Shown: piece after piece, positions 1 to 64,000 of the stretch
Position numbering within the stretch: the first letter of the stretch is position 1
Layout of the letters: each line of letters starts with the position of its first letter
From: Verrucomicrobiota bacterium
GTDB taxonomy: Bacteria > Verrucomicrobiota > Verrucomicrobiia > Limisphaerales > UBA8199
Assembly (NCBI GenBank): GCA_003176045.1
Contig: PSRM01000182.1
Span: forward strand, 11,298-75,297
Reading direction: 5' to 3'
DNA length: 64,000 nucleotides
Position numbers and translations under genes: made by a program
The notes under the pieces: model-generated
Seen by the model: the letters and a program-made list of their open reading frames with translations, nothing else
Databases searched by the model: none
What the model was told of the DNA's origin: nothing

Positions 1-1003
1 TGCCCTGAACGCCGAAGCCGACGTTGTTTCCTGAACTCCCGAAGAGGCTGATTTTGTCACCCACCGTATCGGCAAAGTTCAATGGGAAACCGGGCGTAGT
101 CGTGCCGATGCCGACTTTGCCGTTGCCGCCCAAGGTCAGGGGTATGAGACCATCGGTCTGGTTTTTGAAAACCAGATTGCCTGGACCTTCGCCGGCCGAG
201 CCTCCAGTTGAAAAAATAAAGTACTCCTTTCCCGCTATCGCGCCGGCGTCCAGGCTTAAAAATGCGCCGTACGGCGCGCCGGGCCCCGCAGCGATCTTGA
301 AGTGCGGGTAGGGGTTGTTGCCCAACACTTGCAGCGGCGTTCCGGTGAAGGTTTGGCCGTTGCCATTGAGCAAAGCAACGTTCGCTGAGAGCCGCGCGTC
401 CGCCAGCATACCACTGCTTAAACTGGATGCGTTCAACGCCCCCAATCCAGAGCCGTCGCCGCTGAAGGATCCGGACAGTGTCAATCCACCGGCGCCGTTG
501 GTAATTACCGAGGCTGGCAACTGGCCTGCACTGAGAGTGCCCGAAATGTTCGACGCGGCGACGGAATTGGCCATGGCCGCGGTTGAGGCGCTGTTCGCCG
601 TATCGGCAGAACCGGCGGCGGTGGCACGCACCGCATACGGTGTGGCCGTTACCTGCTGGCGCGGCGACAGCGTCGAGAAATCGCTGACACTGCCATTGGT
701 ACGAACGGCGATTTCCAGCCAGCGATCCGGGCCGGAGAAAATGCCGTTGCCGAAGTCCAGCGTCACAGTGAACAAGCCGTTACTCGCCCCTATCGCGGTG
801 TTCGTGAGAACGCCGCCAACCTGGTTTCCTCCGGTCAGCGCGTCGTAAATGGCGAAGCGCAGATCGTAGCTGCCATTGGCCGGGCCGCCGGAGTCATTGA
901 GCCGGCCCTGATAAGTGAAAGCGGTTCCTTGCGCATCCGCCTTCAGGCAGAACGTGATTGCGATCAGAACAAATAGAACAACTGCGATGCGGTTGGTTTT
1001 CAT
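1..1003 (-). CDS. Secreted tail-fibre-like/surface protein, QGTAFTYQGRL family (partial; 3' end runs off the window)
   Basis: Not in the ORF track because it has no stop in the window. Read manually from ATG at 1003: MKTNRIAVVLFVLIAITFCLKADAQGTAFTYQGRLNDSGGPANGSYDLRFAIYDALTGGNQVG...WLEIAVR...LSPRQQVTATPYA. Signal peptide plus an N-terminal domain typical of Verrucomicrobia tail-fibre-domain proteins. Confidence 0.8.
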   Translation of the reverse strand, partial: MKTNRIAVVLFVLIAITFCLKADAQGTAFTYQGRLNDSGGPANGSYDLRFAIYDALTGGNQVGGVLTNTAIGASNGLFTVTLDFGNGIFSGPDRWLEIAVRTNGSVSDFSTLSPRQQVTATPYAVRATAAGSADTANSASTAAMANSVAASNISGTLSAGQLPASVITNGAGGLTLSGSFSGDGSGLGALNASSLSSGMLADARLSANVALLNGNGQTFTGTPLQVLGNNPYPHFKIAAGPGAPYGAFLSLDAGAIAGKEYFIFSTGGSAGEGPGNLVFKNQTDGLIPLTLGGNGKVGIGTTTPGFPLNFADTVGDKISLFGSSGNNVGFGVQG

Positions 1004-1026
1004 AGATGAGTTGGAATGGTTATTTG

Positions 1027-1443
1027 TCATGGTTTATGGGATGGAGAATTTCCGAGCGGGCCTGCGCCAGAATCGAGGCGCAGCAGTCCGTAGAGCGGCG
1101 CCAAATCCTGCTTGGATACGAACCCAATTGCACCGGCCTGCGCGGCGGCCTGTCGAAAGGGAGCGCTGTCATGCCGTGAAACAATGATGATGCGCGCCGC
1201 CGGATCTCGGGCCAGAATCCGGGCCATGGCTGCCAAACCGTCCTCGCGCGGCATGGAGATATCCATCAGCACGAAATCCGGGCGCTGCTCAGCGAATAGC
1301 GCCACAGCCTGCTCGCCGTCGGCACATTCGTGAATTTCAACGAAGCCCTGGGCGCACATCCGGCGCAACAGCGCGCGCATCTCCGCGCTGTCATCGGCGA
1401 TGAGCAGCCTGGCCGGCCCTCGACTGGTTTCTTGATTTTGCAC
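1027..1443 (-). CDS. Single-domain response regulator (receiver only)
   Basis: LLIADD, LMDISMP, IIVS and FVSK receiver motifs; no output domain. Confidence 0.9.
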   Translation of the reverse strand: MQNQETSRGPARLLIADDSAEMRALLRRMCAQGFVEIHECADGEQAVALFAEQRPDFVLMDISMPREDGLAAMARILARDPAARIIIVSRHDSAPFRQAAAQAGAIGFVSKQDLAPLYGLLRLDSGAGPLGNSPSHKP

Positions 1444-1503
1444 GCGCCCAGTCTGCCAGTCTCCCTGAGCCCCCGCCTATCGTCGGCGATAGGGATTTTC
1501 GAC

Positions 1504-1519
1504 TACCTAAGGGTAGGTA
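1504..1519. promoter_or_regulatory. NarL-like 7-2-7 inverted site (TACCTAA-GG-GTAGGTA)
   Basis: Near-palindrome 60 bp upstream of the receiver gene; resembles the TACYYMT heptamer pair arrangement; a NarL-family regulator is encoded at 7720-8373. Confidence 0.4.
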
Positions 1520-1563
1520 TTTTCAGAGGGAAGAATTTCGCCGACTCGTAGCGGGAAAATCCG

Positions 1564-1857
1564 ATGATCCACAACGACAAAACCACGGGACGAGTTATCC
1601 AGTCCAGCATGGCTGAATTTTCTCGGGGCCGGCTTGTTATTCTTCGGCAGAAAGGGCCGCGTGATTACGCGCAACGGCTTGCCATTGCAGAACGCGCGCG
1701 GTCACTCCTGGGCACGAACTATGATCTTTTTTCCTTCAACTGCGAACATGCCGCGACCTGGGCACAGACGGGGAAAGCCGAAAGTCCCCAGTTGCAAGCC
1801 GCCATAGTTCTTGGCCTTTTGCTCTTCGGTTTGGCGCTCGCATCGAGCAAGGGGTAA
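1564..1857 (+). CDS. LRAT/NC-domain (NlpC/P60 superfamily) protein, probably N-terminally truncated
   Basis: YDLFSFNCEHAATWAQTG matches the LRAT NCEHF motif; C-terminal hydrophobic anchor; the usual N-terminal His (HxGIY) motif is absent. Confidence 0.65.
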   Translation: MIHNDKTTGRVIQSSMAEFSRGRLVILRQKGPRDYAQRLAIAERARSLLGTNYDLFSFNCEHAATWAQTGKAESPQLQAAIVLGLLLFGLALASSKG

Positions 1858-1880
1858 GCGCGTGCGATTGGCGGAAGCGC

Positions 1881-2570
1881 TCAATCCTCCCGCAGGATTC
1901 TCTTCTTGCCAGTTCGGCTTTGAAATCGCCCGCGAATTAGTGCAAGTGTCAAAGTGCCTACGCCAAAGACCGCCACTGCGCTTGGCTCGGGAATGGATTG
2001 AGAGGAGAACTGGATATTATCCAGGCTAAAAGTGCTGAAGTAAGACGCAGTAAACCTTAGCTCTCCCGATTGTCCGGCAAAAGCCGACATGTCCCCGCCC
2101 AAAATGGAATAGTTGGGTGTCGTTCCAAGCAGGGTTAAAGGAATAGAATTACCTCCAAAAGTTAGAAGTAGATTTGCAGTGCCTTGCGCGTAGAAGTTAA
2201 TCGAAGCGGAATTCGTCGGCACCTGCCCTGTCTGCGCAAGCGCAACCGTAGATGCATTAGCAACACCAACTTGGAAGAGCACCGAATAGTTGCCTTGCAA
2301 GGGTTGAACCACAGGCGAGTGAGAATCCTGAATAGAGAGAGCCGGACCACCTGCTGTAGCGGTGTCATAGAGGATTGCCCCCGGAGGAGCTGAACCCCCC
2401 GTATACGCAGTCCAGTGAGAGAGCGCGGCGGAAACTTGGACAAGATTTGTGTTGCCGCCTCCAAAGGGGACTATAGTTGCTTGCTCAAAATCAAGATTTT
2501 GGAATGTTCCTTGCGCTTCTAGAAAGCAAGGTATGAAAACGCAGGAGATGGCGATAACTATAATTTTCAC
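1881..2570 (-). CDS. PEP-CTERM sorting-domain exosortase substrate
   Basis: Signal peptide; C-terminal IPEPS, TM helix, basic tail. Confidence 0.85.
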   Translation of the reverse strand: MKIIVIAISCVFIPCFLEAQGTFQNLDFEQATIVPFGGGNTNLVQVSAALSHWTAYTGGSAPPGAILYDTATAGGPALSIQDSHSPVVQPLQGNYSVLFQVGVANASTVALAQTGQVPTNSASINFYAQGTANLLLTFGGNSIPLTLLGTTPNYSILGGDMSAFAGQSGELRFTASYFSTFSLDNIQFSSQSIPEPSAVAVFGVGTLTLALIRGRFQSRTGKKRILRED

Positions 2571-2602
2571 CGCGCTTTTCGCCTATCGAATCAGGGACGC
2601 TC

Positions 2603-3271
2603 TCAGTCGTTGCGAAAGTTCCTCCCCAAACCAGTTCCGTTCTGCAAGCGCGTGCGAATTAGTCCAAAAGATAAAACACCTACGCTAAGAAGCGCCACTG
2701 CGCTAGGCTCGGGAATGAATTGCGTGGAAAACTGGATGTTGTCCACAGAATCCCATTGACCACCTACCTGCGACGAATATGAAGTAAAAAGCAACTGTCC
2801 CACCCCTCCAGCGAATCCCGAAATGTTTGCTCCATAAATTTTGTAATTTGGCGCGGTTCCAAGCACTACAAGGGGCAAGGTTTGCCCATTGAAAGTGACG
2901 TCCCCCGCTCCCACGCTGCCCCAGAAAATCAAGGATTCAGCCGTGATGGGGACCATTCCGGTTTGTCCGATTGACGCGGTGTTCGGAAATCCAACCGTCT
3001 GTCCTTGGAGATAAGCAAACCAAGCGCCCTGAATTTGCTGGAAACCGCCGTTCGTTCCGAGAAGACAGACCGCTCCACCGTTAAGGGCGATATTGTTGGA
3101 CAGCACTGTGGTGGGGGAGCCATTCACGTAAGCTGTCCATCCAGGAATTGTATTGCTCGACGTAACTCCTCGCTCAAAATCGAGATTGATAAAGCCCTGT
3201 CCATCGCTGTTCATGACAGTGGAAAGGGCCAGGAGGTTAATTGCTATGAAGGGGCCAATGTTTCTGTTCAT
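2603..3271 (-). CDS. PEP-CTERM protein, paralogue of 1881-2570
   Basis: IPEPSAVA + TM + basic tail; shares NLDFE, QTGxVP, LGTxPNY and DNIQFS motifs with its neighbour. Confidence 0.85.
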   Translation of the reverse strand: MNRNIGPFIAINLLALSTVMNSDGQGFINLDFERGVTSSNTIPGWTAYVNGSPTTVLSNNIALNGGAVCLLGTNGGFQQIQGAWFAYLQGQTVGFPNTASIGQTGMVPITAESLIFWGSVGAGDVTFNGQTLPLVVLGTAPNYKIYGANISGFAGGVGQLLFTSYSSQVGGQWDSVDNIQFSTQFIPEPSAVALLSVGVLSFGLIRTRLQNGTGLGRNFRND

Positions 3272-3289
3272 TTGCTGTTCCGCGCGTTT

Positions 3290-6200
3290 TTATTTGGTTA
3301 CGAAAGGATCTCCCACGACTTGTAAATGTGGAACAGAGACTAGGTTCCATGAATTCCAACTACAAATCGCCAAATTCTTGTGCGAAGCCCACAAATTGAA
3401 AAATAGCGCGTTATCCGTAGCGGCCGCGCCGGGCTCGTCAGTATAAGTAGGTCCTCCGATTGGAGTGTTCGAATAGTTTGTCCCCCCAAATGCGTTGCTG
3501 GCATACCATTTTAGGAAAATTCCCTGTCCGTACATCGTGCGCTCGCCATTGTAGGACTCTTCGGTTCTGATGATCCACCAACCGCTATCACCGGACCATT
3601 GAACCACTCCATTGAATGGGTAGTCATTACCGAGGGAACTGTGGGCACCCCAACCGATGTAGCCGGCAACGTTCGAGGCATTTGTGGCATGGGGCAGATC
3701 ACCGGCAGTTTCGCAGCCGCTAAGATAATGAATTGCGGCAGGTGGGACTCCGGCTGAAGCAAGTCCGTTCGTGGTAGGCGGCACCCAAGGATCGCCGCAA
3801 TACAGGTTGTTTACGTCATCCACGAGGTAATTGGTACCTCCGTAACCGCGTTCGGAGGGCCTGATAATGAGTTTGCCGGGAGAATACGTCATCCCAAAGT
3901 ATGCTAGTTTGTTGATATAAGCGATACAATCATTTGTGCCGCCATACCCATCCATGTTGATGCTCGTCACAAAGGGATTCCAAGTAGTGGAGACGCCGCC
4001 AAACCGGAAAAAACACTGAACGCTTTGGAGTTGAATTACCGGAGCCGGAAAGGTCCAAGGGTATGCTCCGATCTGCGTGTTTGTAAAAACAATCGAAGGA
4101 ACGGAGGGGAAAAGGATGACGTATTGCGGACGTTTTGTGGGGTTTGCCCGGAGCCAAGTTTGCGCCGCCGCCAAGATGTTGTTTGTGAAAGTGACTGGGT
4201 CGATTATTTCGTAGTATCCGGATTGGTTAACATTTGTTGTCTGAGCGTTGGTGTAACCGATCCCCAGAAGGTTCGCTCCGCCCACGAAGGGGCGATTTTG
4301 AAGATAGTATGTAAGGACGTTGTAACTGTCGGCAGAGTTAGTGTTATAGATCAGGAGCAAGTCCTTCGAAACATCGACAGGGTATTGTACAAACGGAGAC
4401 AATTGAATCGCTGCGCAGAAATCACCTCCAGCGACAACAAACTTCACACTGCCCAAGCCGACGATACCATTGGTTTGTCCAAAGCTGTTATCTCCCCACA
4501 CAACGACGGTGCCGTCGTTTTTGAGGGCTACACTGTTGCCTTCTCCCGCCGCAACATTCATCACATTACTCAGACCGACAGGAATATTGGTGAGGGCGCC
4601 CCAAGCCAGTAGCGTGCCATCAACTTTTAGAGCAAGGGCATGGGAACCTGCCGCCGCGATGGCGACAACGTTCGAAACGCCCAGAGGAACATTCGTTTGA
4701 CCGGAGTCATTAACGCCCCACGCAACCACGGTTGAATTGCTGAGTAAAGCTAGATGAAAATTGGTGCCTGAGGCAATTGCCGTCACGTTCGTGAGTCCAG
4801 CGGGGACGAGCGCGTTCGTCTGTCCCCATTGCACAACTGTTCCATCATTTTTGAGCACAAGACTTTGCTGTCCTCCAGCCGAGATAGCGGTAGCATTAGT
4901 CAAGCCAGCCGGAACATCGGTCTGGCCTGAATCATCAAGGCCCCAGGCAGTCACGGTGCCGTCTGATAAAAGCGCCAGGTCGTGCCGTGTCCCCGCAGCG
5001 ACGACAACGGCATTTGTCAATGTCGGTGGCGGGGTGGCAGCGATGTAATTCGTGCCTGTCCAGTATGAGCCCCAGTTTGTGACGGCGCCGGTTTCGAGTG
5101 CGACAACGCCATGAGCTTTGCCCGCAGCAATCGAAAGGACATTCGTCATATGGGAGGGAACATTCAACTGGCCATTCGTGTTCGAGCCCCATCCTAAAAC
5201 ACCCCCGGGAAGAATCACCGTTACGAGCCAGCTTGCGTTGGTGGTTCCAATTGCGTTCGAAACCGTTACCGAATATGTCCCTGAATTCACCGCAGCAAAA
5301 GTCCAGTTAGAGGAGGTTATACCTGGAACGTTCGTGCCATTAAACTGCCATCGGTAACTGAGTGGAAAGCCGTTGAACTCTCCGACTGCACTGGCATCAA
5401 TGCTGAGGTTGAGCAGCGTTGGGGCAAGCACCAATTGGCTACTTAGAGTAGTTTGGGAAACGATGGCGGGTGGGGTCACAACGTAAACATGCACGTTGGA
5501 ACTAAGGATTGCGCCAAAGGAATCACTTATGAGCACGTTGAAGTCGCCGTCCGCTTGCACATTCGTCAACGTCAACGAGGCGTTGGTAGCCCCGGTCAGA
5601 TTCACACCGTTAGTCTGCCACTGATAATTAACTCCGTCAAGTCCCGAACCTCGCGAAGTGAATGTAACGTTACTCCCCGCGATGACGTATTGATCAACGG
5701 GCTCAAGGGTGATTACAGGAGCTTGGGTTCTTGTGCGAATAGCGAGCGCGTGGTCGGCACCCGCTGCTATAGCAATGACGTTGGTCAGCCCTCCGAAAGG
5801 ATGAACCGTGTCATCATCACCCCAAACGACAACGGTGCCGTCACTTTTGAGCGCCATGCTGTATGCCTTTTCAATATCAGGATCGCCTCCGGCGGCAATG
5901 GCAACGACGTTGGAGAGTCCGGCGGGTACGTTCGTTTCGCCGTGGACATTGTCTCCCCATGCGACAACGGTGCCATTCTTTAGAAGTGCGAGACTGTGAT
6001 ATGGACCCGCTTCCACGTCCACCACATTGGTCAAGCCCGCAGGGACATTACACTGGCCAGCACTATTGTCGCCCCATGCCACGACCATGGAATTTGAAAC
6101 CGCCAGATTGAATCGAAAGCCAGCGGAAATCGCGCTAACGTTGGTGAGTCCGGAGGGAATATTCGTTTCTCCCGTTGATGAGTTGCCCCAGGCTACTACT

Positions 6201-7195
6201 GTTCCATCGTTTCGAAGCGCCAGCGTATGCAGGGCTTGCGCGGAAATTAATATCACGTTGGTGAGATTGGCGGGAACATTTGTTAAGGTCCAACCAATTG
6301 CCGGGAAATTATACCCCCACGCCGTCACAGTGCCGTTTGTGAATAGCGCAACATCGTGATACCAGCCAGCGGCAACCATGGCAACTCCGGTAAGATTCGT
6401 GGGCACTGCGCCTTCTCCGTAGTAATTGGCACCCCACGCGACAACCGTGCCGTCGGTTTTTACCGCAAGGCTTTGTCCGCCGCCGCCCGCCACTTGCAAT
6501 GCATTGGTCAGGCCGAACGGCACGTCGCACTGAGCCGCTACGTCATTGCCGATACCTACAGTCATGGTTTTTGAGGGCTTTGCAAGAATGTAATATGCCT
6601 GATTGGGCGGCTGGTTTGAGAAGGTGTATCTGTTCGAGGTGTAACCGATTCCGAGCCACGACCATTGAGACACGCTCTGCGTTATGTTCGTGCTCGTCAA
6701 AATATCGTAGGGCACATTATTGGTGCCTCCAGCGATGCTGAAGCTTGCGACCGTGGCCGAGCCATTGGTGAAGGCCGCCATGTTCGTGAGATACACCGGA
6801 TTGCCATAGGCGATGTAGCTGTTGAGGATGCTGCTTGCCATGATTCCGGGACTGCCAGTGAGCAGCGCGTCCGCTTCTGCTTCGGCTTCAAGTTCGTCAT
6901 AGTTTACATCAAGGTCATCCAGAATGTAGGTGCCATCAGCGAGAAGCCAGCAGGGCACGGCAACCGCGTTGCAAGGAGCCGGGCATAACCTGACGCCAAA
7001 CTGAGCAGAAAAGAAAGTCGCGTACGGAGGGAGTTGGTCAGCAGGAATGAGCGTCGTGGTCTCGGCGGCTTCAATCGCCGCTTGCAGGGCTAACGCGTCG
7101 GGAGTTAGAGGCGGCAAGGTAAAAGCGAGAGCCGGATTGAATGGTGATAAAAAAATAAGTGCTGCGATAGCGATGCGGATTCTGAGCTTTGTCAT
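3290..7195 (-). CDS. Large secreted protein: two RCC1-like repeat blocks, Ig-like domains, C-terminal TIGR03790-like domain
   Basis: Repeated HSLALxxDGTVVAWG units; YQWQ/YRWQ Ig motifs; C-terminal LLIYN...YY..R, YIGWG, ESYNG, YTDEP and VGDP motifs. Confidence 0.8.
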   Translation of the reverse strand: MTKLRIRIAIAALIFLSPFNPALAFTLPPLTPDALALQAAIEAAETTTLIPADQLPPYATFFSAQFGVRLCPAPCNAVAVPCWLLADGTYILDDLDVNYDELEAEAEADALLTGSPGIMASSILNSYIAYGNPVYLTNMAAFTNGSATVASFSIAGGTNNVPYDILTSTNITQSVSQWSWLGIGYTSNRYTFSNQPPNQAYYILAKPSKTMTVGIGNDVAAQCDVPFGLTNALQVAGGGGQSLAVKTDGTVVAWGANYYGEGAVPTNLTGVAMVAAGWYHDVALFTNGTVTAWGYNFPAIGWTLTNVPANLTNVILISAQALHTLALRNDGTVVAWGNSSTGETNIPSGLTNVSAISAGFRFNLAVSNSMVVAWGDNSAGQCNVPAGLTNVVDVEAGPYHSLALLKNGTVVAWGDNVHGETNVPAGLSNVVAIAAGGDPDIEKAYSMALKSDGTVVVWGDDDTVHPFGGLTNVIAIAAGADHALAIRTRTQAPVITLEPVDQYVIAGSNVTFTSRGSGLDGVNYQWQTNGVNLTGATNASLTLTNVQADGDFNVLISDSFGAILSSNVHVYVVTPPAIVSQTTLSSQLVLAPTLLNLSIDASAVGEFNGFPLSYRWQFNGTNVPGITSSNWTFAAVNSGTYSVTVSNAIGTTNASWLVTVILPGGVLGWGSNTNGQLNVPSHMTNVLSIAAGKAHGVVALETGAVTNWGSYWTGTNYIAATPPPTLTNAVVVAAGTRHDLALLSDGTVTAWGLDDSGQTDVPAGLTNATAISAGGQQSLVLKNDGTVVQWGQTNALVPAGLTNVTAIASGTNFHLALLSNSTVVAWGVNDSGQTNVPLGVSNVVAIAAAGSHALALKVDGTLLAWGALTNIPVGLSNVMNVAAGEGNSVALKNDGTVVVWGDNSFGQTNGIVGLGSVKFVVAGGDFCAAIQLSPFVQYPVDVSKDLLLIYNTNSADSYNVLTYYLQNRPFVGGANLLGIGYTNAQTTNVNQSGYYEIIDPVTFTNNILAAAQTWLRANPTKRPQYVILFPSVPSIVFTNTQIGAYPWTFPAPVIQLQSVQCFFRFGGVSTTWNPFVTSINMDGYGGTNDCIAYINKLAYFGMTYSPGKLIIRPSERGYGGTNYLVDDVNNLYCGDPWVPPTTNGLASAGVPPAAIHYLSGCETAGDLPHATNASNVAGYIGWGAHSSLGNDYPFNGVVQWSGDSGWWIIRTEESYNGERTMYGQGIFLKWYASNAFGGTNYSNTPIGGPTYTDEPGAAATDNALFFNLWASHKNLAICSWNSWNLVSVPHLQVVGDPFVTK

Positions 7196-7412
7196 GTTGT
7201 CTTAGCGGTCTATACCCCTTGCGCCGTGGGGCTGAAAACTTGCTCACGGGGCAGGGTTAAAGATCAATGGTTGCTGTTGATGTTCCCGAGCGCCTGGGAA
7301 CGAGATGGCAGTGCAGGAGATTTAGGAAACCATCCTCCAACGCCACCAAAGTGAATCTATAATTATTTTGACAATAATTGCCAAGAAAAATTTTCCTGGA
7401 AATATTTTTTCC

Positions 7413-7634
7413 TCACGGCTGCAACACTGCCTGATAATATCGCTGCCCGTTCGTCGCCGGATCGTAATAAGTGTAAGGAGCGTTGAGATAGACATTGGTA
7501 AGTGCCGTCCAGGTAGCGGGGTTTGCCATTGCCGGTGTGTAGTCCAGCCGATACATGCCGTTGCTCGGCGGGGTGAAGCGCATGCCGAAATAGAAATGCT
7601 CGGTAATTACGCATACTTTTGATACACAAGCCAT
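7413..7634 (-). CDS. Small ORF resembling a stand-alone Verrucomicrobia C-terminal (xYYR/RFYR-type) domain; possible gene remnant
   Basis: GMYRLDYT...WTALTNV...YTYYDPATNGQRYYQAVLQP parallels the C-terminus of the giant protein (YDVLTSTNFQTW...VDTN...RRFYRARLSP). Confidence 0.45.
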   Translation of the reverse strand: MACVSKVCVITEHFYFGMRFTPPSNGMYRLDYTPAMANPATWTALTNVYLNAPYTYYDPATNGQRYYQAVLQP

Positions 7635-7719
7635 TCCCTTACGGGGCAGGGTGTGGGATCCGAAATCCGGAATCGGTTAGAGCCGTGTGACGTTTACCGC
7701 TAGTCTGGTGTCCGCTACA

Positions 7720-8373
7720 CTACAGCTCGTTGCGGTGGTCCATGGCGAATTGCAGCAGGCGGTTGGGGCCGTGCAAATCGAGCTTCGTGCAGATATTGCG
7801 GCGGTGGGTGCTGACGGTGGCTTCGCTGATAAAAAGTTCCGAGGCGATCTCGCGGCTGGTTTTATTCGCGGCGACCCGGCGCAAGACCTCACGCTCCATC
7901 CGGGTGAGCGACAGAATGCCAGGGACCGCCTGCTCCAATTGCTGGCCGGCCTTGCGCCACCTCACCAGGTAAGAGGAAACCTGGGGGCTGAGATAAGTTT
8001 CCCCGGCGGCCACGGCGCTGAGGCAATCGAACAGCTCGGTGCTGAGGTTATCCTTGAGGATGTAGCCCTGAACGCCGGAGTCCATCGCCTCGCGGAAAAG
8101 GCCCTCCTCCTTGTGCATGGTGAGCATGACTACCGGCACCGCTATGCGTTCGCGCTTCAGAGCGCTCATCAAATCCAGGCCGCTGCCCTGAGCCAGCTTC
8201 ATGTCGGTCAGGATGAGATCAGGGCGGAGTTGGCGGACCAGGGCCAGAGCGGACGATGGGTCGGCAGCTTCACCCACGACCGTATAATCACGGGAACGGC
8301 TAAGCACGCGCAGCAGCCCTTCGCGGAAAATGGGGTGATCTTCCACGATCAGGATTCGCACAGTCGTTGGCAT
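7720..8373 (-). CDS. NarL/FixJ-family response regulator (REC + LuxR HTH)
   Basis: ILIVEDHPIFREG, LTD, GYILK, LTRMEREVL...IASELFISEATVSTHRRNICTKL. Confidence 0.95.
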   Translation of the reverse strand: MPTTVRILIVEDHPIFREGLLRVLSRSRDYTVVGEAADPSSALALVRQLRPDLILTDMKLAQGSGLDLMSALKRERIAVPVVMLTMHKEEGLFREAMDSGVQGYILKDNLSTELFDCLSAVAAGETYLSPQVSSYLVRWRKAGQQLEQAVPGILSLTRMEREVLRRVAANKTSREIASELFISEATVSTHRRNICTKLDLHGPNRLLQFAMDHRNEL

Positions 8374-8382
8374 ATCAATTTC

Positions 8383-8704
8383 AAACCACAGATGAACCCA
8401 GCGTGGCGGAGCCGCAACCGAAGGGTTAAATAGGTTAAATGAGTTAAATGGTTAAATGGGTTACAAGGGTTACATTGGAAAATTTGCGCGGCTTGCGAGA
8501 ACTGTCATGCATAGTAGTGCATAGTAGTACGGATGAACACGGATACACCCAGCGCGGCGGAGCCGCAGCCGAAGATAGACAGATTCATTGAAGGACAGAA
8601 TCATTTTCAACCAGAAATGATTCTGTCCTGCCATGATTCTGTCTCAATGTTCACTCGCCGCGGCTTACAATCCACCACTCACAATTCACCACTCACTAGT
8701 CACT
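8383..8704. repeat. Nested intergenic repeat cluster
   Basis: ACAGATGAAC/ACGGATGAAC units, duplicated CCCAGCGyGGCGGAGCCGCArCCGAAG, GTTAAAT-based 8-9-mer array, GACAGAATCAT...ATGATTCTGTC palindrome, CACCACT-like heptamers. Confidence 0.8.
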
Positions 8705-11700
8705 TTGTCTTAAGTGGCAATCTGGCTTCAACCAGCGTGCCGGAACCTGGCTGGGAGTGAATTGTAATCTGTCCGCCGAGCAGCCGCACACGATCATTCA
8801 TTCCGGCCAACCCCATGCCATGGATTTTTCCAGCGCCGGACTGATGGCTGGCCGGATCGAAACCTTCGCCATTATCACGGACCCGGCAGTGCAAAAAACC
8901 GTCTTCGGACCAGGCGCGCACTTCGACAAAACTGGCGCGGGCATGTTTGACGACGTTGTTCAAACTTTCCTGGACCAAACGATAGAGGTGGATTTCCGCT
9001 TCCGGGGCCAATAGACCATCCAGTGGCTCGAATTGCGCCGACAAACGCAGGTCCGCGGGTTCGACTGCCAAACGGACAGCGTGTTCCAAAGCTTTGGTCA
9101 ATCCAAGGCGATCCAATTCCGGTGGCCGCAGCGCGTGACTGATGGTGCGCAACTCGTCGAGCGCTTTTGCCGACAGATTGGCAATCGCCGCCAGGTCCTC
9201 GCGCATTTCCTCGGCGGGCGCCGGCGGGGCGCATGCGAGCGAGGCTGTGTTCTTGATGACGAGCAGGTTTTGGCCAAGGCCATCGTGCAACTCGCCCGCA
9301 ATGCGCTTGCGCTCCTGCTCCTGCGACTCGATGAGCCGGCGGGAGAAATTCTGTTGGGCGGCGCGTTGCGCTTCAAGCCGCGAAACGCGGCGCCAGTAGG
9401 TGCCGACAACCATGCCGACGATGGCCAGCGCCGAGAGACCTCGAAACACAGCGGTTTGATGCCACGCGGGCAACACAACGAACGGCAGCGCTGCGCCCGT
9501 TTCGTTCCAGAAGCCGTCACAATTGGCTGCGAGCACCGTGAAATTGTAGTGGCCGGGGCCCAGGTGTGGGTAATAAGCGGCGCGGCGCGTGCCGGCCTCG
9601 AACCAATCCTTATCTACTGGCGCCAGCCGGTATTTGAAGGAGAGCCGTTCCGAATTGACGAAGCTTAGCCCGCTGTACTGAATTTCGATGTCAGCTTTGC
9701 CCGGCGGAACCCGCAACGGGCCCTCGATCGACTGCGGCTGACGGTCCACCACAAACGCTTCGATAACCACCGGAGGCGGGTTGGTATTGATGACCAACGA
9801 TGCCGGGTCAATCACCGCCACGCCTTCCTGGGTGGGAAACCACAGCTTGCCGTCACGCGTTTTCACACCTGCGGGCGAGCGCCCGCCATTGCACTCGCTG
9901 GTGAGCATGCCGTCGTTCCTGCCATAGGCAACAGAATTGATCGAGCGGCGGCGGCCTTCCGCAAACTCGTTCAGTTCGCGTTTGCGAACCCGGTAAATCC
10001 CGTGGGAGGAACTCATCCAGAGATTGCCGGCTGCATCCTCAAGGATTTGGAACACACCATCATCGAACATCCCCTCTCGGGTCGTGTAGCGGGTAAAGCG
10101 GTCCTGCTTTAAGCGCGCCAATCCTCCATCCGTGGTCCCGATCCAGAGTGTGCCATCCGTATCTGCGTACAGCGCGCACACATGGTCGCTCGGTAATCCC
10201 TCCTTTTCCGTCCAGTTGGTAAATCGGCCTTTTGTTATTCTCGTCAAACCGGACTGGCTGCCGATCCACATTGAGCCGCCTGCGTCTTCAGTGATTACGG
10301 AAATGGTTTCTCCGCAGAAACCGTCCCGGTTTGTATAGCTGGATAATTCGCCATTTCGGTAAGACCATAATCCGTGTTCGCCGCCGAACCATAGGACACC
10401 GGCATGGTCCTCATAGAAGGCGTTGACGCACTGGTTGGTTAATGGCACCGGGACATCTGCCAGATCGAGCCGGTCGCCCTGCAAAATGCCGACCCCTGCC
10501 ACCCAGCTAAACCACAAGCGGCCAGTTCGGTCCTGGCCCAACGCCGTCGCCTCGAATCGCATCCCTCCCAGACCGAAGTTTGTCACCGTGCCGGCCTGGA
10601 TGCGCGCCAGTCCCTGTCCCCAGAAGCCAAGCCAGACCGCTCCTGCGCGGTCCTCCAATACGGGGTAAATGTTGGGTGCGCGCAGCCCTTCCTGCATCGA
10701 GAAAACATTGGCGATTTGCTTGCGCGCGCGGAAGAGTCCACAGCCAACCGTTCCGATCCATAGATTGCCCTCCCGGTCCTCGAACAAAACCGTGATGCCA
10801 CTCTTGAACGGATTGTTTCCTTGTGGCAGTGGACTGGAGGATTGGGTGTTCGCGGAAGGATAACCGGTGAACACACCGTCCTTCAGCCGACCCAGCCACG
10901 GGCCCGCGGCGCCAATCCATACGTTGCCGGTGCGATCCTCACAGGCGATGAACTTATCCCAGGTGGCCAATATCTCGCGCGGCAAGCCGTCTGGCTGCCC
11001 GTAAATCTTCACGACCTTGCCCTCCCGAACCTTCACCAACTCCCCGCGCTCGGTCGCCAGCCACCAATTCTCGTATTGATCCGGGATCAGAAAGGTGACG
11101 CGGCTCGACGCCTCTTTCTCGACGCTAAAGGTCGTGAGTTTTCCGCGACTGAATACGTGGAACCGGTCTCCAACTTTCGCCCAAAAAATTCCCGCCGCTC
11201 TTCCCCGGAATGGCACGTTCGGCAGCGCTGCTCCATTGGCTTGCAGCGCAGGCCGAACGCGGCCATCCCTTAATTGCAGCACCTGACCACCAACACCGGC
11301 CCAAAGGTTTCCTTTTTCGTCACCCGAGATCGAGTCCACACTCCCGGCTGGCAGTCCCTCAGCAGTGCCAAATACACTGAATTTTCCGTTTTGGTAGCGG
11401 ATCAACCCACCTTCGACCAGTCCGATCCAAAGAGCCCCCTCGCAGTCCTCGTACAGCACCAACACACGATTGGACGGAAGGGCCGGCGTATTGGCGCGGT
11501 TAAACACCGTGAAGCGAACACCATCGAAGCGAGCCAGCCCATCGAGCGTGCCCACCCATAGATAACCATCGCGCGTTTGAACAATTGCGCGCACGTCGTT
11601 TCGCGGCAAACCCGAATCTGACGTCCACACGTCGAACCGATATTCGGCTAACACGGTGCAGGTTGCCAGGAACAACGCGCAAATCGCCAGACGCCACCAA

Positions 11701-11849
11701 CATCTGAGGGCTGTTGCTCGACGTTTGGTTCTAGTGGCGGCCACTGATCGAATTCTAACTCTGCGACTTTCGAGCGGAAGGAAAAAGAGTTCCAGAGCTG
11801 CCGCGGAGGCACATCTTAATTGTACCGTTAACCTGGACATTTCCCTCAC
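8700..11849 (-). CDS. Sensor histidine kinase: two-component regulator beta-propeller + Y_Y_Y + HisKA_3 + HATPase (start uncertain)
   Basis: QTRDGYLWVGT/EDREGNLWIGT propeller repeats, FKYRL...GHYNFTV, TM helix, ERKRIAGELHDGLGQ, NNVVKHA, DNGEGF, GMGL. Confidence 0.93.
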   Translation of the reverse strand: MREMSRLTVQLRCASAAALELFFLPLESRRVRIRSVAATRTKRRATALRCWWRLAICALFLATCTVLAEYRFDVWTSDSGLPRNDVRAIVQTRDGYLWVGTLDGLARFDGVRFTVFNRANTPALPSNRVLVLYEDCEGALWIGLVEGGLIRYQNGKFSVFGTAEGLPAGSVDSISGDEKGNLWAGVGGQVLQLRDGRVRPALQANGAALPNVPFRGRAAGIFWAKVGDRFHVFSRGKLTTFSVEKEASSRVTFLIPDQYENWWLATERGELVKVREGKVVKIYGQPDGLPREILATWDKFIACEDRTGNVWIGAAGPWLGRLKDGVFTGYPSANTQSSSPLPQGNNPFKSGITVLFEDREGNLWIGTVGCGLFRARKQIANVFSMQEGLRAPNIYPVLEDRAGAVWLGFWGQGLARIQAGTVTNFGLGGMRFEATALGQDRTGRLWFSWVAGVGILQGDRLDLADVPVPLTNQCVNAFYEDHAGVLWFGGEHGLWSYRNGELSSYTNRDGFCGETISVITEDAGGSMWIGSQSGLTRITKGRFTNWTEKEGLPSDHVCALYADTDGTLWIGTTDGGLARLKQDRFTRYTTREGMFDDGVFQILEDAAGNLWMSSSHGIYRVRKRELNEFAEGRRRSINSVAYGRNDGMLTSECNGGRSPAGVKTRDGKLWFPTQEGVAVIDPASLVINTNPPPVVIEAFVVDRQPQSIEGPLRVPPGKADIEIQYSGLSFVNSERLSFKYRLAPVDKDWFEAGTRRAAYYPHLGPGHYNFTVLAANCDGFWNETGAALPFVVLPAWHQTAVFRGLSALAIVGMVVGTYWRRVSRLEAQRAAQQNFSRRLIESQEQERKRIAGELHDGLGQNLLVIKNTASLACAPPAPAEEMREDLAAIANLSAKALDELRTISHALRPPELDRLGLTKALEHAVRLAVEPADLRLSAQFEPLDGLLAPEAEIHLYRLVQESLNNVVKHARASFVEVRAWSEDGFLHCRVRDNGEGFDPASHQSGAGKIHGMGLAGMNDRVRLLGGQITIHSQPGSGTLVEARLPLKTK

Positions 11850-11850
11850 G

Positions 11851-11959
11851 AGCGCCGGGTGAGGGCACCCGGCCTACAGGCGCAGCGCTTTGGACATGCA
11901 GGCCGAGTGCCCTCACCCGGCGCTTTGGGCATGTAGGCCGGGTGCCCTCACCCGGCGCT
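11851..11959. repeat. GTAG-type REP-like palindrome triplet (GTAGGCCGGGTGCCCTCACCCGGCGCT)
   Basis: Three copies, one inverted; a related copy lies in-frame at 38302-38329. Confidence 0.8.
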
Positions 11960-12187
11960 TTGGGCACGTGCTCCAAGCAGTAACGGGACTTTCAAGATAT
12001 GCCCCAAGGGGGCGGGGACGGCCTCGTCCCAGCAATGTCCGGGGGGAAGCACGACGGCCCTCTGCCGTTGTTCGCCTTCGAGGGCCGTCTCTGGCAGGCG
12101 GGAAACAACAAAAACCGCCTGCGACTCTGAATTAAGTTAGCCCAATGCGGCGAGAGTGGCCATGGGGCGAATGGCTGAGTTGAGATT

Positions 12188-12300
12188 ACTGACCCGCCTC
12201 CGCCCCGCTACGGCGCGGCAAGCCACTGACCACCGACCACTGACTACGGACTACGGACTACGGACTCGACGAAGTTCTCGACAAAGTTCTCGACAAAGTT
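12188..12300. repeat. Heptamer array (GACCACT/GACTACG) with an inserted 30-bp hairpin, followed by a 12-mer repeat (CGACAAAGTTCT)
   Basis: Directly visible tandem units just downstream of the hybrid kinase stop. Confidence 0.8.
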
Positions 12301-12315
12301 GCCCCTTCCCGCGGA

Positions 12316-14838
12316 TCACCCCTTGCCAACAGTGGCCAGGCGGCCGAGGATTTCGCGCAGTTCACGGACGCGCGGGGGCTTGCTCAGGAGGCCGTCCACG
12401 TGCTCGGGGATGTCGCCATCGGCGCGCATGAAGGCGCCCCAGCCAGTGAGCATCACGATCGGTGTGCGCGGCGATTCAGCTTTTAAAGTTTTGGCGACCT
12501 GCCGGCCATCTACAAAGGGCATGCCCAGATCGGTGATGATAACGTCGAAGCTGCGATTGCGTTCGGCCGCCACGCGGAAAGCATCAATGCCGGTTTGGCC
12601 GCCATCGGCTGTTTGCACGGTGTGGCCATCGGCCTCGAGCACTTCCTTAAGCAGTTCGCGCAGCAGCGGTTCATCATCAATGCACAGGATGCGCAAAGGA
12701 GGCGGTGGAAGGATTTCCTCCGGGTTTTGACCCAGCACCTTTGCTTTTCGAGGCAGAGGCAGGAAGAGCTGAATGCTGGTGCCCTGGCCTAATTGGCTGT
12801 TGATTTCAATCCGCCCTTCGTGCCGCTCCATAACGCCATAAACCATCGCCAGGCCAAGGCCTGTGCCCCGAGTGCCTTTGGTGGAAAAGAACGGCTCCAG
12901 ACAGCGCTGCCGCGTCTCGGTATCCATGCCGATGCCGTTGTCCGCCACTTCGAGAATGGCGTAGGTGGAACCGTCCTGTTCCACGTGAGGCAAAGGACTG
13001 AGCCGGGTGCCGATGAGAACCTGGCCGCCATTTGGCATGGCATCCAGGGCGTTGAGAATAAGGTTAGTCAAGGCTTCCCGCAGTTCGCTTTCGAGTCCGA
13101 GGATGGCGGGCAACCCGGACGTTAATTGCGTTTGCACTTCGACCATGATGCCTTTGCCCTGCGGGATGTCCCGCCAGCGGGGCCGGGTCATTTCAATGAC
13201 CTGTTCGACGAGGCGGTTTAGGTCCACCGGATGAACGGGCTCGCGCTCCTCCCGCCGGCGATAGAACTCGCGCAACCGCGCGACGATGTGGGCGATGTCC
13301 TCTCCGGCCGTGCGAATGTAAGTGAGCTGCTTTATTGCGTTTTGAGAGAGGTCGGGTTCATGCTGCAGGACCATTTGGGAAAAGCCGACCACCGGAGCCA
13401 GGGCATTGTTGATGTCGTGCGCGATGCCGCTGGCCATTTGCCCCAGGGCGCGCAGGCGGTCCTGTTGCATGACCGCCTGTTGGGTTTGGCGCAGTTCGTT
13501 GTACGCAGTTTCGAGCTGTTGATGCAGGCGGGCCTGGTGGACGGCGAGGGAGACCTGCTCGCTGAGCATGCGCAGGAATTCACATTCGCCGCTGCTGAAG
13601 CTGTCAGGTTCCGAGCGGGCCACAATTAGCAAGCCGAAGAATTTACCCTCGACGGTCAGGGGCGCTTTGACGGTGCAAAAGATGCCAGCGGCAGCAAGAT
13701 GTTGGGCCAGTTCGCCGGTGACCTGGCGGGTATCCGGCACATACAGGGTCTTGCCACTCATGCAATGCGCGTGCGCCGAGGCTGTCAATGTCACAAACCC
13801 GCCCTGAATCAAATCGAGTTTAGCTGCGCCTTTGACATCCAATTGCCGGAGGGCGGAAATCTTCAACCGCTCCGAATCCGGTTCGTAAAAGCCGATGAGG
13901 CCCATGTCCATGTGCAGGTGCTCTTCCAACTGGCGCAGCACAACCTGCTGGATGCGGGTGAGGTCCTGGCGCTCAGAGATGACCTGGGTGATTTTGTTGA
14001 GCAGACTGATGTGGGTTAATTGCTGGCGCATGCCCTGCTGGGCCTGGGCGCGCTCGGCAACTTCCGCTTCGAGCGCCTGAGTGCGTTCCTGGACGCGTTT
14101 TTCGAGTCTGTCATGGGCTTGTTGCAGGGCAGCGTCGCGCGCCTGAATCTGCTCGAGCATTTCGTTAAAGCCACCAATTAACTGGCCCAGTTCGTCATCG
14201 CTGCTTTGTGTGGCGCGCACCGAATAATTTTTCTGCAGGGACACCGAGCGGGCCGTGCCCGCCAGCTCAGATAAGGGCGCCGAAATGACCCGTTGGAGCA
14301 TCGCGGACAAGACCAGCGCGACTAGCGAGGAGAGCAGGACGAAAGGCACGATGATCTCGGTGTAGCGCACCAGCCGTTCGCGCCATTCCAGCAAATCGCT
14401 TTTGAGATAGACCTGCCCCAACTCCTCGCCATTAAACACCACCTGGTGGAACAGGACCAGGTGCTTGCGCTCGAACCGGGAACCGTTGGGCTCCGGGCGG
14501 CGGGGGGGAAGATCTTTGCTGGCTACATCGCGTGAATAATGCGCGAAAACCTTTCCCTGCCGATACAGGCAGGCAGTAACAATATGCGGCCGGGCCGCCA
14601 GTGAATGGAGGATTTCCTGCGCGTTGGCATCGTCCCCGAAACGCAACGACGCCGTGCTTTGATTGCCAATCAACTCGGCCAGCGACCCTAGATCGCGGCT
14701 CATCGAGAGTCGAAACGTGAACAACTCGTAGGCGACGAAAGCCCCCGCCATTAGCAACAGGGCGCAGAGGCTGACGCCCATGATCATGAGCACCAGTTTG
14801 CGTTTGATGGAAAGATTACTCAATGAGCGCCAGATCAT
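12316..14838 (-). CDS. Hybrid sensor kinase: periplasmic CHASE8-like sensor, HAMP, GAF, HisKA, HATPase, REC
   Basis: Two TMs, DELGQL HAMP, GAF-like segment, GIAHDINN, NLILNA, GTGLGL, ILCIDDE...ITDLGMP. Start set at ATG 14838, which overlaps the YfiR stop (ATGA). Confidence 0.92.
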   Translation of the reverse strand: MIWRSLSNLSIKRKLVLMIMGVSLCALLLMAGAFVAYELFTFRLSMSRDLGSLAELIGNQSTASLRFGDDANAQEILHSLAARPHIVTACLYRQGKVFAHYSRDVASKDLPPRRPEPNGSRFERKHLVLFHQVVFNGEELGQVYLKSDLLEWRERLVRYTEIIVPFVLLSSLVALVLSAMLQRVISAPLSELAGTARSVSLQKNYSVRATQSSDDELGQLIGGFNEMLEQIQARDAALQQAHDRLEKRVQERTQALEAEVAERAQAQQGMRQQLTHISLLNKITQVISERQDLTRIQQVVLRQLEEHLHMDMGLIGFYEPDSERLKISALRQLDVKGAAKLDLIQGGFVTLTASAHAHCMSGKTLYVPDTRQVTGELAQHLAAAGIFCTVKAPLTVEGKFFGLLIVARSEPDSFSSGECEFLRMLSEQVSLAVHQARLHQQLETAYNELRQTQQAVMQQDRLRALGQMASGIAHDINNALAPVVGFSQMVLQHEPDLSQNAIKQLTYIRTAGEDIAHIVARLREFYRRREEREPVHPVDLNRLVEQVIEMTRPRWRDIPQGKGIMVEVQTQLTSGLPAILGLESELREALTNLILNALDAMPNGGQVLIGTRLSPLPHVEQDGSTYAILEVADNGIGMDTETRQRCLEPFFSTKGTRGTGLGLAMVYGVMERHEGRIEINSQLGQGTSIQLFLPLPRKAKVLGQNPEEILPPPPLRILCIDDEPLLRELLKEVLEADGHTVQTADGGQTGIDAFRVAAERNRSFDVIITDLGMPFVDGRQVAKTLKAESPRTPIVMLTGWGAFMRADGDIPEHVDGLLSKPPRVRELREILGRLATVGKG

Positions 14839-15509
14839 GGTTGAATCGAAGGGGTCAGGATTGCAGCGACAAAACGCTTGCCACGAAATTTGTTGCAAGC
14901 CAATAGAAGTCTCGATACGCCCCCTGACAGAGTGCACGCGGCAAGGACGGTTGGGCGGGGAGCGAGGGCGGCGGTCTTTCGGCGAGCCAGATTGAGGAGC
15001 TTGGCGCTGATTCTCAGGCCCACTTGCCTGGCTGCAGCATCATTAATCTCGAACTTCACTTTCTTGTCTTCGATTAAAAAATTGATCACGCCGCCGGCGG
15101 CTGTAAAACCCTCCATCTTGCCTACGGTCAAGACGGGCGCTCCCTTGAGGCCGCTGAGCAGCTCGGCCAGGCGCTTCTGGTCGGAGTTTCCGGTGAACAG
15201 GATGTGGCAGGCGCGAGCGTCTGTGATCGGCCGCGAATCCAGGCGCATCATGCGAAGCCCTCGCCCCTGAACGGTTTTATTTCGAATGATTGCTTCCAGT
15301 TCCGCGGCGAGCGGATCTGCGTTTAACACCCCGATCACTACCGGGCTATCCGGTCCCGAGAACGCCGCTGGCGGCCACGCCACAAATTCGGCGAAGTGAT
15401 ACAAGTAGGCCGCTTCGACCTGATATTCGGAGGTGGCCGCCTCCTGGGCGCCAGCAGTAAAATCCCGCAGGGACGCGGCAATGAGCAAAGCAAATAAGGG
15501 GAATCTCAT
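14835..15509 (-). CDS. YfiR/DUF4154-family periplasmic protein
   Basis: EYQVEAAYLYHFAEFVAWP, CHILF, VLTVG, GGVINF, FEIN...ISAKLLNLA. Confidence 0.9.
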   Translation of the reverse strand: MRFPLFALLIAASLRDFTAGAQEAATSEYQVEAAYLYHFAEFVAWPPAAFSGPDSPVVIGVLNADPLAAELEAIIRNKTVQGRGLRMMRLDSRPITDARACHILFTGNSDQKRLAELLSGLKGAPVLTVGKMEGFTAAGGVINFLIEDKKVKFEINDAAARQVGLRISAKLLNLARRKTAALAPRPTVLAACTLSGGVSRLLLACNKFRGKRFVAAILTPSIQP

Positions 15510-15537
15510 GGTGCTCAGTGCTCTGGGCCTTGCTCTT

Positions 15538-17559
15538 TCATCGTTTCCCGCCGAACTGCCATGTTATTTGGCCATAGATTCCCCAGGGCACTTCCGTTCT
15601 TTGTGTGCCAACAAAAGTGGGAGCAAACTCGCCGTGATGGTCGTGCAAGAGGTTTTGGCCGACTACTGCCAACTCGAGGTCCGGCCTGGCGTGCCAGGCG
15701 AGACGGACGTCCAGGGCGACATAACTTTTCACGCTCAGCGCGGGCAGCTCGTCCACGTATCGCAGATTGGCGTCCAACGCCAGCCGCCACGGCAAGTCCA
15801 TCGAAGAGCGTAGGGCGGCCTGTTGTTGAGGGCTGTTCCCTTCCTCAAACGCGACGGAAGTCGTGTCGGTGCTGTCCGAAGCTGTGTGCAGATGCATTTT
15901 CAATAAGCTGTAGGCCGGGCGCAAACGCCACCAATCACAGACCTGCCATACGGCGGCCAACTCGAAGCCGTAAGTATAGCCATGAAGCTTGTTGTCCAGT
16001 GTTACAGGAATGAAAATTGGAATGGGCCCAGGCCCGGGCGCAAAGGGCGCGCCTGTTTCCTGGCTGCGGAGGCGGTCGTAGTCGTTGTAGAACGAGGCCA
16101 GGTCGAAGGACAGATCAGGTCGCGGCTGAATCCGGTAGCCCAGCTCGTAGGCGGTTAAAGCGTCCGAGTGATAATCGGGGTTGCCGGAAATCTGGATCAC
16201 CACAGGCGTCGGTGGCCTGGGCTGGTGCAACAAGACATCTTCGTCGGCCTGTGAAGGCGTGCGCACCGCGCGGGAAACCGCGGCCCAAATCGTCTGGTTC
16301 GCGCTGGGCGTCCAGAGCAGGCGTCCGTTGGGTTGGACTTCGAACCCAGTGAAATCGTTGTGTTCGAGTTTTGTGCCTAGCGTAAAACGCAACCGGTCCG
16401 GAACTACCGACAGTTCATCCTGAACAAATCCGCTGAACCAGTGCAGTGCTTTATCAGGTGGGTTGAAAGAAACGGTGGGCGTTGGGGCCGTGCGATTTGC
16501 GCTGAACCGGTAGGCCAGACCCCACATCACATCGTTTCGCTGGCCCAGTGCGAAACGGTGCTGCGCATCTATATCAAAGGTGTCCCGGGTTTCCTTGAAG
16601 ATGACTGTGTCCTGCCTCGTCCGATCGTAATACATCTGTAGTGTGAAGTCGGACGAGTCGGAAATCCGGTGCGTCCATCGGCCCAGCACGTTGCCGCCAT
16701 AGGTCCGATAATCATCCTGATGCGTGACCTGGTAGAAGGTTGGGAAATTGGATGGCGCATAGTTGGTGAAGGTTTGATTGGCTATGCTCGAGTAAATGTC
16801 GCCCTGGAGGGTAAACAGGTTTCCGCTCTGCTGCGTCAGGTCGTAGTCCATGCGAAATCCGCCCTGGCCCTTTTGCCAACTGTCGTCCGCTGAACTGCCG
16901 TCCGGAAGAACCGAATCAGCGCGATTAAAGTACTTTCCGTACACCCGCACATAGAGGTCCTGGGCAGGCTCAAAGCCGTATCGCACCCCGGCAAAACCAC
17001 GTTCTTCATTGCCTCCGCCTGCTGTGACCAACAGCCCCTGGGTGTCCTTTGCAGATTTTGTAATAATATTAATGACACCGTTCACCGCATTTGCGCCCCA
17101 CAGGCTGGCGCCCGGGCCGCGGATGACCTCGATGCGATCAATGTCTTCCATCAAGGTATCCTGCACGTTCCAAAAAACGCCGGAGAACAACGGGGTATAG
17201 AGACTGCGCCCGTCCTGGAGAACGAGGAGTTTGTTTGCAAAAATGTCGTTGAAGCCTCGGGCGCTGATGGCCCATTGCTGCTGGTCTGCCTGCGCCACGT
17301 CCAGCCCTGGAATCAGCCGAAGCGCCTCGGGAATGCTCGTCGCGCCGGAACGATGGATGTCCTCCTGGGTCAGCACCGCGATGGCCGCCGGCGTGGCCGA
17401 GAGTTTCTCCGGCCGCTTGCTGGGTGTGTACACCTGAATATCCAGCAGCTTCTCGATCGGCAAGTCCGCGAGATCCTTTTTGTCAGGCCCATTTTCCTGC
17501 GACCGCCCGGCAAAAGCAACACCCAGCAGGAAGGCCAGTACAACTGTAATGGCTTTCAT
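15538..17559 (-). CDS. TonB-dependent receptor (plug + barrel)
   Basis: SGATSIPEALRLIPG, LVLQDGR, IDRIEVIRGPGASLWGANAVNGVINIITK; aromatic beta-strand near the C-terminus. Confidence 0.95.
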   Translation of the reverse strand: MKAITVVLAFLLGVAFAGRSQENGPDKKDLADLPIEKLLDIQVYTPSKRPEKLSATPAAIAVLTQEDIHRSGATSIPEALRLIPGLDVAQADQQQWAISARGFNDIFANKLLVLQDGRSLYTPLFSGVFWNVQDTLMEDIDRIEVIRGPGASLWGANAVNGVINIITKSAKDTQGLLVTAGGGNEERGFAGVRYGFEPAQDLYVRVYGKYFNRADSVLPDGSSADDSWQKGQGGFRMDYDLTQQSGNLFTLQGDIYSSIANQTFTNYAPSNFPTFYQVTHQDDYRTYGGNVLGRWTHRISDSSDFTLQMYYDRTRQDTVIFKETRDTFDIDAQHRFALGQRNDVMWGLAYRFSANRTAPTPTVSFNPPDKALHWFSGFVQDELSVVPDRLRFTLGTKLEHNDFTGFEVQPNGRLLWTPSANQTIWAAVSRAVRTPSQADEDVLLHQPRPPTPVVIQISGNPDYHSDALTAYELGYRIQPRPDLSFDLASFYNDYDRLRSQETGAPFAPGPGPIPIFIPVTLDNKLHGYTYGFELAAVWQVCDWWRLRPAYSLLKMHLHTASDSTDTTSVAFEEGNSPQQQAALRSSMDLPWRLALDANLRYVDELPALSVKSYVALDVRLAWHARPDLELAVVGQNLLHDHHGEFAPTFVGTQRTEVPWGIYGQITWQFGGKR

Positions 17560-17811
17560 TTAAATTACCGAAATACGCCCTTTTTAAGCAGCTTATGTGC
17601 CCCTGTCCGGGGCCGGCGGCGTCTCGCCAGCGAGACGATTCATTGGGGGTTAGTATTCCGTCTGTGCAGCCGTGGTGGGAGTAGATCAGTAGCGGTTGGC
17701 AAGGGGTAGCTGTCCCATTTCGAGACACGCGCAAGCATTGGCTCAAACAGAACTCCGCTTGAACTCTCGCATCAGACGGAATGTGCCGAACTCCACACGG
17801 TTGCCGCGGCA

Positions 17812-17972
17812 GGGGCGTACGGATTTCGCGAAGCGTCTTGGAGTGCGCTCCCGAGCCATCAGGGGCGCTTTGGATCCTCTGGCAGAAAAAGCCAAAGCGG
17901 CACAGGAGTACAGGAGTGCCGCACTCCAAGACGCTTCGCGCGGCACGACGCGTACGGACTTCGCGAAGCGTT
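17812..17972. repeat. REP-like inverted doublet (GCGTCTTGGAGTGCG...GCACTCCAAGACGC)
   Basis: Inverted palindromic pair; the same family occurs at about 27405-27500 and in-frame at 42343-42443. Confidence 0.75.
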
Positions 17973-18061
17973 GAGCGGCATTCCCGCGCTTTCGTCTTTC
18001 AGCCGTCAATCACCCCGGCTTTGCTTGAACCTGCCCGTTTCGCCCTTTAGGATGCTCGCCG

Positions 18062-19525
18062 ATGACGACCGCTCCCATTGATCTTCGCGCCCGAGCGCGC
18101 CAGGCGGTGATTGCCGCAGGGTTCCATCCGGATTTTCCACCCGATGTGCTGCGTGAGGTGCAGGCACTTCGGGAGAGAGGACAGAGGACAGAGGTCCAGG
18201 CGCGGGATTTGCGCGCGATGCTGTGGTCCTCGATTGATAACGATACCTCACGCGATCTGGACCAGGTGGAATTTGTTGAAAAACTCGCGAATGGCACGGT
18301 GCGGTTGCTGGTTGGAATTGCCGACGTGGACGGGTCGGTGCCAAAAGGCTCTGCCACTGATCGTGAAGCGGGTGCGGATACGATCTCTGTTTATACGGGC
18401 GTGGCGACCTTTCCCATGCTGCCCGCAGAGCTTTCGAACGACATGACCTCGTTGGTGGGCGGGCAGGACCGGCCCTCCATTGTCATCGAGGTTCGCATCA
18501 ATGATTCCGGAGAGGCCATTGGGCACGAGATTTATCCGGCCTTGCTGCACAACAAGGCGAAACTTGCATACAGCTCCACCGGCGCCTGGCTGGAAGGGCG
18601 CGGCCCGATGCCTGAAGCCATCGCTAATGTTCCCGGCATGGAGCAACAACTGCGGCTTCAACAGGAAACATGCGAGCGGCTGCGTGGTTTGCGCAAGGCG
18701 CATGGCGCCCTGACGTTCGGCTCGATCGAGGCAATGCCGGTGATGGACGGTGGCCAGGTAAAGGAGATGGCCATACGGCAACACAACGTAGCCGAAGATA
18801 TCATCGAGAGTTTCATGGTGACCGCGAACGTGGCCATGGCCCGGTTTCTTAAAGAGAAAGGGTCCCTTTCGATCCGGCGCGTGGTCAGGACCCCCAAACG
18901 CTGGGACCGCATCCAGGCCATCGCGGCCCAGTTCGGCACGAAACTTCCGGCGACGCCGGACCCGCGCGCTCTTTCAGAGTTCCTGGATGCCAGGAAGACA
19001 GCCGATCCGGACCATTTTCCGGACCTGTCACTTTCGATCGTGAAACTGCTTGGGCCCGGTGAATACATCGTCGAGCCGGCCGGCGCTGAAAGCACGGGCC
19101 ATTTCGGTCTGGCGCTGCATGATTACACTCACTCCACCGCGCCGAATCGGCGCTACGCCGATCTAATAACTCAGCGTCTGCTTAAGGCCACCTCAGGCAA
19201 GGGCCCGGCGCCGTATTCAGGAGAGGAGCTGAGCGCGATTGCCGCGCATTGCACCGAGCGCGAGGACGCCGCGCGAAAAGTCGAGCGCCTGATGCGCAAA
19301 GTGGCGGCCGCCAGCCTGCTCAGCCAGCGGATCGGGGAAACATTTGATGGCATCATCACCGGCGCCTCGCCAAAAGGCACCTGGGTGCGCCTGCTCAAGT
19401 TCCCGGCCGAAGGCCGAGTGGTCCATGGCGCGCAAGGCATTGATGTCGGGGATAAAGTGCGGGTCCGGTTGGCAACGGTGGATGTCTGGAAAGGGTTTAT
19501 TGATTTTGATAGGGTTGGGGGATAA
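18062..19525 (+). CDS. RNB-domain exoribonuclease (RNase II/R family, compact form)
   Basis: SIDNDTSRDLDQ, VGIADV, IIESFMVTAN, HFGL..DYTHSTAPNRRYADL, C-terminal S1-like domain. Confidence 0.92.
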   Translation: MTTAPIDLRARARQAVIAAGFHPDFPPDVLREVQALRERGQRTEVQARDLRAMLWSSIDNDTSRDLDQVEFVEKLANGTVRLLVGIADVDGSVPKGSATDREAGADTISVYTGVATFPMLPAELSNDMTSLVGGQDRPSIVIEVRINDSGEAIGHEIYPALLHNKAKLAYSSTGAWLEGRGPMPEAIANVPGMEQQLRLQQETCERLRGLRKAHGALTFGSIEAMPVMDGGQVKEMAIRQHNVAEDIIESFMVTANVAMARFLKEKGSLSIRRVVRTPKRWDRIQAIAAQFGTKLPATPDPRALSEFLDARKTADPDHFPDLSLSIVKLLGPGEYIVEPAGAESTGHFGLALHDYTHSTAPNRRYADLITQRLLKATSGKGPAPYSGEELSAIAAHCTEREDAARKVERLMRKVAAASLLSQRIGETFDGIITGASPKGTWVRLLKFPAEGRVVHGAQGIDVGDKVRVRLATVDVWKGFIDFDRVGG

Positions 19526-19555
19526 AAAGGGGATTCGCGTGAATGGACGGTGGTA

Positions 19556-19758
19556 TGGAGCGCCGAATTCCATTTCGGCGAGGAGGTAAGGCGATGCGCG
19601 TGTTCGCGCCGAAAAGGAGTTCGGCGCTCCTTAGAGTTGGGCCGGCGTCTGTGGCGCATGTTTCCAACCTGCTGTATCGCCGACTTCCAGTCGGCAGACT
19701 TACCTCCGGCTCAGTGTGCGAATCCATTCAATTAGAGCCTCGTCACCTCGGCTGCTAC
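19556..19758. repeat. Mixed REP-like cluster between convergent genes
   Basis: GGAGCGCCGAA...TTCGGCGCTCC pair, TTCCAACCTGCTGTATCGCCGACTTCCAGTCGGC, and GAGCCTCGTCACCTCGGCTGCTAC. Confidence 0.7.
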
Positions 19759-19760
19759 CA

Positions 19761-20480
19761 TTATTTTACACCCGATGGGGCGGGCGAGACGCTTGCCCTG
19801 CTTTGGGCCAATTGCAGATGGGTCAGCGCGTAGAGCATCAGGTAGGAAACAAACAGGAACGCTGCGAACATCATTGGAAAAGCCACACTGTTCAAGTGGC
19901 CCGTCGGTCGGAGAGCTAGTGAACCGATGCCATGATAGAGGGCGATTGGCTTCAGGAGAACGTCCCAACTGTTGAACCGGAGGAACCGCCCCAGATAGAT
20001 CCCAATGGCGCTCAGACTGGCAACGACAACAATGAAACCCCAGCTCGCCAAACGTCCGGCAATTTCGATAACAAGGGACTGCATCAGAAACAACGACAGA
20101 AAGCCCAAAACCAAACCTGTCACCGCCGAAAGCATAATCAGCGTCAGGTCCACCCAAAAATAGTGGAAGTAACCTGTCGTGAGATGGATGACATCCGTGA
20201 AGATGTAGGGTGCATTCGGAAAAAAGAGCAGCCACGCGGCACCGACTGCCCAGAAGCGCCATTTGCGAGCGCCGCATTGGCGGTATTCATCATAAGCCAA
20301 AAGAGCAAACGCCAGTGGCATCCACGCCAGGAAAAGATTCCAAACCAGGTAAGCCGAGTACCATTCGCGCGTCCAGATGATGCGCGCCACCACCAGCAGC
20401 ACACTTACGGCGGATGCGAAAGTCAGCGCCAGAACCGGAAAAGCGGTTTGAGGTTTTAAAGCAAGTTTCAATAATTTCAT
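19761..20480 (-). CDS. DUF1361-family membrane protein
   Basis: LVWNLFLAWMP, WLLFFPNAPYIFTD.IHL, GIYLGRFLRFNSWD. Confidence 0.9.
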   Translation of the reverse strand: MKLLKLALKPQTAFPVLALTFASAVSVLLVVARIIWTREWYSAYLVWNLFLAWMPLAFALLAYDEYRQCGARKWRFWAVGAAWLLFFPNAPYIFTDVIHLTTGYFHYFWVDLTLIMLSAVTGLVLGFLSLFLMQSLVIEIAGRLASWGFIVVVASLSAIGIYLGRFLRFNSWDVLLKPIALYHGIGSLALRPTGHLNSVAFPMMFAAFLFVSYLMLYALTHLQLAQSRASVSPAPSGVK

Positions 20481-20627
20481 ACAGTGACTTCCAAAGTACG
20501 GTTGCGGCTCATGACTTAGACCTCGAATGGCCCTGTTGCGCTCAATTTACCCGAGGGCTCCAGCCTCGGGAGCAGGATCCAGGCCACACGGACGCCGGAT
20601 TCACGCAGGGCCAATGACAAACTCCAC

Positions 20628-20747
20628 TGTAGGGCAGGCTTTCGAGCCTGCCGGTTCAGGGGGCTTTTCAGCCCCCTGAACCATGGCCTTCCAGGTTCGC
20701 GGCGCTGGAAAGCGCCGCAACCGGCAGGCTGGAAGGCCTGCCCTACA
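20628..20747. repeat. About 120-bp composite GTAG-REP element (copy 1 of 3)
   Basis: TGTAGGGCAGGCTTTC...GCCTGCCCTACA termini with two internal hairpins; other copies at 50585-50706 and 61078-61199. Confidence 0.85.
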
Positions 20748-20771
20748 GACTTTGTCACCAGCGCTGCATCT

Positions 20772-21008
20772 TCACCTCCTCTGATCTTTCTGGCCAAATC
20801 GTTCCGCGGCCGCGAGGAGCATCGCGCCCAGAAAAACCGCCGTGCCGATGAAAAATAATGCCACGGCCACCAGCACGAAGGAATCGCTCTTTGGTTCAGA
20901 AAGAGCCGGACCGAGAATTGTCAGGCCTCCAACTCCGAAGCAGAGGAACGACAAAACAGCAGCGATACGGAGCAAATGTTTCATAGTCGTGTTGGTCGCG
21001 TAAAACAT
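20772..21008 (-). CDS. Small two-TM membrane protein
   Basis: Two hydrophobic helices; start overlaps the upstream stop (TAATG). Confidence 0.65.
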   Translation of the reverse strand: MFYATNTTMKHLLRIAAVLSFLCFGVGGLTILGPALSEPKSDSFVLVAVALFFIGTAVFLGAMLLAAAERFGQKDQRR

Positions 21009-21745
21009 TAGCCCGGCAAAATCCGCGCAAATCGAGCGGAAACCGGTGTCGGTGCGCGGCTCAGAATGGCGGCGGCCACTTCATCAAAGAGCAAGCCGCA
21101 GTCCCACCAAAAAGTTGTGGCCGAGACCCCGACTGCCCGGAGGATGGTTCGATGATCGACTATGACCACAAGGCAGGCAGCTCGAAAGACCAACCGCCAG
21201 ACTAGCCGCAGCAATGCGCGTTCGGGCAGGGACAGCGAGACAAGGGCCGCCTGGAGGAAATCCACGTGAAAGCCCAGGTGCCCATCTTCGTCATGGAGAA
21301 TCTGCGAAAACACAGCCTTCAGCGCCGGGTCATCGAATCGATCGCGCAAAGCACGGAAATACCGTTTGGCGATCATCTCCGGAATTAGCAACACCAGCAA
21401 CTCGTGCCGGAGGCCGAACAAACGGCGCAAAAGAATGAAGCAACCGTCGCTCCAGTGCATCTTGAGCAAGGGCGCGTTCTGTTTTTGCAAAATGCAGGCC
21501 ATGAGCCGCGCATGTTCCTGTTCTTCCTTGATGAATAACTCAATGGCCGCCTGGTAAGCAGGGTCACCCGTCGTGGCGGCATGGCTGCGCAAATGGTTGC
21601 CCTCGCCGCTTTCTCCGACCTGGAACCGCTGCAGCGAGCGGATCAGCGGCGCGCGTAACGCGTGGGCGAGTTCGATTGGTTTCTGCCAGTCAATTTCAGC
21701 TCGATGGGTACGGTTGTGTTCGAAATAGTTCAGCCAGTTCTTCAT
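21008..21745 (-). CDS. Ferritin-like di-iron domain protein
   Basis: FQVGESGEG, EEQEH, E..AKRYF and DEDGH carboxylate/His ligand pattern. Confidence 0.85.
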   Translation of the reverse strand: MKNWLNYFEHNRTHRAEIDWQKPIELAHALRAPLIRSLQRFQVGESGEGNHLRSHAATTGDPAYQAAIELFIKEEQEHARLMACILQKQNAPLLKMHWSDGCFILLRRLFGLRHELLVLLIPEMIAKRYFRALRDRFDDPALKAVFSQILHDEDGHLGFHVDFLQAALVSLSLPERALLRLVWRLVFRAACLVVIVDHRTILRAVGVSATTFWWDCGLLFDEVAAAILSRAPTPVSARFARILPG

Positions 21746-21786
21746 AGTCCGATTCCTCCCGGTCGTGCAGACGTTGTGAAATAATT

Positions 21787-21871
21787 GTAGGAGCCGAGGT
21801 AACGAGGCTCTAATTTTTTTGTACCCTGCTTGTGCACAAGGATTTCAGAGCCTCGTTACCTCGGCTGCTAC
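21787..21871. repeat. Inverted REP-like doublet (GTAGsAGCCGAGGTAACGAGGCTC)
   Basis: Inverted pair; the same family occurs at 19735-19758 and in-frame at 39403-39485. Confidence 0.8.
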
Positions 21872-21924
21872 GGGGGTTTTGGATTTCTTCACAGCTTGAT
21901 TTCATAGGTATCGAATATTTCCAG

Positions 21925-22812
21925 CTAGGTTGTGAGTGCCGGCAATTGAGCGGATTCCGTTTGAAAACGTTCATGTTTCGCAGCGTAATTCTTTAGCCAG
22001 CGTTGTATGGCTGAAATAGTTGAATCGGGCGTGGACGTCCCTGCAGTAATTCCTACCGTCTGGGCGTTGATAAACCATTCCTCGCACAAGTCCGCCGCCG
22101 TTTGCACGTGAAACACGCGAGCACAGTATCGCCGGCAGGTTTTAACCAATTCCTGCGTGTTATTGCTGTGGGCTCCCCCGATTACAACAACTACGTCCGA
22201 TTGCTCCGCCAGTCCCATGGCGGCGGTTTGTCGCTGCTTGGTGGGCCGGCAAACCGTGTCAATGAAACGCACTTCGGACTCAGGAAACCGCTGGCGGATC
22301 AGTTCCACCAGCTCCTCAACCCTCTCGATGGGCTGGGTAGTTTGCGCGGCCACTCCAAACTTCTTTCGTTCCCTGAGCGCCAGCACATCCTCGGCGGACA
22401 GCACCACATCAAATTCTGCCAAATCTTCGGTAATTCCTCTTACTTCAACGTGGTCCCTTTTGCCTATGATCACCGGGTGGTATCCCTCCCGCACTAGCAT
22501 CGCGACGGCCTGATGGGCTACGTGGACCAATGGGCATGTTGCCTCCCTCACCTTAAGCCCTCGGCTTCGGGCGCGCTCCAGAGCCTTTTCGGAGGCGCCG
22601 TGGGCCGTGATCATTACGGCTTTGGTCTGCACCTCGGCTGCGTGCTGCGAAACCCGAATTCCCCGGCGCCGCAGGTCCGCAAGAACGGTTTCATTGTGGA
22701 CCAGGTCCCCCAGAATCGTCATCGGCCCCGCTTTGGACTGCTCCAGCGCCAGCGCAATGGCGTCCCTTACCCCAAAACACATGCCCAGATGCTCTGCCAA
22801 AATCACTCTCAT
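21925..22812 (-). CDS. ispH: 4-hydroxy-3-methylbut-2-enyl diphosphate reductase (IspH/LytB)
   Basis: MCFGV, VHN, AHG, ATCPLV, HVEV, QTT, TVCRPT, SNNT, TAGTSTP; three Fe-S cysteines present. Confidence 0.93.
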   Translation of the reverse strand: MRVILAEHLGMCFGVRDAIALALEQSKAGPMTILGDLVHNETVLADLRRRGIRVSQHAAEVQTKAVMITAHGASEKALERARSRGLKVREATCPLVHVAHQAVAMLVREGYHPVIIGKRDHVEVRGITEDLAEFDVVLSAEDVLALRERKKFGVAAQTTQPIERVEELVELIRQRFPESEVRFIDTVCRPTKQRQTAAMGLAEQSDVVVVIGGAHSNNTQELVKTCRRYCARVFHVQTAADLCEEWFINAQTVGITAGTSTPDSTISAIQRWLKNYAAKHERFQTESAQLPALTT

Positions 22813-22818
22813 ACTGAC

Positions 22819-22850
22819 TTACTTTGTATCACAAAGTAAAAGAGTGTCAA
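22819..22850 (-). promoter_or_regulatory. ispH promoter with operator palindrome TTACTTTGT-ATC-ACAAAGTAA
   Basis: Perfect 9-bp inverted repeat; minus strand reads TTGACA-N18-CAAAGT-N8-ATG. Confidence 0.7.
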
Positions 22851-22889
22851 TAGGGGTTTTTGTTCAAAAAAACATTGTAGCAGCCGATT

Positions 22890-23198
22890 CTATTTCGGCT
22901 TATTTTGCCGAATGATCTGCTCGAGCAGGTTAATATAGTCACTAAAGGCCCTTTTCCCCGCCGCTGTGAGTGAACACGTGGTATGCGGCCGATTGTTTTG
23001 GAAAGATTTGGTTACGGACAGATAACCAGCCTCCTGAAGAGTACGGATATGGGTCGTGAGATTGCCGTCGGTCATCCCGAGGGCATCCCGCATCTCCGTA
23101 AAGGAAAGCTCAGGCGAGGCGGCGAGCATGGACATGATGGCCAGCCGCCCTTTCTCGTGAATGATGCGATCGAGCTGAAGGAAGGGTTCCGGGTTCAC
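22890..23198 (-). CDS. Winged-helix transcriptional regulator (HTH_34, MarR/ArsR-like)
   Basis: LDRIIHEKGRLAIMSML...FTEMR..LGMTDGNL..H.R.L.EAGY. Confidence 0.9.
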   Translation of the reverse strand: MNPEPFLQLDRIIHEKGRLAIMSMLAASPELSFTEMRDALGMTDGNLTTHIRTLQEAGYLSVTKSFQNNRPHTTCSLTAAGKRAFSDYINLLEQIIRQNKPK

Positions 23199-23908
23199 AT
23201 TTCATTCCTGCGCGGCTCGGTGAAATAAAGGTAAATCCCGTAAGCTAAATGCCCCAGGCCGAAGAAAAAGCCCATCACGCCATGACCAAAGTGAATTCGG
23301 GCAAGCCGGCTTGCCGCCAACGCATCCGGTAAACCCAACACGAGAAAAGAGCTGGCCCCCAACACGAACGCCAGGCCGAACAGTTTCATCCCGCGGGGCA
23401 TAAAAAAACCGGCTGCGTGGATCGCGCAGCCGTAAAGGCCAATCCAGGCCAAAGGCAACCAATCTAAACTGAGGACTTTAACAAGCTCGTCGGCAGGGTT
23501 GCCCAGATTGATGTCCACGAAAGATGACGATGTCAGATCAATCCTCAATTGATGAGGGCCGGCCCGAATTATCAAAACCAAGCCGAGCGCAAACCCAAAG
23601 ACCAAAGCAGGCAGCAATGCCTGAGCCACGCGCCGTGTGGGCGGTGACCAGAAAGGTTCGGCTGCCTTGAGCGATTGCCGGCGAATGAGCAGAAATGATC
23701 CGCTCGCGCCGATGAGGGCCACAACCATCCAGTAGCCAATGAACACACGCGGCGGTTCCAACCGCATCAACCACCCAAACGCCCCGGCCAGAATACCCAG
23801 CACGCCGTTGAAGATCATCACGGGGGCCAGCGCCCGCCGATACACGGCGGCCCGCTCCATCAACGTGCGTATGACCTGAATATGCTCAGCAGCAGCATTG
23901 GATTCCAT
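23195..23908 (-). CDS. Multi-TM membrane protein coupled to the HTH regulator
   Basis: A.EHIQVIRTLMER N-terminus, about 6 TMs, FGLGHLAYG; stop overlaps the regulator start. Start moved to ATG 23908 because 23944 is the -35 box. Confidence 0.8.
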   Translation of the reverse strand: MESNAAAEHIQVIRTLMERAAVYRRALAPVMIFNGVLGILAGAFGWLMRLEPPRVFIGYWMVVALIGASGSFLLIRRQSLKAAEPFWSPPTRRVAQALLPALVFGFALGLVLIIRAGPHQLRIDLTSSSFVDINLGNPADELVKVLSLDWLPLAWIGLYGCAIHAAGFFMPRGMKLFGLAFVLGASSFLVLGLPDALAASRLARIHFGHGVMGFFFGLGHLAYGIYLYFTEPRRNEM

Positions 23909-23914
23909 GCCAAG

Positions 23915-23944
23915 ACTTTGCATTACAAAGCCTTGCCTTGTCAA
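23915..23944 (-). promoter_or_regulatory. Promoter/operator of the membrane protein-HTH operon (CTTTG-N5-CAAAG)
   Basis: Minus strand reads TTGACA-N18-CAAAGT-N6-ATG, the same architecture as the ispH promoter. Confidence 0.65.
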
Positions 23945-23989
23945 GCTTCGGCGAGCCCGGTGATGCCCGTGGATACCGCCACACGGCGC

Positions 23990-24101
23990 AAGGAGCGCGG
24001 CATTTATGCCGCTTCAACTGACGTAGCGCGATGGACGTACCTGGTAACACCGGCGCTTCTGTGCGTTCGGAGCGTGAAGCGGCATAAATGCCGCGCTCCT
24101 T
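23990..24101. repeat. 27-bp perfect inverted repeat pair (REP-like doublet)
   Basis: AAGGAGCGCGGCATTTATGCCGCTTCA at 23990-24016 and its reverse complement at 24075-24101. Confidence 0.85.
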
Positions 24102-24197
24102 CCCTTCGGCGGCCACCGTCAATCAGGGTGGTGGTATGCACCCGTCCGCTCACAGCACCGTTTGCCTAACCTCAGTTTTGCGAATTGCGAAACACCG

Positions 24198-24232
24198 AAA
24201 GCCGGAACTCCTTGAACAGAATTCCGGCTTTT
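24198..24232. terminator. Probable intrinsic terminator
   Basis: AAAGCCGGAA...TTCCGGCTTT stem about 50 bp downstream of the 24280 stop. Confidence 0.55.
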
Positions 24233-24279
24233 AGTCTTCCCCCTCGGCAATTGGTTGCCCGACCAGTCCGCTCCACTGG

Positions 24280-24672
24280 CTATGCTTCGACTAACTCCAG
24301 CTCGTCCGCCTCGGAATAATTGGGCTCCTCATATTCGGAAGTCTTCTCTTCCGGCTCAGGCGTCAGATCAACCTTTACCCTTGGTAGAACCGGCGCCAGC
24401 TTGCGCGGTTGCGGAGCCGAGCCGGGCAGGACCAAATCGAAGTCGAACGGTTCCGCTTCTCCCCCCTGGTCGAATCGCGCGATCCACTCCTGGACCTCGC
24501 CTGGCAAAAGCAACAGGGTCGTATGTTGTTGCTCATCGGTGAATGTGATCGCGGCACCCATTACCCCAGAGTGGCCTATGCCTGCTCGGCGTAACGCGCG
24601 GGCTACGGGGCAATCTTCCGGATCACGTCTCTGTCCCCTTTGAATGTCCTCTCTGCTCACTATGATTTTCAT
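24280..24672 (-). CDS. Hypothetical protein (CPVARAL motif, acidic tail)
   Basis: ATG at 24672 preceded by GGAG; MKIIVSREDIQRGQRRDPEDCPVARALRRAG...WIARFD. Confidence 0.65.
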   Translation of the reverse strand: MKIIVSREDIQRGQRRDPEDCPVARALRRAGIGHSGVMGAAITFTDEQQHTTLLLLPGEVQEWIARFDQGGEAEPFDFDLVLPGSAPQPRKLAPVLPRVKVDLTPEPEEKTSEYEEPNYSEADELELVEA

Positions 24673-25239
24673 AAACTCTGTTTCTCCAATCTCGCTCGCC
24701 CGCCAGCCATAGTAACAGGGGTCTTCACCCATCGTCCCGGCGAAATTCCCCTACGCAGAGCGGACGGCCTCGCCCGCTCTTCCGCTCTCAGTCTCACGCT
24801 TTTCGCAGCTCGGGGAAGCTCCGAAAGCTTTCCTCTATTTACAATTTTTTTGCAAGTTCCGATTTCCCGTCCGTCTGCTCTGTGATTAGTGCTTATGGCA
24901 AATCGAACAAACCCACCACCGCCCTCCCGCAAAGTTGTCGCGAGTGGGCTGAAGCCCGGAGTTAATGAAACGGGATATGAAATGCTCGGGCTAAAGCCGC
25001 GGACGAGGCCGTCCGCACTCCTTTTTCTCAAATCTGGGTTGGCACGGTCCTTGCCCGCAAGAATCCCGGAACCCAGGAGGCGCCTGGCTCCTCCTACAGG
25101 TAGGCAGGAAGCAGCGCCGCCAAAACAAACTTCGCCTGCTCCCGGCAGCAGACGGCTGGCCGAGGATGAGCGAACCTCAAGGGCGCTTCCTCACGGTCGC
25201 GGCTCTGTTCGGAGGGGCGGGCGGGCAAAACGAACGAGC

Positions 25240-25512
25240 ATGAAACTGCTGTTTTTCTCCGAGGACTCTTCGGAAGTGGATCAGGCGCGCCAGCAGCTTA
25301 TCCTGGTTGGCATCATGTGTGAAACCCGGCATAGCCCCGAGATCCAAGGGCTGGAGCCAAATCCGGCCGCATTCGAGTTATGGATCCAAAGGAAACAGGA
25401 CTCACACAAGGCTTTGATGCTTTGCGCCGAACTGGGGATCGGTTTTTCACGCCGGCCAGTCAGAATTTTGACCATCGAAGACCTCGATGAAGAATTGCTG
25501 GAGGCTGCGTAA
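25240..25512 (+). CDS. Small hypothetical protein (DUF2007-like)
   Basis: MKLLFFSEDSSEV...L...GI.CE...ELWI...D..KA; the upstream extension to 24889 is low-complexity and palindrome-derived. Confidence 0.55.
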   Translation: MKLLFFSEDSSEVDQARQQLILVGIMCETRHSPEIQGLEPNPAAFELWIQRKQDSHKALMLCAELGIGFSRRPVRILTIEDLDEELLEAA

Positions 25513-25518
25513 GAGCAA

Positions 25519-27195
25519 TCAGTTGGATGCTCCGGTGGCATCCAGTTTGCCCATGATGTTCTTCACTAGTTTAGCCTGAAGGGCTTGCTGCTGCCGGTAT
25601 TTATCCAGTTGATCGGGTGTCAGGATCGGCTCCAGCGCTTTGGTTTTCTGCTCGAGCATTTTTACCATAGCGTCCGCAGTGTTTGCGCCGTCCAGTTTCG
25701 CAGTTCCGCCCAGTTGGCTGACGCTCAATTCGTAAAGTGCCGCAAACACGCGGTCTTCCTGCTCCGGACTTAAGCCCAGAGTCGAGTGCAATTGAAGCAA
25801 TTCCTGGTTGGCCGCCAGGCGCGCGTTCTCCGAATTCTCCTCCTGTTTGTATGCAGGATACGCGACTTGCTGCTCGGGAGTCAGGAGGGCTTTGATTTGC
25901 GTATCTGGATCGCCTGCATCTTTGCCCATCTTAGTAAGCGCATCCTTGTCATAGTGCCCCGAGAACACCTGTTGCATCCCCGCGGACATGGCTTTTGCCT
26001 GGCGCATCAGGATTTCCCGGGCGGCCTGCACTTGCTCGGGACTGAGGCCGAGCGTGGCGGTCATCCGAGAGAGGCGACCCTCCAATTGTTGTTCCATCGC
26101 ATAGGTCATCGCATCCTCCATGGCGGTGGCATTAGAACTGGCTTGGGCCTTGTCTTGAGCAAGCTTCGCGCGCAACTGATCGGCTTGCGCGTTTGCGCGC
26201 CGGGCCAATCCGGCCATTTTTCGCAAGCGCGCCAGTTCCGGCTCCGTTTGGGCCTTGTATTGGCGCAGAGTCTGCAATTCGCTTTGGCCGGGCGCAGTGC
26301 CGCGCAACCGCTCGACTTCTTCGCGCAACGCCGCTAGCTCATCGGCCTGTGCTTGCGGCTCCATTTGCTGCGCGCGCAGTTTCGCGTTTTCTGATTTCGC
26401 GCGCTCCAGCCTGGTCTGCTGCAACGCTGGGACTGCAATGCCGGCCAGAACAAGCGCGCCGGCCAGGGTAAGTTTCACTTTTGTCATGCTCATAAGTTTA
26501 ATGAAGGTTAATGTGATCGAACTGGCTGCGGCCTCACCCGTCATGGCGGCAGTTGCCAGAGCGGAGGTGGCGATAGTGGCGCCCAGCGCCGAGGGAGCCG
26601 GGGTAATCGCGCCGATTGCCAGCGCTGCGGCCAGCCCGGAGGCTGTCGAGGTGATGCCGCGCCGGGCCAGCAGGTGTCGGAGCTTCTCCTTTGCGCGCTC
26701 CACCCGCATGCGGGCCGCGTTCTCGTCCACTCCGAGCATCGAGCCCACTTCGCGCAGTGGCCGGTCTTCGAGAAAGCGCAGCACAATGGCCGCGCAATCG
26801 GTTTCGTTCAAATCATGCAGAGCGTCATCCAGCACGGGCCGGAGCTGCTCCCAACCCTGCTCGGCCGAGGTCTCCGACAGTAATTCATTCATGGTGTGGG
26901 CCTCCAGTTCGCGTGTGCGGCGCCGCTGCTCGGAACGCCGCGCATTGGACGCCAGATGGCGGACAGTGGTGTAAAGCCAGCCCGCCACGGATGGGTGGCG
27001 GAGCAGTCGTTGGGCTTTGCGAGCCAGTTCAGTGAACACGCCTTGCGCAATATCTTGCGCCTCGGCGCCATTGCCATTGGCTTCCCGCAGGGCCGCCGCA
27101 TAGACCATGTTCACGTGCTCGTGCACCAGGTCCGTGAAGGCCATCTCGGAGCCCTCGCTTACATACTGTCGTAATAGTTCCGTATCGTTGTTCAT
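25519..27195 (-). CDS. ECF sigma-70 factor with C-terminal TM and long coiled-coil extension
   Basis: DTELLRQY, AFTDLV, AQDIAQGVF, GWLY, LRFLE, AARMRVERA..KLR; hydrophobic segment, then Q/A/E-rich helices. Start set at ATG 27195. Confidence 0.9.
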   Translation of the reverse strand: MNNDTELLRQYVSEGSEMAFTDLVHEHVNMVYAAALREANGNGAEAQDIAQGVFTELARKAQRLLRHPSVAGWLYTTVRHLASNARRSEQRRRTRELEAHTMNELLSETSAEQGWEQLRPVLDDALHDLNETDCAAIVLRFLEDRPLREVGSMLGVDENAARMRVERAKEKLRHLLARRGITSTASGLAAALAIGAITPAPSALGATIATSALATAAMTGEAAASSITLTFIKLMSMTKVKLTLAGALVLAGIAVPALQQTRLERAKSENAKLRAQQMEPQAQADELAALREEVERLRGTAPGQSELQTLRQYKAQTEPELARLRKMAGLARRANAQADQLRAKLAQDKAQASSNATAMEDAMTYAMEQQLEGRLSRMTATLGLSPEQVQAAREILMRQAKAMSAGMQQVFSGHYDKDALTKMGKDAGDPDTQIKALLTPEQQVAYPAYKQEENSENARLAANQELLQLHSTLGLSPEQEDRVFAALYELSVSQLGGTAKLDGANTADAMVKMLEQKTKALEPILTPDQLDKYRQQQALQAKLVKNIMGKLDATGASN

Positions 27196-27345
27196 TTGCC
27201 CTTCATAAGTGATATGTGCGCTGGTAGCCAAAACCGCACAGGCAAACCAAATTAATGGATGCGTTCTATACGTGTTTTATAGGCCAGGGTTGAGGTTCTG
27301 GCTCTCCTTTTTTTGCCAAATGATTGGGCAAGAAATGGCTAGTCC

Positions 27346-27590
27346 TGGGGGCGCGGGCATCTTGCCCGCGAGAGTTTGACCCTTCTAACCCGAAGCAGGA
27401 AAACGAAAGCGGCGGGATGCGCCGCACTCCAAACGCTCTGCGACTTCGTGAGCGCGTCCTGCTGCGCGAAGCGTTTGGAGTGCGCGGCATTCCCGCGCTT
27501 TCGTTTTTTATGAGTAACTTCAGCAGCTTCGCAAAGACCCAGGCGGGCTGTCCCTCAATTAACCAATTAACTTAATTAACTTAGTTAACA
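27346..27590. repeat. REP-like palindromes and TTAACT-based 9-mer array downstream of purL
   Basis: GCGGGCATCTTGCCCGC; AAAGCGGCGGGATGCGCCGCACTCCAA...TTGGAGTGCGCGGCATTCCCGCGCTTT; AATTAACCAATTAACTTAATTAACTTAGTTAAC. Confidence 0.7.
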
Positions 27591-27599
27591 TCTTCCCTT

Positions 27600-30200
27600 T
27601 TATCCCATCGCCCGCGCGATAGCGTTCCACCACCGGTCGTAAAGGTCAGCAACCGGCCACTTGAAGGCACCCGAATCGGTATGCATCTCCAGGTCTTCAC
27701 CGCCAACTATGCCAATCCATGCGGCTTGAACGCCGAGAAGTTTGGCGCGCTCGACTGTCTTGACGGCATCGAGAGGAGCTGTCGAGATGATGATACGGCT
27801 CTGAGTCTCCCCGAAGAAGAGGGCGTCGAGGCGCACCACAGCCGCAGGCGTTTCGTTGGTGGGGGCGGCGCTCTCGCCAAGGGTTCGCGCGGACAAGGCT
27901 GTCCGCGCTCCTAGATCCAGTTGAGCCCCGATCAGCCGGGGAGTATCGCGGGCAATCTGATGGCTGATGCAACATTCCGCCAGGGCGATGGCGAGGCCGC
28001 CGTCGCTACAATCGTGGGCGCTTTTGACGACGCCCGTGTGAATGAGTGAACGGAGCACCAGGTGAAGATCTTTTTCCTTCTCCAAATCACACCGTGGAGG
28101 CGCGCCCGTCTTCAAGCCGTGCATGACCTGGAGATAGGCCGAACCGCCCAGCCCCTGCAACGGATCGCTCTCATCAACGGCCTGGCCAAGTAGAATGATT
28201 GCATCGCCCTCATCTTTGAACCATTGCGTTGTGATGTGCTCGCCCCGCTCGATCAGACCCACCATGGCAACTGTGGGAGTAGGATCAATCGGGCCGGCCG
28301 GGCTTTGATTGTAAAGACTAACGTTACCGCCCGTGACCGGTGCATTAAAAACGCGGCAGGCTTCGGCCAGGCCGCGCACCGATTCGCGTAACTGCCAGAA
28401 AATTTCCGGATTGTAAGGGTTGCCGAAATTCAGGTTGTCTGTCACACCCAGTGGCACCGCACCTGAGCAAGCCAGGTTCCGCGCCGCCTCGGCCACAACG
28501 ATTTTGCTGCCCTCGTACGGGTCCAAATAGACGTAGGTCGCGTTACCATCAACTGTAAGGGCCAGCAGTTTTTCCGGCGATGCCTGTCCGCTCTCTGTTC
28601 TCTGACCTCTGTTCCCTGTTTCCTGAACCCTGAACCCTGAGCCCTCCGCCTCCGTGTTGCGTGTTGTGTGTTCCGTCTGGGCCGCTGACGCCGGCAGCGA
28701 GTCCGCCTTTATCCGCAGCACCGCGGCATCAGAGCCCGGGCAAACCGCCGTGCCGTCGCGCACCATGTGGTCGTATTGGCGATAGACCCAATTCTTGGAA
28801 GCGACCGTTGGCCACGCCAATAAAGAAAAGAGTGCCGCCACCGGATCCTTTTGGTCAGGAATGGAAGCCAGTGTGAATTCGCGGACAGATTTGATGTATT
28901 CCGGCTCGCGCGCCTCGCGTTGGTAGAGGGGCGCTTCATCAGCCAGCTTCTTTGCGGGGATATCCGCGACGACCGACCCGTTATTGCGAACCAGCATGCG
29001 CCCGGTATCGGTTACGCGACCAATTTCGGCCCACGGAAGGTCCCATTTATCAAAGATGCGCTTTACGTCGTCCTCGCGCCCTTTTTGAACGATGATCAAC
29101 ATGCGCTCCTGCGATTCGCTGAGCATGATCTCGTATGGGGACATGTTCGGCGCCCGCTGTGGGACCCTGGAAAGATCAATTTCGATGCCATTTCCCGCTC
29201 GTGCTGCCGTCTCGCACGTCGAGCAGGTCAGCCCGGCGGCGCCCATGTCCTGGATGCCTGCGACCGCGCCCGTGGCCAGCAGCTCAAGGCACGCTTCGCA
29301 CACCAGTTTTTCCATGAACGGATCGCCAACCTGCACTGCGCCACGCTGTTGCTGAGCCGATTCCTGCGTCAAATCCTGCGACGCAAAGGCTGCTCCTGCC
29401 AAACCGTCCCGGCCGGTGGCCGGCCCAACGTAAAAAACGGGATTGCCCACTCCCTTTGCCGCGCCGCGCACGATTTGATCGTGGCGCAACACTCCCAGGC
29501 AAAACGCATTCACCAATGGGTTGCCCTCGTAGCACGGATCGAACGCCACCTCCCCCGCAATCGTGGGAATGCCGAAGCAGTTGCCGTAGTGCGCGATGCC
29601 AGCCACGACGCCCGCGAACAATCGCCGGTTGTGTGCGAGGGTCGAGCCGCCTGCGCTGCCCTCTGGCGCGCCGAGGGGTCGAGGGTCAAGGGTGGGAACA
29701 GCGCCGAACCTTGAACCTTGAACCTTGAACTTTGAACCTTGAACTTCAGACTCCGCGAGGTCGGCTCCAGGTTTCACATTTTCCGCGATCGAACCAAAGC
29801 GCAGGGAGTTAATGGCGCACACCGGCCTGGCCCCCATAGTGAAAATATCGCGAATGATGCCGCCAACTCCGGTGGCCGCGCCCTGGAAGGGCTCGACAGC
29901 GCTTGGGTGATTGTGCGATTCAATTTTAAAGGCGATGGCCAGACCATCCCCGATGTCAATGATCCCCGCATTCTCCTCACCGGCGCCGACCAGTATCCTG
30001 GGAGACCTCGTCGGAAAAGTTTTAAGCAGAGGCCGGCTATTTTTGTATGAGCAGTGCTCGCTCCACATGACCGAAAAGATGCCCAGCTCCGTGTAGCTCG
30101 GCTCGCGGCCAAGGATAGCCTTTAGCCGTTCATATTCCTCAGGGGCGAGGTTGTGCTGGCGGACGAGGTCGCCGGTGATAGCCGGGGAATCAGATGACAT
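27600..30200 (-). CDS. purL: Phosphoribosylformylglycinamidine synthase subunit PurL with three repeat-derived insertions
   Basis: [68 protein letters not shown]. Confidence 0.97.
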
Positions 30201-30507
30201 CGATTAAGTGGCTGGTAATCCAAATGTCTAATTGTTGGAATCTGGTTTTCAGCCGTTGTTTGAGGTTAGTAATGAATTCTCTACTCCCGGCGGAATCTGG
30301 GACATCGAGAATCAGCCGGGTGTTATTATCCCGATAAATCACACCACTCTCTTGCCAAATGCCGCGAACAATCTGATTCTCCCATGAAACACCATGAAAT
30401 CTGGCCTCCAATTCTTCAACTGTCTGCCACAGTAGTGACTCGGGAACAGGTCGCCCGTCGTTAAACTGAAGCGGAAGCAGAATCTCGTACCGTCGGCGTA
30501 CGCTCAT
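30190..30507 (-). CDS. Hypothetical 105-aa protein inserted between purQ and purL
   Basis: [16 protein letters not shown]...G.W...G..YRD...RFQQ..IWIT; overlaps both neighbours. Confidence 0.7.
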
Positions 30508-30749
30508 GCGGACGCCGCAGGTTCGGGCTCTGTCGGCGAGCTTGCGGCTTGCCGATTGAGGAGAAGAACACGCTCGTAAGTCGCCGGTCCTTCAACTGAA
30601 AATGCAATTCCTTCGCTGGCAAGATATGTCAGTGCGGGTTCCGGGACCATGACCTCACCAGTGGACCAGCTTTTTCCCGAAAACCTTCCCAGCAAGTAGC
30701 CAAGGGCTCGCCGCCGAATTTCAACGCTGGGAAAACGAACTATAACCAT
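30504..30749 (-). CDS. Hypothetical 81-aa protein, partner of 30190-30507
   Basis: ATGA overlap with the downstream ORF; RALG.L.GRFS...GE..VP..AL..LA.EGI.F.VEG. Confidence 0.65.
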   Translation of the reverse strand: MVIVRFPSVEIRRRALGYLLGRFSGKSWSTGEVMVPEPALTYLASEGIAFSVEGPATYERVLLLNRQAASSPTEPEPAASA

Positions 30750-30758
30750 GCCCCAACT

Positions 30759-31499
30759 CTAAGCGCACACCGGTCTTTGTGCAACAATTGGTGCGCTGGG
30801 TGAACCGTTCCTTTGTAATGCCCCAACCATACTTTCAAACACCAGCCGCCCATCCGCAGAACCCAAAATGCTTTCGCTGGCTCGTTCCGGATGGGGCATA
30901 AGGCCGGCCACATTGCGAGCTTCGTTGCAAATCCCGGCAATGTTGTCCAGTGAACCGTTTGGGTTGGCCGCATCCGTCGCTTCACCGGCGGCGTTGACGT
31001 AACGCCAGAGGATCTGATCATTGGTCCTGAGCCGCGCCAGCGTATCATCGTCCGCAAAATAACAGCCCTCGCCGTGAGCGATTGGAACACAGAGAAGCTT
31101 CTCTGGCGGAATGGAGTTGGTGAAGGGAGAGTTGGCGGTGATGGTCTTGAGAAAGATATGTTCGCATCGGAACTGGAGCGATCGGTTGCGGACCAATGCT
31201 CCGGGCAGCATCCCTGCCTCGCATAGAATTTGAAAGCCGTTGCAGATCCCCAGCACCAAACCTCCCTCCGACGCAAACGACCTGACTGCTTCCATCACCG
31301 GACTGAACCGCGCGATGGCGCCGGTGCGCAGGTAATCTCCGTAACTGAATCCTCCGGGGATAATCACGGCGTCAGGCTGCCCTAATGAGCTTTCTTTATG
31401 CCATAAGAGCCCGGCTGAATGGCCAAGGACATTCTGGAGGACGTGGACCGCATCCTGATCACAGTTGGAACCGGGAAATTGGAGAACCGCGAACTTCAT
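30759..31499 (-). CDS. purQ: Phosphoribosylformylglycinamidine synthase glutaminase subunit PurQ
   Basis: [41 protein letters not shown]. Confidence 0.97.
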
Positions 31500-31517
31500 C
31501 TCATTTATTCTCCAATG

Positions 31518-33419
31518 TCAGGGTGCCTTTTCTTTCCTGCGGTCCAGCAGGCGCTGGAGCGTTGCGGGCAGAGGCGCGGGATTAGTGGCCATGATGGAAC
31601 AGAGGCCGGCGGGAAATTGAGGCGACTCCAGCCAGTTGGCCAGCAGGTCCATCTCGATGGAGGTAAGGCCCACAGAAGATTTGCGGGCGAAGCTCAGGCG
31701 GTTGGTGTCGGCCAGTTTGATCTCCGTGGCCGCGTAGGTAAGATTGGTCAGGTTGTTCAGGATCCAGTTATAGCTAAGCGTCTCGTCAGATACCCGCAGG
31801 CGTTGGCGATCAAATATGATGCGATAAACGTCGTCCAGGTAGCGCCAGTGCGAAAGGCGGGGGCCGGTCCGTTCCCAATCGTAATACACCAGGTCCGGAG
31901 CCAGAGCCAGGTGGTCCAGGAACTCCATGGGAATGCTTCGATTGGTGCGAATCACGAAAAAGTCCGGCCCAAAACCGCCGTACAGAAACTGTGTGGATGC
32001 TGGACTATTGGATGGTTGGATGGTTGGATTGGCGGAGTTGGTAACTACTTGGAGAAATGGGGTGAAGTGGGGCACACCATTCCAAACCAGTTTATTGGGG
32101 TTGTTTGTCTCAAAGGCAAACGAGCCGTAGGAAGAATGAAGGAGAGGATTGACCGTCTGAATCAAAGCAGGCGCGAGGACACTGAAAAGGTTGGAAGCCT
32201 GATCCGACGCCAGGGCGAAGTAGTTGTAGAGCGGGAGGCGGCCGTCGTCCCAGAAGAAGGCCTGCGGCACGGAGGAAGATAGCAGATGGAAGATGTCAGG
32301 TGCGGATGGTTGGTTGGATGGATTGCTTGGGGAGGGCTGGGATGCTGAAATGCTGGAATGTTGGAATGATGCAAGGAGAGGACCCAGGCCGCGGACACTA
32401 GTGAACCCGACGAGGGCGCGGGTGATGAGGTTTGTGGGCACAATCCAGGGCGGGAGTGCCATACCGAGAGATTGAGGAAAGGTGAACTCGCCACGGGTGC
32501 GGACCGAGTCGCCATCGCCGAAGATACGGAGAGTGACGAGCGGGAGGATCGGGAAGACCGTTCGAGGGTCGGAGCTTGGAGCGTGGAGCGTGGTCATTTT
32601 GGCGAGGTCGAGGTCGCCTTCGAGCCAGAAATTGGTTTGAACCAAGCCGCCCGGCTCATTCTGCGAATGGGAGGGGTGAGGGGATAACCAGTCAGTCGGC
32701 AAAGGGCTGCGGTTGCTCTGGATGCGCGACTGGATTTCGGAGAGAAGAGGGGAGGAGGATGAGGAGGAGAGGGTGAGGAGAGACCAGGGGCTGAGACGTG
32801 AAACGTGAAACGTGAAGCGTGAAACGGCAGTCGTGGTCTGTGGTCCGTGGTCTGACAGCAGATTTGTGATCGCCTCTGCGAGAATCGGCGAATTGGATTG
32901 CCAGAGGGCGGCGCGGGCGTCGTTCAGGCGGATGGCCAGGACGCTTTCCGGAGGCTGGTTGGCGGAGAATTGACGCAGCTCCAGGTAGGACTCGGAGAGA
33001 ACGAGGTCGTCCAGGAGGGGGCGGATGCTGGATGTTGGATACTGGATACTGGATGGGGCGGTGTTCGACGAAGTGGACGACAAAGTGTCCTGCGGTCTTG
33101 CGAGAAAGGCGGCGATCTTATCCAGAGTCTGGGCTTCAAGGCGGGCGGTCTCGATTTGCCGCCAGAAGCGCATCAGGCCGGCGGAGTTAGTGTCGGCGGC
33201 GACGCCGTCTTTGCCCAGCCAATGAATGCGGGCAATGACAGGAGATTGCGCCGCGGTTTGAGCCGGCGCAGGAGAGCCGGATTTACCGCAGCCGGAGACA
33301 AGGCAGAGAAGGACCACAAGACCACAAGACCACGAGACTACTGACCACGGACCACAGACCACGGACCATGGAGGACGGTTCAAACGCCTGCCTCCCTGAG
33401 AAAACCCGAGACATCTCAT
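31518..33419 (-). CDS. Hypothetical lipoprotein with many repeat-derived low-complexity inserts (start uncertain)
   Basis: Lipobox LVSGC; long open frame; peptides WSVVCGP, SIQYP, SRFTFHV, LHAP and NPTIQP correspond to tandem arrays. Confidence 0.7.
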   Translation of the reverse strand: MRCLGFSQGGRRLNRPPWSVVCGPWSVVSWSCGLVVLLCLVSGCGKSGSPAPAQTAAQSPVIARIHWLGKDGVAADTNSAGLMRFWRQIETARLEAQTLDKIAAFLARPQDTLSSTSSNTAPSSIQYPTSSIRPLLDDLVLSESYLELRQFSANQPPESVLAIRLNDARAALWQSNSPILAEAITNLLSDHGPQTTTAVSRFTFHVSRLSPWSLLTLSSSSSSPLLSEIQSRIQSNRSPLPTDWLSPHPSHSQNEPGGLVQTNFWLEGDLDLAKMTTLHAPSSDPRTVFPILPLVTLRIFGDGDSVRTRGEFTFPQSLGMALPPWIVPTNLITRALVGFTSVRGLGPLLASFQHSSISASQPSPSNPSNQPSAPDIFHLLSSSVPQAFFWDDGRLPLYNYFALASDQASNLFSVLAPALIQTVNPLLHSSYGSFAFETNNPNKLVWNGVPHFTPFLQVVTNSANPTIQPSNSPASTQFLYGGFGPDFFVIRTNRSIPMEFLDHLALAPDLVYYDWERTGPRLSHWRYLDDVYRIIFDRQRLRVSDETLSYNWILNNLTNLTYAATEIKLADTNRLSFARKSSVGLTSIEMDLLANWLESPQFPAGLCSIMATNPAPLPATLQRLLDRRKEKAP

Positions 33420-33473
33420 GCACATAGAGTCGAGCCTTTTACACAAAAATGGTTCCGGGAGCAAACCCAAAGC

Positions 33474-33556
33474 ATTTTAGATTTAGTCATTTTAGATTTT
33501 AGATTTACCGAAAAAGCCCGGGTCGGCTTCTTGCATCCAATCCAAAAACCAAAATC
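33474..33556. repeat. Heptamer arrays 3' of four-helix-bundle gene 1: (ATTTTAG)n, then TCCAA/CCAAAATC
   Basis: Directly visible; the outer array is the reverse complement of 33982-34013. Confidence 0.85.
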
Positions 33557-33557
33557 T

Positions 33558-33926
33558 TCAATGTAAATTAGCCTTTGCCGTGTTCAGTGAACTGCTGAAG
33601 ATGGCACAAAGCTCGTCCGCTTCTTTCCATAGCGGCTGAATTCGAGCAGGTTTCATGAGGCCGCTTTCCATTAGGACCTCCAGCCAGAAGGCGCTCTCGT
33701 CGGCTTCCTCAAGCACGGTCCCCATCTTGGCAATGAAATCCGCCTTTGATTTCGCACGGCAAACGGCGCGATAATTGGCGCCTACGGACGAACCAGCTTT
33801 CATTAGCTGATTCCCGATTACCTTTCCCGGCTCATTCCTCGGCAAGGCAAGCACGAGCTTGATAATTCGCAGTGCAAACTTCTTCGTTCTGGCTTTCATC
33901 TCTGTCTCATTCATAGGTTTTTTCAT
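33558..33926 (-). CDS. Four-helix-bundle protein (TIGR02436 / 23S rRNA IVP family)
   Basis: RTKKFAL, NQLMKAGSSVGANY, RAKSKADFIAK, EEADES.FWLE. Confidence 0.92.
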   Translation of the reverse strand: MKKPMNETEMKARTKKFALRIIKLVLALPRNEPGKVIGNQLMKAGSSVGANYRAVCRAKSKADFIAKMGTVLEEADESAFWLEVLMESGLMKPARIQPLWKEADELCAIFSSSLNTAKANLH

Positions 33927-34013
33927 TTTGGATGTTGGATTTTCTGCTCGCTAGCAAATCGCTAAACGCAGTTCTTTTTTCAATCTAAAATCTAAAATCT
34001 GCAATCTAAAATC
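33927..34013. repeat. Heptamer arrays 5' of four-helix-bundle gene 1: TTGGATG units and (AATCTAA)n
   Basis: AATCTAA AATCTAA AATCTGC AATCTAA abuts the stop codon of the upstream gene. Confidence 0.85.
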
Positions 34014-36218
34014 CTATCTCCCCTGCCTCAGTCTGGCCACTATCGCGAGCTGGGCGTTGGCGTCGTTGGTGCGGCCTTTGGTGAGGAGGGCGTAGGCCAG
34101 ATTCTCGCGGGCGGAGAGGTCGGTGGGGGCCAAATCCACCGCGATCCGGAGCTGATCAATGGCATCGTCCACGCGCCCAGCCGTGCCCAGGGCGATGCCG
34201 AGGTTGCGATGCGCGCCGGCAAAGTTGGGCATGAGTTTGACGGCTTGTTCTGAGTGATAAATGGACTCGTTAAGGCGGCCCTTCCGGAACAAGGCCAGGC
34301 CGAGGTTGCCGTGCGCGAGGGCGTAATCCGGGTCGGCGTCCACGGCGGCCTGGTATTCGCGGATGGCGTCGTCTTCGAGTTGGGAGATTTGGCTGCGCAA
34401 CCGGGCTTGTTCGGCGGGGGCAAGTGTTTTAGGCAGGAGAAGCCTGAAAGAGACAGCTTTTTGGTTGAGTTCGGCGGCGAGATTTTGGTGGGCGAGCGCA
34501 TTGTCGCGGGTGACGGCGATGGCGTGGCCATAGAGCCTAAAGGTGTCGTGCCAGACCTGTACCTGGCCGCGTGAGAGCACACAGCAGACGGAAAGAGCCG
34601 CGACAGCGAGAGCCCCGGGCGTGAAACGTGAAACGTAAAAGGGGAAAGGGGAAACGCGATGCGCCGAAGGATGCTGCGGGCCAGCAGAACCTTGAACTTT
34701 GAACCTTGAACCTCGAACTTTGAACTCAGCAAAAGTCCAAACGACGGCGATAAATATCCCAATAAGCGGTATATAAGTGTAGCGATCGGCGTGGGCCTGG
34801 GCTCCGACCTGAAGCAGGCCGATGACTGGCAGGAGGGTGATAATGTACCAGAGCCAGCCGACGGCAGACCACGGACCACATACCGCAGTCCAAAGGCCTC
34901 GATCATACGCTAACGGCGACCCCTGAACCTTGAACCTTGAACCTTGAACTTTGAACAGGATCCAAAAGGCCGCAATGGTCAGAAGCAGCCCAACCAAGCC
35001 GAAGGCGATTGTGAGCAAGAGAGAGAAGGTTTTTGGGTAGCTGTAAAAGACGGCGAGGCGCGCGGGCCACACGGTCTGGAAGAGGTACTCGAGGTAAGAG
35101 TGGATGGCGTTTTCGAAGCGATAGAGGACGGAATAACGGGCGCCGGTTTGAAGCGCGCCGGCTTGTTTCTGGGCGATGATGGTGACGATGCCGGCAGCGA
35201 AAGAAAGGGCGAAGAAGGGAAGCTTCTCTAAAACGAGACCACTGACCACTGACCACTGACCACCCCGCCAGCGCGGTTCTGAGCAAGAACTTTGAACCTT
35301 AAGCCTTGAACCTTGAACTTTGAGCTGACTTTCGGGCGCTGGGGGATCGAAACCTTGGACTTTGGACTTCTTGTCCGCCGAAGCTTTAGCGAAGGTGGAG
35401 GGACTTTGGACTCGGTTGAGCGGCCAAAAATCCAGCAGTAAAAGCACGAGTGGAAGAGTGACAAGCATGGTTTTGCACATCAGGCCGAGGGTGAAGAGTA
35501 AAAGGGCGCTGAGGTACCAGAGCAAAGGCCTCTGAAACTGGCGAATTAGGAGAAAACCTTGAACCTTGAACTTTGAACCTTGAACTTTGAACTCGCTCCA
35601 TCGCCCTTCGCCGCTCGCCACACAGTTCGAATATGCAAGCACAGTCAGAAGGAAGAACAACGTGGAGAGCGTGTCCTTCCGTTCGGCCGCCCATGCAACG
35701 GACTCGACGTGGAGGGGGTGGACCGCGAAAAAGGCGGCCACAAAAAAGGCAGGCCACGGCGGAGATGGAATGATGGAATGGTGGAATGATGGAATAGCGG
35801 ATGAAAGCTGAAGGAGGAGGAAGAAGAGTAATAGCGTGTTGCCGGCATGGAGCACGAGACTGGTGAGATGGTGGCCCCAGGCGGCCTGGCCGAAGAGTTG
35901 GCAATCGGTCATAATCGACAGCCAGGTGATGGGGTGCCAGAATCCACCTTGGAGAGTAGTAAACGCCCAGCGGAGATTGTCCCACGCAAGCCCGCTCAAG
36001 ACGTGGGGATTGCGGTAAATGTAGGTGGGGTCGTCGTAATTGACGAAGCCATTTCGGAACAGGGGCCAAAAAGTGCCGGCGGTCAGGAGCAACAGCAACA
36101 AAGCGAGGATCAGAGGATGCCCATCGCGGAACGGCTTCAAAAGCGACTTCAAAACGAGGGAGAGTTTAGCAGAAGCAGGAAACCGCGAAATGCGCGAAAT
36201 ACGCGGAACTGGAGACAC
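34014..36218 (-). CDS. TMTC-like (GT-C fold) integral membrane protein with C-terminal TPRs and numerous repeat-derived loop inserts (start uncertain)
   Basis: NYDDPTY, HPITWLS, HPLHVESVAW..ERKD, LEKLPF, ADRYTYIP, W.D...L, TPRs (AHGNLG, AHRNLG). Confidence 0.85.
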   Translation of the reverse strand: MSPVPRISRISRFPASAKLSLVLKSLLKPFRDGHPLILALLLLLLTAGTFWPLFRNGFVNYDDPTYIYRNPHVLSGLAWDNLRWAFTTLQGGFWHPITWLSIMTDCQLFGQAAWGHHLTSLVLHAGNTLLLFFLLLQLSSAIPSFHHSIIPSPPWPAFFVAAFFAVHPLHVESVAWAAERKDTLSTLFFLLTVLAYSNCVASGEGRWSEFKVQGSKFKVQGFLLIRQFQRPLLWYLSALLLFTLGLMCKTMLVTLPLVLLLLDFWPLNRVQSPSTFAKASADKKSKVQGFDPPAPESQLKVQGSRLKVQSSCSEPRWRGGQWSVVSGLVLEKLPFFALSFAAGIVTIIAQKQAGALQTGARYSVLYRFENAIHSYLEYLFQTVWPARLAVFYSYPKTFSLLLTIAFGLVGLLLTIAAFWILFKVQGSRFKVQGSPLAYDRGLWTAVCGPWSAVGWLWYIITLLPVIGLLQVGAQAHADRYTYIPLIGIFIAVVWTFAEFKVRGSRFKVQGSAGPQHPSAHRVSPFPFYVSRFTPGALAVAALSVCCVLSRGQVQVWHDTFRLYGHAIAVTRDNALAHQNLAAELNQKAVSFRLLLPKTLAPAEQARLRSQISQLEDDAIREYQAAVDADPDYALAHGNLGLALFRKGRLNESIYHSEQAVKLMPNFAGAHRNLGIALGTAGRVDDAIDQLRIAVDLAPTDLSARENLAYALLTKGRTNDANAQLAIVARLRQGR

Positions 36219-36267
36219 GAATTACACTAATTAACACGAATTCGTGCCAATTAGTGTAATTCGCGTC
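36216..36267. repeat. Inverted repeat pair CACGAATTACACTAATT...AATTAGTGTAATTCGCG
   Basis: Hairpin-forming; a close relative is at 61921-61972. Confidence 0.75.
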
Positions 36268-36336
36268 TTCCAGTCTATAATTTTTCTATCCCGAAATTTT
36301 CTGTCAGTTCAGTTTTCGTGTGTGTCTGCCGGTCTC

Positions 36337-39282
36337 TCATCGCCGCTTCTGAGCCCGACGCTTGGCTTCAAGGAGTCGGCTGGTGGTCGTGGCAGGGGGG
36401 GCTTCCTCCGGAGCGGGAGGCGGTTCCGCAGCGGTTGCCGACGCCACCGGCGGCGGTTCGGGTTCCTCACCGCCGGGCAAGATGACTTCGACCGGCTTTT
36501 CGGGTTTGAACAAATCTTCACTGCGCCTTCCGGATTCCGCACTCCGCACCGCCTTTGCTCCCCATTCCGCGCTCCGCACTTCTCCGCGGCGAGCCAGGAG
36601 GGCTTCGAGGGAAGCGTCGGCTTCGGGAGCGCGCGGGGCGGGTTGCAGGAAGAAGAGGTAGCGGCGCAGGGCCCGGGCCGCGCGCGCCCATTCTTCGCGG
36701 TCCATCTGGATGCGTCGCACGCCGACGTCGGCCACGAAAAGCAGAATGGCGAACTTGAGCAGCCATTGCCAGAGGTCGCGCGGCTGAAACGTTTTCAGCC
36801 GATTATGTGTGAACGGGTTGTCGGTTTCGATGGCCGGATCGAGCATTTTGCCGCCGCCGCTTTCGGCCAGGCGGCGCAACAGGTTCACATTCGGCTCAGC
36901 GGAGTTGAACTCAGGTGAATAGTTCACGCTGGCGCCAACGACCTGTGATCCGACGATTTCGCGGTTTTTCACCTCCAGCAGATTGAGGGTGTAGAGTCCG
37001 ATTTCCTTCGTAGCGAACCGGGCCTCGTAATGGCCTGGGCCGGTTTGTTCGAGGTGATTGGTCTGGCTGACGCCTTTGGGGCTGGTGATGATGACTGGCA
37101 GGTTGAGGAAATTTCGGTAATTGCCCTGGGCATCGAGGGCCTCGACGTTCACCACGCCTTCGCCTTTGTCGATGGTGACCTGGGTGTCCAGGTCCGCGTT
37201 TTCAAGTTTGCGCAGGCTCCATTGGCCGATCTGGGACCAGAACTGCCGGTATTTTTCCCAATTCAGCCAAATGCGGGCCCAGCGCGCTTTGGCGTCCGCA
37301 GTGAACGCGACGGTGCGGCCCAGGCCGTATTGCCAATGGGCCAGGAGCGGATCGCCTTTATCGGTCCACATTGGCGTCTCGGCGCGGGGCTTGGGCGTGG
37401 TGGCGACGTAACCGAGCAGTTGCGGAATTTCCGGCCCTTCAAAACCGCGCACCACTTCAGTGTGAGAGCGCAACTGCGGCTTGAAAGGTTCCTCGTAGAT
37501 TGCAGACTTCAGAATAACGGCGGTTTCCTTGATGAATATCTGCGGCAGTTGCTCGGGTGAAGTCACGTTGTAGAACCGGCCACGGCCCTGGTCGGCGATC
37601 CACATCATTTGTTCGGGGCCCATGTGGCCGGAGATGAGCACGGTGCTGACGGTGATGTGGTCGTCCACGATTGCTTTCATCAATTCCTTTGCCGGCAGGG
37701 CAGGATCGCCGTCGCTGAACACGATGATGTGCTTGAGATTGGCGGTGGATTTCTTCAGACCGTCGTGAGCCAGTTGGAGCGGTCCTTGAAAGCTGGCCAT
37801 GTCGCCCTGATTCATTCCGGCGATTTGCGACTGGAGCGGGCCTCTATTATTGCTCACTTTTTGAAGGGGGAACAGCCAGCGTTCTTGCGCCTGGCCATCC
37901 CAATAAATAACGCCCATTTCATCGGCCGGTCCAAGCGCGGCCAGAACGCCCTGGGCACACTCGCGCGCGACCTGGTTGCCATTGTTAAACTCCATTCCGT
38001 GCATGATGAGCACAACGGCGCCGCTGGGCAGGACCTTCTTGCTGTCCAATTCCATGCTCACGGGGAGCATCGCCTCCAGCGGCGTGCCGCGGTAAGCGCC
38101 GGCAGCGTAAGCCTCATCGCCGCCGACACAAACCACGCCCACGCCAAAATCGCGGACGGCGCTCTCGAGCAACTTCTGCCGGTCGCTGCCCAGGTCGCCG
38201 GCGGCTACGTTGCTGATGAAGATGGCATCGTAACTTTGCATCTCGGCGAGTGTGCTTGGAAAATCCTTGAGGCCGGCGAGGACGACTTGGAGGTTGACCG
38301 GAGCGCCCGGTGAAGGCACCGGGCCTACATGAGTTTGGAGCGCGGCGGCCAATTGTTTGTCCTGGTCGGGTTCGGCCGAGATCAGCAACAGGCGGGGTTC
38401 GCCGCGGACAATGGCGAAAGTGGAGGCGCGGTTATTTTGAGGCAGCGGATCGCCTGGAGCTTCCACTTGCACGTCATATTCATAGAAACCCGGGTCGGGC
38501 AGTGTTTGAGGAAAAGTGAAAAGATTCTTGCCTTGCGAAAGTTGGACTTTTTGTTCGCCGAGGAACTGGTTATTGCGAATAAGGCGGATAGTGGCGGGCG
38601 TGGCCTGATCGGCTAGAATGAAAATTTTGGCTTCGAAGACCTGACCTCGCTTGAGGTTGGAAGGGACCTGGAGCTTTTGGACCGAAACGTCGTTCGGCCG
38701 CGCAACGCCCATGGGCACGACATCCACGGAGACGCCGAGTTGTTCTTTGGCTGCGAGCACCGCGCCCATGGCATCGCCCACGTTTTCGTTGCCATCGGTG
38801 AGCAGCACCAATCGTTTCTGGCCGCTCTCGGGGAACGCGGCGGTGCCCAGGCGGATGGCGCCGGCGAGGTCTGTGCGTTCAGTGCCGACTACGGCCTGGA
38901 TCTTGGTCAGTTCCAGGCGCGAGTTCGGCGAGCTTTCGATGCTGGCCTCGCTGCCGAACACGATGACCCCGGCCTTATCGTCGTTGTTCTTCTGGCGCAC
39001 CATGCGATTGATGAGGTCGCGAGCGGCTTCCTGTTGCGTGGACGGGATGCTGTCGGAGCGATCGAGCACGAAGAAGACGTTCATGCCTTCGACCCGCCGC
39101 CGCCATTGCAGGCCTGCCATGGCGAAGACGAGCGCCGTGACAACCACAATACGGATTAAAAGGGCGGTCCAGCGTCGCCCGGAAGAGATTTGAACGTCGC
39201 TTTTGATCGCGAACCAAAGCACCCATGCGAGCGCCGGGATGAGCGAGAGCAGGTAAAGAGGATGAGTGAAACTAAAGTTCAC
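36337..39282 (-). CDS. Membrane-anchored double-vWA / glutamine-amidotransferase-like (DUF1355-type) protein
   Basis: VLDRSDS, TDL..AI, LLTDGNEN, YDAIFISNV, IIVFSDG, LLAHWQYGLGR; GTG start at 39282 overlaps the upstream stop (GTGA). Confidence 0.85.
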   Translation of the reverse strand: MNFSFTHPLYLLSLIPALAWVLWFAIKSDVQISSGRRWTALLIRIVVVTALVFAMAGLQWRRRVEGMNVFFVLDRSDSIPSTQQEAARDLINRMVRQKNNDDKAGVIVFGSEASIESSPNSRLELTKIQAVVGTERTDLAGAIRLGTAAFPESGQKRLVLLTDGNENVGDAMGAVLAAKEQLGVSVDVVPMGVARPNDVSVQKLQVPSNLKRGQVFEAKIFILADQATPATIRLIRNNQFLGEQKVQLSQGKNLFTFPQTLPDPGFYEYDVQVEAPGDPLPQNNRASTFAIVRGEPRLLLISAEPDQDKQLAAALQTHVGPVPSPGAPVNLQVVLAGLKDFPSTLAEMQSYDAIFISNVAAGDLGSDRQKLLESAVRDFGVGVVCVGGDEAYAAGAYRGTPLEAMLPVSMELDSKKVLPSGAVVLIMHGMEFNNGNQVARECAQGVLAALGPADEMGVIYWDGQAQERWLFPLQKVSNNRGPLQSQIAGMNQGDMASFQGPLQLAHDGLKKSTANLKHIIVFSDGDPALPAKELMKAIVDDHITVSTVLISGHMGPEQMMWIADQGRGRFYNVTSPEQLPQIFIKETAVILKSAIYEEPFKPQLRSHTEVVRGFEGPEIPQLLGYVATTPKPRAETPMWTDKGDPLLAHWQYGLGRTVAFTADAKARWARIWLNWEKYRQFWSQIGQWSLRKLENADLDTQVTIDKGEGVVNVEALDAQGNYRNFLNLPVIITSPKGVSQTNHLEQTGPGHYEARFATKEIGLYTLNLLEVKNREIVGSQVVGASVNYSPEFNSAEPNVNLLRRLAESGGGKMLDPAIETDNPFTHNRLKTFQPRDLWQWLLKFAILLFVADVGVRRIQMDREEWARAARALRRYLFFLQPAPRAPEADASLEALLARRGEVRSAEWGAKAVRSAESGRRSEDLFKPEKPVEVILPGGEEPEPPPVASATAAEPPPAPEEAPPATTTSRLLEAKRRAQKRR

Positions 39283-42164
39283 GGCGCGCGGTCCAAAGTC
39301 CAAAGTCCAAAGTCCAAAGTCCGAAGCCCGAAATCCGAAGCCCGAAATCCGAAGGGTCGAGCGTCGAGGGTCGAAGGTCGAGGGCGGAGACTACCTCGAT
39401 TCGTAGCAGCCGAGATAACGAGGCTCCAATTTTTTTCGGCCTGCTGGGTTAAAAAATAACAGAGCCTCGTTACCTCGGCTGCTACGTGGGGGGCGATCGA
39501 CGCTTGCTCCCGGCTGGCCGCTTGCTCACGCGCGCGGCTCTGTGCGCTGGCATTCTGCCGGCGAATAAGCTTCTGGACGCGGTGATTCTGCGAATCGGCG
39601 ACGTAGAGGTTTCCGGCGGAGTCCAGGGCGATGCCCCAGGGGTTGCTGAACTCGCCGGGTTCTGCGCCGGGATGGCCGATGATTTCGATCGGCTGATCGT
39701 TGGCATCGAAAATTTGGATCCGGCCGTTGCCAAACTCGCAGATGTACTGGCGCCCGGAGGAGTCCACGCAAATGTCGTAGGGATAGCTCAATTCGCCTTT
39801 GCCCGCGCCAGCTTTGCCGTAGGCGCGGAGGAACTTGCCGTCGCTGGAGAAGATCTGGATGCGATGGTTGCAGGAGTCGGCTACGTAAAGGCGGTCCTCT
39901 GAGTCCACGCAGATCCCCTCGGCGCGGTTGAATTCGCCAGGGCCGGTGCCGGGATGGCCGAGGGAGAGGAGGGGCGAGGGGCGAGGGGCGGGGGACGGAG
40001 GTGAAACGTGTTGCGTATTGCGTATTGCGTGTTGCGTATTAGCTGACGCCTGTTCCGGACTTTTCGTGTCTTTCGTGACTTTCGTGGTTTGTAGATCGAA
40101 TTTCTGTACGCGTTCGTTTTCGCCGTATTCACTGACAAACATTTCGCCGCGCGAATTGACGGCGACCGCGCGGGGCAACATGAATTGGCCGGGGCCGGTT
40201 CCGCGCTGGCCCCATTGGGCGACGAGTTTGCCGTCAGGCGAGAAATGGTTCACGCGCTGGTAATGCGGTTCGAGCACGATGATATTGCCGTCCGAATCGC
40301 GACACATGCCTTTGGGTTTGCCGAGGTCGGTTTGCGGCATTTGCCAGGAAAGGAGGAACGCGCCACTCGAAGAGAATTTTTGGACACGGCCGGTCATGTC
40401 GGCCACATAAAGATTGTCCTCGCGGTCAATGGCAACCGAACGCGGTTTGTTGAATTGACCCACACCGACGCCTCGCGAGCCAATGACTTCGACACGACTA
40501 AAGAGGCGGCTGCCGAGAGGGGTGGAGGCAGGGGACGAGGGGGAGCAGGAGGTAAGGGGGAGCGTGAGGAGCGTGAGGAGCGTGAGAGCGTGATGCGTGA
40601 AACATGAAACGTGAATCGTGAAATGTGACCCGATTTCGGCTTTTGGGCCTTGGACTGTGGACGGTGGACTGTGGACTGGCTTCCCCCTCGCCCCTCGACC
40701 CCCGACCCCCGGCCGGACTTTGGACACCACGGTCCACGCGATCAACGGCGCCAGCGCGAGGGCGAGCAGCGCCAGGCAAAGCGCGTTGACTTGTGCGTTG
40801 TGGCCGTAGTGGAGAAGGTTGAAGATGCGAAGGGACAGGGTTTCGCCGCCGGGCGGCACAACCAGGATCATCGTCTCAACGTCCCAGAGGCAGAGGAGGA
40901 ATATAATATACCAGGCCGCGGCCAGTTGGGGGCCGGTCTGCGGCCAATAGGCGTGCCGGAACATTTGGAGCCGTGAGGCGCCCTCGAGTCGGGCAGCGTC
41001 GGCGAGATCGCGGTCCACACTCGCGGTTGCGCTGGCCACGGCCGTCCAGCCCAAAGCCAGATAACGAATCACGAATGCCAGAATGACAATTCCGGCGCTC
41101 TGATAAAAGAAAGACGTCCAGGAGTGATTAAACAGATGAATGAGCGCCAGGCCGGTCAGAACGCCGGGGAGGAGGAAGGGAAGCCAGAGAAGAAGGCGGA
41201 AGAATGGGAGAGTGGGAGAGTGGGAGAGTGGGGGATGGAGCCGTCGGACCGATCGGGCCGGTTGGACAAATAGAGCAGAAAGAATAACTGCCGTAGCCGC
41301 GCTGGCCGCAAACCAGAACGAGTGGCCGAGCGCGTGCTGGCCACGGGCGGCGGCGAGGGCGCCGGGGAGTTCGGTCCAGGTGCGTTTCACTAGAATGAGC
41401 TGAAGCACGGGCAGGCCAACCGCAAAAAGACAGGTAGTGAGGGCAATAACACCGCTTGTCCAAAATAACGCGGGGCCAAGTTGACGTCGGATGAGGCGGG
41501 GCGAGACTGTTGGCTGAACGTGCGGCCAGGGGATGGAAGAGGGATTAAGATTAAGAGAAAGATTACGATTAAGATTAAGAAGAAGAAAAAGGAGCAATGG
41601 ACCCAGAACCAGCGGCAGGCTCATGAGCAGCACACCCCATGTGTCGAAGGTGGTATTGAACCGGACCCACATTTCTGCGGGAAACACTTTGACCTGAAGG
41701 ATGGCTGGCACAGCAAAGTTGTTGAGCGCCAAAACGAAAGTGAGAGTCGCGGCGATCACGATGGCGTTTCTGGCAAGGGGCACGAGGAGGCCGCGCAGCA
41801 AGTTCCAACCTGTGACAGCCATGTCGCTTTCAAGTTGGGCAGGTTCGAGTCGCTGCCAGGCCGCGCACGCCGCAAAAGTGGCAATGGGCCAAAGCAGGAG
41901 TGCGAGAATCCAGGCTGCCCCACCGAGGGAAAAAATGTTTAGCGGAACCCAGCGGCGCCATGCGCCGGTATCGCCGAGGAAATGAAGCCAGCAATTGGTC
42001 GCAACGAATGGCGGCGTGGCCAGAGCGATTACGGCCAGAACCAGAAACAGCGCCCGCCATCGTCGGGGCAAGCCGGCAAGCCAGAGCGCTACTGCCAGAC
42101 CGATACCAACGGCGAGCACGGTGGCGAGCAGGCTGACGAGGACGCTGTTTTTTAAAAGGAGCAA
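39279..42164 (-). CDS. Fe3+/thiamine-type ABC permease (FbpB-like, two TM modules) fused to an NHL-repeat beta-propeller
   Basis: DAARLEGA EAA-like motif, PGVLTG, PPGGETL; then FNKPRSVA, LSYPYDI, FSNPWGIA, YVADSQNHRVQK NHL repeats. Confidence 0.85.
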   Translation of the reverse strand: MLLLKNSVLVSLLATVLAVGIGLAVALWLAGLPRRWRALFLVLAVIALATPPFVATNCWLHFLGDTGAWRRWVPLNIFSLGGAAWILALLLWPIATFAACAAWQRLEPAQLESDMAVTGWNLLRGLLVPLARNAIVIAATLTFVLALNNFAVPAILQVKVFPAEMWVRFNTTFDTWGVLLMSLPLVLGPLLLFLLLNLNRNLSLNLNPSSIPWPHVQPTVSPRLIRRQLGPALFWTSGVIALTTCLFAVGLPVLQLILVKRTWTELPGALAAARGQHALGHSFWFAASAATAVILSALFVQPARSVRRLHPPLSHSPTLPFFRLLLWLPFLLPGVLTGLALIHLFNHSWTSFFYQSAGIVILAFVIRYLALGWTAVASATASVDRDLADAARLEGASRLQMFRHAYWPQTGPQLAAAWYIIFLLCLWDVETMILVVPPGGETLSLRIFNLLHYGHNAQVNALCLALLALALAPLIAWTVVSKVRPGVGGRGARGKPVHSPPSTVQGPKAEIGSHFTIHVSCFTHHALTLLTLLTLPLTSCSPSSPASTPLGSRLFSRVEVIGSRGVGVGQFNKPRSVAIDREDNLYVADMTGRVQKFSSSGAFLLSWQMPQTDLGKPKGMCRDSDGNIIVLEPHYQRVNHFSPDGKLVAQWGQRGTGPGQFMLPRAVAVNSRGEMFVSEYGENERVQKFDLQTTKVTKDTKSPEQASANTQHAIRNTQHVSPPSPAPRPSPLLSLGHPGTGPGEFNRAEGICVDSEDRLYVADSCNHRIQIFSSDGKFLRAYGKAGAGKGELSYPYDICVDSSGRQYICEFGNGRIQIFDANDQPIEIIGHPGAEPGEFSNPWGIALDSAGNLYVADSQNHRVQKLIRRQNASAQSRAREQAASREQASIAPHVAAEVTRLCYFLTQQAEKNWSLVISAATNRGSLRPRPSTLDARPFGFRASDFGLRTLDFGLWTLDRAP

Positions 42165-42169
42165 GGGGA

Positions 42170-42201
42170 ATTTATGATTTATGAATTATGATTTATGATT
42201 T
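42170..42201. repeat. (ATTTATG)4 heptamer array, inverted partner of 43657-43685
   Basis: Directly visible. Confidence 0.85.
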
Positions 42202-42251
42202 TTGTAAACAAAAAGGGGTTGGTGGTTGGTGTTTGCAAAGTGATTGCTCCT

Positions 42252-43385
42252 TCATCGCAAGAAAATCTCGTTGAGTTTGGTCGTGGTGGAATCCAAATCG
42301 CGCAGGAGCGCGGGCCAATCAGGGGTGAGCGTTGGCGCGGCGGCGTCTTGGAGTGCGCCAGTCCTCTGGCGCTTTTGTTTCGCTTCGGAACTCTCAGCCA
42401 AAGCGCTCCCGATAGATCGGGAGCGCACTCCAAAAGCTTCGCCAGTCTGGCCGCTCAAGTCCTCCAAAGCGCCGACTGATACAAGGCCCTGCACGATCTT
42501 CGGCTGTTGAAGGTAATCGAACAGGCGCCGGGCGGAATCGGGATGCGGAGCGTTGCGGACGAGGGCGACGGTGTTTGGGATGAGCAAGGTTTCTGAAGTG
42601 ATGGGCAGCGGGATTATCGGTAAGCCGTTATGTTGGCCTTCGGCGATGTCATCGGAATCTGTGAGGCCGATCCAGGCTTCGCCACGTCCGACCAACTTTA
42701 CGACCACGGAGTTGCCGTCCACAAGGAAGGGTTTATTCGCAGCTAGTGCGCGGCACCAGGTTTGCCAGGACTGGTCGCCCCAAAGCTGTCGCAAAGCATG
42801 AAAATGGGTGGCGGTGGTGCCGAATTGAGGATAGGCAAGGGCCACTTTACCGCGCCAGGCGGTGTTGGTGAGTTCCAGCAGTGAGTGCGGGGCTGAAGCG
42901 AGAGACAGATGGTTTGTGTTGATGACAATCCGGCGGCTGCGATGGCCGAAGGCAGCCCAACCGTCCGGAGCGCGGACAGCCTTGTCCGCGCCGGGAATGC
43001 CAAAGATATTCTGCGCCGCCAATTGCCGGGTCCGCATTTCTTCGTTGCCCCAAAAGACGTCGCATTGCGGATGATTGCGCTCGGCGAGCAGGCGATTGGC
43101 CAAGCCCACGGTTTTTACAGCTTCGTTATCATAGACGGCACGGACCTTGATGCCGGTTTCCTTTTCGAAGTCCTGGAAGATGGGTTCCGCATAAACCTGG
43201 TCCTGGGCGCAGTAGGCGATGACGAAGCCAGATCCCATTGAGAAGCTGACCAGCGAGAGAACAAGAGTAAGCACGATTACCAAACCAACGCCGATAATAA
43301 GTCCCCAGAAAGACGTCATCTCTCGTTGAGTGAATTCATCTTTCGGCCAGTTATAATCTTTAGCTTGGTTCTCCTGTTGGCTCAT
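42252..43385 (-). CDS. ABC transporter substrate-binding protein (Fe3+-type, SBP_bac_6-like)
   Basis: FEKETGIKV, CDVFWGNE, WRGKVALA.P.FGT, TDSDD, IPNTVAL, ARRLFDYL; N-terminal TM anchor. Confidence 0.88.
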   Translation of the reverse strand: MSQQENQAKDYNWPKDEFTQREMTSFWGLIIGVGLVIVLTLVLSLVSFSMGSGFVIAYCAQDQVYAEPIFQDFEKETGIKVRAVYDNEAVKTVGLANRLLAERNHPQCDVFWGNEEMRTRQLAAQNIFGIPGADKAVRAPDGWAAFGHRSRRIVINTNHLSLASAPHSLLELTNTAWRGKVALAYPQFGTTATHFHALRQLWGDQSWQTWCRALAANKPFLVDGNSVVVKLVGRGEAWIGLTDSDDIAEGQHNGLPIIPLPITSETLLIPNTVALVRNAPHPDSARRLFDYLQQPKIVQGLVSVGALEDLSGQTGEAFGVRSRSIGSALAESSEAKQKRQRTGALQDAAAPTLTPDWPALLRDLDSTTTKLNEIFLR

Positions 43386-43424
43386 TTCGCCGAAATTGCA
43401 AATTGAAAATTGACCGGACCGAGC

Positions 43425-43635
43425 CGTGTGGCGGCACGCTGAAAGTAGCCGTGGGCTTCAGCCCACGGATAGATGGACCAAATCGCCGGAGCGTCGCGGA
43501 GCGACGCTTGAAAATGCGGGTATGCGGTCAGCGGGAAGAACGCTTCAAGCGTCGCTAACGCGACGCAAAAATCCTCCTCCGTCCCGTACCGTGGGCTCAA
43601 GCCCACGGCTACCTTCACGCCATCGCTACGCGATG
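43425..43635. repeat. REP/REPIN-like doublet (GTAGCCGTGGGCTTCAGCCCACGG) with CGTCGC..GCGACG hairpins
   Basis: Inverted copies at 43445-43468 and 43589-43612. Confidence 0.8.
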
Positions 43636-43656
43636 CCACCATACGGCCTCTCCGCT

Positions 43657-43685
43657 CGTAAATCATAAATCATAAATCATAAATT
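43657..43685. repeat. (CATAAAT)4 heptamer array just after the BatA-gene stop
   Basis: Directly visible; reverse complement of 42170-42201. Confidence 0.85.
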
Positions 43686-43689
43686 CCGC

Positions 43690-45525
43690 TCAAGCGGTCC
43701 TTCGATGGTAATACCACCACTCCACCGCCAGCACGACCAATGCGATGGCGGCGATGGTGCGCCACAATTCCATGTTTGCCCGCTGAAGCGTGGTCGCCTC
43801 CACGGTGGTGTATTTGCCCAGATGCAAATTTTCCCGTGGTCGAATATTGCTTTCGGCGGCATCAAGCAGGTTGACGCAAAAAGCGGTGTCGTTGGTGCCG
43901 ACATGAAGGCGATAGATGCCTTGCTTCAAGGTGTCGCCAAAAACCAGTTCGTTGGCATTGGAATTGAGCGGGATGGTCCTGGTCTCGCCGCCGGGCAAGG
44001 TGATTTGGGCGCTGCGCTCCGGTTGGGTGAGGGCAAGACGGAAGGGATCACCGGCTTTGACAAGCAGTTGGCTGGTTTTGGTGGTGGCGGGGTTGAGCCA
44101 TTCGACGGCATTGGCGATGAAGATGGGATACGAGACACGCAACGGCCAGTTGCTCTGGAGCGTGTCGAAACCGATCCATATAATGCGCTGACGGCCAAAC
44201 TCACCGGCCAGAACCAATGGGTTCTGCGGCGCCTCGACCAATGCGATGGCCCAGGTCGGAAGTTTTGCGGTAAGGCTTTCGGCTACCTGCACGTTGTCGA
44301 ATCCCGCATAGCGCAGGAGCGGGTGGGCCGTTTTCCATTCGACGATCGCCGGCGCCTCGATGCGGGTGATATTTTCCAGCCAATTGGTGTTCACCACATG
44401 AATCGCCAGCATATTGCCTTTGGGCCAAACCGTGGGGGTGATGTCATCGAGCACCACGAAATCGAATTCGCCGGCTTCGTCCGCAAGGTTGTTGGCTGTG
44501 CGCAGTTCAACGCCGGCAGCCGCGCGCAGAGCTTTTTCCAGAAACCGGTTGCCTCGCGAGACAAGAAGGACTTTTATGGGTTTGGGCAACAGGCTAACAA
44601 TCGAGGCGCGATCATCGGCTCCCAGATCGTCTTTTGAAGTGAGGCGCGCGGTAAACACGCCGTCGTGGGGTTGCGAGGCCACAAAAGCCTGCGGTGCCAG
44701 TTCGCCAGGGCCGAGCGTCAGCGCCCGAGTGTCGAGCAATTGATCATCGAACAGCAATTGGATTTCCGTAGCGACGCTGTTGCTGGAGAAATTTTGGACG
44801 TTGGCATACACCGCGCGTTGGCGAGCGTCATCAGGATTGGCCCGAACGTCGAGCGCCGTGATGCCGATGTTATTGGCGTCCTGCCCAATGCGATGAAAAA
44901 TGAGCGGCAGCGCCCGGTTTTCGAACTCGTTCAGGTCCGGAACCGCGCCGTCGGAGAACAGATGGATTTGGGCGTCCTTTTGATCGCGCACGAGCGACTC
45001 GGCCATTTTGAGCGCGGGCACCAGGCGTGTGGGAGAATCGGAACACATGCACTCCTTCAATGCGCGGCGCAGTGCAGTTTTGTCGCCGGTGGCGGACTGT
45101 TTGACTTCGGTGTTTGCGCCGGCCTGGAGGATGACCATTTGGTCAGTATCGGCCAGGCTATCAATCCACTGCAAGGCTTCGGTGCGCGCTTTTTCGAACC
45201 GGTTCGGTTTTTCGTCCGTGGCCTGCATGGAGGCCGAGGCATCCAAAATGATCACGCGCAATTGTGCGGGTTTGGCTTTGGTTGGGAAAAACGGCCGGCT
45301 CAGCGCCAGCACGGCGAACAGCAGAAGGAGGATTTGGAGGATGAGCAGCCAGTTCTTGCGCAGCTTTTGAAACGGCGCGCTGGCCTGGGTGTCTGAGAGG
45401 AAGCGTTGCCAAAGGAGCGTGCTGGAGACCAGCTTGATGACGCGCTTGCGCTTCAGGAGATAAAAGACCACCACCACCGGGATGGTGGCAGCGAACGCGA
45501 AGGCGGCTGGCGCTAAGAAGTGCAT
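43690..45525 (-). CDS. BatA N-terminal + vWA domain membrane protein
   Basis: MHFLAP...P.VVFYLLK...VSSTLLW, LSRP, ILDASASM, FSDG; C-terminal TM ending EWWYYHRR. Confidence 0.9.
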   Translation of the reverse strand: MHFLAPAAFAFAATIPVVVVFYLLKRKRVIKLVSSTLLWQRFLSDTQASAPFQKLRKNWLLILQILLLLFAVLALSRPFFPTKAKPAQLRVIILDASASMQATDEKPNRFEKARTEALQWIDSLADTDQMVILQAGANTEVKQSATGDKTALRRALKECMCSDSPTRLVPALKMAESLVRDQKDAQIHLFSDGAVPDLNEFENRALPLIFHRIGQDANNIGITALDVRANPDDARQRAVYANVQNFSSNSVATEIQLLFDDQLLDTRALTLGPGELAPQAFVASQPHDGVFTARLTSKDDLGADDRASIVSLLPKPIKVLLVSRGNRFLEKALRAAAGVELRTANNLADEAGEFDFVVLDDITPTVWPKGNMLAIHVVNTNWLENITRIEAPAIVEWKTAHPLLRYAGFDNVQVAESLTAKLPTWAIALVEAPQNPLVLAGEFGRQRIIWIGFDTLQSNWPLRVSYPIFIANAVEWLNPATTKTSQLLVKAGDPFRLALTQPERSAQITLPGGETRTIPLNSNANELVFGDTLKQGIYRLHVGTNDTAFCVNLLDAAESNIRPRENLHLGKYTTVEATTLQRANMELWRTIAAIALVVLAVEWWYYHRRTA

Positions 45526-45541
45526 GACGAGCTTGTTTTAT

Positions 45542-45584
45542 GTCAGACCGGTCGGACCGGTCGGACCGGTCGGACCGGTCGGAC
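45542..45584. repeat. (GTCGGACCG) 9-mer tandem array, about 5 units
   Basis: Directly visible between DUF58 and BatA genes. Confidence 0.9.
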
Positions 45585-45599
45585 GAAATTTCCTGGAGT

Positions 45600-46571
45600 T
45601 TATGACCATACCTCGGCTTTTCTAAGCTGCCTTAAAAGCAGTTCCTCCAGCGCCGTGTTCGAGCTTGCCGTGAAAAAATTAATCCCTCTTTTTTGGCAAA
45701 ACTCGCGCATGCGTTGGAGATAATTCTGCACGGCTTGCACATAGGCTTTCATGCGGTAGCGGCCGAAGGTCACCTCCTGGACTGCGCCCGTCTCGGAATC
45801 CACCAGGCGCAGGTCGCCGAAGGTGGAAGGGGAAAGTTCCTCGGGCGCGAGGATTTGCACGATGTCCACCTGGAAGCCGCGTCCAACCAGGGCGTTGAGG
45901 CCGGACTCGTAACCTGCCGGGTCGAGAAAATCGCTCAGCACAACGGCCAGGCCTGCCTGGCGGGCCTCCAGCGCGCCGCGACGAAGCGCTTCGTTCAAAT
46001 CGGCCGGGCCTCCCGCGGTGAGCGCGGTAATGTTTTGAAAAAAAGAAAGCGCAGACTTTTTTCCTCGCACTGAACGCAGAGCGCCGCGGGCGGCCAGTTC
46101 GGCCGTTTGTGACGCAGCATCGGCCGGACGTGGCGCGTATTGCGTGTTGCGTGTTGCGTGATCAGGAGAGCGGCGGTTTTCGAGCGAAGGAAAGGGAATG
46201 ATGCTCACTCGATCAAAGCCGCAGAGCGCCACGTATCCTATGGCCGCGGCGACCCGGCGCGCGAAATCGAATTTACGAGGCTCACCAAACGTCATGGACT
46301 CGCTGGCATCGAGAAAAATCCGCACGGGCAGCTCACGTTCTTCCTCGTAGAGCTTTAGAAAGAGCCGTTCCAAACGGCCATAGAGGTTCCAATCGAGATA
46401 ACGAAAATCGTCGCCGTGAACATACGTACGATAGTCCGCGAACTCGACGGATTGGCCCCGCGCGCGGCTGCGTCGTTCGCCGCGGGACGAACTCTTGGCC
46501 CGGCGAGCCGCGAGCAGTTGGAATTGCTCGAGGCGGCGAAGGAGTTCGGGGGTGAGGAGGGGGTTGGGCAT
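45600..46571 (-). CDS. DUF58 (MoxR-associated vWA-like) protein
   Basis: GQSVEFADYRTY..GDDFRYLDWN, LDASESM, VLSDFL. Confidence 0.93.
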   Translation of the reverse strand: MPNPLLTPELLRRLEQFQLLAARRAKSSSRGERRSRARGQSVEFADYRTYVHGDDFRYLDWNLYGRLERLFLKLYEEERELPVRIFLDASESMTFGEPRKFDFARRVAAAIGYVALCGFDRVSIIPFPSLENRRSPDHATRNTQYAPRPADAASQTAELAARGALRSVRGKKSALSFFQNITALTAGGPADLNEALRRGALEARQAGLAVVLSDFLDPAGYESGLNALVGRGFQVDIVQILAPEELSPSTFGDLRLVDSETGAVQEVTFGRYRMKAYVQAVQNYLQRMREFCQKRGINFFTASSNTALEELLLRQLRKAEVWS

Positions 46572-46579
46572 CTAATTGG

Positions 46580-46770
46580 TCTTGCTCTTAATCTTTTCTC
46601 TTACTCTTAATCTTAATCTTAATCTACGAAGTCACGAGTTTTACGCAGGAAAGGATTAAGATTAAGAGAAAGATTAAGATTAAGAATCTACGGCCAGCTC
46701 CCAAATTAACCAACCAGCCCATTCACCCATTTAACTCATTTAACCTATTTAACTTATTTAACTTATTTAA
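46580..46770. repeat. Inverted hexamer arrays (TCTTAA)n / (GATTAA)n around a 28-nt spacer, plus an ATTTAAC-based 9-mer array
   Basis: 46580-46625 versus 46654-46685; 9-mers at 46727-46770. Confidence 0.85.
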
Positions 46771-47768
46771 CTAGTCAGTACCGCCGCATCTCGGGGCACA
46801 TCCTTCAGCACCTGCGCGATGATATGATCGGTCGTGATCCCCTCAGCTTCGGCTTCGAAGTTGAGAATAAGCCGGTGGCGCAGGGCGGAAGGAGCGACGG
46901 CTTCGATATCATCAAAGCTGACGTTGAACCGGCCATCAATCAGGGCGCGGACTTTGCCGGCCAGGATAAGGGTTTGGGCGCCGCGCGGGCTGCTGCCGAA
47001 GCGCAGGTATTGCGAGGCGATTGGAGCGGCGGTGTCCGTGCGCGGATGTGTGGCCAGAACCAGGCGCACGGCGTAATCTTTCACGTGCGAGGCAACCGGC
47101 ACTTCGCGCACCAGGTCCATCAACTGCATAAGCGTGCCCCCGTCGAGCACTTTGCTGACCTGCGCCCGCACACCGGCAGTGGTGCGTGTGAGCACTTCGG
47201 TCAACTCCTCCGCGTTTGGGTAGCCAACCAGGATTTTGAAAAAGAAACGGTCCAATTGTGCTTCGGGTAACGGATAAGTGCCTTCCTGATCAATAGGATT
47301 CTGCGTGGCCATCACGAAGAAAGGCTCGGCCAGTTTGCGCAATTCACCGCCGGCAGTGACCTGATGCTCCTGCATGGCTTCGAGCAACGCAGACTGGGTT
47401 TTCGGGGTGGCACGATTGATTTCGTCGGACAAAACCAAGTGGGCAAAAATGGGGCCGCGTTGAAACTGGAACTCGCGCCTGCCACCGGGGATTTCCATTA
47501 CTATGTTCGTGCCGAGAATGTCCGCAGGCATGAGATCCGGCGTGAACTGAATGCGGCTAAAGGACAGGTCGAGCACTTCGCTGAGCGTCCGAATCAAAAG
47601 CGTTTTACCCAGGCCCGGCACGCCTTCGAGCAGCACATGCCCGCCGGCAAACAGCGCGATGAGCGTCCCTTCGACAATTCCCTCGTGGCCAACAATCACT
47701 TTGCCGATTTCAGATCGGAGAGTTGCGTAAGCGGTGCGGAAGGATTGGATTTGTTCTTCAGTAGTCAT
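46767..47768 (-). CDS. moxR: MoxR-family AAA+ ATPase
   Basis: HVLLEGVPGLGKT, RIQFTPDLMPAD, DEINRA.PKTQSALLEAM, ATQNP, YPLPEAQLDRF, SPRG. Start set at ATG 47768. Confidence 0.95.
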   Translation of the reverse strand: MTTEEQIQSFRTAYATLRSEIGKVIVGHEGIVEGTLIALFAGGHVLLEGVPGLGKTLLIRTLSEVLDLSFSRIQFTPDLMPADILGTNIVMEIPGGRREFQFQRGPIFAHLVLSDEINRATPKTQSALLEAMQEHQVTAGGELRKLAEPFFVMATQNPIDQEGTYPLPEAQLDRFFFKILVGYPNAEELTEVLTRTTAGVRAQVSKVLDGGTLMQLMDLVREVPVASHVKDYAVRLVLATHPRTDTAAPIASQYLRFGSSPRGAQTLILAGKVRALIDGRFNVSFDDIEAVAPSALRHRLILNFEAEAEGITTDHIIAQVLKDVPRDAAVLTS

Positions 47769-47782
47769 TTGCGCCGGCGGCC

Positions 47783-47814
47783 GTTGAAGGTTGAAAGTTA
47801 AAAGTTGAAGGTTG
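47783..47814. repeat. (GTTGAAG)n heptamer array 3' of four-helix-bundle gene 2
   Basis: GTTGAAG GTTGAAA GTTAAAA GTTGAAG GTTG. Confidence 0.85.
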
Positions 47815-47822
47815 GTCAACCG

Positions 47823-48221
47823 TTACCGTTGGCGTGAAAGGCGCCTGGCATTCGTTCGAACCCTTTCCAGATAGTCTATGAACTTAGCTATTCGACGTGA
47901 CAGGGTCAGGCATGATTCACGCAGCGCCTCGAATTTTTTCTGGTCAATGTACTGCTGGTCTAGTGCAACGTAGAGTTGGGATCGGACTTCGCCATTTGAA
48001 CCTTTGGCGATGTTCAGGAAATGAATGAATTCTTTGCGAGTCCCGCGTTCGAAGCCCTCTGCGATGTTCGACATGGTCGAAGTGGAGGCGCGGATAATTT
48101 GATCTTTCAGCGTGAAATCGCGACGAAATAATCGCTCCTTCGTTATGTCGTAAATACGGTTTACTAAAACGCGCGCTTCCTGCCAAACCTTCAGATCTTC
48201 GAATTGTTTTGCCGTAGCCAT
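47823..48221 (-). CDS. Four-helix-bundle protein (TIGR02436 / 23S rRNA IVP family)
   Basis: FEDLKVWQEA, LKDQI.RA..S.MSNIAEGFER, EFIHFLNIAKGS.GEVRSQL. Confidence 0.93.
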   Translation of the reverse strand: MATAKQFEDLKVWQEARVLVNRIYDITKERLFRRDFTLKDQIIRASTSTMSNIAEGFERGTRKEFIHFLNIAKGSNGEVRSQLYVALDQQYIDQKKFEALRESCLTLSRRIAKFIDYLERVRTNARRLSRQR

Positions 48222-48385
48222 AGATTTTTATCCTCGTTAAATGTTTGTCGTATTTGTCGTATTTGTTCAGTAGGAGTGAATGAAATGAGTGTTGAATTTG
48301 CAATCTTAAGTTTATTCAACCAAGCCATTAACCTGCCTTCAGCCAAGAGGCGTTTGCGCAGACCTCAGACTCGACAAACGGAATG

Positions 48386-48417
48386 AACCTTCAACCTGTA
48401 ACCTTCAACTTTCAACT
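48386..48417. repeat. (AACCTTC)n heptamer array 5' of four-helix-bundle gene 2
   Basis: AACCTTC AACCTGT AACCTTC AACTTTC, 3 nt from the upstream stop; inverted relative to 47783-47814. Confidence 0.85.
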
Positions 48418-48420
48418 AGA

Positions 48421-50391
48421 TCATTTTTTCAAATCATCAAAGTAGTCCTTCACCGCTCCCTGATATGCTCGCGGCACTTTCTCCTCGGTCAGCGCACTCT
48501 GGGCGTCGGACTGGGCGGCGGCGGCCGCTTCCTCGTAAGCGATATTGCTCTGGCCTTTGATGCTCACGCCACGCAAGGTGATGCTCGGCATGGGCGCGCC
48601 TGGCGAGAACTGGCCTTTGACCTTGGTCGGCATGAGTTTGTCGGTGGGGCTGGTTGGGCGGTCGGTGTGGCCGCGTGGGTCAACATTCGGGCGCACGGCG
48701 CCGGTATTGTCCCAGGCATCATTCTGGACTCCGTCCCACGTGTGGCCTTCTTCGGCCCATGTGCCGACGCCGCCACCCAGCCCGCTGCCTTTGGTTGGAC
48801 CGCTGCCCGGGTTATTGCACTGCCCCCAGCCTTTGCACTCGCTGATGCACATGGCCGCCTTATTCATGGCATCGAGCGTGGCCATCAATTCCTGGGCGTC
48901 ACCCATTTGCTGAGCGAGTTCTCCCAATTTTTTGGCTGCAGAAGCGAGTGACTGCGCGGCACCCGATTTGTCGCCGGCCTGGCCTTGCTTGCAGGCCTGC
49001 TGCAGGTCCTTCGCCACGTCGCCATAATGGCCCGCAGGTGGAATGGCTTTTGAAACTTCCTCCATCATTTTCTGCAGTTGCTCCTGGGTAAGGCCCGAAG
49101 ACTTTAATTGTTCCACCATCTTGGTCAGAGTCTGCTGGGCCTGCTCGGGCTGCCCTTTTTGTAGTTGCTCGGCCAGGTCCTTGCCCAACTTGTCCATTTG
49201 CTGTTGGAGCTGTTGGAGGGACTTGGCCATGTCCTTCATCTTATCGAGGTCCTTAACGGCAGTCTGAATATCCTTGAGAAACTGGTCGGGCTGACTGTTC
49301 TCCAGGGCCTTGATGGCGTCCTCCAACTGCGGCATTTGCATCCCCATCTGTTGCGCTTCCTTCGACAGAGCGGAAAGGGCTTCTGAAAGTTTTTGTTTCT
49401 CGCCCTCGCCGGCGGCGGCGCCTTTATCGGCCAAGTCTTTGGCGGCTTGTTGAACCTTTTGCAGGTCCTTTTTGAGTTTGTCGAGCGCTTCGGGATTACC
49501 GGTAGGAGAGCCAAGCTGCTTCTGTAGCGATTCAATTTGCTTTTGCAATCCGCCGGCGGTTTGAGTGTCGTTCGGGCTTGTGCCACGGGCTGCCTGTTCG
49601 AGTTTGTTGAGGGCCGGATCTTTGGCCATTTCCTTGATCTGCTCCTTCAGCTTCTCAGCCACATTCGCCAGGTCTTTGAGCGCCTCGGTTCGGGTGAGGG
49701 AAGTTTTGGTGAACCGGTCGCCCAACTCGCCGACTGCCTGCATGGCTTTCTGAGTCGGCGGCAGGGCCGTCGGGCGCTTCTCGATGTCGCGCCGCACGAG
49801 TTCGGCCAGATTTTTGCCCGCTTCTTTGATTGATTTCTGTTCCTTTTGTTTTTGCAGGTAGCTCTTGCTGCGATACTCCGGGACAAAACCCAGCCCAACA
49901 CACAGCGCCAGCAACAGAAATGCCCAACGCGCCGCGCCCGGCAGACTCAACGGGAGCAGCTTTCTGGGATCCAGAGCTTTGGAATGTGCCGCGGCATCCG
50001 TGACCACCAGGTCGCTCCATCCTGATGGAGCGCGGACAGCCTGTCCGTGCGCACCGCTGGCTGGGCCAGCTTCCTCGGCGGCAATCTCCAACGCCGTGCT
50101 CAACCGCTCCTTTAGCTGTTGCTTGTTATCCACCCAACGGGCCACTTCTTTTAACGATGGTTTTCGCCACCCTCCTACGATCAAGCCAAAGGCCATCGCG
50201 ACAAACGGCGCGACCAATGCAGCCACAGGCACCCAAAGCGGCAGCGGCCACAAATGAAATGCCCCCGCCATCAGTAGCGCGGCGAGCGCCCCAAAGAGCA
50301 ACCCCTTCCACATCCCTTGCAACGCCTTCGCCCATCGCCGCCGCCGTCCGGCCCGACGGAGTGCCAATTCAATAGTTTGTAACTCGCTCAT
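48421..50391 (-). CDS. Membrane-anchored Q/K-rich coiled-coil protein of the MoxR operon (DUF4175-like)
   Basis: Two N-terminal TMs, LKERLSTALE, long heptad region, Gly-rich linker, VPRAYQGAVKDYF C-terminus. Start set at ATG 50391. Confidence 0.8.
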   Translation of the reverse strand: MSELQTIELALRRAGRRRRWAKALQGMWKGLLFGALAALLMAGAFHLWPLPLWVPVAALVAPFVAMAFGLIVGGWRKPSLKEVARWVDNKQQLKERLSTALEIAAEEAGPASGAHGQAVRAPSGWSDLVVTDAAAHSKALDPRKLLPLSLPGAARWAFLLLALCVGLGFVPEYRSKSYLQKQKEQKSIKEAGKNLAELVRRDIEKRPTALPPTQKAMQAVGELGDRFTKTSLTRTEALKDLANVAEKLKEQIKEMAKDPALNKLEQAARGTSPNDTQTAGGLQKQIESLQKQLGSPTGNPEALDKLKKDLQKVQQAAKDLADKGAAAGEGEKQKLSEALSALSKEAQQMGMQMPQLEDAIKALENSQPDQFLKDIQTAVKDLDKMKDMAKSLQQLQQQMDKLGKDLAEQLQKGQPEQAQQTLTKMVEQLKSSGLTQEQLQKMMEEVSKAIPPAGHYGDVAKDLQQACKQGQAGDKSGAAQSLASAAKKLGELAQQMGDAQELMATLDAMNKAAMCISECKGWGQCNNPGSGPTKGSGLGGGVGTWAEEGHTWDGVQNDAWDNTGAVRPNVDPRGHTDRPTSPTDKLMPTKVKGQFSPGAPMPSITLRGVSIKGQSNIAYEEAAAAAQSDAQSALTEEKVPRAYQGAVKDYFDDLKK

Positions 50392-50584
50392 AAATACTCC
50401 CTCAATCCGGCTCTTAATCTTTCTCTTAATCCTAATCTTAATCCCTCCCACAAAACTGCGCCATCCACCTCCATTTGGCTAGTGCTAATTCATTTGACCG
50501 CGGAAGCGCCAAAATGTTCCGCGGATTTGCGCCCTTAGCCGGAATAATTTTCCCGGCTGATAGTCCCCTGCGCCAGACGGCCCA

Positions 50585-50706
50585 TGTAGGGCAGGCTTTC
50601 CAGCCTGCCGGTTCGCGGCGCTTTTCAGCGCCGCGAATCTTTAGGCCACAGAGTTTCACGGGGCTAAAAAGCCCCCTGAACCGGCAGGCTGGAAAGCCTG
50701 CCCTAC
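50585..50706. repeat. About 120-bp composite GTAG-REP element (copy 2, inverted)
   Basis: Same termini as copies 1 and 3, internal hairpins in reverse order. Confidence 0.85.
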
Positions 50707-50723
50707 CAGGGAAACAATCCGTC

Positions 50724-53700
50724 TTATGGACTCAACCGCGCCCGGTAGAAGCGCCGGGGGACGCGGCCATTGGTATCCACAAGGATGACCGTATTATTCG
50801 TGAGGGTGAGGCTCGTCAGAGTGGTCCAGGTTTGAAAGTTGGTCGAGGTGAGGACGTCGTAGTGCGAGCCAGGCGCGCCCGAGAGTGTGAATTGGAACCC
50901 GCCGTTTGTGCGGAACGCAACGCTGCCTGGCACGAAAGAAGGCGTGGACGAGGCGAAGGCCAGGTGGAAAACCAAGTTGCCAGTGTGCGCCGCGTAACCT
51001 CCGGCCAGGATGCGGTAAGTAGTTGCTGTGCTGACGGCCAGGGTGATCTGCGAATTGATTCCGCCAGCATCATCGTTGCACGCCACCTCTGTCAAAGCGC
51101 CACAAGCACCCGTGTAAATAGCCAGGCCCGTGTCGAAATCGCTCCCAAATGTATCCACCGTAAGCAGCCCCGCTGATGGCGTGGCGAACTGGTACCAAAC
51201 CCCATTTCCAAACCCCGGCACGCACGACGGCGCTGGATCGCTGGTGGAGCTCGCGTAGGTGGTGGATTGCTGATTGGCGTAACTGGAACTGGCGATCACG
51301 ATTGCACCGGCGCATTGGTCGTTGGCCAGGGTGGTAGTCACCTTGAGGATCGCGTTTGAGCTGAGCGCAAAGCCGTATGCGTTTGTGACCAGGCAACTGA
51401 ACAGGCTGCCGGAGTCCGAAAGTTGCGCGTTATTAAACGTATAGCTGGAGTTGGTTGTGCCGCTGATCGGTGCTCCATTGCGCCGCCAGCCATATACGAA
51501 CGGCGTCGTGCCCGCAGCCGAAACGCTGAACGTAGCCGCCGCCCCTATCGAAACTGTCTGCCCCGCAGGTTGGGCAACAATACTCGGTGCGGACGGGTTG
51601 ACAACGATCCTCATCGTGGCTGTGTTGGCCCAACCATTTGTATCGCTTAGGCCAACGGTGAAGGAATTGGTCCCGAGGTTCGCCGTCAGTGGTGTGCCCG
51701 AGAGCGAACCGTCGCCGGCTACGTTCAACCAGGCCGGACCGCTGACCTTCGCGAATGAAAGCGTGTCTCCTGCGGGCGCGACCGCGTCGGCCAGAAGCGA
51801 ACTGGCATACGCCGAGGCATCACTCGCTGCCGCTTCGGTGAATGGGTTGCGGATGAATGTCGGCACAGTCAGACTGAAGACGGTATCGAATCCGACTCCC
51901 AAACCTCCGATTCCCGCCGTCGTTCCGTAAAACCGGCCATCGGAAGCTTGCACCATCCTCGTTCCCGGTCCCCACCCGTTTATGCCTTCAAACCAAACGA
52001 TGCTCGTCAGCGTCCCGCCTGGCGTCAGCTTAAAAACCGTCCCTCCGCCGCCCAACCCGCCCGAGTAAGTCGTGCCATAAAAATTGCTATCGGCCCCCTG
52101 CACCAGGCCGCCCGCCTGCGTGCCGTTGCTGGTGGAATCGAATGAGATCAATGTGCTCAACGCGCCATTGGTGGCCATGCGAAACAGCGTTCCGTATCCG
52201 TAGGCGCCGCCGTAAAAGGTGCTGCCGTAAAGGTAGCCATCGCTGGCGGCGAGCAGTCGGCCCACCGGAGTCGCGCCATTAGTGCCGTAAAAGGTTGCAC
52301 GAATCGTGAACAGACCGTTGGTTGTCAGGCTGAACACCGCGCCCGAGCCGCTTGTTCCACCTTCCGAAGTTGTGCCGTACAAAATCCCCCCTGGGCCCTG
52401 AACCAGCCCTGCCTGCGGGTAGCTGCCGCTGGTCGAATAATCGAAATTCACGAGGGTGGTCAGGACACCGCCCGGGGTAAGCCTGAAAGCTGTTCCGTAC
52501 CCGTTGGCGCCTCCGGCATAGGTCACTCCATAAAAGTTGCCGTCTGGCGCCTGCATCAATTCTCTCGCATAAGCCCCTTTGCCGTAAGAATCAAACGTGA
52601 ACACCGTCGCCAGCGAACCGTTGGCCGTCATCCGGAATACGGTCCCGTAGCCCCCAGGAGTACTTTGGGTAACCCCATAAAGATTGCCATCCGCGCCGAC
52701 GATTAGCCCCGCTTCAGGATTAGCCCCGTTTGTAAAATCAAACGACACCATCGTCGTCAGCGCGCCGGCTTTGGTCAGCCGGAAAACCGTTCCAGAGCCG
52801 TGGCCTCCGTAGAAGGTGGTGCCATAGAGATTGCCATCGGGGCCTTCGACCAGTGGACTCTGCACAAAGTTACCCTCGGTGTTCGGATCAAAAGTGTGCA
52901 ATTCGCTGAACGCTGTCCCGGCGATATTCACCGGAATGATCGCAAGCACGGCATCATCGCTCAGCACATCGCCCAGATCGTCCGAGACCAACACCGAGTA
53001 AACGCCGCCATCGGCCGCATGAGCCGCGGCAATGACCAACTCGCTATCCTGCGAGCCGCTAATATTGGCGTTGTCGGTCAGGTTTGTGCCGTCGTGTAGC
53101 CACTGGTAATAAAGCGGGAAATCGCCCTCTGCCTCGACCAAGAAACGGGCCGTTAAGCCATCCAAAACGCTCTGGTCGGCGGGTTGCGTCACAATAATCG
53201 GCGGCGAAACAATCACCTGCAAAAAGGCCGCGGCGCTGGTAACGCTCATGGAATTATTACTCACGACGACTTGATACAGGCCGGCATTGGCCGGAGTGAC
53301 ACTGGTGAATTTGAGCGCGGTTGTGTGCGCGCCGGCCATGTTGCCGCTATCCACCAGGTTCGTCCCGCGAGTGCGCCAATGAAAATTCATCGGCAGCGTC
53401 CCGAACGCCGCCACGTCCAGGGCCACATCTTCGCCGGCGAAGGCCGTGATATTGGCGGGTTGCGAAATGATTTGCAGCGGGGCACTTATGCCGACCTTGA
53501 AGACAACCCCGTTACCCAGTGGGCCGCCGTAGTTAGCGACACCATAAAGGTTGGCATCGGCAGCCTGGACCAGCCGCCCCCACGGGCCCGAGCCATTGTA
53601 GCCGTCGAACTGCACCATCCACGCAAAGGCCCCATTGGGCGCAATGCGGAACAGGACGCCTTGGCCGTAACGACCGCCGCTCGGAGTTGTTCCGTAGAAA

Positions 53701-56700
53701 TTCCCATCATTGCCTTGGATCAGCTCGGAGAATGGATTTGCTCCGTCAGGGTCCCCAGCAAACGAATAGAGCGTCGTCAGCTTGCCATGCGGCGTGACTT
53801 TGAAAACGGTACCGTAGCCGTTGGTTCCCCCGCCCCCGGCCATCCCGTAGAAATCGCCATCAGCGCCTTTGGTGAGTCCAGCGTATGGGTTCGCTCCATT
53901 GTCATAATCGAACAGCGCAAGAGTCGTCAGCGCACCGTTGGTGGAGATTTTGAACACAGTCCCATTTTCGTTGGTTCCGCCTAAAGGCGTGGTGCCATAA
54001 AGGTAACCATCGCTGCCCTGAACCAGGTCGCAATTGGGAGAGGTGCCGTGCGCATCGTCCCCGAAAGAAAACAATGTTGTCAGGACCCCGTTGGTCGTCA
54101 TTTTGAACACGGTTCCGTACCCGTTAGTTCCCCCGTAAGACGTGGTCCCGTAGAAATAACCATCAAAACCCTGGATCACGCCGGCACCCGGTTGCGCGCC
54201 GTTATTATAATTAAACGAGAACAGTGTGCTCAGGGTGCCATTGGTGGAGAGGCGGAACACCGTCCCGCCATCGTGAGCTCCGCCGTAATAGGTTGTTCCG
54301 TAGAGGTATCCATCGGCGGCCTGCATCAGGCTCGGCGACGGGTAGGCTCCATTTGTAGAGTAGTCAAAAGAAACCAAAATGGCCGGCGTTCCATTGGTGG
54401 TCATCCGGAAAATCCCTCCATAACCGAAGGTGCCGCCGTTGTCGGCTGTGCCGTACAAGTACCCATCCGAAGCCTGAAACAAGCCCACTGGGTTAAACAC
54501 GTTGTTCGTGAAATCAAAAGCCGCCAATGCAGTCTCGGTAACTCCTGGAGCGGTGAAAGGCACCACTGTCAGCACGGCATTTGAGCTGAGGGTAGGCCCG
54601 ACGCTGTTGCTTACCAGGCAACTAAACTGGCCGCCGGATTCTGCCAGCGGCACGTTATTGGTCGTGTAGAAAGATTGCGTTGCGCCGGCGATGGGCGTGC
54701 CATTGTGACGCCATTGATAAGTTAGCGGCAGCGCACCATAAGCCGTCACGCTAAAACTGGCTGTTCCGCCCACGGGAATGGTTTGGCTGTTAGGCCCGTA
54801 AACGACGGTGGGCCCCCCAAGGTAGGCGTTGAGATGGAAGACCAGATTTCCGCTTTCCCCATTGTAGCCAGCCGCCAGAATACTATAGGTCACACCATTG
54901 GTAACCTGTAGGGAGATGGCCGAACCGGACCCACTGCAGGTTACCGGACTCAGGGCTCCGCACGAGCCGGTATAGAGTCCGAGCACGGTATTGAAACTGC
55001 TCCCACTCGTATCAAGGATAAGCTGTCCATTAAGCGGCGGCGTGTATTGGAACCAAACACCCTTGCCCGGATTGTACACGCAGGGCGGCTGCGGGTCGCC
55101 AATCGAGGTAGCGCCGATGGTGGATTCATTGGTGGTGAAGAAGGGGCTGGTAATAACTGTTGCGTTGGCGCACAAATCATTGTTGGCGAAGGCAACGTGC
55201 AGCGCGAGATTCCCGGTTTGTCCGTTGTACCCTCCGGCGCGAATGAAATAGGTCGTGCCCGTGTTCACCGGAACGGTAACACCCGAATTGAGACTGCCAT
55301 CCCCGGCATCGTCATTGCAGGCCAATTCCGTCAAAGTCCCGCAGGTCCCGTTATACACCGCCAGGGCTGTGTCGAAATCGCTGCCCGCGCTATCTATGCT
55401 GATGGTCTGGCTCACGGGTGCAGTGTACTGGAACCAAACGCCACTGCCAAAACTGCTCACGCACGAGGGCGTCGGGTTGCCGGAGGGCGCGCCGAGGGTT
55501 GATTCATTCGTCGAATACGGCAAGGAGGCGATGAGGGTCGCGCCCGCGCAATTGGTGTTGGCCGGGGGCAGCACGACTGTCAGGACCGCATTTGAACTGA
55601 GCAGCGTCCCCAGGGCGTTGCTCACCAGGCAACTGAACTGTGCGCCCGAATCGGCGAGCTGCATGTTGTTGGTGCTGTAACTGGATTGTGTCGCACCGCT
55701 GATAGTCGAGCCATTCCGGCGCCAGAAGTAGCTCAAAGGCGCGCTGCCGCCTGCGCTGATGCTGAAGTTGGCCGTCGCCCCGGCAAGCAATGTTTGGTTC
55801 AGTGGCTGAGAAACGATCACCGGCGGTCCGCTCGTGTATATTAATGGCACCCGCACGATCGTTCCGTTGCCAACTTTAACGTCATAAAGATCGTAGCCCT
55901 GTCCTCCAAAATTCGCCGTGCTGTAAAGATTTCCATCCCGCGCCACCATCAGCCCGCCATAGCCCCCGTCGCCATTGGTGCCCGACAGAGAAAACAGGCT
56001 GGTAATAGCGCCGCTGCTGGTGATCCGATAAACCGTGCCGTAGCCGGCCGCGCCTCCCTCGTATGTCGTGCCGTAGAACGCTCCATCCGGACCAGTCGCC
56101 AGGCCGCCAAACGGATAAAACCCGTTGACTCCATCAAACGAGTATAAGCTCGTCAGTGTTCCGCCTGGAGTGACTTGGAAAACTGTCCCCACGTAGTTCG
56201 AGCCGCCGTCGTAGGTGGTCCCGTAGAAATTGCCATCCGTGCCGCGGGCCAGGGTGGAGTAAGGATGGGACCCGTTGCTTTGATTGAATGAAACCAGCGT
56301 GGTGAGGACGCCATTCGTGCTGATCCGGTACACGGTGCCGTAGGCGTCCGCGCCGCCAGAATAAGTGGTTCCATAAAAGTAGCCGTCACCCCCATAGACC
56401 AGCCCGCCATAAGGAGAATAGCCGCTGCTGCCGCTGGAACTGAATGAGGCCAATGTCGTCAGATGCCCATCGGGCGTCATTCTGAATATGGAGCCATAGC
56501 TGTAATTTGCCCCGCCACTAACGCTGGTACCGTAAAAATTGCCATCCGGTCCAAGGGTCAACCCCGCATACGGAGCATTGTTCTGGAAACCCAACGAAAC
56601 TAGCGTTGTAAAAGAGGCCAGCGCAGCGGGCCCCTTGGTGGTAAATCTGAAAATGGTCCCGACACCTGTATCGGCAAACAACATATTGTCAGGAAAGTAG

Positions 56701-59700
56701 GAGGCTGTATCGGCACCATAGAGGCCGATGCCGCCCCCAAAGGTTGTCCCATAGAGGGCGCCATCCGGCCCCTGCGTCAATGCGCCATACGGAGCGCTTC
56801 CATTGGTGCCTGCAAAAGAGAACAGCGTTGTGCGCACGCCATTGGTCGTTAGACTGAACAGTGTGCCATGTCCGTAATCACCGCCGTAAGGAGTTGTGCC
56901 ATAAAAGTTGCCATCGCTGGCTTGAAATAGCGGGGCAGTAGGCCAACTGCCATCCATGCCGCTGAATTCGTAGAAGGGGCCGGGGTCCGATGAGGCAGTC
57001 ACGTTTAGAATTGCGTCCGAACTCAGGAGCGAACCGAGGGCATTACTTACCAGGCAACTGAACCGCGCGCCGGAATCGGATGGCTGTATGTTCGTAACCG
57101 TCAGGCTGGACTGCGTGGCCCCCGCCATGGGAACGCCGTTGCGCATCCAGGTGTAATTCACGGGCGCGGAGGACACGGCCCGGACGATGAAATTGGCGGG
57201 GCCGCCCTGGGGCGCAATTCGATTTTTAGGCTCGGAAGTTATAGCAGGCGGCGAGGCGGAAGACGGCGGCCCGAACGCCAGGCGAAACAAGAGCCCATCC
57301 CCGCTGGCATAGCCATTGGCGTATCCATTGAAATCCGTCCCACCCCAAGGTGTTGTGCCATAGATATTTCCATCTCTGCCCAGCGTCAAAGCTGTTTGGG
57401 GCCAAACACCATTGTATCCCGCCAGGCTCAAGCGCGACGTCAGTACCCCATTGGTGGTTATCCCGAAGATCGCGCCATCATACAACAGGCCCCCTGCAAG
57501 CGCGGTTCCGTACAAGATGCCATCGGTGCCCTGGACCAACCCGGCCAGAGGCCAAAATCCGGTGGGGGAAATCCCGAACAAATATCTGGGCGGCACGAAG
57601 ACATCATCGCCTCCGAATGGGAAGAAACTGGTAATCACCCCGCCGGGAGTCATGCGGAACACCGTGGAACCAGTAAAGCCCGACTCGGTTGTCCCATAGA
57701 AATTGCCATCGGCAGCCAGCAGCAAGCCTCTCGGGCGAGAGCCGTTGCCACCGTTAAACGACACCAGTGATGTCATCGTCCCGTTCGTACTGATCTTGAA
57801 AATCGTGCCGAAGTCATTGGCTCCGCCGGAATCGGTCGTGCCGTATAAACTACCGTCCGCGCCCTGCACCAATCCGCCACGGGGATAGATGCCATTGGTG
57901 CCGTGGAATGAAGCTACCAGCGTCAGCAAGCCATTGGTGGTCACTTTGAAGATGGTCCCCTGGTCGCTTGCTCCGCCGACAATCGCTTCGCCATACAAAC
58001 CGCCATCGAGACCTTGAACCAGGTTTCCTGAAGGATTGGCTCCCGTCGAAAAGTCCAGCGAAGCCAACACGCTAAATACGCCATTAACCGAGATTCGGAA
58101 GATAGCTCCAAAGCCGTTGGCGCCACCCTCGTAAGTCGTGCCGTAGAGATTTCCGTCGCTCGCCTGGACTAGGTTGCCCATCGGATAAAGCCCATTGGTG
58201 TATGCCTGAAAATTGAAGAGCGTGCTGACTGCGCCATTGGTAGTCATTTTGAAGATCGTGCCCAAACCGGCTGGTCCTCCAGAAAAGGTTGTGCCGTAAA
58301 AGTTGCCATCATTAGCCTGAATCAGCCCGGCCAACGGGCTGGAGCCGTCGCCCCCATTGAAAGAGTAAAGAACCGTGTCAAAAATCAGCCGGGCAGGCGC
58401 GCTGGTGACCGAGCCCGAAAGGTTGCTGATCACACAATTGTAAAGGCCGACATCCGCGGCTTGCGAGGATAAGACAGTATAACTGCTGGTCGTCGCGCCC
58501 GAAATGGCTGCGCTCCCGCGCTGCCACTGGTAGTGTAAGGGCATGGCCCCGAGCGCGTCCACGCTGAACATGGCCTTCTGGCCTGCCGTGCGCATCGTGT
58601 CCTGCGGTTGGCTGACAATGGACGGCGGACCAACGAATGGGAAGAACGAGAGTTGGAAAACAAGGTTGCCGCTCGAGGCGTAGCCGCCAGACGAGCCGCC
58701 CCACCCTCCGGCCTCGATATAGTAAGTCGTGCCTGCGGCCACAGAGTTGGTCAGCCGCGAGAAGACGAATCCGCCGCTATCCGATACACCTGCAAACGCA
58801 TTGCAACCCGCTTCGTTCAATGCGCCACAACCGCCCGTCCAGAGCCCCAGCCCCGTGTTGAAATCACTGCCAGCCGTGTCCAGGACCAGTCGCCCGTTCG
58901 ATGGGGCCGTCCATTGGAACCAGACCCCTTTGCCAAATTCGTAAACACAGGATGGCGCCGGGCCATTATAAGGGGCGTCCACCGTGGATTCGGCAGTGCT
59001 GTAACTGGAGCCCGCAATGATGGTCGCGCCGGCACAGGTGCTGTTGCTGAAAATGGTCAGGGTGGCATTGGAACTAAGCAGTGTCCCCTGCACATTGCTG
59101 ACTAAGCAGCTAAACTGCGCCCCGCTGTCGGCGATCTGCGCGTTCGCCAATGAGTAGCTCGATCCTGTCGCCCCGGCAATGGGTGCGCCATCTCGACGCC
59201 AGGCATAACTGATCGAGGCCGAGCCGAAAGCGCTCAGATTAAAACTCGCCGTGTTGCCCGGCAGGACGCGCTGGCTGACCGGTTGGATGTTAATGGCCAG
59301 AGGCGTCCGGCCCGCCAGATTGGTCAGGGCCGGATAGGCCATCACAATGCCTGCGCCGCTATCCCGATCGACTCCCGAGGCGCCGATGTCCACCGCGTTG
59401 GTGGTGAGTAGCGCCCGCATCTGGCTGGTGGTCAAAGCCGGGTTGTAGCTCCAGATCAGCGCCGCCAGGCCTCCCGCATGAGGCGCGGCTGCTGACGTCC
59501 CGTAAAACGGGTTCAGCCCGGAGCCCGACGGCAGAGTCGTGGCCACTCCATCCGCTGCGGTGATGTCCGGCTTTTGACGGACGGCGCCGCCGCTATTGGT
59601 AAAGTTGCCCGGGGTGATCGCGGTGCCATCAGCCTGAAAAAAGACGTGCCGCGGGCCGTCCGAGCTGAAGATCTCGACCTGGTTATTGGTTCCGAAGGGA

Positions 59701-61652
59701 TTTGGGAACGGGCCTGCCTGACTGGCACCGTAAGGGTTGCTCGCGGGAGTAGCCGCCACGTCAAAAGCATTCGTTGTAGCCGCGTGCCCAACGGTCGCGC
59801 CCGAAGTCGGCGTCCCCAAACGGCCCCGCTGAGTGTCCAGGTGCAGAAAACGCGCGTTGCCCGAGTACTTCACAATCACGATTCTCTGGCCTGTCTCCCA
59901 GGCGCCGAGTTTTTCGTAAGGATCTTGTGTTCCCGTTTGGCGTGTCATCGAGATGCTCACCACATTTGACCCGCTCGGGTCGAGCAGGAACAAATCATAA
60001 TCATTGGTGGACGCGCCCAACGGATCAGCCCAGAAAAGGTCCACGGCAAATCCGGGGCTGGTCACCACGTTGTAATTGTTCGCGCCGAAGCTGTGCACCC
60101 GGCCCGGTTCGAGAAACGCCGAGTCGGCCGCTCCCCCATCCACGAAATCGCCTTCCCAGGTCCCGGAGGTGCCCGCGGTGAGATTGCCCGAGTTTCCGGC
60201 CGAGGAGAAATAAAGCGCGCCGCCGGCCGTCACGCTGTTCACTGCCTGGGCGATGATGCCGTCCTGGAAGGGCGACTCATCGAAGTAACCCACGTCATCA
60301 ATGATGATGTTGCAGCCGTTGCTGCGCAGGTCGAGTATGTTTTGCGCGAAGCTGGCCTCGCCGTTGAACGCCGTGGCGAAGTAAAGCTGCGCCTGCGGCG
60401 CTAAATCATGGACGATCTCCAGCATCGCCGTACCTTCCCCACTACCCCCGCCCGCCTGGCCGGGCAAAACCGTCACTGGCCCCAGATCGCCAAGACTTTG
60501 GGAATGGGCCAGATAATCCACGCTATCCGACAGCACGCCCACCTTGATCCCCGCACCGCCCACGCCGAAAGCGCTCCGCGCTGCCCCAGCCAGGTGCGTG
60601 GCATCCCCCTGCGAGTTCACGCTCCCGGTGTTCGCCAGAGCCTGCACCGCCCGCTTGATGAACGTGACGTCCCCATGGGACGCCAGCTTCTCCAGTTGAT
60701 CTATCTGCAGTTTCGCGCGAATGGCCCGGAACCGGGGAAAGCTATTGACCACCTCGCCCCCATCCCGCCTGATCTGCGCCAGAAGGCCGGGTGTCACTTT
60801 GGCTGTGATATCCACCAAAACCCGCCCATCGGATTCCTTTTTGAGGTCCAATTCCAATTTCGGCGCCCCCGGCGCAAATGTCCGGCCGGATTGCTTTTTC
60901 GAGGCATGTATCAGCGCCGATTCCATCTTCACCTGGAAAGGCGTCCACGAGGCCTTCTCCTTCAGCAAAGCCGCGATCTGGTCCTGCGCGCTTTGCTCCA
61001 GCGGCGCACCCTGTGCCGCAATACTTGCGAAGCAACCCGCCAGCCACCCGGCGGCAACCCAAACCGCCGCAACGGAATGTAGGGCAGGCTTTCCAGCCTG
61101 CCGGTTCAGGGGGCTTTTTAGCCCCCTGAATCTCTGCCCGACAAACGCCGCGGCGCTGAAAAGCGCCGCGAACCGGCAGGCTGGAAAGCCTGCCCTACAT
61201 CGCTGCTTGCCCCAGATGACACTCAACTTGAATGGCAGCGGCGTCGGGATGAGGCGGCTTCTCGTGGTCTGTGGTCTGTGGTCCGCGGTCCGTGGTCCGT
61301 TATCCGTGGTCTTTTCCTGAAGAGGGCACCGTTGGCCATCAAAAGACTCCTCACGTCGTCCCCCACAAACTCTCGCCTCCCACCCTGCCCCCATTCCCTC
61401 CATTTCTACCTCCCTGTAGGGGACGACGTCAGAGGTCCCTTTTTGGCTCCCTGCCCTTCCAGCTTTTTGGGACCATTCCGGCCAAAATCTCATTTGCACA
61501 GTGGCTTTAGCCCGGTGGTCTGGACTGGTAGAAAACTTCAGCCGTTTCAACGGCTTGCTTGTCTCTTGCGCGCGCGGCGGCTTGCAACTGCACAGCTCGA
61601 TCATTTCTCTCATGAAAGGACATTCATTATTTGGTTCGCTGGCTTTTGGCAT
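50724..61652 (-). CDS. Giant secreted subtilase/adhesin: S8/S53-like protease, Ig domains, four blocks of GloVer-type tandem repeats, cadherin-like domain, RFYR C-terminus (true start probably downstream of 61652)
   Basis: VGVLSDS, EGTAMLE, SAGNSG, GTSAAAPH; dozens of DGNFYGTTxxGGxxGxGTVF units; YxWxxNG Ig motifs; C-terminal RRFYRARLSP. Confidence 0.88.
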   Translation of the reverse strand: MPKASEPNNECPFMREMIELCSCKPPRAQETSKPLKRLKFSTSPDHRAKATVQMRFWPEWSQKAGRAGSQKGTSDVVPYREVEMEGMGAGWEARVCGGRREESFDGQRCPLQEKTTDNGPRTADHRPQTTRSRLIPTPLPFKLSVIWGKQRCRAGFPACRFAALFSAAAFVGQRFRGLKSPLNRQAGKPALHSVAAVWVAAGWLAGCFASIAAQGAPLEQSAQDQIAALLKEKASWTPFQVKMESALIHASKKQSGRTFAPGAPKLELDLKKESDGRVLVDITAKVTPGLLAQIRRDGGEVVNSFPRFRAIRAKLQIDQLEKLASHGDVTFIKRAVQALANTGSVNSQGDATHLAGAARSAFGVGGAGIKVGVLSDSVDYLAHSQSLGDLGPVTVLPGQAGGGSGEGTAMLEIVHDLAPQAQLYFATAFNGEASFAQNILDLRSNGCNIIIDDVGYFDESPFQDGIIAQAVNSVTAGGALYFSSAGNSGNLTAGTSGTWEGDFVDGGAADSAFLEPGRVHSFGANNYNVVTSPGFAVDLFWADPLGASTNDYDLFLLDPSGSNVVSISMTRQTGTQDPYEKLGAWETGQRIVIVKYSGNARFLHLDTQRGRLGTPTSGATVGHAATTNAFDVAATPASNPYGASQAGPFPNPFGTNNQVEIFSSDGPRHVFFQADGTAITPGNFTNSGGAVRQKPDITAADGVATTLPSGSGLNPFYGTSAAAPHAGGLAALIWSYNPALTTSQMRALLTTNAVDIGASGVDRDSGAGIVMAYPALTNLAGRTPLAINIQPVSQRVLPGNTASFNLSAFGSASISYAWRRDGAPIAGATGSSYSLANAQIADSGAQFSCLVSNVQGTLLSSNATLTIFSNSTCAGATIIAGSSYSTAESTVDAPYNGPAPSCVYEFGKGVWFQWTAPSNGRLVLDTAGSDFNTGLGLWTGGCGALNEAGCNAFAGVSDSGGFVFSRLTNSVAAGTTYYIEAGGWGGSSGGYASSGNLVFQLSFFPFVGPPSIVSQPQDTMRTAGQKAMFSVDALGAMPLHYQWQRGSAAISGATTSSYTVLSSQAADVGLYNCVISNLSGSVTSAPARLIFDTVLYSFNGGDGSSPLAGLIQANDGNFYGTTFSGGPAGLGTIFKMTTNGAVSTLFNFQAYTNGLYPMGNLVQASDGNLYGTTYEGGANGFGAIFRISVNGVFSVLASLDFSTGANPSGNLVQGLDGGLYGEAIVGGASDQGTIFKVTTNGLLTLVASFHGTNGIYPRGGLVQGADGSLYGTTDSGGANDFGTIFKISTNGTMTSLVSFNGGNGSRPRGLLLAADGNFYGTTESGFTGSTVFRMTPGGVITSFFPFGGDDVFVPPRYLFGISPTGFWPLAGLVQGTDGILYGTALAGGLLYDGAIFGITTNGVLTSRLSLAGYNGVWPQTALTLGRDGNIYGTTPWGGTDFNGYANGYASGDGLLFRLAFGPPSSASPPAITSEPKNRIAPQGGPANFIVRAVSSAPVNYTWMRNGVPMAGATQSSLTVTNIQPSDSGARFSCLVSNALGSLLSSDAILNVTASSDPGPFYEFSGMDGSWPTAPLFQASDGNFYGTTPYGGDYGHGTLFSLTTNGVRTTLFSFAGTNGSAPYGALTQGPDGALYGTTFGGGIGLYGADTASYFPDNMLFADTGVGTIFRFTTKGPAALASFTTLVSLGFQNNAPYAGLTLGPDGNFYGTSVSGGANYSYGSIFRMTPDGHLTTLASFSSSGSSGYSPYGGLVYGGDGYFYGTTYSGGADAYGTVYRISTNGVLTTLVSFNQSNGSHPYSTLARGTDGNFYGTTYDGGSNYVGTVFQVTPGGTLTSLYSFDGVNGFYPFGGLATGPDGAFYGTTYEGGAAGYGTVYRITSSGAITSLFSLSGTNGDGGYGGLMVARDGNLYSTANFGGQGYDLYDVKVGNGTIVRVPLIYTSGPPVIVSQPLNQTLLAGATANFSISAGGSAPLSYFWRRNGSTISGATQSSYSTNNMQLADSGAQFSCLVSNALGTLLSSNAVLTVVLPPANTNCAGATLIASLPYSTNESTLGAPSGNPTPSCVSSFGSGVWFQYTAPVSQTISIDSAGSDFDTALAVYNGTCGTLTELACNDDAGDGSLNSGVTVPVNTGTTYFIRAGGYNGQTGNLALHVAFANNDLCANATVITSPFFTTNESTIGATSIGDPQPPCVYNPGKGVWFQYTPPLNGQLILDTSGSSFNTVLGLYTGSCGALSPVTCSGSGSAISLQVTNGVTYSILAAGYNGESGNLVFHLNAYLGGPTVVYGPNSQTIPVGGTASFSVTAYGALPLTYQWRHNGTPIAGATQSFYTTNNVPLAESGGQFSCLVSNSVGPTLSSNAVLTVVPFTAPGVTETALAAFDFTNNVFNPVGLFQASDGYLYGTADNGGTFGYGGIFRMTTNGTPAILVSFDYSTNGAYPSPSLMQAADGYLYGTTYYGGAHDGGTVFRLSTNGTLSTLFSFNYNNGAQPGAGVIQGFDGYFYGTTSYGGTNGYGTVFKMTTNGVLTTLFSFGDDAHGTSPNCDLVQGSDGYLYGTTPLGGTNENGTVFKISTNGALTTLALFDYDNGANPYAGLTKGADGDFYGMAGGGGTNGYGTVFKVTPHGKLTTLYSFAGDPDGANPFSELIQGNDGNFYGTTPSGGRYGQGVLFRIAPNGAFAWMVQFDGYNGSGPWGRLVQAADANLYGVANYGGPLGNGVVFKVGISAPLQIISQPANITAFAGEDVALDVAAFGTLPMNFHWRTRGTNLVDSGNMAGAHTTALKFTSVTPANAGLYQVVVSNNSMSVTSAAAFLQVIVSPPIIVTQPADQSVLDGLTARFLVEAEGDFPLYYQWLHDGTNLTDNANISGSQDSELVIAAAHAADGGVYSVLVSDDLGDVLSDDAVLAIIPVNIAGTAFSELHTFDPNTEGNFVQSPLVEGPDGNLYGTTFYGGHGSGTVFRLTKAGALTTMVSFDFTNGANPEAGLIVGADGNLYGVTQSTPGGYGTVFRMTANGSLATVFTFDSYGKGAYARELMQAPDGNFYGVTYAGGANGYGTAFRLTPGGVLTTLVNFDYSTSGSYPQAGLVQGPGGILYGTTSEGGTSGSGAVFSLTTNGLFTIRATFYGTNGATPVGRLLAASDGYLYGSTFYGGAYGYGTLFRMATNGALSTLISFDSTSNGTQAGGLVQGADSNFYGTTYSGGLGGGGTVFKLTPGGTLTSIVWFEGINGWGPGTRMVQASDGRFYGTTAGIGGLGVGFDTVFSLTVPTFIRNPFTEAAASDASAYASSLLADAVAPAGDTLSFAKVSGPAWLNVAGDGSLSGTPLTANLGTNSFTVGLSDTNGWANTATMRIVVNPSAPSIVAQPAGQTVSIGAAATFSVSAAGTTPFVYGWRRNGAPISGTTNSSYTFNNAQLSDSGSLFSCLVTNAYGFALSSNAILKVTTTLANDQCAGAIVIASSSYANQQSTTYASSTSDPAPSCVPGFGNGVWYQFATPSAGLLTVDTFGSDFDTGLAIYTGACGALTEVACNDDAGGINSQITLAVSTATTYRILAGGYAAHTGNLVFHLAFASSTPSFVPGSVAFRTNGGFQFTLSGAPGSHYDVLTSTNFQTWTTLTSLTLTNNTVILVDTNGRVPRRFYRARLSP
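61078..61199. repeat. About 120-bp composite GTAG-REP element (copy 3), inside the giant ORF's open frame
   Basis: Translates as CRAGFPACRF...NRQAGKPALH just before the signal-like hydrophobic stretch. Confidence 0.85.
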
Positions 61653-61819
61653 TCACCTATTTAAGGCGCGAATTGCCAGCAAAAGGGGACATCAAATTTT
61701 CAGTTCGCCCTGCGCTAAACCGCATTATTCCCGCAAAATCCTCTTTTCATTCGTGTGCCCCCCATTCGTTTGCCATAAAAACTGGTGCCAAACGAATGGC
61801 TGGCAAGCGAATACGAACC

Positions 61820-61972
61820 AGAAATTCTCCTGCCAATTTTTCTGTCCAAAATTTTTCTGTCAGATCTCTGGTTTTTTGTCTCCGATTAATTTTCCTGCCG
61901 CTAAATTTTCCTGCACTGGACACGAATTTCACTAATGAACACGAATTCGGGCAAATTCGTGCAATTCGTGTC
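61820..61972. repeat. AATTTTyCTGyC repeats and CACGAATT..AATTCGTG inverted pair
   Basis: Relatives at 36280-36305 and 36216-36267. Confidence 0.65.
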
Positions 61973-62061
61973 TCATTTTTCTATGTAATCATCTAATTCT
62001 CCCAGTTTTTGGTCGCAATCGAGCCAGAAATTTGCGACACTAAGACAGAATTTAACCTCCA

Positions 62062-64000
62062 GTGCGTAGTCCGGGTAGAACCAGCTCCCCAGTTTTAGTG
62101 TGCTTAGCACTACTGCTGGTGTCAGGGCATGTCGCCCCCTCCCAAACCCTCAATGTCCCCCCGCGCCCCGTCGGCGCTCCCACCGGTATCCAGTTCACGA
62201 ACATCATCACGCCGATGTCCCTCACCGAGCGCGAGAACTGGATCTATGCGCAGGTCATCAGCGGCAATGTCCCCAACTTCTTGCGCCAGCTCCTCCCCAT
62301 AACCGTCAGCGCCACCATCAACGGCACACCGCACACGGCCACGTATTACGCCGCGCCCGACTACCTGGCCATCGGCAGCGATGCGGATTATTTCCTGGAG
62401 CCGATGACCCCAATTCTGGCACAGCGCTTGTGCGACCGGCTCGGCTGCACACCGCCAACGCGCAAGATGTCCAATCAAATCTGGACTAATGCCTCGGTCA
62501 AGCTGGCCCCGCAGCCCATTCCTCCCAGCGCGGACATGATCACCGTGCCGGTTTTTGCTTATCACAACAGTCTGGTCTGGACGCAGCGCATGAGTTACAC
62601 CAATTCGTATCCGCTCGGCGCGCTGACTGCCGGCGACAAAAAGGACGTGGTGATTTCGACCTTGATTTACTCGAACCTGCATACCGGCGTGCCAAGCCCC
62701 GTGGTCATCTACGGCTGGCATTACCAAACCGGCGTGCCCATCCAGCCCCTCTATAACGGCCACGAAAGCACCTACGCCGATTACAGCCACGGCGTTCGCC
62801 TGGTGCAGAACGTTATGACCGTGGATGGAAGCCCCAACACCGTGACCAACGTGTTGACCAATCCAAACCTCGCCGCGTTGCTGAGCGACGAAGGGCCAAG
62901 CGAGGGCACGACGTCCAGCGGCGTGATTCTGCTGCCGCGTTACACCGTGGCGGCCATGGCGCCGGCGATCATCACGCACCCGCGCAGCCAGAGTATCCTG
63001 CCGGGAGCAAGCGCAGTCTTTACCTCGTTGGCCGTCGGAGACGCACCGCTGGGCTATCTCTGGCAATCAAACGGCATCAGCCTTGCCGGCGCCACAAACG
63101 CCAGCCTGATCATCAGCAATGCGCAAATCGTCAACGCCGCGAATTATTCGGTGCTCGCCACGAACCCTGCAGGCTCGGCATCCAGCCGCCCCGCCTGGCT
63201 GCGCATCAAGACCAACATTCATCCCACCCTGTTCGCGGACAACTTCGATGCCGATAGCTCCGCCAACTGGAACCTGTTTTGGGGCGCGGCCAATGGTATC
63301 CCAGACTACACCGCCGATTGGGCATTCGATCATGGCGCGATTCCTTACACTTTCAACGGCCTGACCTCACTCATCCCGCCTGCGCCCAATTCGCCCGATG
63401 GCAGCAGCCGGGCCATTAGATTCAGCGCGAACAAGAACGATCTCACAGCCGCCACGGCCGCCGTGAACATCTATCCCAAAGGCCAAACCTTCAGCAACAA
63501 TTTCGCCCTCAAATTCGATCTCTGGATCAACTACCCAGGCAACGCCGGCGGAATCAACTCCACCGGCAGCACCGAGTTCGCCGCCTGCGGCATCAATCAC
63601 ACCGGAACCGAAGTCAACTGGTCCACCACGTCGGCTTCCGCTTCCGACGGCATCTGGTTCAGCACCGACGGCGACGGCGGAGCAGCCAACGACTACCGCG
63701 CCTGGCTCGGAAACTCTTCCGGCCCTCCAACCGATCTCACTGGCACTGCGGCGTCCGGCCTGGTCGCCTCAAACCATTCAGCCTCGGTCTTCCAAACCCT
63801 TTTCCCGACCTCACGATTTGAAACCGCAGGCGCCCCCGGCAAAAGCTGGATTGAAGTCGAGCTACGCCAAACCAACAACACGGTAATTTGGCTTCTCGAC
63901 GGCACGATCGTGGCCCAGCGCACGAATTCCTCGGCCTGGCGCTCCGGCAAGATCATGCTCGCCTACATGGACCCGTTCGCTTCCATTGGAAACCCGCCCC
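62062..64000 (+). CDS. Secreted protein: uncharacterised N-terminal domain, Ig domain, beta-sandwich domain (partial; runs off the window)
   Basis: Not in the ORF track. Read manually from GTG 62062: signal-like VLVCLALLLVS, then PDYLAIGSDADY, GDKKDVV, IYGWH, PIQPLY, YADYSHGVRLV, then YLWQSNG Ig motif; open to the window end. Confidence 0.8.
   Translation, partial: MRSPGRTSSPVLVCLALLLVSGHVAPSQTLNVPPRPVGAPTGIQFTNIITPMSLTERENWIYAQVISGNVPNFLRQLLPITVSATINGTPHTATYYAAPDYLAIGSDADYFLEPMTPILAQRLCDRLGCTPPTRKMSNQIWTNASVKLAPQPIPPSADMITVPVFAYHNSLVWTQRMSYTNSYPLGALTAGDKKDVVISTLIYSNLHTGVPSPVVIYGWHYQTGVPIQPLYNGHESTYADYSHGVRLVQNVMTVDGSPNTVTNVLTNPNLAALLSDEGPSEGTTSSGVILLPRYTVAAMAPAIITHPRSQSILPGASAVFTSLAVGDAPLGYLWQSNGISLAGATNASLIISNAQIVNAANYSVLATNPAGSASSRPAWLRIKTNIHPTLFADNFDADSSANWNLFWGAANGIPDYTADWAFDHGAIPYTFNGLTSLIPPAPNSPDGSSRAIRFSANKNDLTAATAAVNIYPKGQTFSNNFALKFDLWINYPGNAGGINSTGSTEFAACGINHTGTEVNWSTTSASASDGIWFSTDGDGGAANDYRAWLGNSSGPPTDLTGTAASGLVASNHSASVFQTLFPTSRFETAGAPGKSWIEVELRQTNNTVIWLLDGTIVAQRTNSSAWRSGKIMLAYMDPFASIGNPP

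Follow-up and report, generated by a model that had tools for sequence, protein, structure and literature searches.

A four-helix-bundle gene enclosed by nested inverted heptamer arrays: a candidate IVS-like cassette embedded in bacterial operons

The four-helix-bundle (4HB) 'IVS protein' family has been around since the early 1990s and, to our knowledge, no function has been assigned to it. Short tandem repeats form a second relevant group, of which the cyanobacterial STRR sequences, over-represented intergenic heptamer repeats, are an example. The older literature includes Ralph & McClelland 1993 and Mazel 1990. The intervening sequence (IVS) of the Coxiella 23S rRNA measures 428-444 nt, has a 28-bp terminal stem, carries an ORF of the PF05635 family and is cleaved in vitro by RNase III (PMC4990558). 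From the side of the repeats, a study of Xanthomonas describes (GGGAATC)n as intergenic tandem heptamers that often occur as convergent pairs on opposite strands and are able to form stem-loops (PMC4692102), and intergenic tandem heptamers such as the TAACTGA repeats are described for Cyanobacteria and Bacteroidetes in another (PMC4679880). No paper linking the 4HB family to flanking heptamer arrays was found in a literature search that left most subscription journals and supplementary tables outside.

The locus described here lies in a 64,000-nucleotide stretch of Verrucomicrobiota DNA (the window), in which two genes of the same strand leave a gap that coincides exactly with an interval of 540 nt, 33474-34013. 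The interval holds a 4HB gene within two nested pairs of inverted arrays (Table 1). Arrays A-D, the ATG...TGA frame and the upstream stop, as listed by the first-pass annotation, were all recovered in place by TRF, the inverted-repeat search and the ORFs. TRF describes the outer arrays, both of period 7, as (ATTTTAG)x4.6 at 33474-33506 and (AATCTAA)x4.6 at 33982-34013. The earliest possible start of the downstream ORF follows array D after only 4 nt, and the upstream host gene contains in-frame heptamer arrays of its own. The encoded protein matches PF05635 with 49 bits (cut-off 33.8) and TIGR02436 of NCBIfam with 76.9 bits (cut-off 24), and the solved chain closest to it is 2rld_A (E 1.8e-16, residues 1-120). 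Since a 1631-nt contig record of the sample spans 33319-34949 without differences, the assembly of the locus is supported. Among the listed sequencing runs, one DNA run (X1) contains the stretch and no RNA run does. A joint of low depth in the sample (3.6; side 20), which connects 33508 to 33988 with 25 other letters between them, was considered as an empty allele and rejected; it matches arrays only and was taken instead as a same-unit hairpin from elsewhere in the sample.

Table 1. Coordinates of the cassette, its neighbours and the second cassette of the same class within the window.
Feature	Coordinates	Strand	Description
Upstream host gene	34014-36218	-	734 aa, C-terminal TPR repeats (Pfam); stop codon directly adjoins array A
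Array A, outer 5' arm	33982-34013	-	(GATTTTA)n on the transcript strand, one GATTGCA variant
Spacer A/B	33944-33981	-	5' untranslated part of the cassette
Array B, inner 5' arm	33925-33943	-	AAATCCA-like units; runs into the ATG at 33926-33924
4HB gene	33558-33926	-	122 aa; PF05635 23S_rRNA_IVP, TIGR02436
Array C, inner 3' arm	33539-33555	-	GATTTTG/TTGGA-like; begins 3 nt past the stop codon
Spacer C/D	33507-33538	-	Small local hairpin (from the fold), then a T run
Array D, outer 3' arm	33474-33506	-	(AAATCTA)n on the transcript strand
Downstream host ORF	31518-33470	-	650 aa, matches no Pfam family
Second cassette	47783-48416	-	Upstream of a MoxR-like ATPase gene
4HB gene of second cassette	47823-48221		132 aa
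Arms of second cassette	47783-47813 and 48386-48416		Inverted (GTTGAAG)n-type, 31 nt, 87%

The arrays are complementary in more than one combination. In the inverted-repeat search, the outer arms A and D pair over 17 nt with 100% complementarity (33489-33505 with 33982-33998), with shifted registers in addition, and local pairing is found between D and C (33488-33506 with 33545-33563, 19 nt, 79%) and between B and A (33930-33943 with 34008-34021, 14 nt, 79%). The inner arms B and C pair over 17 nt at 88% (33539-33555 with 33925-33941) and abut the start and stop codons of the 4HB gene. When the minus-strand RNA from 34030 to 33460 was folded, the MFE and the centroid structure alike joined A to D round the entire gene, as the first-pass annotation had envisaged, with a free energy of -185 kcal/mol (z = -3.69) that none of 100 shuffles equalled. 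The complementary arms are able to enclose the ORF by a stem of about 25-40 bp. A promoter scan covering sigma-70-type sites gave sites on the plus strand only and none on the strand of the 4HB gene, and no Rfam match was obtained between 31000 and 37000 at E<=0.1.

This enclosure sets 4HB genes apart from control small ORFs (pseudo-genes) in the 7.74-Mb source genome (G000), where an inverted-arm score of at least 40 was counted. The score is reached at 18/18 4HB loci vs 38/2656 control ORFs (Fisher p 2.9e-32), and vs 24 of the 412 controls that have arrays on both sides (p 1.3e-20), so that inverted arrays are indeed enriched around these genes. Each 4HB locus of the genome has a repeat unit of its own, with periods of 6, 7, 8, 9 and 12, and paralogues that are 54-67% identical have quite different units. 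Enclosure within inverted short-period arrays with locus-specific units is also found at all eight GxxExxY nuclease genes of G000. Beyond this genome, the layout is present at 18/23 4HB loci of the same order as the host and at 14 of the 16 loci of the gene's own subfamily; across the phylum, a score of at least 30 is attained at 22/29 loci vs 0/54 shifted-window controls. Among cyanobacterial and Riemerella records, four of seven loci score at least 40 and 2 more have short abutting arrays, and in cyanobacterial records the 4HB gene is embedded co-directionally in cas operons, with cas6 and cas4 as neighbours in one case and cas10 and cmr3 in another; Anabaena and Picosynechococcus strains are among those whose cas operons carry a cassette. 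The coupling between 4HB genes and inverted arrays is strict, polar and heritable, and is seen in at least three phyla.

The cassettes mostly share the orientation of their neighbours, and their two arms differ in composition. The upstream neighbour is co-directional with the 4HB gene at 16/18 loci and the downstream neighbour at 14/16, and, of the 64 4HB loci that could be decided, 59 have more G than C in the arm that lies upstream. GxxExxY cassettes, enclosed alike and mostly co-oriented with their neighbours in G000, are without this G-rich-upstream polarity (3 vs 4). Generic short hairpins lack the strand polarity of the cassette (44 vs 55); the strong co-orientation with host genes and a polarity that these hairpins lack point to a constraint at the level of the transcript. 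With moderate confidence, the locus is interpreted here as a member of a widespread class of 4HB cassettes that are embedded in operons, enclosed in inverted, mostly heptamer arrays of lineage-specific unit, IVS-like and slowly mobile. The IVS-like operon cassette put forward by the first-pass annotation is retained, as a gene of the 23S-IVS family, flanked by genes of the same direction, does occupy the loop of a long stem; its further suggestion, that such cassettes are potentially the source of the arrays across the window, is not (see below).

In mechanistic terms, a cassette of this kind would have no promoter of its own and would depend on transcription of the host operon. Pairing of the outer arms in the operon transcript would loop out the insert and bring the upstream stop and the downstream start together. 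As in the 23S-rRNA IVS that carries the same gene family, the resulting stem could offer RNase III a double-stranded substrate, which may be why an insert of this kind is tolerated. The inner arms, whose B-C stem would hold the start codon since array B runs into the ATG, may in turn gate translation of the 4HB gene. As for the polarity, we infer that it may reflect selection on the 5' arm, which would be exposed for long, for example through avoidance of C-rich Rho-loading RNA or through a purine-rich ribosome-binding region. When arm mismatches are oriented by the gene strand, no excess of G:U over A:C is found (103 vs 99, p 0.83), and transversion-type mismatches are as common (234). The arms therefore give no sign of RNA-level selection acting pair by pair, and a DNA-level process may keep them complementary.

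Comparison of related genomes indicates how the cassettes are inherited. The second cassette is orthologous in genomes G002 and G014, and at this cassette, present in three genera, the arms score 42-45 with their own partners and 16-34 across species, so that the arms co-evolve. Orthologous junctions that lack the gene exist as well: at mdh and gltD the cassette gene is present in G000 alone and in 0/17 relatives at each, G002 carries two cassettes where G000 has bare junctions of 31 nt and 13 nt, and an orthologous junction in G003 is occupied by a same-unit hairpin without the gene (40-nt arms, 75%, 51-nt loop). Cassettes whose proteins are 77-87% identical retain the same unit family although their surroundings differ, with 0 flank protein matches at E<1e-3 in 7/7 pairs compared; related cassettes with related units thus stand in unrelated contexts, and the unit therefore relocates over evolutionary time. 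Around the locus itself, the downstream proteins of relatives share 31-39% identity with the product of the downstream ORF and synteny is not kept. In a metagenome scan for this neighbour, 58 loci with at most 32% identity were recovered, none of them with a 4HB gene in the flanks, which shows only that the 4HB gene is not conserved with its downstream neighbour. Gene and arms behave together as a heritable unit, which is kept at some orthologous sites and absent from others. The two conditions that the first-pass annotation named as refuting its proposal, arrays no commoner here than around random genes and a gene retained at every orthologous locus, are thus both contradicted by the data.

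Part of this evidence can also be accommodated by an element that is mobile at the DNA level, a possible but rather unlikely alternative. The arrays would then be cis-acting ends that fold as hairpins or cruciforms in ssDNA, and movement would be transposon-like or driven by recombination, with gene-bearing copies (4HB, GxxExxY) as masters and gene-less hairpins of the same unit as their non-autonomous relatives, in the manner of REPIN-RAYT or MITE elements; alternatively, the arms would provide the homology by which the gene is copied into same-unit hairpins. The missing G:U bias, the constancy of unit family without flank homology and the gene-less hairpin at the G003 junction all favour it. 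So does the dispersal of cassette-flanking units within the same genome, as for GATTTGC (578 matches in G009, 52 in G002) and GGCTGAA (43 in G015, 23 in G009 and only 2-3 in G000 and G002), together with the predominance of inverted over direct arrangements among same-unit pairs with a short gap in G000 (330 vs 110) and the nested hairpins of other units that hairpin loops often contain.

Against a DNA-level element stand the strong co-orientation with host genes, the polarity that generic hairpins lack, the stable orthology of one cassette across three genera and the fact that RVT_1 has 0 matches in G000 (86% complete); we also know of no catalytic activity in the 4HB family. Nor is there support for tracing the arrays at large back to the cassettes. 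G000 contains 7634 arrays (3.2% of bases) against 18 4HB loci, and its 284 short-loop hairpins hold no 4HB remnants, the similarity detected in 116 of their loops being mostly due to extra degenerate units or nested hairpins. For these reasons, and since generic hairpins are without the cassette polarity and the link with array density is weak in the larger sample, the proposed origin of the window's arrays from such cassettes was abandoned. The correlation of array density with 4HB count, high in a first sample of 18 genomes (Spearman 0.80), fell to 0.28 (p 0.09) in 37 genomes under a stricter array definition, and several 4HB-rich genomes have no heptamer arrays in samples of 20-40 kb. Genomes with zero 4HB genes have 12 arrays in 717 kb and those with at least five have 40 in 659 kb (Mann-Whitney p 0.04), a weak signal from small samples of related genomes. 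The idea of one cognate gene per abundant unit was likewise rejected: of the loci flanked by heptamers, 8/13 have a unit that ranks among the 14 commonest and, because these units make up 59% of all arrays, this also fits abundance-weighted landing. It is doubtful that 4HB and GxxExxY genes are the master copies of array-hairpin families, each lineage with its own unit, and that the gene-less inverted arrays of array-rich genomes are their non-autonomous offspring or footprints. If true, this would assign a function to the 'IVS protein' family after 30 years, and it would account for the origin of the unexplained STRR-type heptamer repeats in cyanobacteria, Xanthomonas, Bacteroidota and this phylum.

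It is still less probable that the arrays are binding sites of the encoded 4HB protein, each paralogue reading its own heptamer unit, regulating itself and possibly acting on all same-unit arrays. Such binding would agree with the co-inheritance of gene lineage and unit family, with the unit families common to the cassettes and the dispersed arrays of the same genome, with the restriction of polarity to 4HB loci, and with the nature of the related Avd of diversity-generating retroelements (DGR), a pentameric nucleic-acid binder whose homology is taken from the available part of PMC10053308. A simple operator, however, needs no inverted symmetry, and the difference in units between paralogues of 54-67% identity also speaks against it. 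GxxExxY genes, which are of unrelated fold, have the same enclosure, and the arms therefore do not depend on a 4HB protein. Finally, G000 has roughly one short tandem array in every kb, hundreds of copies of the commonest units and arrays on both sides of 412/2656 control small ORFs, and a small gene between two intergenic spacers could in principle acquire matching flanks by chance. This explanation is extremely improbable and was rejected on the small-ORF and array-flanked controls, the recurrence in other orders and phyla vs shifted windows, the co-evolution of arms at orthologous loci and the rarity of the unit class of arrays A and D, which comprises only 13 of the 2776 heptamer arrays of G000.

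The interpretation as an operon-embedded, IVS-like cassette physically couples two old puzzles, the function of the 'IVS protein' and the origin or role of over-represented intergenic heptamers, and the carriers of the coupling include model cyanobacteria, in which genetics is possible. If the stems are processed, the rRNA IVS would be only the conspicuous part of a much more general class, that of loop-out cassettes carried inside operons, CRISPR-cas operons included; movement of the elements at the level of DNA would make them mobile gene cassettes of a new, hairpin-associated kind. Annotation and assembly are also affected: in this draft assembly, arrays extend into coding regions and occur at contig ends (e.g. 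C25 and C37).

With respect to known systems, the arrays resemble the convergent heptamers of the Xanthomonas/Nostoc type in being intergenic, tandem, one per strand and close together, following the definition in the accessible text of PMC4692102. Unlike here, the available parts of the heptamer-repeat papers describe no gene class in the loop, lineage-specific units, co-evolving arms or polarity (PMC4692102, PMC4679880); the terms 'four helix' and 'intervening' occur in neither text, and the supplementary tables of these papers could list such genes. REPIN-RAYT systems, as far as their partial descriptions go, likewise have a gene flanked on either side by a repeat in inverted orientation, further copies of which are scattered over the same genome as hairpin-forming doublets, and are mostly inherited vertically. 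They differ in that the gene enclosed here is not a Y1 transposase (only PF05635 was matched), in the hundreds of unit types and in the flanks, which are tandem arrays, with 13 same-unit arrays dispersed in G000, and not REP palindromes of 20-40 bp. Y1_Tnp genes flanked by REP-like palindromes occur elsewhere in G000.

The 4HB protein shares a homologous four-helix-bundle fold with Avd, according to the accessible part of PMC10053308; a DGR was rejected, as RVT_1 is unmatched in G000 and neither a reverse transcriptase ORF nor a template/variable repeat is found in 31000-37000. GxxExxY genes (PDDEXK_3, TIGR04256) are alike in their inverted short-period arrays with locus-specific units and their predominant co-orientation (8/8 enclosed in G000), and unlike in their PD-(D/E)XK nuclease fold, the missing G-rich-upstream polarity and periods that are often 8-10. 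The integron gene cassette (attC) offers only an analogy, that of a promoterless ORF with a hairpin-forming site, whereas here repeats lie on both sides of the ORF. The 23S rRNA IVS with its 'S23p' ORF (Leptospira, Coxiella and others) differs in its host transcript, which here is a protein-coding operon and not a 23S rRNA helix (no Rfam match in 31000-37000; the G000 assembly contains no 23S rRNA gene), and apparently in its stems, which here consist of heptamers in tandem, with units specific to the lineage and a further pair of arms nested inside. By the description in PMC4990558, the two nevertheless share the gene family PF05635, a comparable size (540 nt here vs 428-444 nt), an ORF in the loop of a terminal-inverted-repeat stem, co-orientation with the host transcript and a sporadic distribution.

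The safest statement about the four-helix-bundle (4HB) gene at 33474-34013 is that its locus belongs to a widespread class, in which inverted tandem arrays that are polar and co-evolve flank a small gene embedded in an operon. The flanked gene is of the 4HB family in some cases and, as a parallel, encodes a GxxExxY nuclease in others. The first-pass annotation had placed the gene within nested inverted heptamer arrays, and every element of this layout proved correct. The window corresponds to positions 11298-75297 of contig C61 in a draft genome (G000; 7.74 Mb, 372 contigs, 86% complete, 57% G+C), and 540 bases separate the stop codon of the upstream TPR gene from the first possible start of the 650-aa ORF. 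According to profile matches, the 4HB product is assigned to PF05635 (23S_rRNA_IVP) and TIGR02436 (four helix bundle protein), with 2rld_A as the closest solved structure. In the computed transcript fold A is paired with D, so that the whole gene is enclosed. No Rfam family was matched in 31000-37000, and a promoter scan found no sigma-70-like promoter on the strand of the 4HB gene.

Features of the locus and of other genes and hairpins in G000 (window coordinates unless a contig is named)
Feature	Position	Strand	Remarks
Upstream gene	34014-36218	minus	734 aa, TPR-bearing
Array A, (GATTTTA)n	33982-34013		first in transcript order, after upstream stop
Spacer A-B			38 nt
Array B	33925-33943		runs into ATG of 4HB ORF
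4HB ORF	33558-33926	minus	122 aa
Array C	33539-33555		begins 3 nt past 4HB stop codon
Spacer C-D			32 nt, holds small hairpin
Array D, (AAATCTA)n	33474-33506		last in transcript order
Downstream ORF	31518-33470	minus	650 aa
Pairing A.D			17 nt, plus shifted registers; 100% complementarity
Pairing B.C			17 nt; 88% complementarity
Pairing C.D			19 nt; 79% complementarity
Pairing A.B			14 nt; 79% complementarity
PDDEXK_3/GxxExxY genes	C240:6049-6402, C71:33169-33519, C265:52089-52436		five more
IS200-like Y1 transposase genes	C240:8183-8524, C166:357-698
DUF559 endonuclease genes	C110:250-579, C6:1186-1515
Hairpin-loop examples	C200:513-585, C137:7636-7710, C111:12188-12263

Arrays also occur in the neighbouring genes. 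The true start of the downstream ORF is uncertain, because a (GACCACA)n array (33312-33368) occupies its first codons as annotated. Inside the TPR ORF, (GAACCTT)n and other heptamer arrays lie in the coding frame (34620-35592) and translate to repeated 7-residue peptides (FKVQGSR...), a motif also present in other G000 ORFs; coding sequence is thus entered by arrays as well, three units making 21 nt, or 7 codons. In the DNA sequencing run X1, one low-depth contig links array D (33508) to array A (33988) with 25 other letters between them, and probably stems from some other place in the sample, where this unit forms a hairpin without a gene, rather than from an empty allele.

Since G000 is full of short tandem arrays (7634 after merging, 3.2% of bases; heptamer arrays number 2776, in 304 unit classes), a control set was essential. 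PF05635 matches occur at 21 places, or 18 loci when two tandem gene pairs and one split gene are each taken as one. All 18 carry an array upstream and its reverse complement downstream, detected by TRF or in the sequence, with units that vary between loci (periods 6, 7, 8, 9 and 12). The inverted-arm score, which is that of the best local alignment between the 300-nt left flank and the reverse-complemented right flank of equal length, is at least 40 at 18/18 4HB loci, compared with 38/2656 control ORFs of 270-800 nt (Fisher p 2.9e-32) and 24/412 controls flanked left and right by TRF arrays no more than 300 nt away (Fisher p 1.3e-20), the controls being greedy longest-ORF calls and not curated genes. 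Inverted arrays are thus commoner around 4HB genes than around control ORFs, as the first-pass annotation had anticipated, while the direct-repeat score reaches at least 40 at only 2/18 loci. Eleven of the 38 positive controls are small 'selfish-looking' genes, namely PDDEXK_3/GxxExxY, IS200-like Y1 transposase and DUF559 genes. In a family search, 8/8 PDDEXK_3/GxxExxY places in G000 proved to have inverted arrays around the gene, with periods of 7-10 and a unit particular to each locus (seven visible with 350-nt flanks; the eighth, a longer gene, needs 700 nt). The flanks of the Y1_Tnp and DUF559 genes are REP-like palindromes rather than arrays, and G000 may also hold a classical REP/RAYT-type system.

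Within the same order, 20 stretches were taken from the upper end of the match list, leaving out four top matches (three at or near contig ends, one with a stop). Of the 23 matches in these stretches, 18/23 score at least 35, and their arms, again of heptamer type, lie 10-115 nt away from the gene; in the subfamily of the studied gene (proteins 34-61% identical) the count is 14/16 loci. Across 29 genomes of the phylum, related and not independent samples, with one tool-chosen 4HB locus each, the score is at least 30 at 22/29 loci and at least 35 at 15/29, whereas 0/54 windows shifted by 1 kb reach 30. Beyond the phylum, plasmid sequences searched by tblastn gave 18 matching records, seven of which, all from plasmid collections, were examined. 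Scores are 40-59 in Nostoc ATCC 53789, Riemerella, Anabaena 90 and Pseudanabaena (where the direct-repeat score is also strong); in N. punctiforme and Picosynechococcus (23 and 29), short inverted arrays abut the 4HB start and stop. Calothrix PCC 7716 has no inverted arrays and is the sole record of the seven not co-oriented with its neighbours. The plasmid-borne genes lie inside operons, including cas6-4HB-cas4 twice and cas10-4HB-cmr3; the CRISPR-cas cassettes are those of the Anabaena 90, Pseudanabaena galeata and Picosynechococcus PCC 7003 plasmid records.

Comparison of orthologous junctions indicates that the cassettes, defined as gene plus flanking arrays, come and go. The aldehyde-dehydrogenase/mdh junction of G000 reads stop, (GTTAAATGA)n, 4HB, (ATTTAAC..)n, mdh, with 42-nt arms that are 90% complementary and 567 nt apart. 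In the relative G003 (mdh 86% identical), this junction is a 176-nt spacer with no 4HB gene, holding 40-nt arms of G000's 9-mer family (75%, 51-nt loop), and in G006 the downstream array alone remains. An HMM trained on the 4HB copies of G000 detected a 4HB gene within 1.5 kb upstream of mdh in 0/17 relatives and upstream of gltD in 0/17; only G000 has them. The ABC-transporter operon of G002 contains two cassettes, the G000 equivalents being junctions of 31 and 13 nt without arrays. The gene is therefore not always retained at orthologous loci, as the proposal of a cassette implied.

A second cassette of the window (47783-48416), upstream of a MoxR-like ATPase gene, has orthologues in two other genera (G002 and G014), flanked by the same gene pair and encoding 4HB proteins 55-67% identical. 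Their units have drifted (GTTGAAG, GTTGCAG, GTTTTCAAG), and have done so in step, with upstream and downstream arms matching at 42-45 within a genome versus 16-34 across genomes. Closely related cassettes also keep their unit family in unrelated places: GGCTGAA is common to two G015 cassettes and one of G009 (77-87% protein identity), GATTTGC to cassettes of G009 and G002 (83%), and at the studied locus, 61% identical to a G009 copy, the unit is GATTTTA, with GATTGCA as a variant. The flanks of related cassettes gave no protein match at E<1e-3 in 7/7 pairs compared.

Cassette units are also dispersed in the genomes carrying those cassettes. There are 578 GATTTGC pattern matches in G009, and GGCTGAA is matched 43 times in G015, 23 in G009 and 2-3 in G000 and G002, with reversed-pattern controls mostly near zero but high for GGCTGAA in G016 and G000. 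At the DNA level, short-gap same-unit pairs in G000 are inverted in 330 cases versus 110 direct, and hairpin loops frequently hold nested hairpins of another unit; ACGCAAAG-arm hairpins repeatedly enclose a second one with CACGAATT-type arms, a composite that recurs at several loci. No 4HB remnants were found in 284 hairpin loops. The earlier suggestion that all arrays derive from cassettes receives little support: array density correlated with 4HB count at rho 0.80 for n=18, but this weakened to 0.28 at n=37 (p 0.09).

Regarding the level at which the arms act, the favoured reading, at about even chances, is that the insert would be co-transcribed with its operon and looped out in the RNA. 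Neighbours lie on the 4HB gene's strand upstream at 16/18 loci and downstream at 14/16, and in the upstream arm, read on the sense strand, G exceeds C at 59 of 66 4HB loci from all sets (C>G at 5, 2 ties; sign test p 7e-11, GxxExxY included). Generic short-loop hairpins between co-directional genes (44 vs 55) are devoid of this polarity, as are GxxExxY cassettes (3 vs 4 loci). Co-orientation and the striking arm polarity speak for a transcript-level role, in which the outer stem, by analogy, might be a processing or insulating structure in operon RNA and the inner stem a translational gate. Against RNA-level selection on single pairs speak the non-Watson-Crick arm positions, with 103 of G:U type versus 99 of A:C type (other mismatches, 234). 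Because this G:U signature is missing and gene and arms relocate together, a DNA-level hairpin element of REPIN-RAYT or MITE-like type remains a serious alternative, although a less likely one. A search of G000 yielded no reverse transcriptase.

Among known systems, heptamer repeats and convergent pairs are described in Xanthomonas and Nostoc (PMC4692102), and TAACTGA repeats in Beggiatoaceae, Cyanobacteria and Bacteroidetes (PMC4679880); the terms 'four helix' and 'intervening' are absent from both texts. No description of a coupling between 4HB genes and heptamer arrays was found in the literature searched, main texts mostly from non-subscription journals. The coupling is of high interest, as it makes two old open questions testable. 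The closest comparison is with 23S rRNA intervening sequences (IVS), which carry the same gene family; they measure 428-444 nt, are closed by a terminal stem of 28 bp and serve as RNase III substrates in vitro (PMC4990558). Of the IVS-like cassette proposed in the first-pass annotation, the family assignment and the long enclosing stem between co-directional genes hold. The cassette would work like an IVS, yet it falls outside the IVS class because it does not lie in rRNA.

Follow-up and report, generated by a model that had tools for sequence, protein, structure and literature searches.

Four-helix-bundle genes of the PF05635 family ('S23p') were first found inside interrupted ribosomal RNA genes. 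The heptanucleotide tandem repeats of cyanobacteria are known as STRR; Elhai et al. 2008 may treat heptamer repeats in Nostoc. The 23S rRNA IVS of Coxiella is described as an element of 428-444 nt whose terminal inverted repeats pair into a 28-bp stem, with an S23p ORF in the loop, a GC content below that of the genome, and RNase III cutting midway along the stem (PMC4990558). In the same source, a Xanthomonas PF05635 protein is called a homopentamer (PMC4990558). Among the heptanucleotide repeats, 70-75 convergent pairs of GGGAATC repeats are described in Xanthomonas (PMC4692102), and TAACTGA repeats are described in bacteria (PMC4679880).

The window analyzed here, i.e. the whole stretch of 64,000 nt from a Limisphaerales genome, contains a PF05635 gene in a spacer of a moxR (bat-type) operon, bracketed by two heptamer arrays. 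This bracketed gene at 47783-48417, first pointed out in a preliminary description of the same DNA, is confirmed. The parts described below are on the minus strand, and the guest gene has the same orientation as both host genes. Upstream is a 676-aa ORF (48421..50451; TGA stop at 48423-48421) with no confident Pfam family, and downstream is moxR, encoding an AAA_3 ATPase of 333 aa (46767..47768; ATG at 47768), after which come genes encoding DUF58 and BatA/VWA domains. The 5' arm (48386..48417) contains about 4.5 units of GTTGAAR, reading GTTGAAA GTTGAAG GTTACAG GTTGAAG GTT from 48417 to 48386; the (GTTGAAG)n array reported after the upstream stop is indeed there, although separated from the TGA by 4 nt (TCTA on the minus strand) and not by 3. 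It is followed by an AT-rich leader of 164 nt (48222..48385) up to the guest ATG, which contains (TTTGTCGTA)x2.6 at 48244-48266 on the plus strand and measures about 20-70 nt in the orthologs. The guest gene (47823..48221; TAA stop) encodes 132 aa, and 8-9 nt after its stop starts the 3' arm (47783..47814), which is (CTTCAAC)n as read on the minus strand (AACCTTCAAC TTTTAAC TTTCAAC CTTCAAC from 47814 to 47783) with 14 nt left between its end and the moxR ATG. This is an intergenic head-to-tail array of heptamers, to which TRF assigns a period of 7 and 4.6 copies. Both the complementary array between the guest stop and the moxR start and the higher AT content of the guest gene had been correctly noted, with a GC content of 0.42-0.48 in the cassette vs 0.55-0.66 in its neighbors. 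Positions 47608-49300 are covered, with zero differences, by a contig of 3003 nt from a public DNA run, possibly from the source sample; in this one run, only the bridging contig was found and no form without the cassette. A search for RNA runs containing the stretch found none. The Rfam search of the window had zero matches, and that of 20 loci from relatives returned tRNA matches only. Arrays are also present in every spacer of the moxR operon, including an array hairpin between moxR and the DUF58 gene (46586-46685).

The guest protein is a clear member of its family, matching PF05635 (E 8.6e-36, 122.8 bits, cut-off 33.8) and TIGR02436 (E 5.9e-35, 119.8 bits, cut-off 24). Its AF2 model (pLDDT 94.4) predicts a four-helix bundle with an Avd-like fold, for which Foldseek gives TM scores of 0.79/0.89 with 2gsc (phmmer E 6.7e-10), 0.72/0.87 with 2rld, and 0.73/0.89 (query/target) with bAvd 4dwl (rmsd 1.7). 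The PDB entries 2gsc and 2rld list 5 chains each. Orthologous guest genes have saturated synonymous differences (pS 0.78-0.86) and a pN of 0.16-0.34, which indicates a protein under purifying selection.

The two arms form a stem of about 30 bp enclosing the entire insert. An inverted-repeat search pairs 47783-47813 with 48386-48416 (31 nt, 87% complementary), and in the folded transcript the arrays pair with each other in both the MFE and the centroid structures, with 27 of the first 70 positions pairing with the 3' end at P>0.9. The fold energy of the whole insert is ordinary (z = -0.65), only the terminal stem standing out. Long-range pairing is also seen in the folds of all five orthologous inserts (5/5), each with 29-46 such pairs and 27-39 positions at P>0.9.

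We suggest that 47783-48417 is probably a self-contained stem-loop gene cassette in an operon spacer, the mRNA counterpart of the 23S rRNA IVS. The principle would be that of the IVS, where RNase III excises from the host transcript a long stem with a guest ORF inside. The stem would act as RNA and the guest would be transcribed from the host promoter; in a scan for sigma-70 promoters there was no match in the cassette, which may have an internal promoter of another type. By analogy, we infer that RNase III processes the array stem, and the genome has a gene for this enzyme (G000:C179:9076-9465). Cleavage by this enzyme could release the guest; alternatively, the stem could bring the host stop back to a distance of about 20 nt or less from the start of moxR. 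In both cases the operon would suffer little polar damage. As DNA, the cassette itself would spread into stop-start spacers, by a mechanism supplied in trans.

The locus is not alone. A second cassette of the window (33474..34013, minus strand) has its PF05635 gene at 33558-33926, between ATTTTAG/CTAAAAT arrays (33474-33506 and 33982-34013) with 17 nt of 100% complementarity. The two proteins share 12% identity in the alignment, in agreement with the divergence reported before. Defining a bracket as at least 5 inverted 10-mers common to both flanks, we found it in 18/18 PF05635 loci of this genome, while inverted arrays also surround 8/8 loci of PF13366 (PDDEXK_3), a second and unrelated small-protein family, with a nuclease fold, that has the same design. 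Among the control ORFs, 27 of the 1903 with a length of 100-250 aa (1.4%) and 61 of the 2915 with at least 300 aa (2.1%) reach the bracket criterion. Chance is excluded as the source of the bracket by the 18/18 and 8/8 loci against 1.4% of the control small ORFs. In 15 of the 17 loci with a defined upstream neighbor, this gene has the same orientation and its end lies no more than about 40 nt from the 5' arm, the distance being mostly 0-15 nt.

These numbers bear on the idea that the bracket is a by-product of a genome rich in arrays, in which slippage fills the spacers with heptamers, the guest is merely found among them, and the matched arms are a coincidence or the result of functionless local copying. 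The genome has 5,724 short tandem arrays, 2,477 of them with period 7, the moxR operon has arrays in all its spacers, and same-unit pairs at a spacing of 300-800 nt are as often inverted as direct (59 each). This explanation is nevertheless contradicted by the controls (18/18 and 8/8 vs 1.4-2.1%). Also against it, the true 3' partner was ranked first in 25/26 cassettes, a figure that is biased since the arms were pre-selected by the search; the arms of the orthologs stay complementary despite synonymous saturation; the same design is present in cyanobacterial and Riemerella plasmids; and empty orthologous sites are devoid of arrays. We regard it as hardly credible. As regards annotation, the arrays lengthen spurious ORFs and break assemblies.

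The extent of the unit can be appreciated in a recent duplicate pair (C51a/C51b), with 80.7% identity over 591 nt and CGTGAAA units in both copies, in which the homology stops at the outer edges of the arrays. The gene is passed on and duplicated together with its arms, as a single unit.

Relatives were collected by a single-protein MoxR scan and by whole-genome family searches. At the orthologous junction of 23 relatives, we found 5 with a cassette, 1 with a remnant that kept the first ~16 codons of the guest (G011), and 12 with spacers lacking the cassette, in agreement with the proposal that moxR operons without the insert should be looked for. The cassette-free spacers range from -4 to 151 nt, with 3 ATGA overlaps and 2 spacers of 1 nt, and orthologs of the 676-aa ORF in relatives abut or overlap moxR; the junction is also empty in two more Limisphaerales MAGs. 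At a gene junction that is otherwise tightly coupled, the insert is there in some relatives and missing in others, the carriers being intermixed with the empty sites. Gains and losses could not be ordered on the MoxR tree, with 14/22 inner branches open, and because of this poor resolution one ancient insertion followed by losses is inseparable from repeated gains or transfer. A deletion re-creating the ATGA overlap seems unlikely.

The cassettes at the orthologous moxR site have related units, namely GTTGAAG, GTTGAAA/GTTGCAG and GTTGCAG, and those upstream of moxR in a sister clade have GTTATCAG and GTTTTCAA. Covariation was evaluated in fixed 60-nt windows, one after the upstream stop and the other before the moxR ATG, whose pairing is -43 to -58 kcal/mol within a genome and only ~-22 to -25 when one window is taken from the period-7 group and the other from the period-8 group. 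Complementarity is kept among the orthologs despite saturated synonymous sites, and the left and right arms remain complementary through a drift of their sequence and even of their period (7 to 8). Considering all the PF05635 loci in relatives, 13/28 are above the 99th percentile of a swapped-partner null and 15/28 are not, so the bracket is common, not universal.

The same junction is informative about a host origin of the stem, as a terminator, attenuator or mRNA-stabilizing hairpin of the operon, similar to a REP element, with the gene as a passenger. Short-loop array hairpins are abundant between genes, one of them in the moxR/DUF58 spacer, and one relative (G022) has an array hairpin of 153 nt without a gene at the orthologous junction. 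A terminator scan at the cassette, however, detected no terminator-like site having a T-run, the ancestral junction has no hairpin at all and its stop-start is tight or overlapping, and the arms are co-inherited with the guest gene instead of the host site. For this we find a host hairpin improbable.

The preliminary description also interpreted the arrays, and its interpretation is partly supported. The claim that period 7 is conserved does not hold: 7 is just the mode, found in both arms of 11/18 PF05635 loci, the rest having 6, 8, 9 or 12, and orthologs at one site shift from 7 to 8. The idea that each cassette lineage has its own matched unit stands insofar as the unit travels with the lineage, but it fails on exclusivity, since units of the cassettes are present in 1 to 316 other arrays and among the short-loop hairpins in 0 to 103, a distribution that chance draws from the small vocabulary would also produce. 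The expected co-segregation of protein clades and units is seen in clades that share unit families (as the CAGAGGN clade) and is broken by the sister proteins G014/G009, with unlike units. Such co-segregation follows from common descent, and alone it is no proof of protein-repeat matching.

Another explanation is a cognate pair of protein and repeat. The Avd-like bundle protein would recognize its own unit, the arms would be an operator or a packaging site, and the dispersed arrays would be a regulon or non-autonomous derivatives. It would fit with the unit families tracking the protein clades, with the resemblance of the fold to bAvd in DGR ribonucleoprotein structures, with the purifying selection on the guest protein, and with a period that differs by guest family (both arms of period 7 in 11/18 PF05635 vs 0/8 PF13366 loci, Fisher p=0.007, the loci not being independent). 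Moreover, many of the commonest units of the genome are found in cassettes, with ranks 1, 2, 6, 9, 11, 13 and 14. On the other hand, common descent alone predicts the co-segregation, the overlap with abundant units is that of an abundance-weighted draw, an unrelated nuclease-fold family has the identical architecture, and one pair of sister proteins (G014/G009) has unlike units. We consider a cognate pair unlikely. Array density in the 4-kb moxR loci correlates with the family copy number over 23 genomes (rho 0.43, p 0.04), a correlation that we do not rely on since the arrays of the cassettes themselves confound it.

The architecture is not restricted to Limisphaerales. Of the plasmid copies in Cyanobacteriota and Bacteroidota, 7/8 are bracketed by inverted tandem arrays and placed between genes of the same orientation, with neighbors that include cas6|cas4 (twice) and cas10|cmr3, and Riemerella plasmids are among the carriers of the same design. 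Together with the 18/18 PF05635 loci and the relatives, these copies bear out the independent replication of the architecture that had been proposed from the window. In two Nostoc plasmids whose operon is 86-92% identical, different cassettes are present in different spacers, and the sequence of the empty site is TAG-GTT-ATG. Neither the filled nor the empty junctions of the moxR relatives and the Nostoc plasmids show a target-site duplication.

Such filled and empty sites raise the possibility of a DNA-level mobile element, in which a non-autonomous transposable cassette (MITE- or REPIN-like) would have the inverted arrays as its ends, a trans-acting enzyme would recognize their hairpins or cruciforms in DNA, and the RNA stem would be a by-product. 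As regards mobility, it is compatible with the stem-loop cassette proposed above. The finding of sites that are cleanly either filled or empty in Limisphaerales and Nostoc plasmids speaks for it, as does the duplicated unit (C51a/C51b) that ends exactly at the outer array edges. The unit vocabulary is limited, with 156 canonical heptamers in the 2477 arrays and the top unit in 316 of them, which suggests copying over de novo slippage. Short-loop array pairs are inverted in ~316 cases vs 70 direct ones, and the genome has five matches to Y1_Tnp. These Y1 transposase genes are, however, not flanked by tandem arrays, and no candidate mobilizing enzyme was found in our genome searches. The cassette ends are unlike in sequence and period, which makes a sequence-specific transposase unlikely; the filled sites have no visible target-site duplication; and DNA hairpins alone leave the strict co-orientation with the upstream gene and the placement right after its stop unexplained. 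We keep this explanation as a tentative one, of somewhat low probability. As for the short-loop hairpins, the six-frame translated loops of 258 inverted array pairs have no PF05635- or PF13366-like match at E<=0.01, and without such gene remnants recently decayed cassettes are unsupported as the source of the hairpins in this genome.

Other identities were considered. A retro-element was discarded because the single RVT_1 match in the 86% of the genome that is assembled has 26.2 bits, below the cut-off of 29.6. The RAYT/REP idea was discarded because the Y1_Tnp genes lack flanking tandem arrays and the guest is a PF05635 protein. As to a MITE or TIR transposon, no target-site duplication is visible and the arms differ among the 18 copies.

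In three phyla there is an apparent rule, with the guest gene at the tip of a matched-array stem right after the host stop codon. If this rule is true, IVS-type elements would not be an rRNA oddity, and this would be a general, low-damage lifestyle for small genes in host transcripts. It would join several loose ends, namely the function of 'S23p' proteins, the cause of the intergenic heptamer excess and the small genes interrupting operons, CRISPR-cas included, and it is relevant to annotation when the operon structure of Verrucomicrobiota and Cyanobacteria is read. In a broader and more doubtful version, the PF05635/PF13366 cassettes could be the gene-bearing members of pan-bacterial stem-loop elements colonizing rRNA and mRNA, each guest recognizing its own unit, and the heptamer arrays and hairpins of Verrucomicrobiota, Cyanobacteria (STRR), Bacteroidota and Xanthomonas could be their arms, footprints or gene-less derivatives. 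If so, there would be a cause for the bacterial heptamer excess and a function for the 'S23p' family.

No description linking heptamer arrays to PF05635 cassettes was found in the article text that was searched. The heptanucleotide repeats described in bacteria resemble those of this genome in being intergenic tandem heptamers of a small unit vocabulary, with paired inverted arrays able to form stem-loops, and in their occurrence in Cyanobacteria, Bacteroidetes and Xanthomonas, the last being also the source of the PF05635 structure 2gsc. They differ in that the accounts given of them in PMC4692102 and PMC4679880 make no tie to PF05635/PF13366 genes or to an IVS-like cassette, whereas here the arrays are matched brackets around a specific guest gene. 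The REP/REPIN-RAYT systems resemble the cassettes in their short extragenic hairpins, which number in the hundreds, in a protein-coding gene that has the same repeats on both sides in inverted orientation, and in the several repeat families per genome; the guest, however, is not an IS200-like Y1 transposase and the repeats are tandem arrays. DGR Avd (PDB 4dwl; 8ub7 and related) has the same four-helix-bundle fold, but the sequence identity is about 10%, and neither a reverse transcriptase nor a template/variable repeat is next to the guest gene, whose neighbors are host operon genes.

The closest system is the 23S rRNA IVS of Leptospira and Coxiella. As it is described, the IVS is hosted in helix 9, 25 or 45 of the 23S rRNA and has unique inverted repeats, whereas here the host is a stop-start spacer of a protein-coding operon and the arms consist of tandemly repeated units of 6-12 nt, with 18 copies in the genome, each with different arms. 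RNase III excision is demonstrated for the IVS, while for the moxR cassette we infer it. Both elements nevertheless carry the same guest family, an S23p/PF05635 ORF in the loop of a ~28-31-bp stem made from terminal inverted repeats; both measure about 0.4-0.65 kb, with a GC content lower than that of the host; and both are sporadically present or absent among relatives. Like the IVS, the cassette would ride on a host transcript.

The cassette upstream of moxR occupies window positions 47783-48417 on the minus strand. An ORF of 676 aa (50451-48421, -) ends in TGA and is followed by a 4-nt TCTA spacer and by the 5' array, GTTGAAA GTTGAAG GTTACAG GTTGAAG GTT (48417-48386). After an AT-rich leader of 164 nt comes the 132-aa guest ORF (48221-47823, -, stop TAA), separated by 8-9 nt from the 3' array, AACCTTCAAC TTTTAAC TTTCAAC CTTCAAC (47814-47783, -), which lies 14 nt before the moxR ATG at 47768. 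The preliminary description had placed complementary heptamer arrays next to the upstream stop and between the guest stop and the moxR start, and both are there, although the first gap is 4 nt and not 3. Its remark that the gene is AT-richer than the operon also holds, with a GC content of 0.42-0.48 inside the cassette vs 0.55-0.66 in the flanks. The genes 3' of the cassette have profile matches to AAA_3 (moxR), DUF58 and BatA/VWA. The arms found by the repeat search are 31 nt long and 87% complementary, and in the fold of a 671-nt transcript both arrays are paired in the MFE and centroid structures, with P>0.9 at 27 positions. The fold energy of the entire insert is ordinary (z = -0.65), the terminal stem alone being remarkable. 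A scan limited to the sigma-70-type consensus detected no sigma-70-like promoter at or near the cassette, and no intrinsic terminator was detected there either. Arrays also occupy each intergenic spacer of the moxR-DUF58-BatA/VWA operon (46586-46625 / 46654-46685, 46729-46772, 45542-45584 and 43659-43684). The moxR/DUF58 spacer contains a gene-less TCTTAA/GATTAA hairpin, with the same unit as a PF05635 cassette on contig C178, and then (ATTTAACTT)x4.9, while (GTCGGACCG)x4.8 and (TAAATCA)x3.7 arrays are found farther along. Directly upstream of the operon there is an ORF of 3,642 aa (50724-61652, -).

The 132-aa protein matches PF05635 with 122.8 bits (cut-off 33.8) and TIGR02436, "four helix bundle protein". 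Its AF2 model is a four-helix bundle (pLDDT 94.4), and the predicted structure resembles 2gsc (Xanthomonas XCC0516), 2rld (Bacteroides BT_0352) and bAvd (4dwl, 8ub7 and related entries; TM 0.73/0.89, about 10% identity). The last of these, bAvd, binds nucleic acids as an accessory protein of diversity-generating retroelements (DGRs). We rejected a DGR because the neighbors of the cassette are host genes and RVT_1 has zero matches above the cut-off in the assembled source genome (G000). In a subset of PF05635 proteins from this genome (L002, L003, L004, L005, L007 and L008), we observed a C-terminal extension (columns ~170-200 of alignment A1) with a motif of roughly L-[RH]-E-[DE]-x(3-4)-Y, absent from the moxR-cassette protein.

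The site before moxR was compared in 23 genomes of the same family or order, taking the best MoxR locus per genome and locating the end of the upstream-gene ortholog; the nearest moxR loci belong to Limisphaerales (phylum Verrucomicrobiota). The spacer holds a PF05635 gene in five genomes (G000, G003, G002, G001 and G020). In G011, a remnant of 275 nt, with arrays at either side, retains the first ~16 guest codons (MATAKRFEDLRVWQN...); G022 has a gene-less 153-nt hairpin of CGCAGAT arrays at the junction (L135), and 4 loci are non-syntenic. CGCAGAT-like units (CGCAGATGAA) flank PF13366 genes in other genomes (e.g. L184, L179). The preliminary description had proposed to look for moxR operons free of the insert, and they exist: 12 of the 23 spacers, from -4 to 151 nt long, have no guest gene, among them ATGA overlaps in G006, G009 and G015 and 1-nt spacers in G021 and G012, and two more Limisphaerales MAGs have insert-free spacers of 20 and 178 nt with few arrays. 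The cassette is therefore present or absent at a tight junction, which in the ancestor was likely a translationally coupled gene pair. A role of the stem as host terminator or REP-like element is contradicted by these empty ancestral junctions.

In the 47-row tree of guests, the moxR-site proteins of G000 and G003 group together (99/91), joined by G002 (90/80), and those of G020 and G001 form another pair (99/96). The arm units are GTTGAAG/CTTCAAC in G000 and GTTGCAG/CTGCAAC in G002; in G001 and G020 the units have period 8, the left ones resembling GTTATCAG and the right ones CCTGACAA. Using fixed 60-nt windows, in which the arms were not selected, own-genome arm pairs fold at -43 to -58 kcal/mol, whereas combining arms from a period-7 and a period-8 genome gives just about -22 to -25 kcal/mol. 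The left and right arms are related and have drifted jointly across orthologs, and every one of the five inserts folds with 29-46 high-probability pairs in its terminal stem. Since synonymous sites are saturated (pS 0.78-0.86), unconstrained non-coding arms should by now be neither repetitive nor complementary. Over the same orthologs pN is 0.16-0.34, which indicates purifying selection on the guest protein; the G001 guest, without the conserved NIAEG segment, may be decaying. Carriers and empty sites are interleaved in the MoxR tree and G020 falls outside the main group, and this tree, with 14 of its 22 inner branches open, has too little resolution to distinguish one old insertion with several losses from repeated gain or transfer.

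The G000 genome (7.74 Mb, 372 contigs, 57% GC, 86% completeness) contains 5,724 short tandem arrays after merging, about 1 per 1.35 kb. Period 7 is found in 2,477, drawn from just 156 canonical heptamers, the commonest being CGTGAAA (316 arrays). In a genome so saturated with arrays of few units, a bracket could therefore be an accident, but the controls say otherwise. At least 5 inverted 10-mers common to both 350-nt flanks were found at 18 of 18 PF05635 loci (21 Pfam matches), vs 27 of 1903 among control ORFs of 100-250 aa and 61 of 2915 among those of at least 300 aa. The PF05635 brackets are not an accident, and the control ORFs contradict an origin by mere chance or slippage. The replication of the architecture that had been proposed thus extends to every PF05635 locus of G000, each with its own unit: GTTGAAG, ATTTTAG, GTGTCAT, GGACAGA, GGGTTCA, ATAGCCA, CGTGTTG, CGTGAAA (twice), AAACACC, GTGAATA, ATTTATG, TCTTAA, GGAATAAT, GTTAAATGA and two 12-mers. 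The second copy in the window (33558-33926) has the bracket ATTTTAG/CTAAAAT and, divergent as described, is only 12% identical to the moxR guest in the alignment. When all arms were paired against each other, the true 3' arm was the top partner in 25 of 26 cassettes, the exception pairing best with an arm of its recent duplicate; these arms were pre-selected by the repeat search, and the unbiased 10-mer control carries the weight instead. Two loci, L001 (G000:C235:7350-8081) and L006 (G000:C365:22231-22947), have two PF05635 domains in tandem in one bracket of 12-nt units, one as a 243-aa fusion and the other with a TGA separating the domains.

A second guest family, PF13366 (PDDEXK_3), was found by examining the contents of inverted array pairs. 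All 8 matches in G000 lie between inverted arrays (C71:33169-33519, C265:52089-52436, C240:6049-6402, C40:39935-40282, C336:3523-3855, C35:5246-5590, C90:8361-8672 and C352:19110-19223), with periods of 8-15, never 7. Period 7 in both arms is found at 0 of 8 PF13366 vs 11 of 18 PF05635 loci (Fisher p=0.007, the loci being non-independent). Contrary to what had been claimed, period 7 is only the mode in PF05635 and not conserved, and the moxR site itself has period 8 in G001 and G020. The other part of that claim, that the unit follows the cassette lineage, is borne out by the 47-row tree, where unit families track protein clades. This tracking suggests a cognate relation between a guest protein and its repeat, as do the different periods of the two guest families and the presence of cassette units among the most abundant of G000, although common descent and a small unit vocabulary can account for each of the three as well. 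PF13366 is present in 25 of 31 related genomes. Against a null of partners swapped between loci, 18 of 28 PF13366 and 13 of 28 PF05635 loci of relatives exceed the 99th percentile, so that outside G000 the bracket is frequent though not universal. The stem is specific to PF05635 and PF13366 guests.

Gene and arms are inherited and duplicated together. On contig C51, one host gene lies between two cassette copies that are 80.7% identical along 591 nt, with homology up to the outer edges of their CGTGAAA arrays and no farther. The same design occurs in other phyla: tblastn found PF05635 in 18 plasmid records (Nostoc, Calothrix, Anabaena, Pseudanabaena, Picosynechococcus, Geminocystis and Riemerella), and 7 of the 8 loci retrieved have inverted tandem arrays, with co-oriented genes on either side; the copy in Calothrix PCC 7716 has no bracket. 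Their units are GGGAAAA, GGTTTAA/GGTTCAA, AGGTGAC, AGCTTTT, GGAGTCA, GGAGATAA and GGGAAAA/GGGAAGA, and among the host pairs are two cases of cas6|cas4 and one of cas10|cmr3. The bracketed genes inside CRISPR-cas operons are on plasmids of Anabaena sp. 90 (L158), Pseudanabaena galeata (L159) and Picosynechococcus PCC 7003 (L161). The cassette is thus general in G000 (18/18 PF05635 and 8/8 PF13366 loci) and found in at least 3 phyla. Plasmids pNsp_c and pNPUN02 share an operon 86-92% identical, with different PF05635 cassettes and units in different intercistronic spacers; opposite a filled site, the other plasmid has only stop-GTT-start (TAG GTT ATG), with no target-site duplication visible at these sites. 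This pair is the clearest evidence of recent, precise insertion into stop-start spacers. Such mobility is compatible with a DNA-level mobile element whose arms act as hairpin ends, for which there is no candidate enzyme, the Y1 transposase genes of G000 having no flanking arrays. An element of this kind would also leave unexplained the co-orientation and the position after a stop codon: the upstream gene is co-oriented, with its stop within ~40 nt of the 5' arm (mostly 0-15 nt), at 15 of the 17 PF05635 loci where this neighbor is defined, and likewise at 6 of 8 PF13366 loci. The downstream neighbor is either co-oriented (cassette inside an operon) or convergent (cassette at the end of the unit).

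At loop lengths of at most 200 nt, same-unit array pairs in G000 are strongly enriched for the inverted orientation (316 vs 70 direct), with no enrichment at 300-800 nt (59 of each). No PF05635 or PF13366 remnants were matched in 258 short loops, so that, the G011 remnant apart, descent of these hairpins from cassettes is not demonstrable. At G000:C245:9246-9585 and G000:C337:40447-41299, the brackets contain a conserved repeated DNA element whose copies resemble one another in every reading frame (e.g. ...RNAPHSKRFA... in translation) and which is probably a dispersed repeat without coding function. Long minus-strand ORFs from a mechanical list cross several arrays in the window (31518-33470, 34014-36218 and 39279-42164), and 1,829 of the 5,724 arrays fall inside ORFs of at least 250 aa under a longest-ORF rule. 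Many of these ORFs are probably N-terminal over-extensions, since arrays have no stops in one frame, and gene calls in array-rich genomes need caution.

The PF05635 family, rRNA intervening sequences (IVSs) and the excess of heptamer repeats are already known separately. The excess in bacteria is treated in PMC4692102 and PMC4679880; the available passages of the former give 70-75 convergent GGGAATC array pairs in Xanthomonas and state no link to a gene family (PMC4692102). Full-text literature searches turned up neither an account of PF05635 or PF13366 genes in matched inverted tandem arrays nor one of IVS-like cassettes in operons. We suggest that the cassette would be transcribed from the host promoter together with the host genes. 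RNase III, whose gene G000 possesses, could then cut the array stem, or the stem could simply place the host stop within ~20 nt of the moxR start; either would limit the harm to a formerly coupled gene pair. Any benefit or neutrality of the cassette for its host, like the way in which it inserts, is likewise inferred. A speculative reason for the arms being tandem arrays is that these can pair in several registers, with coordinated slippage perhaps keeping them matched. The closest described system is the 23S rRNA IVS. In the portions available, the Coxiella IVS is reported to have 428-444 nt, with bordering inverted repeats forming a 28-bp stem, which RNase III cuts in its middle, and a loop holding the S23p ORF, of the same family as the PF05635 guest, and the IVSs of Leptospira and others to behave similarly (PMC4990558). 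The moxR cassette, a stem with a same-family ORF in its loop, has this anatomy but sits in an mRNA. Our reading is thus that of an intercistronic IVS, and the best description is a stem-loop cassette of the IVS type that carries a guest gene between cistrons.
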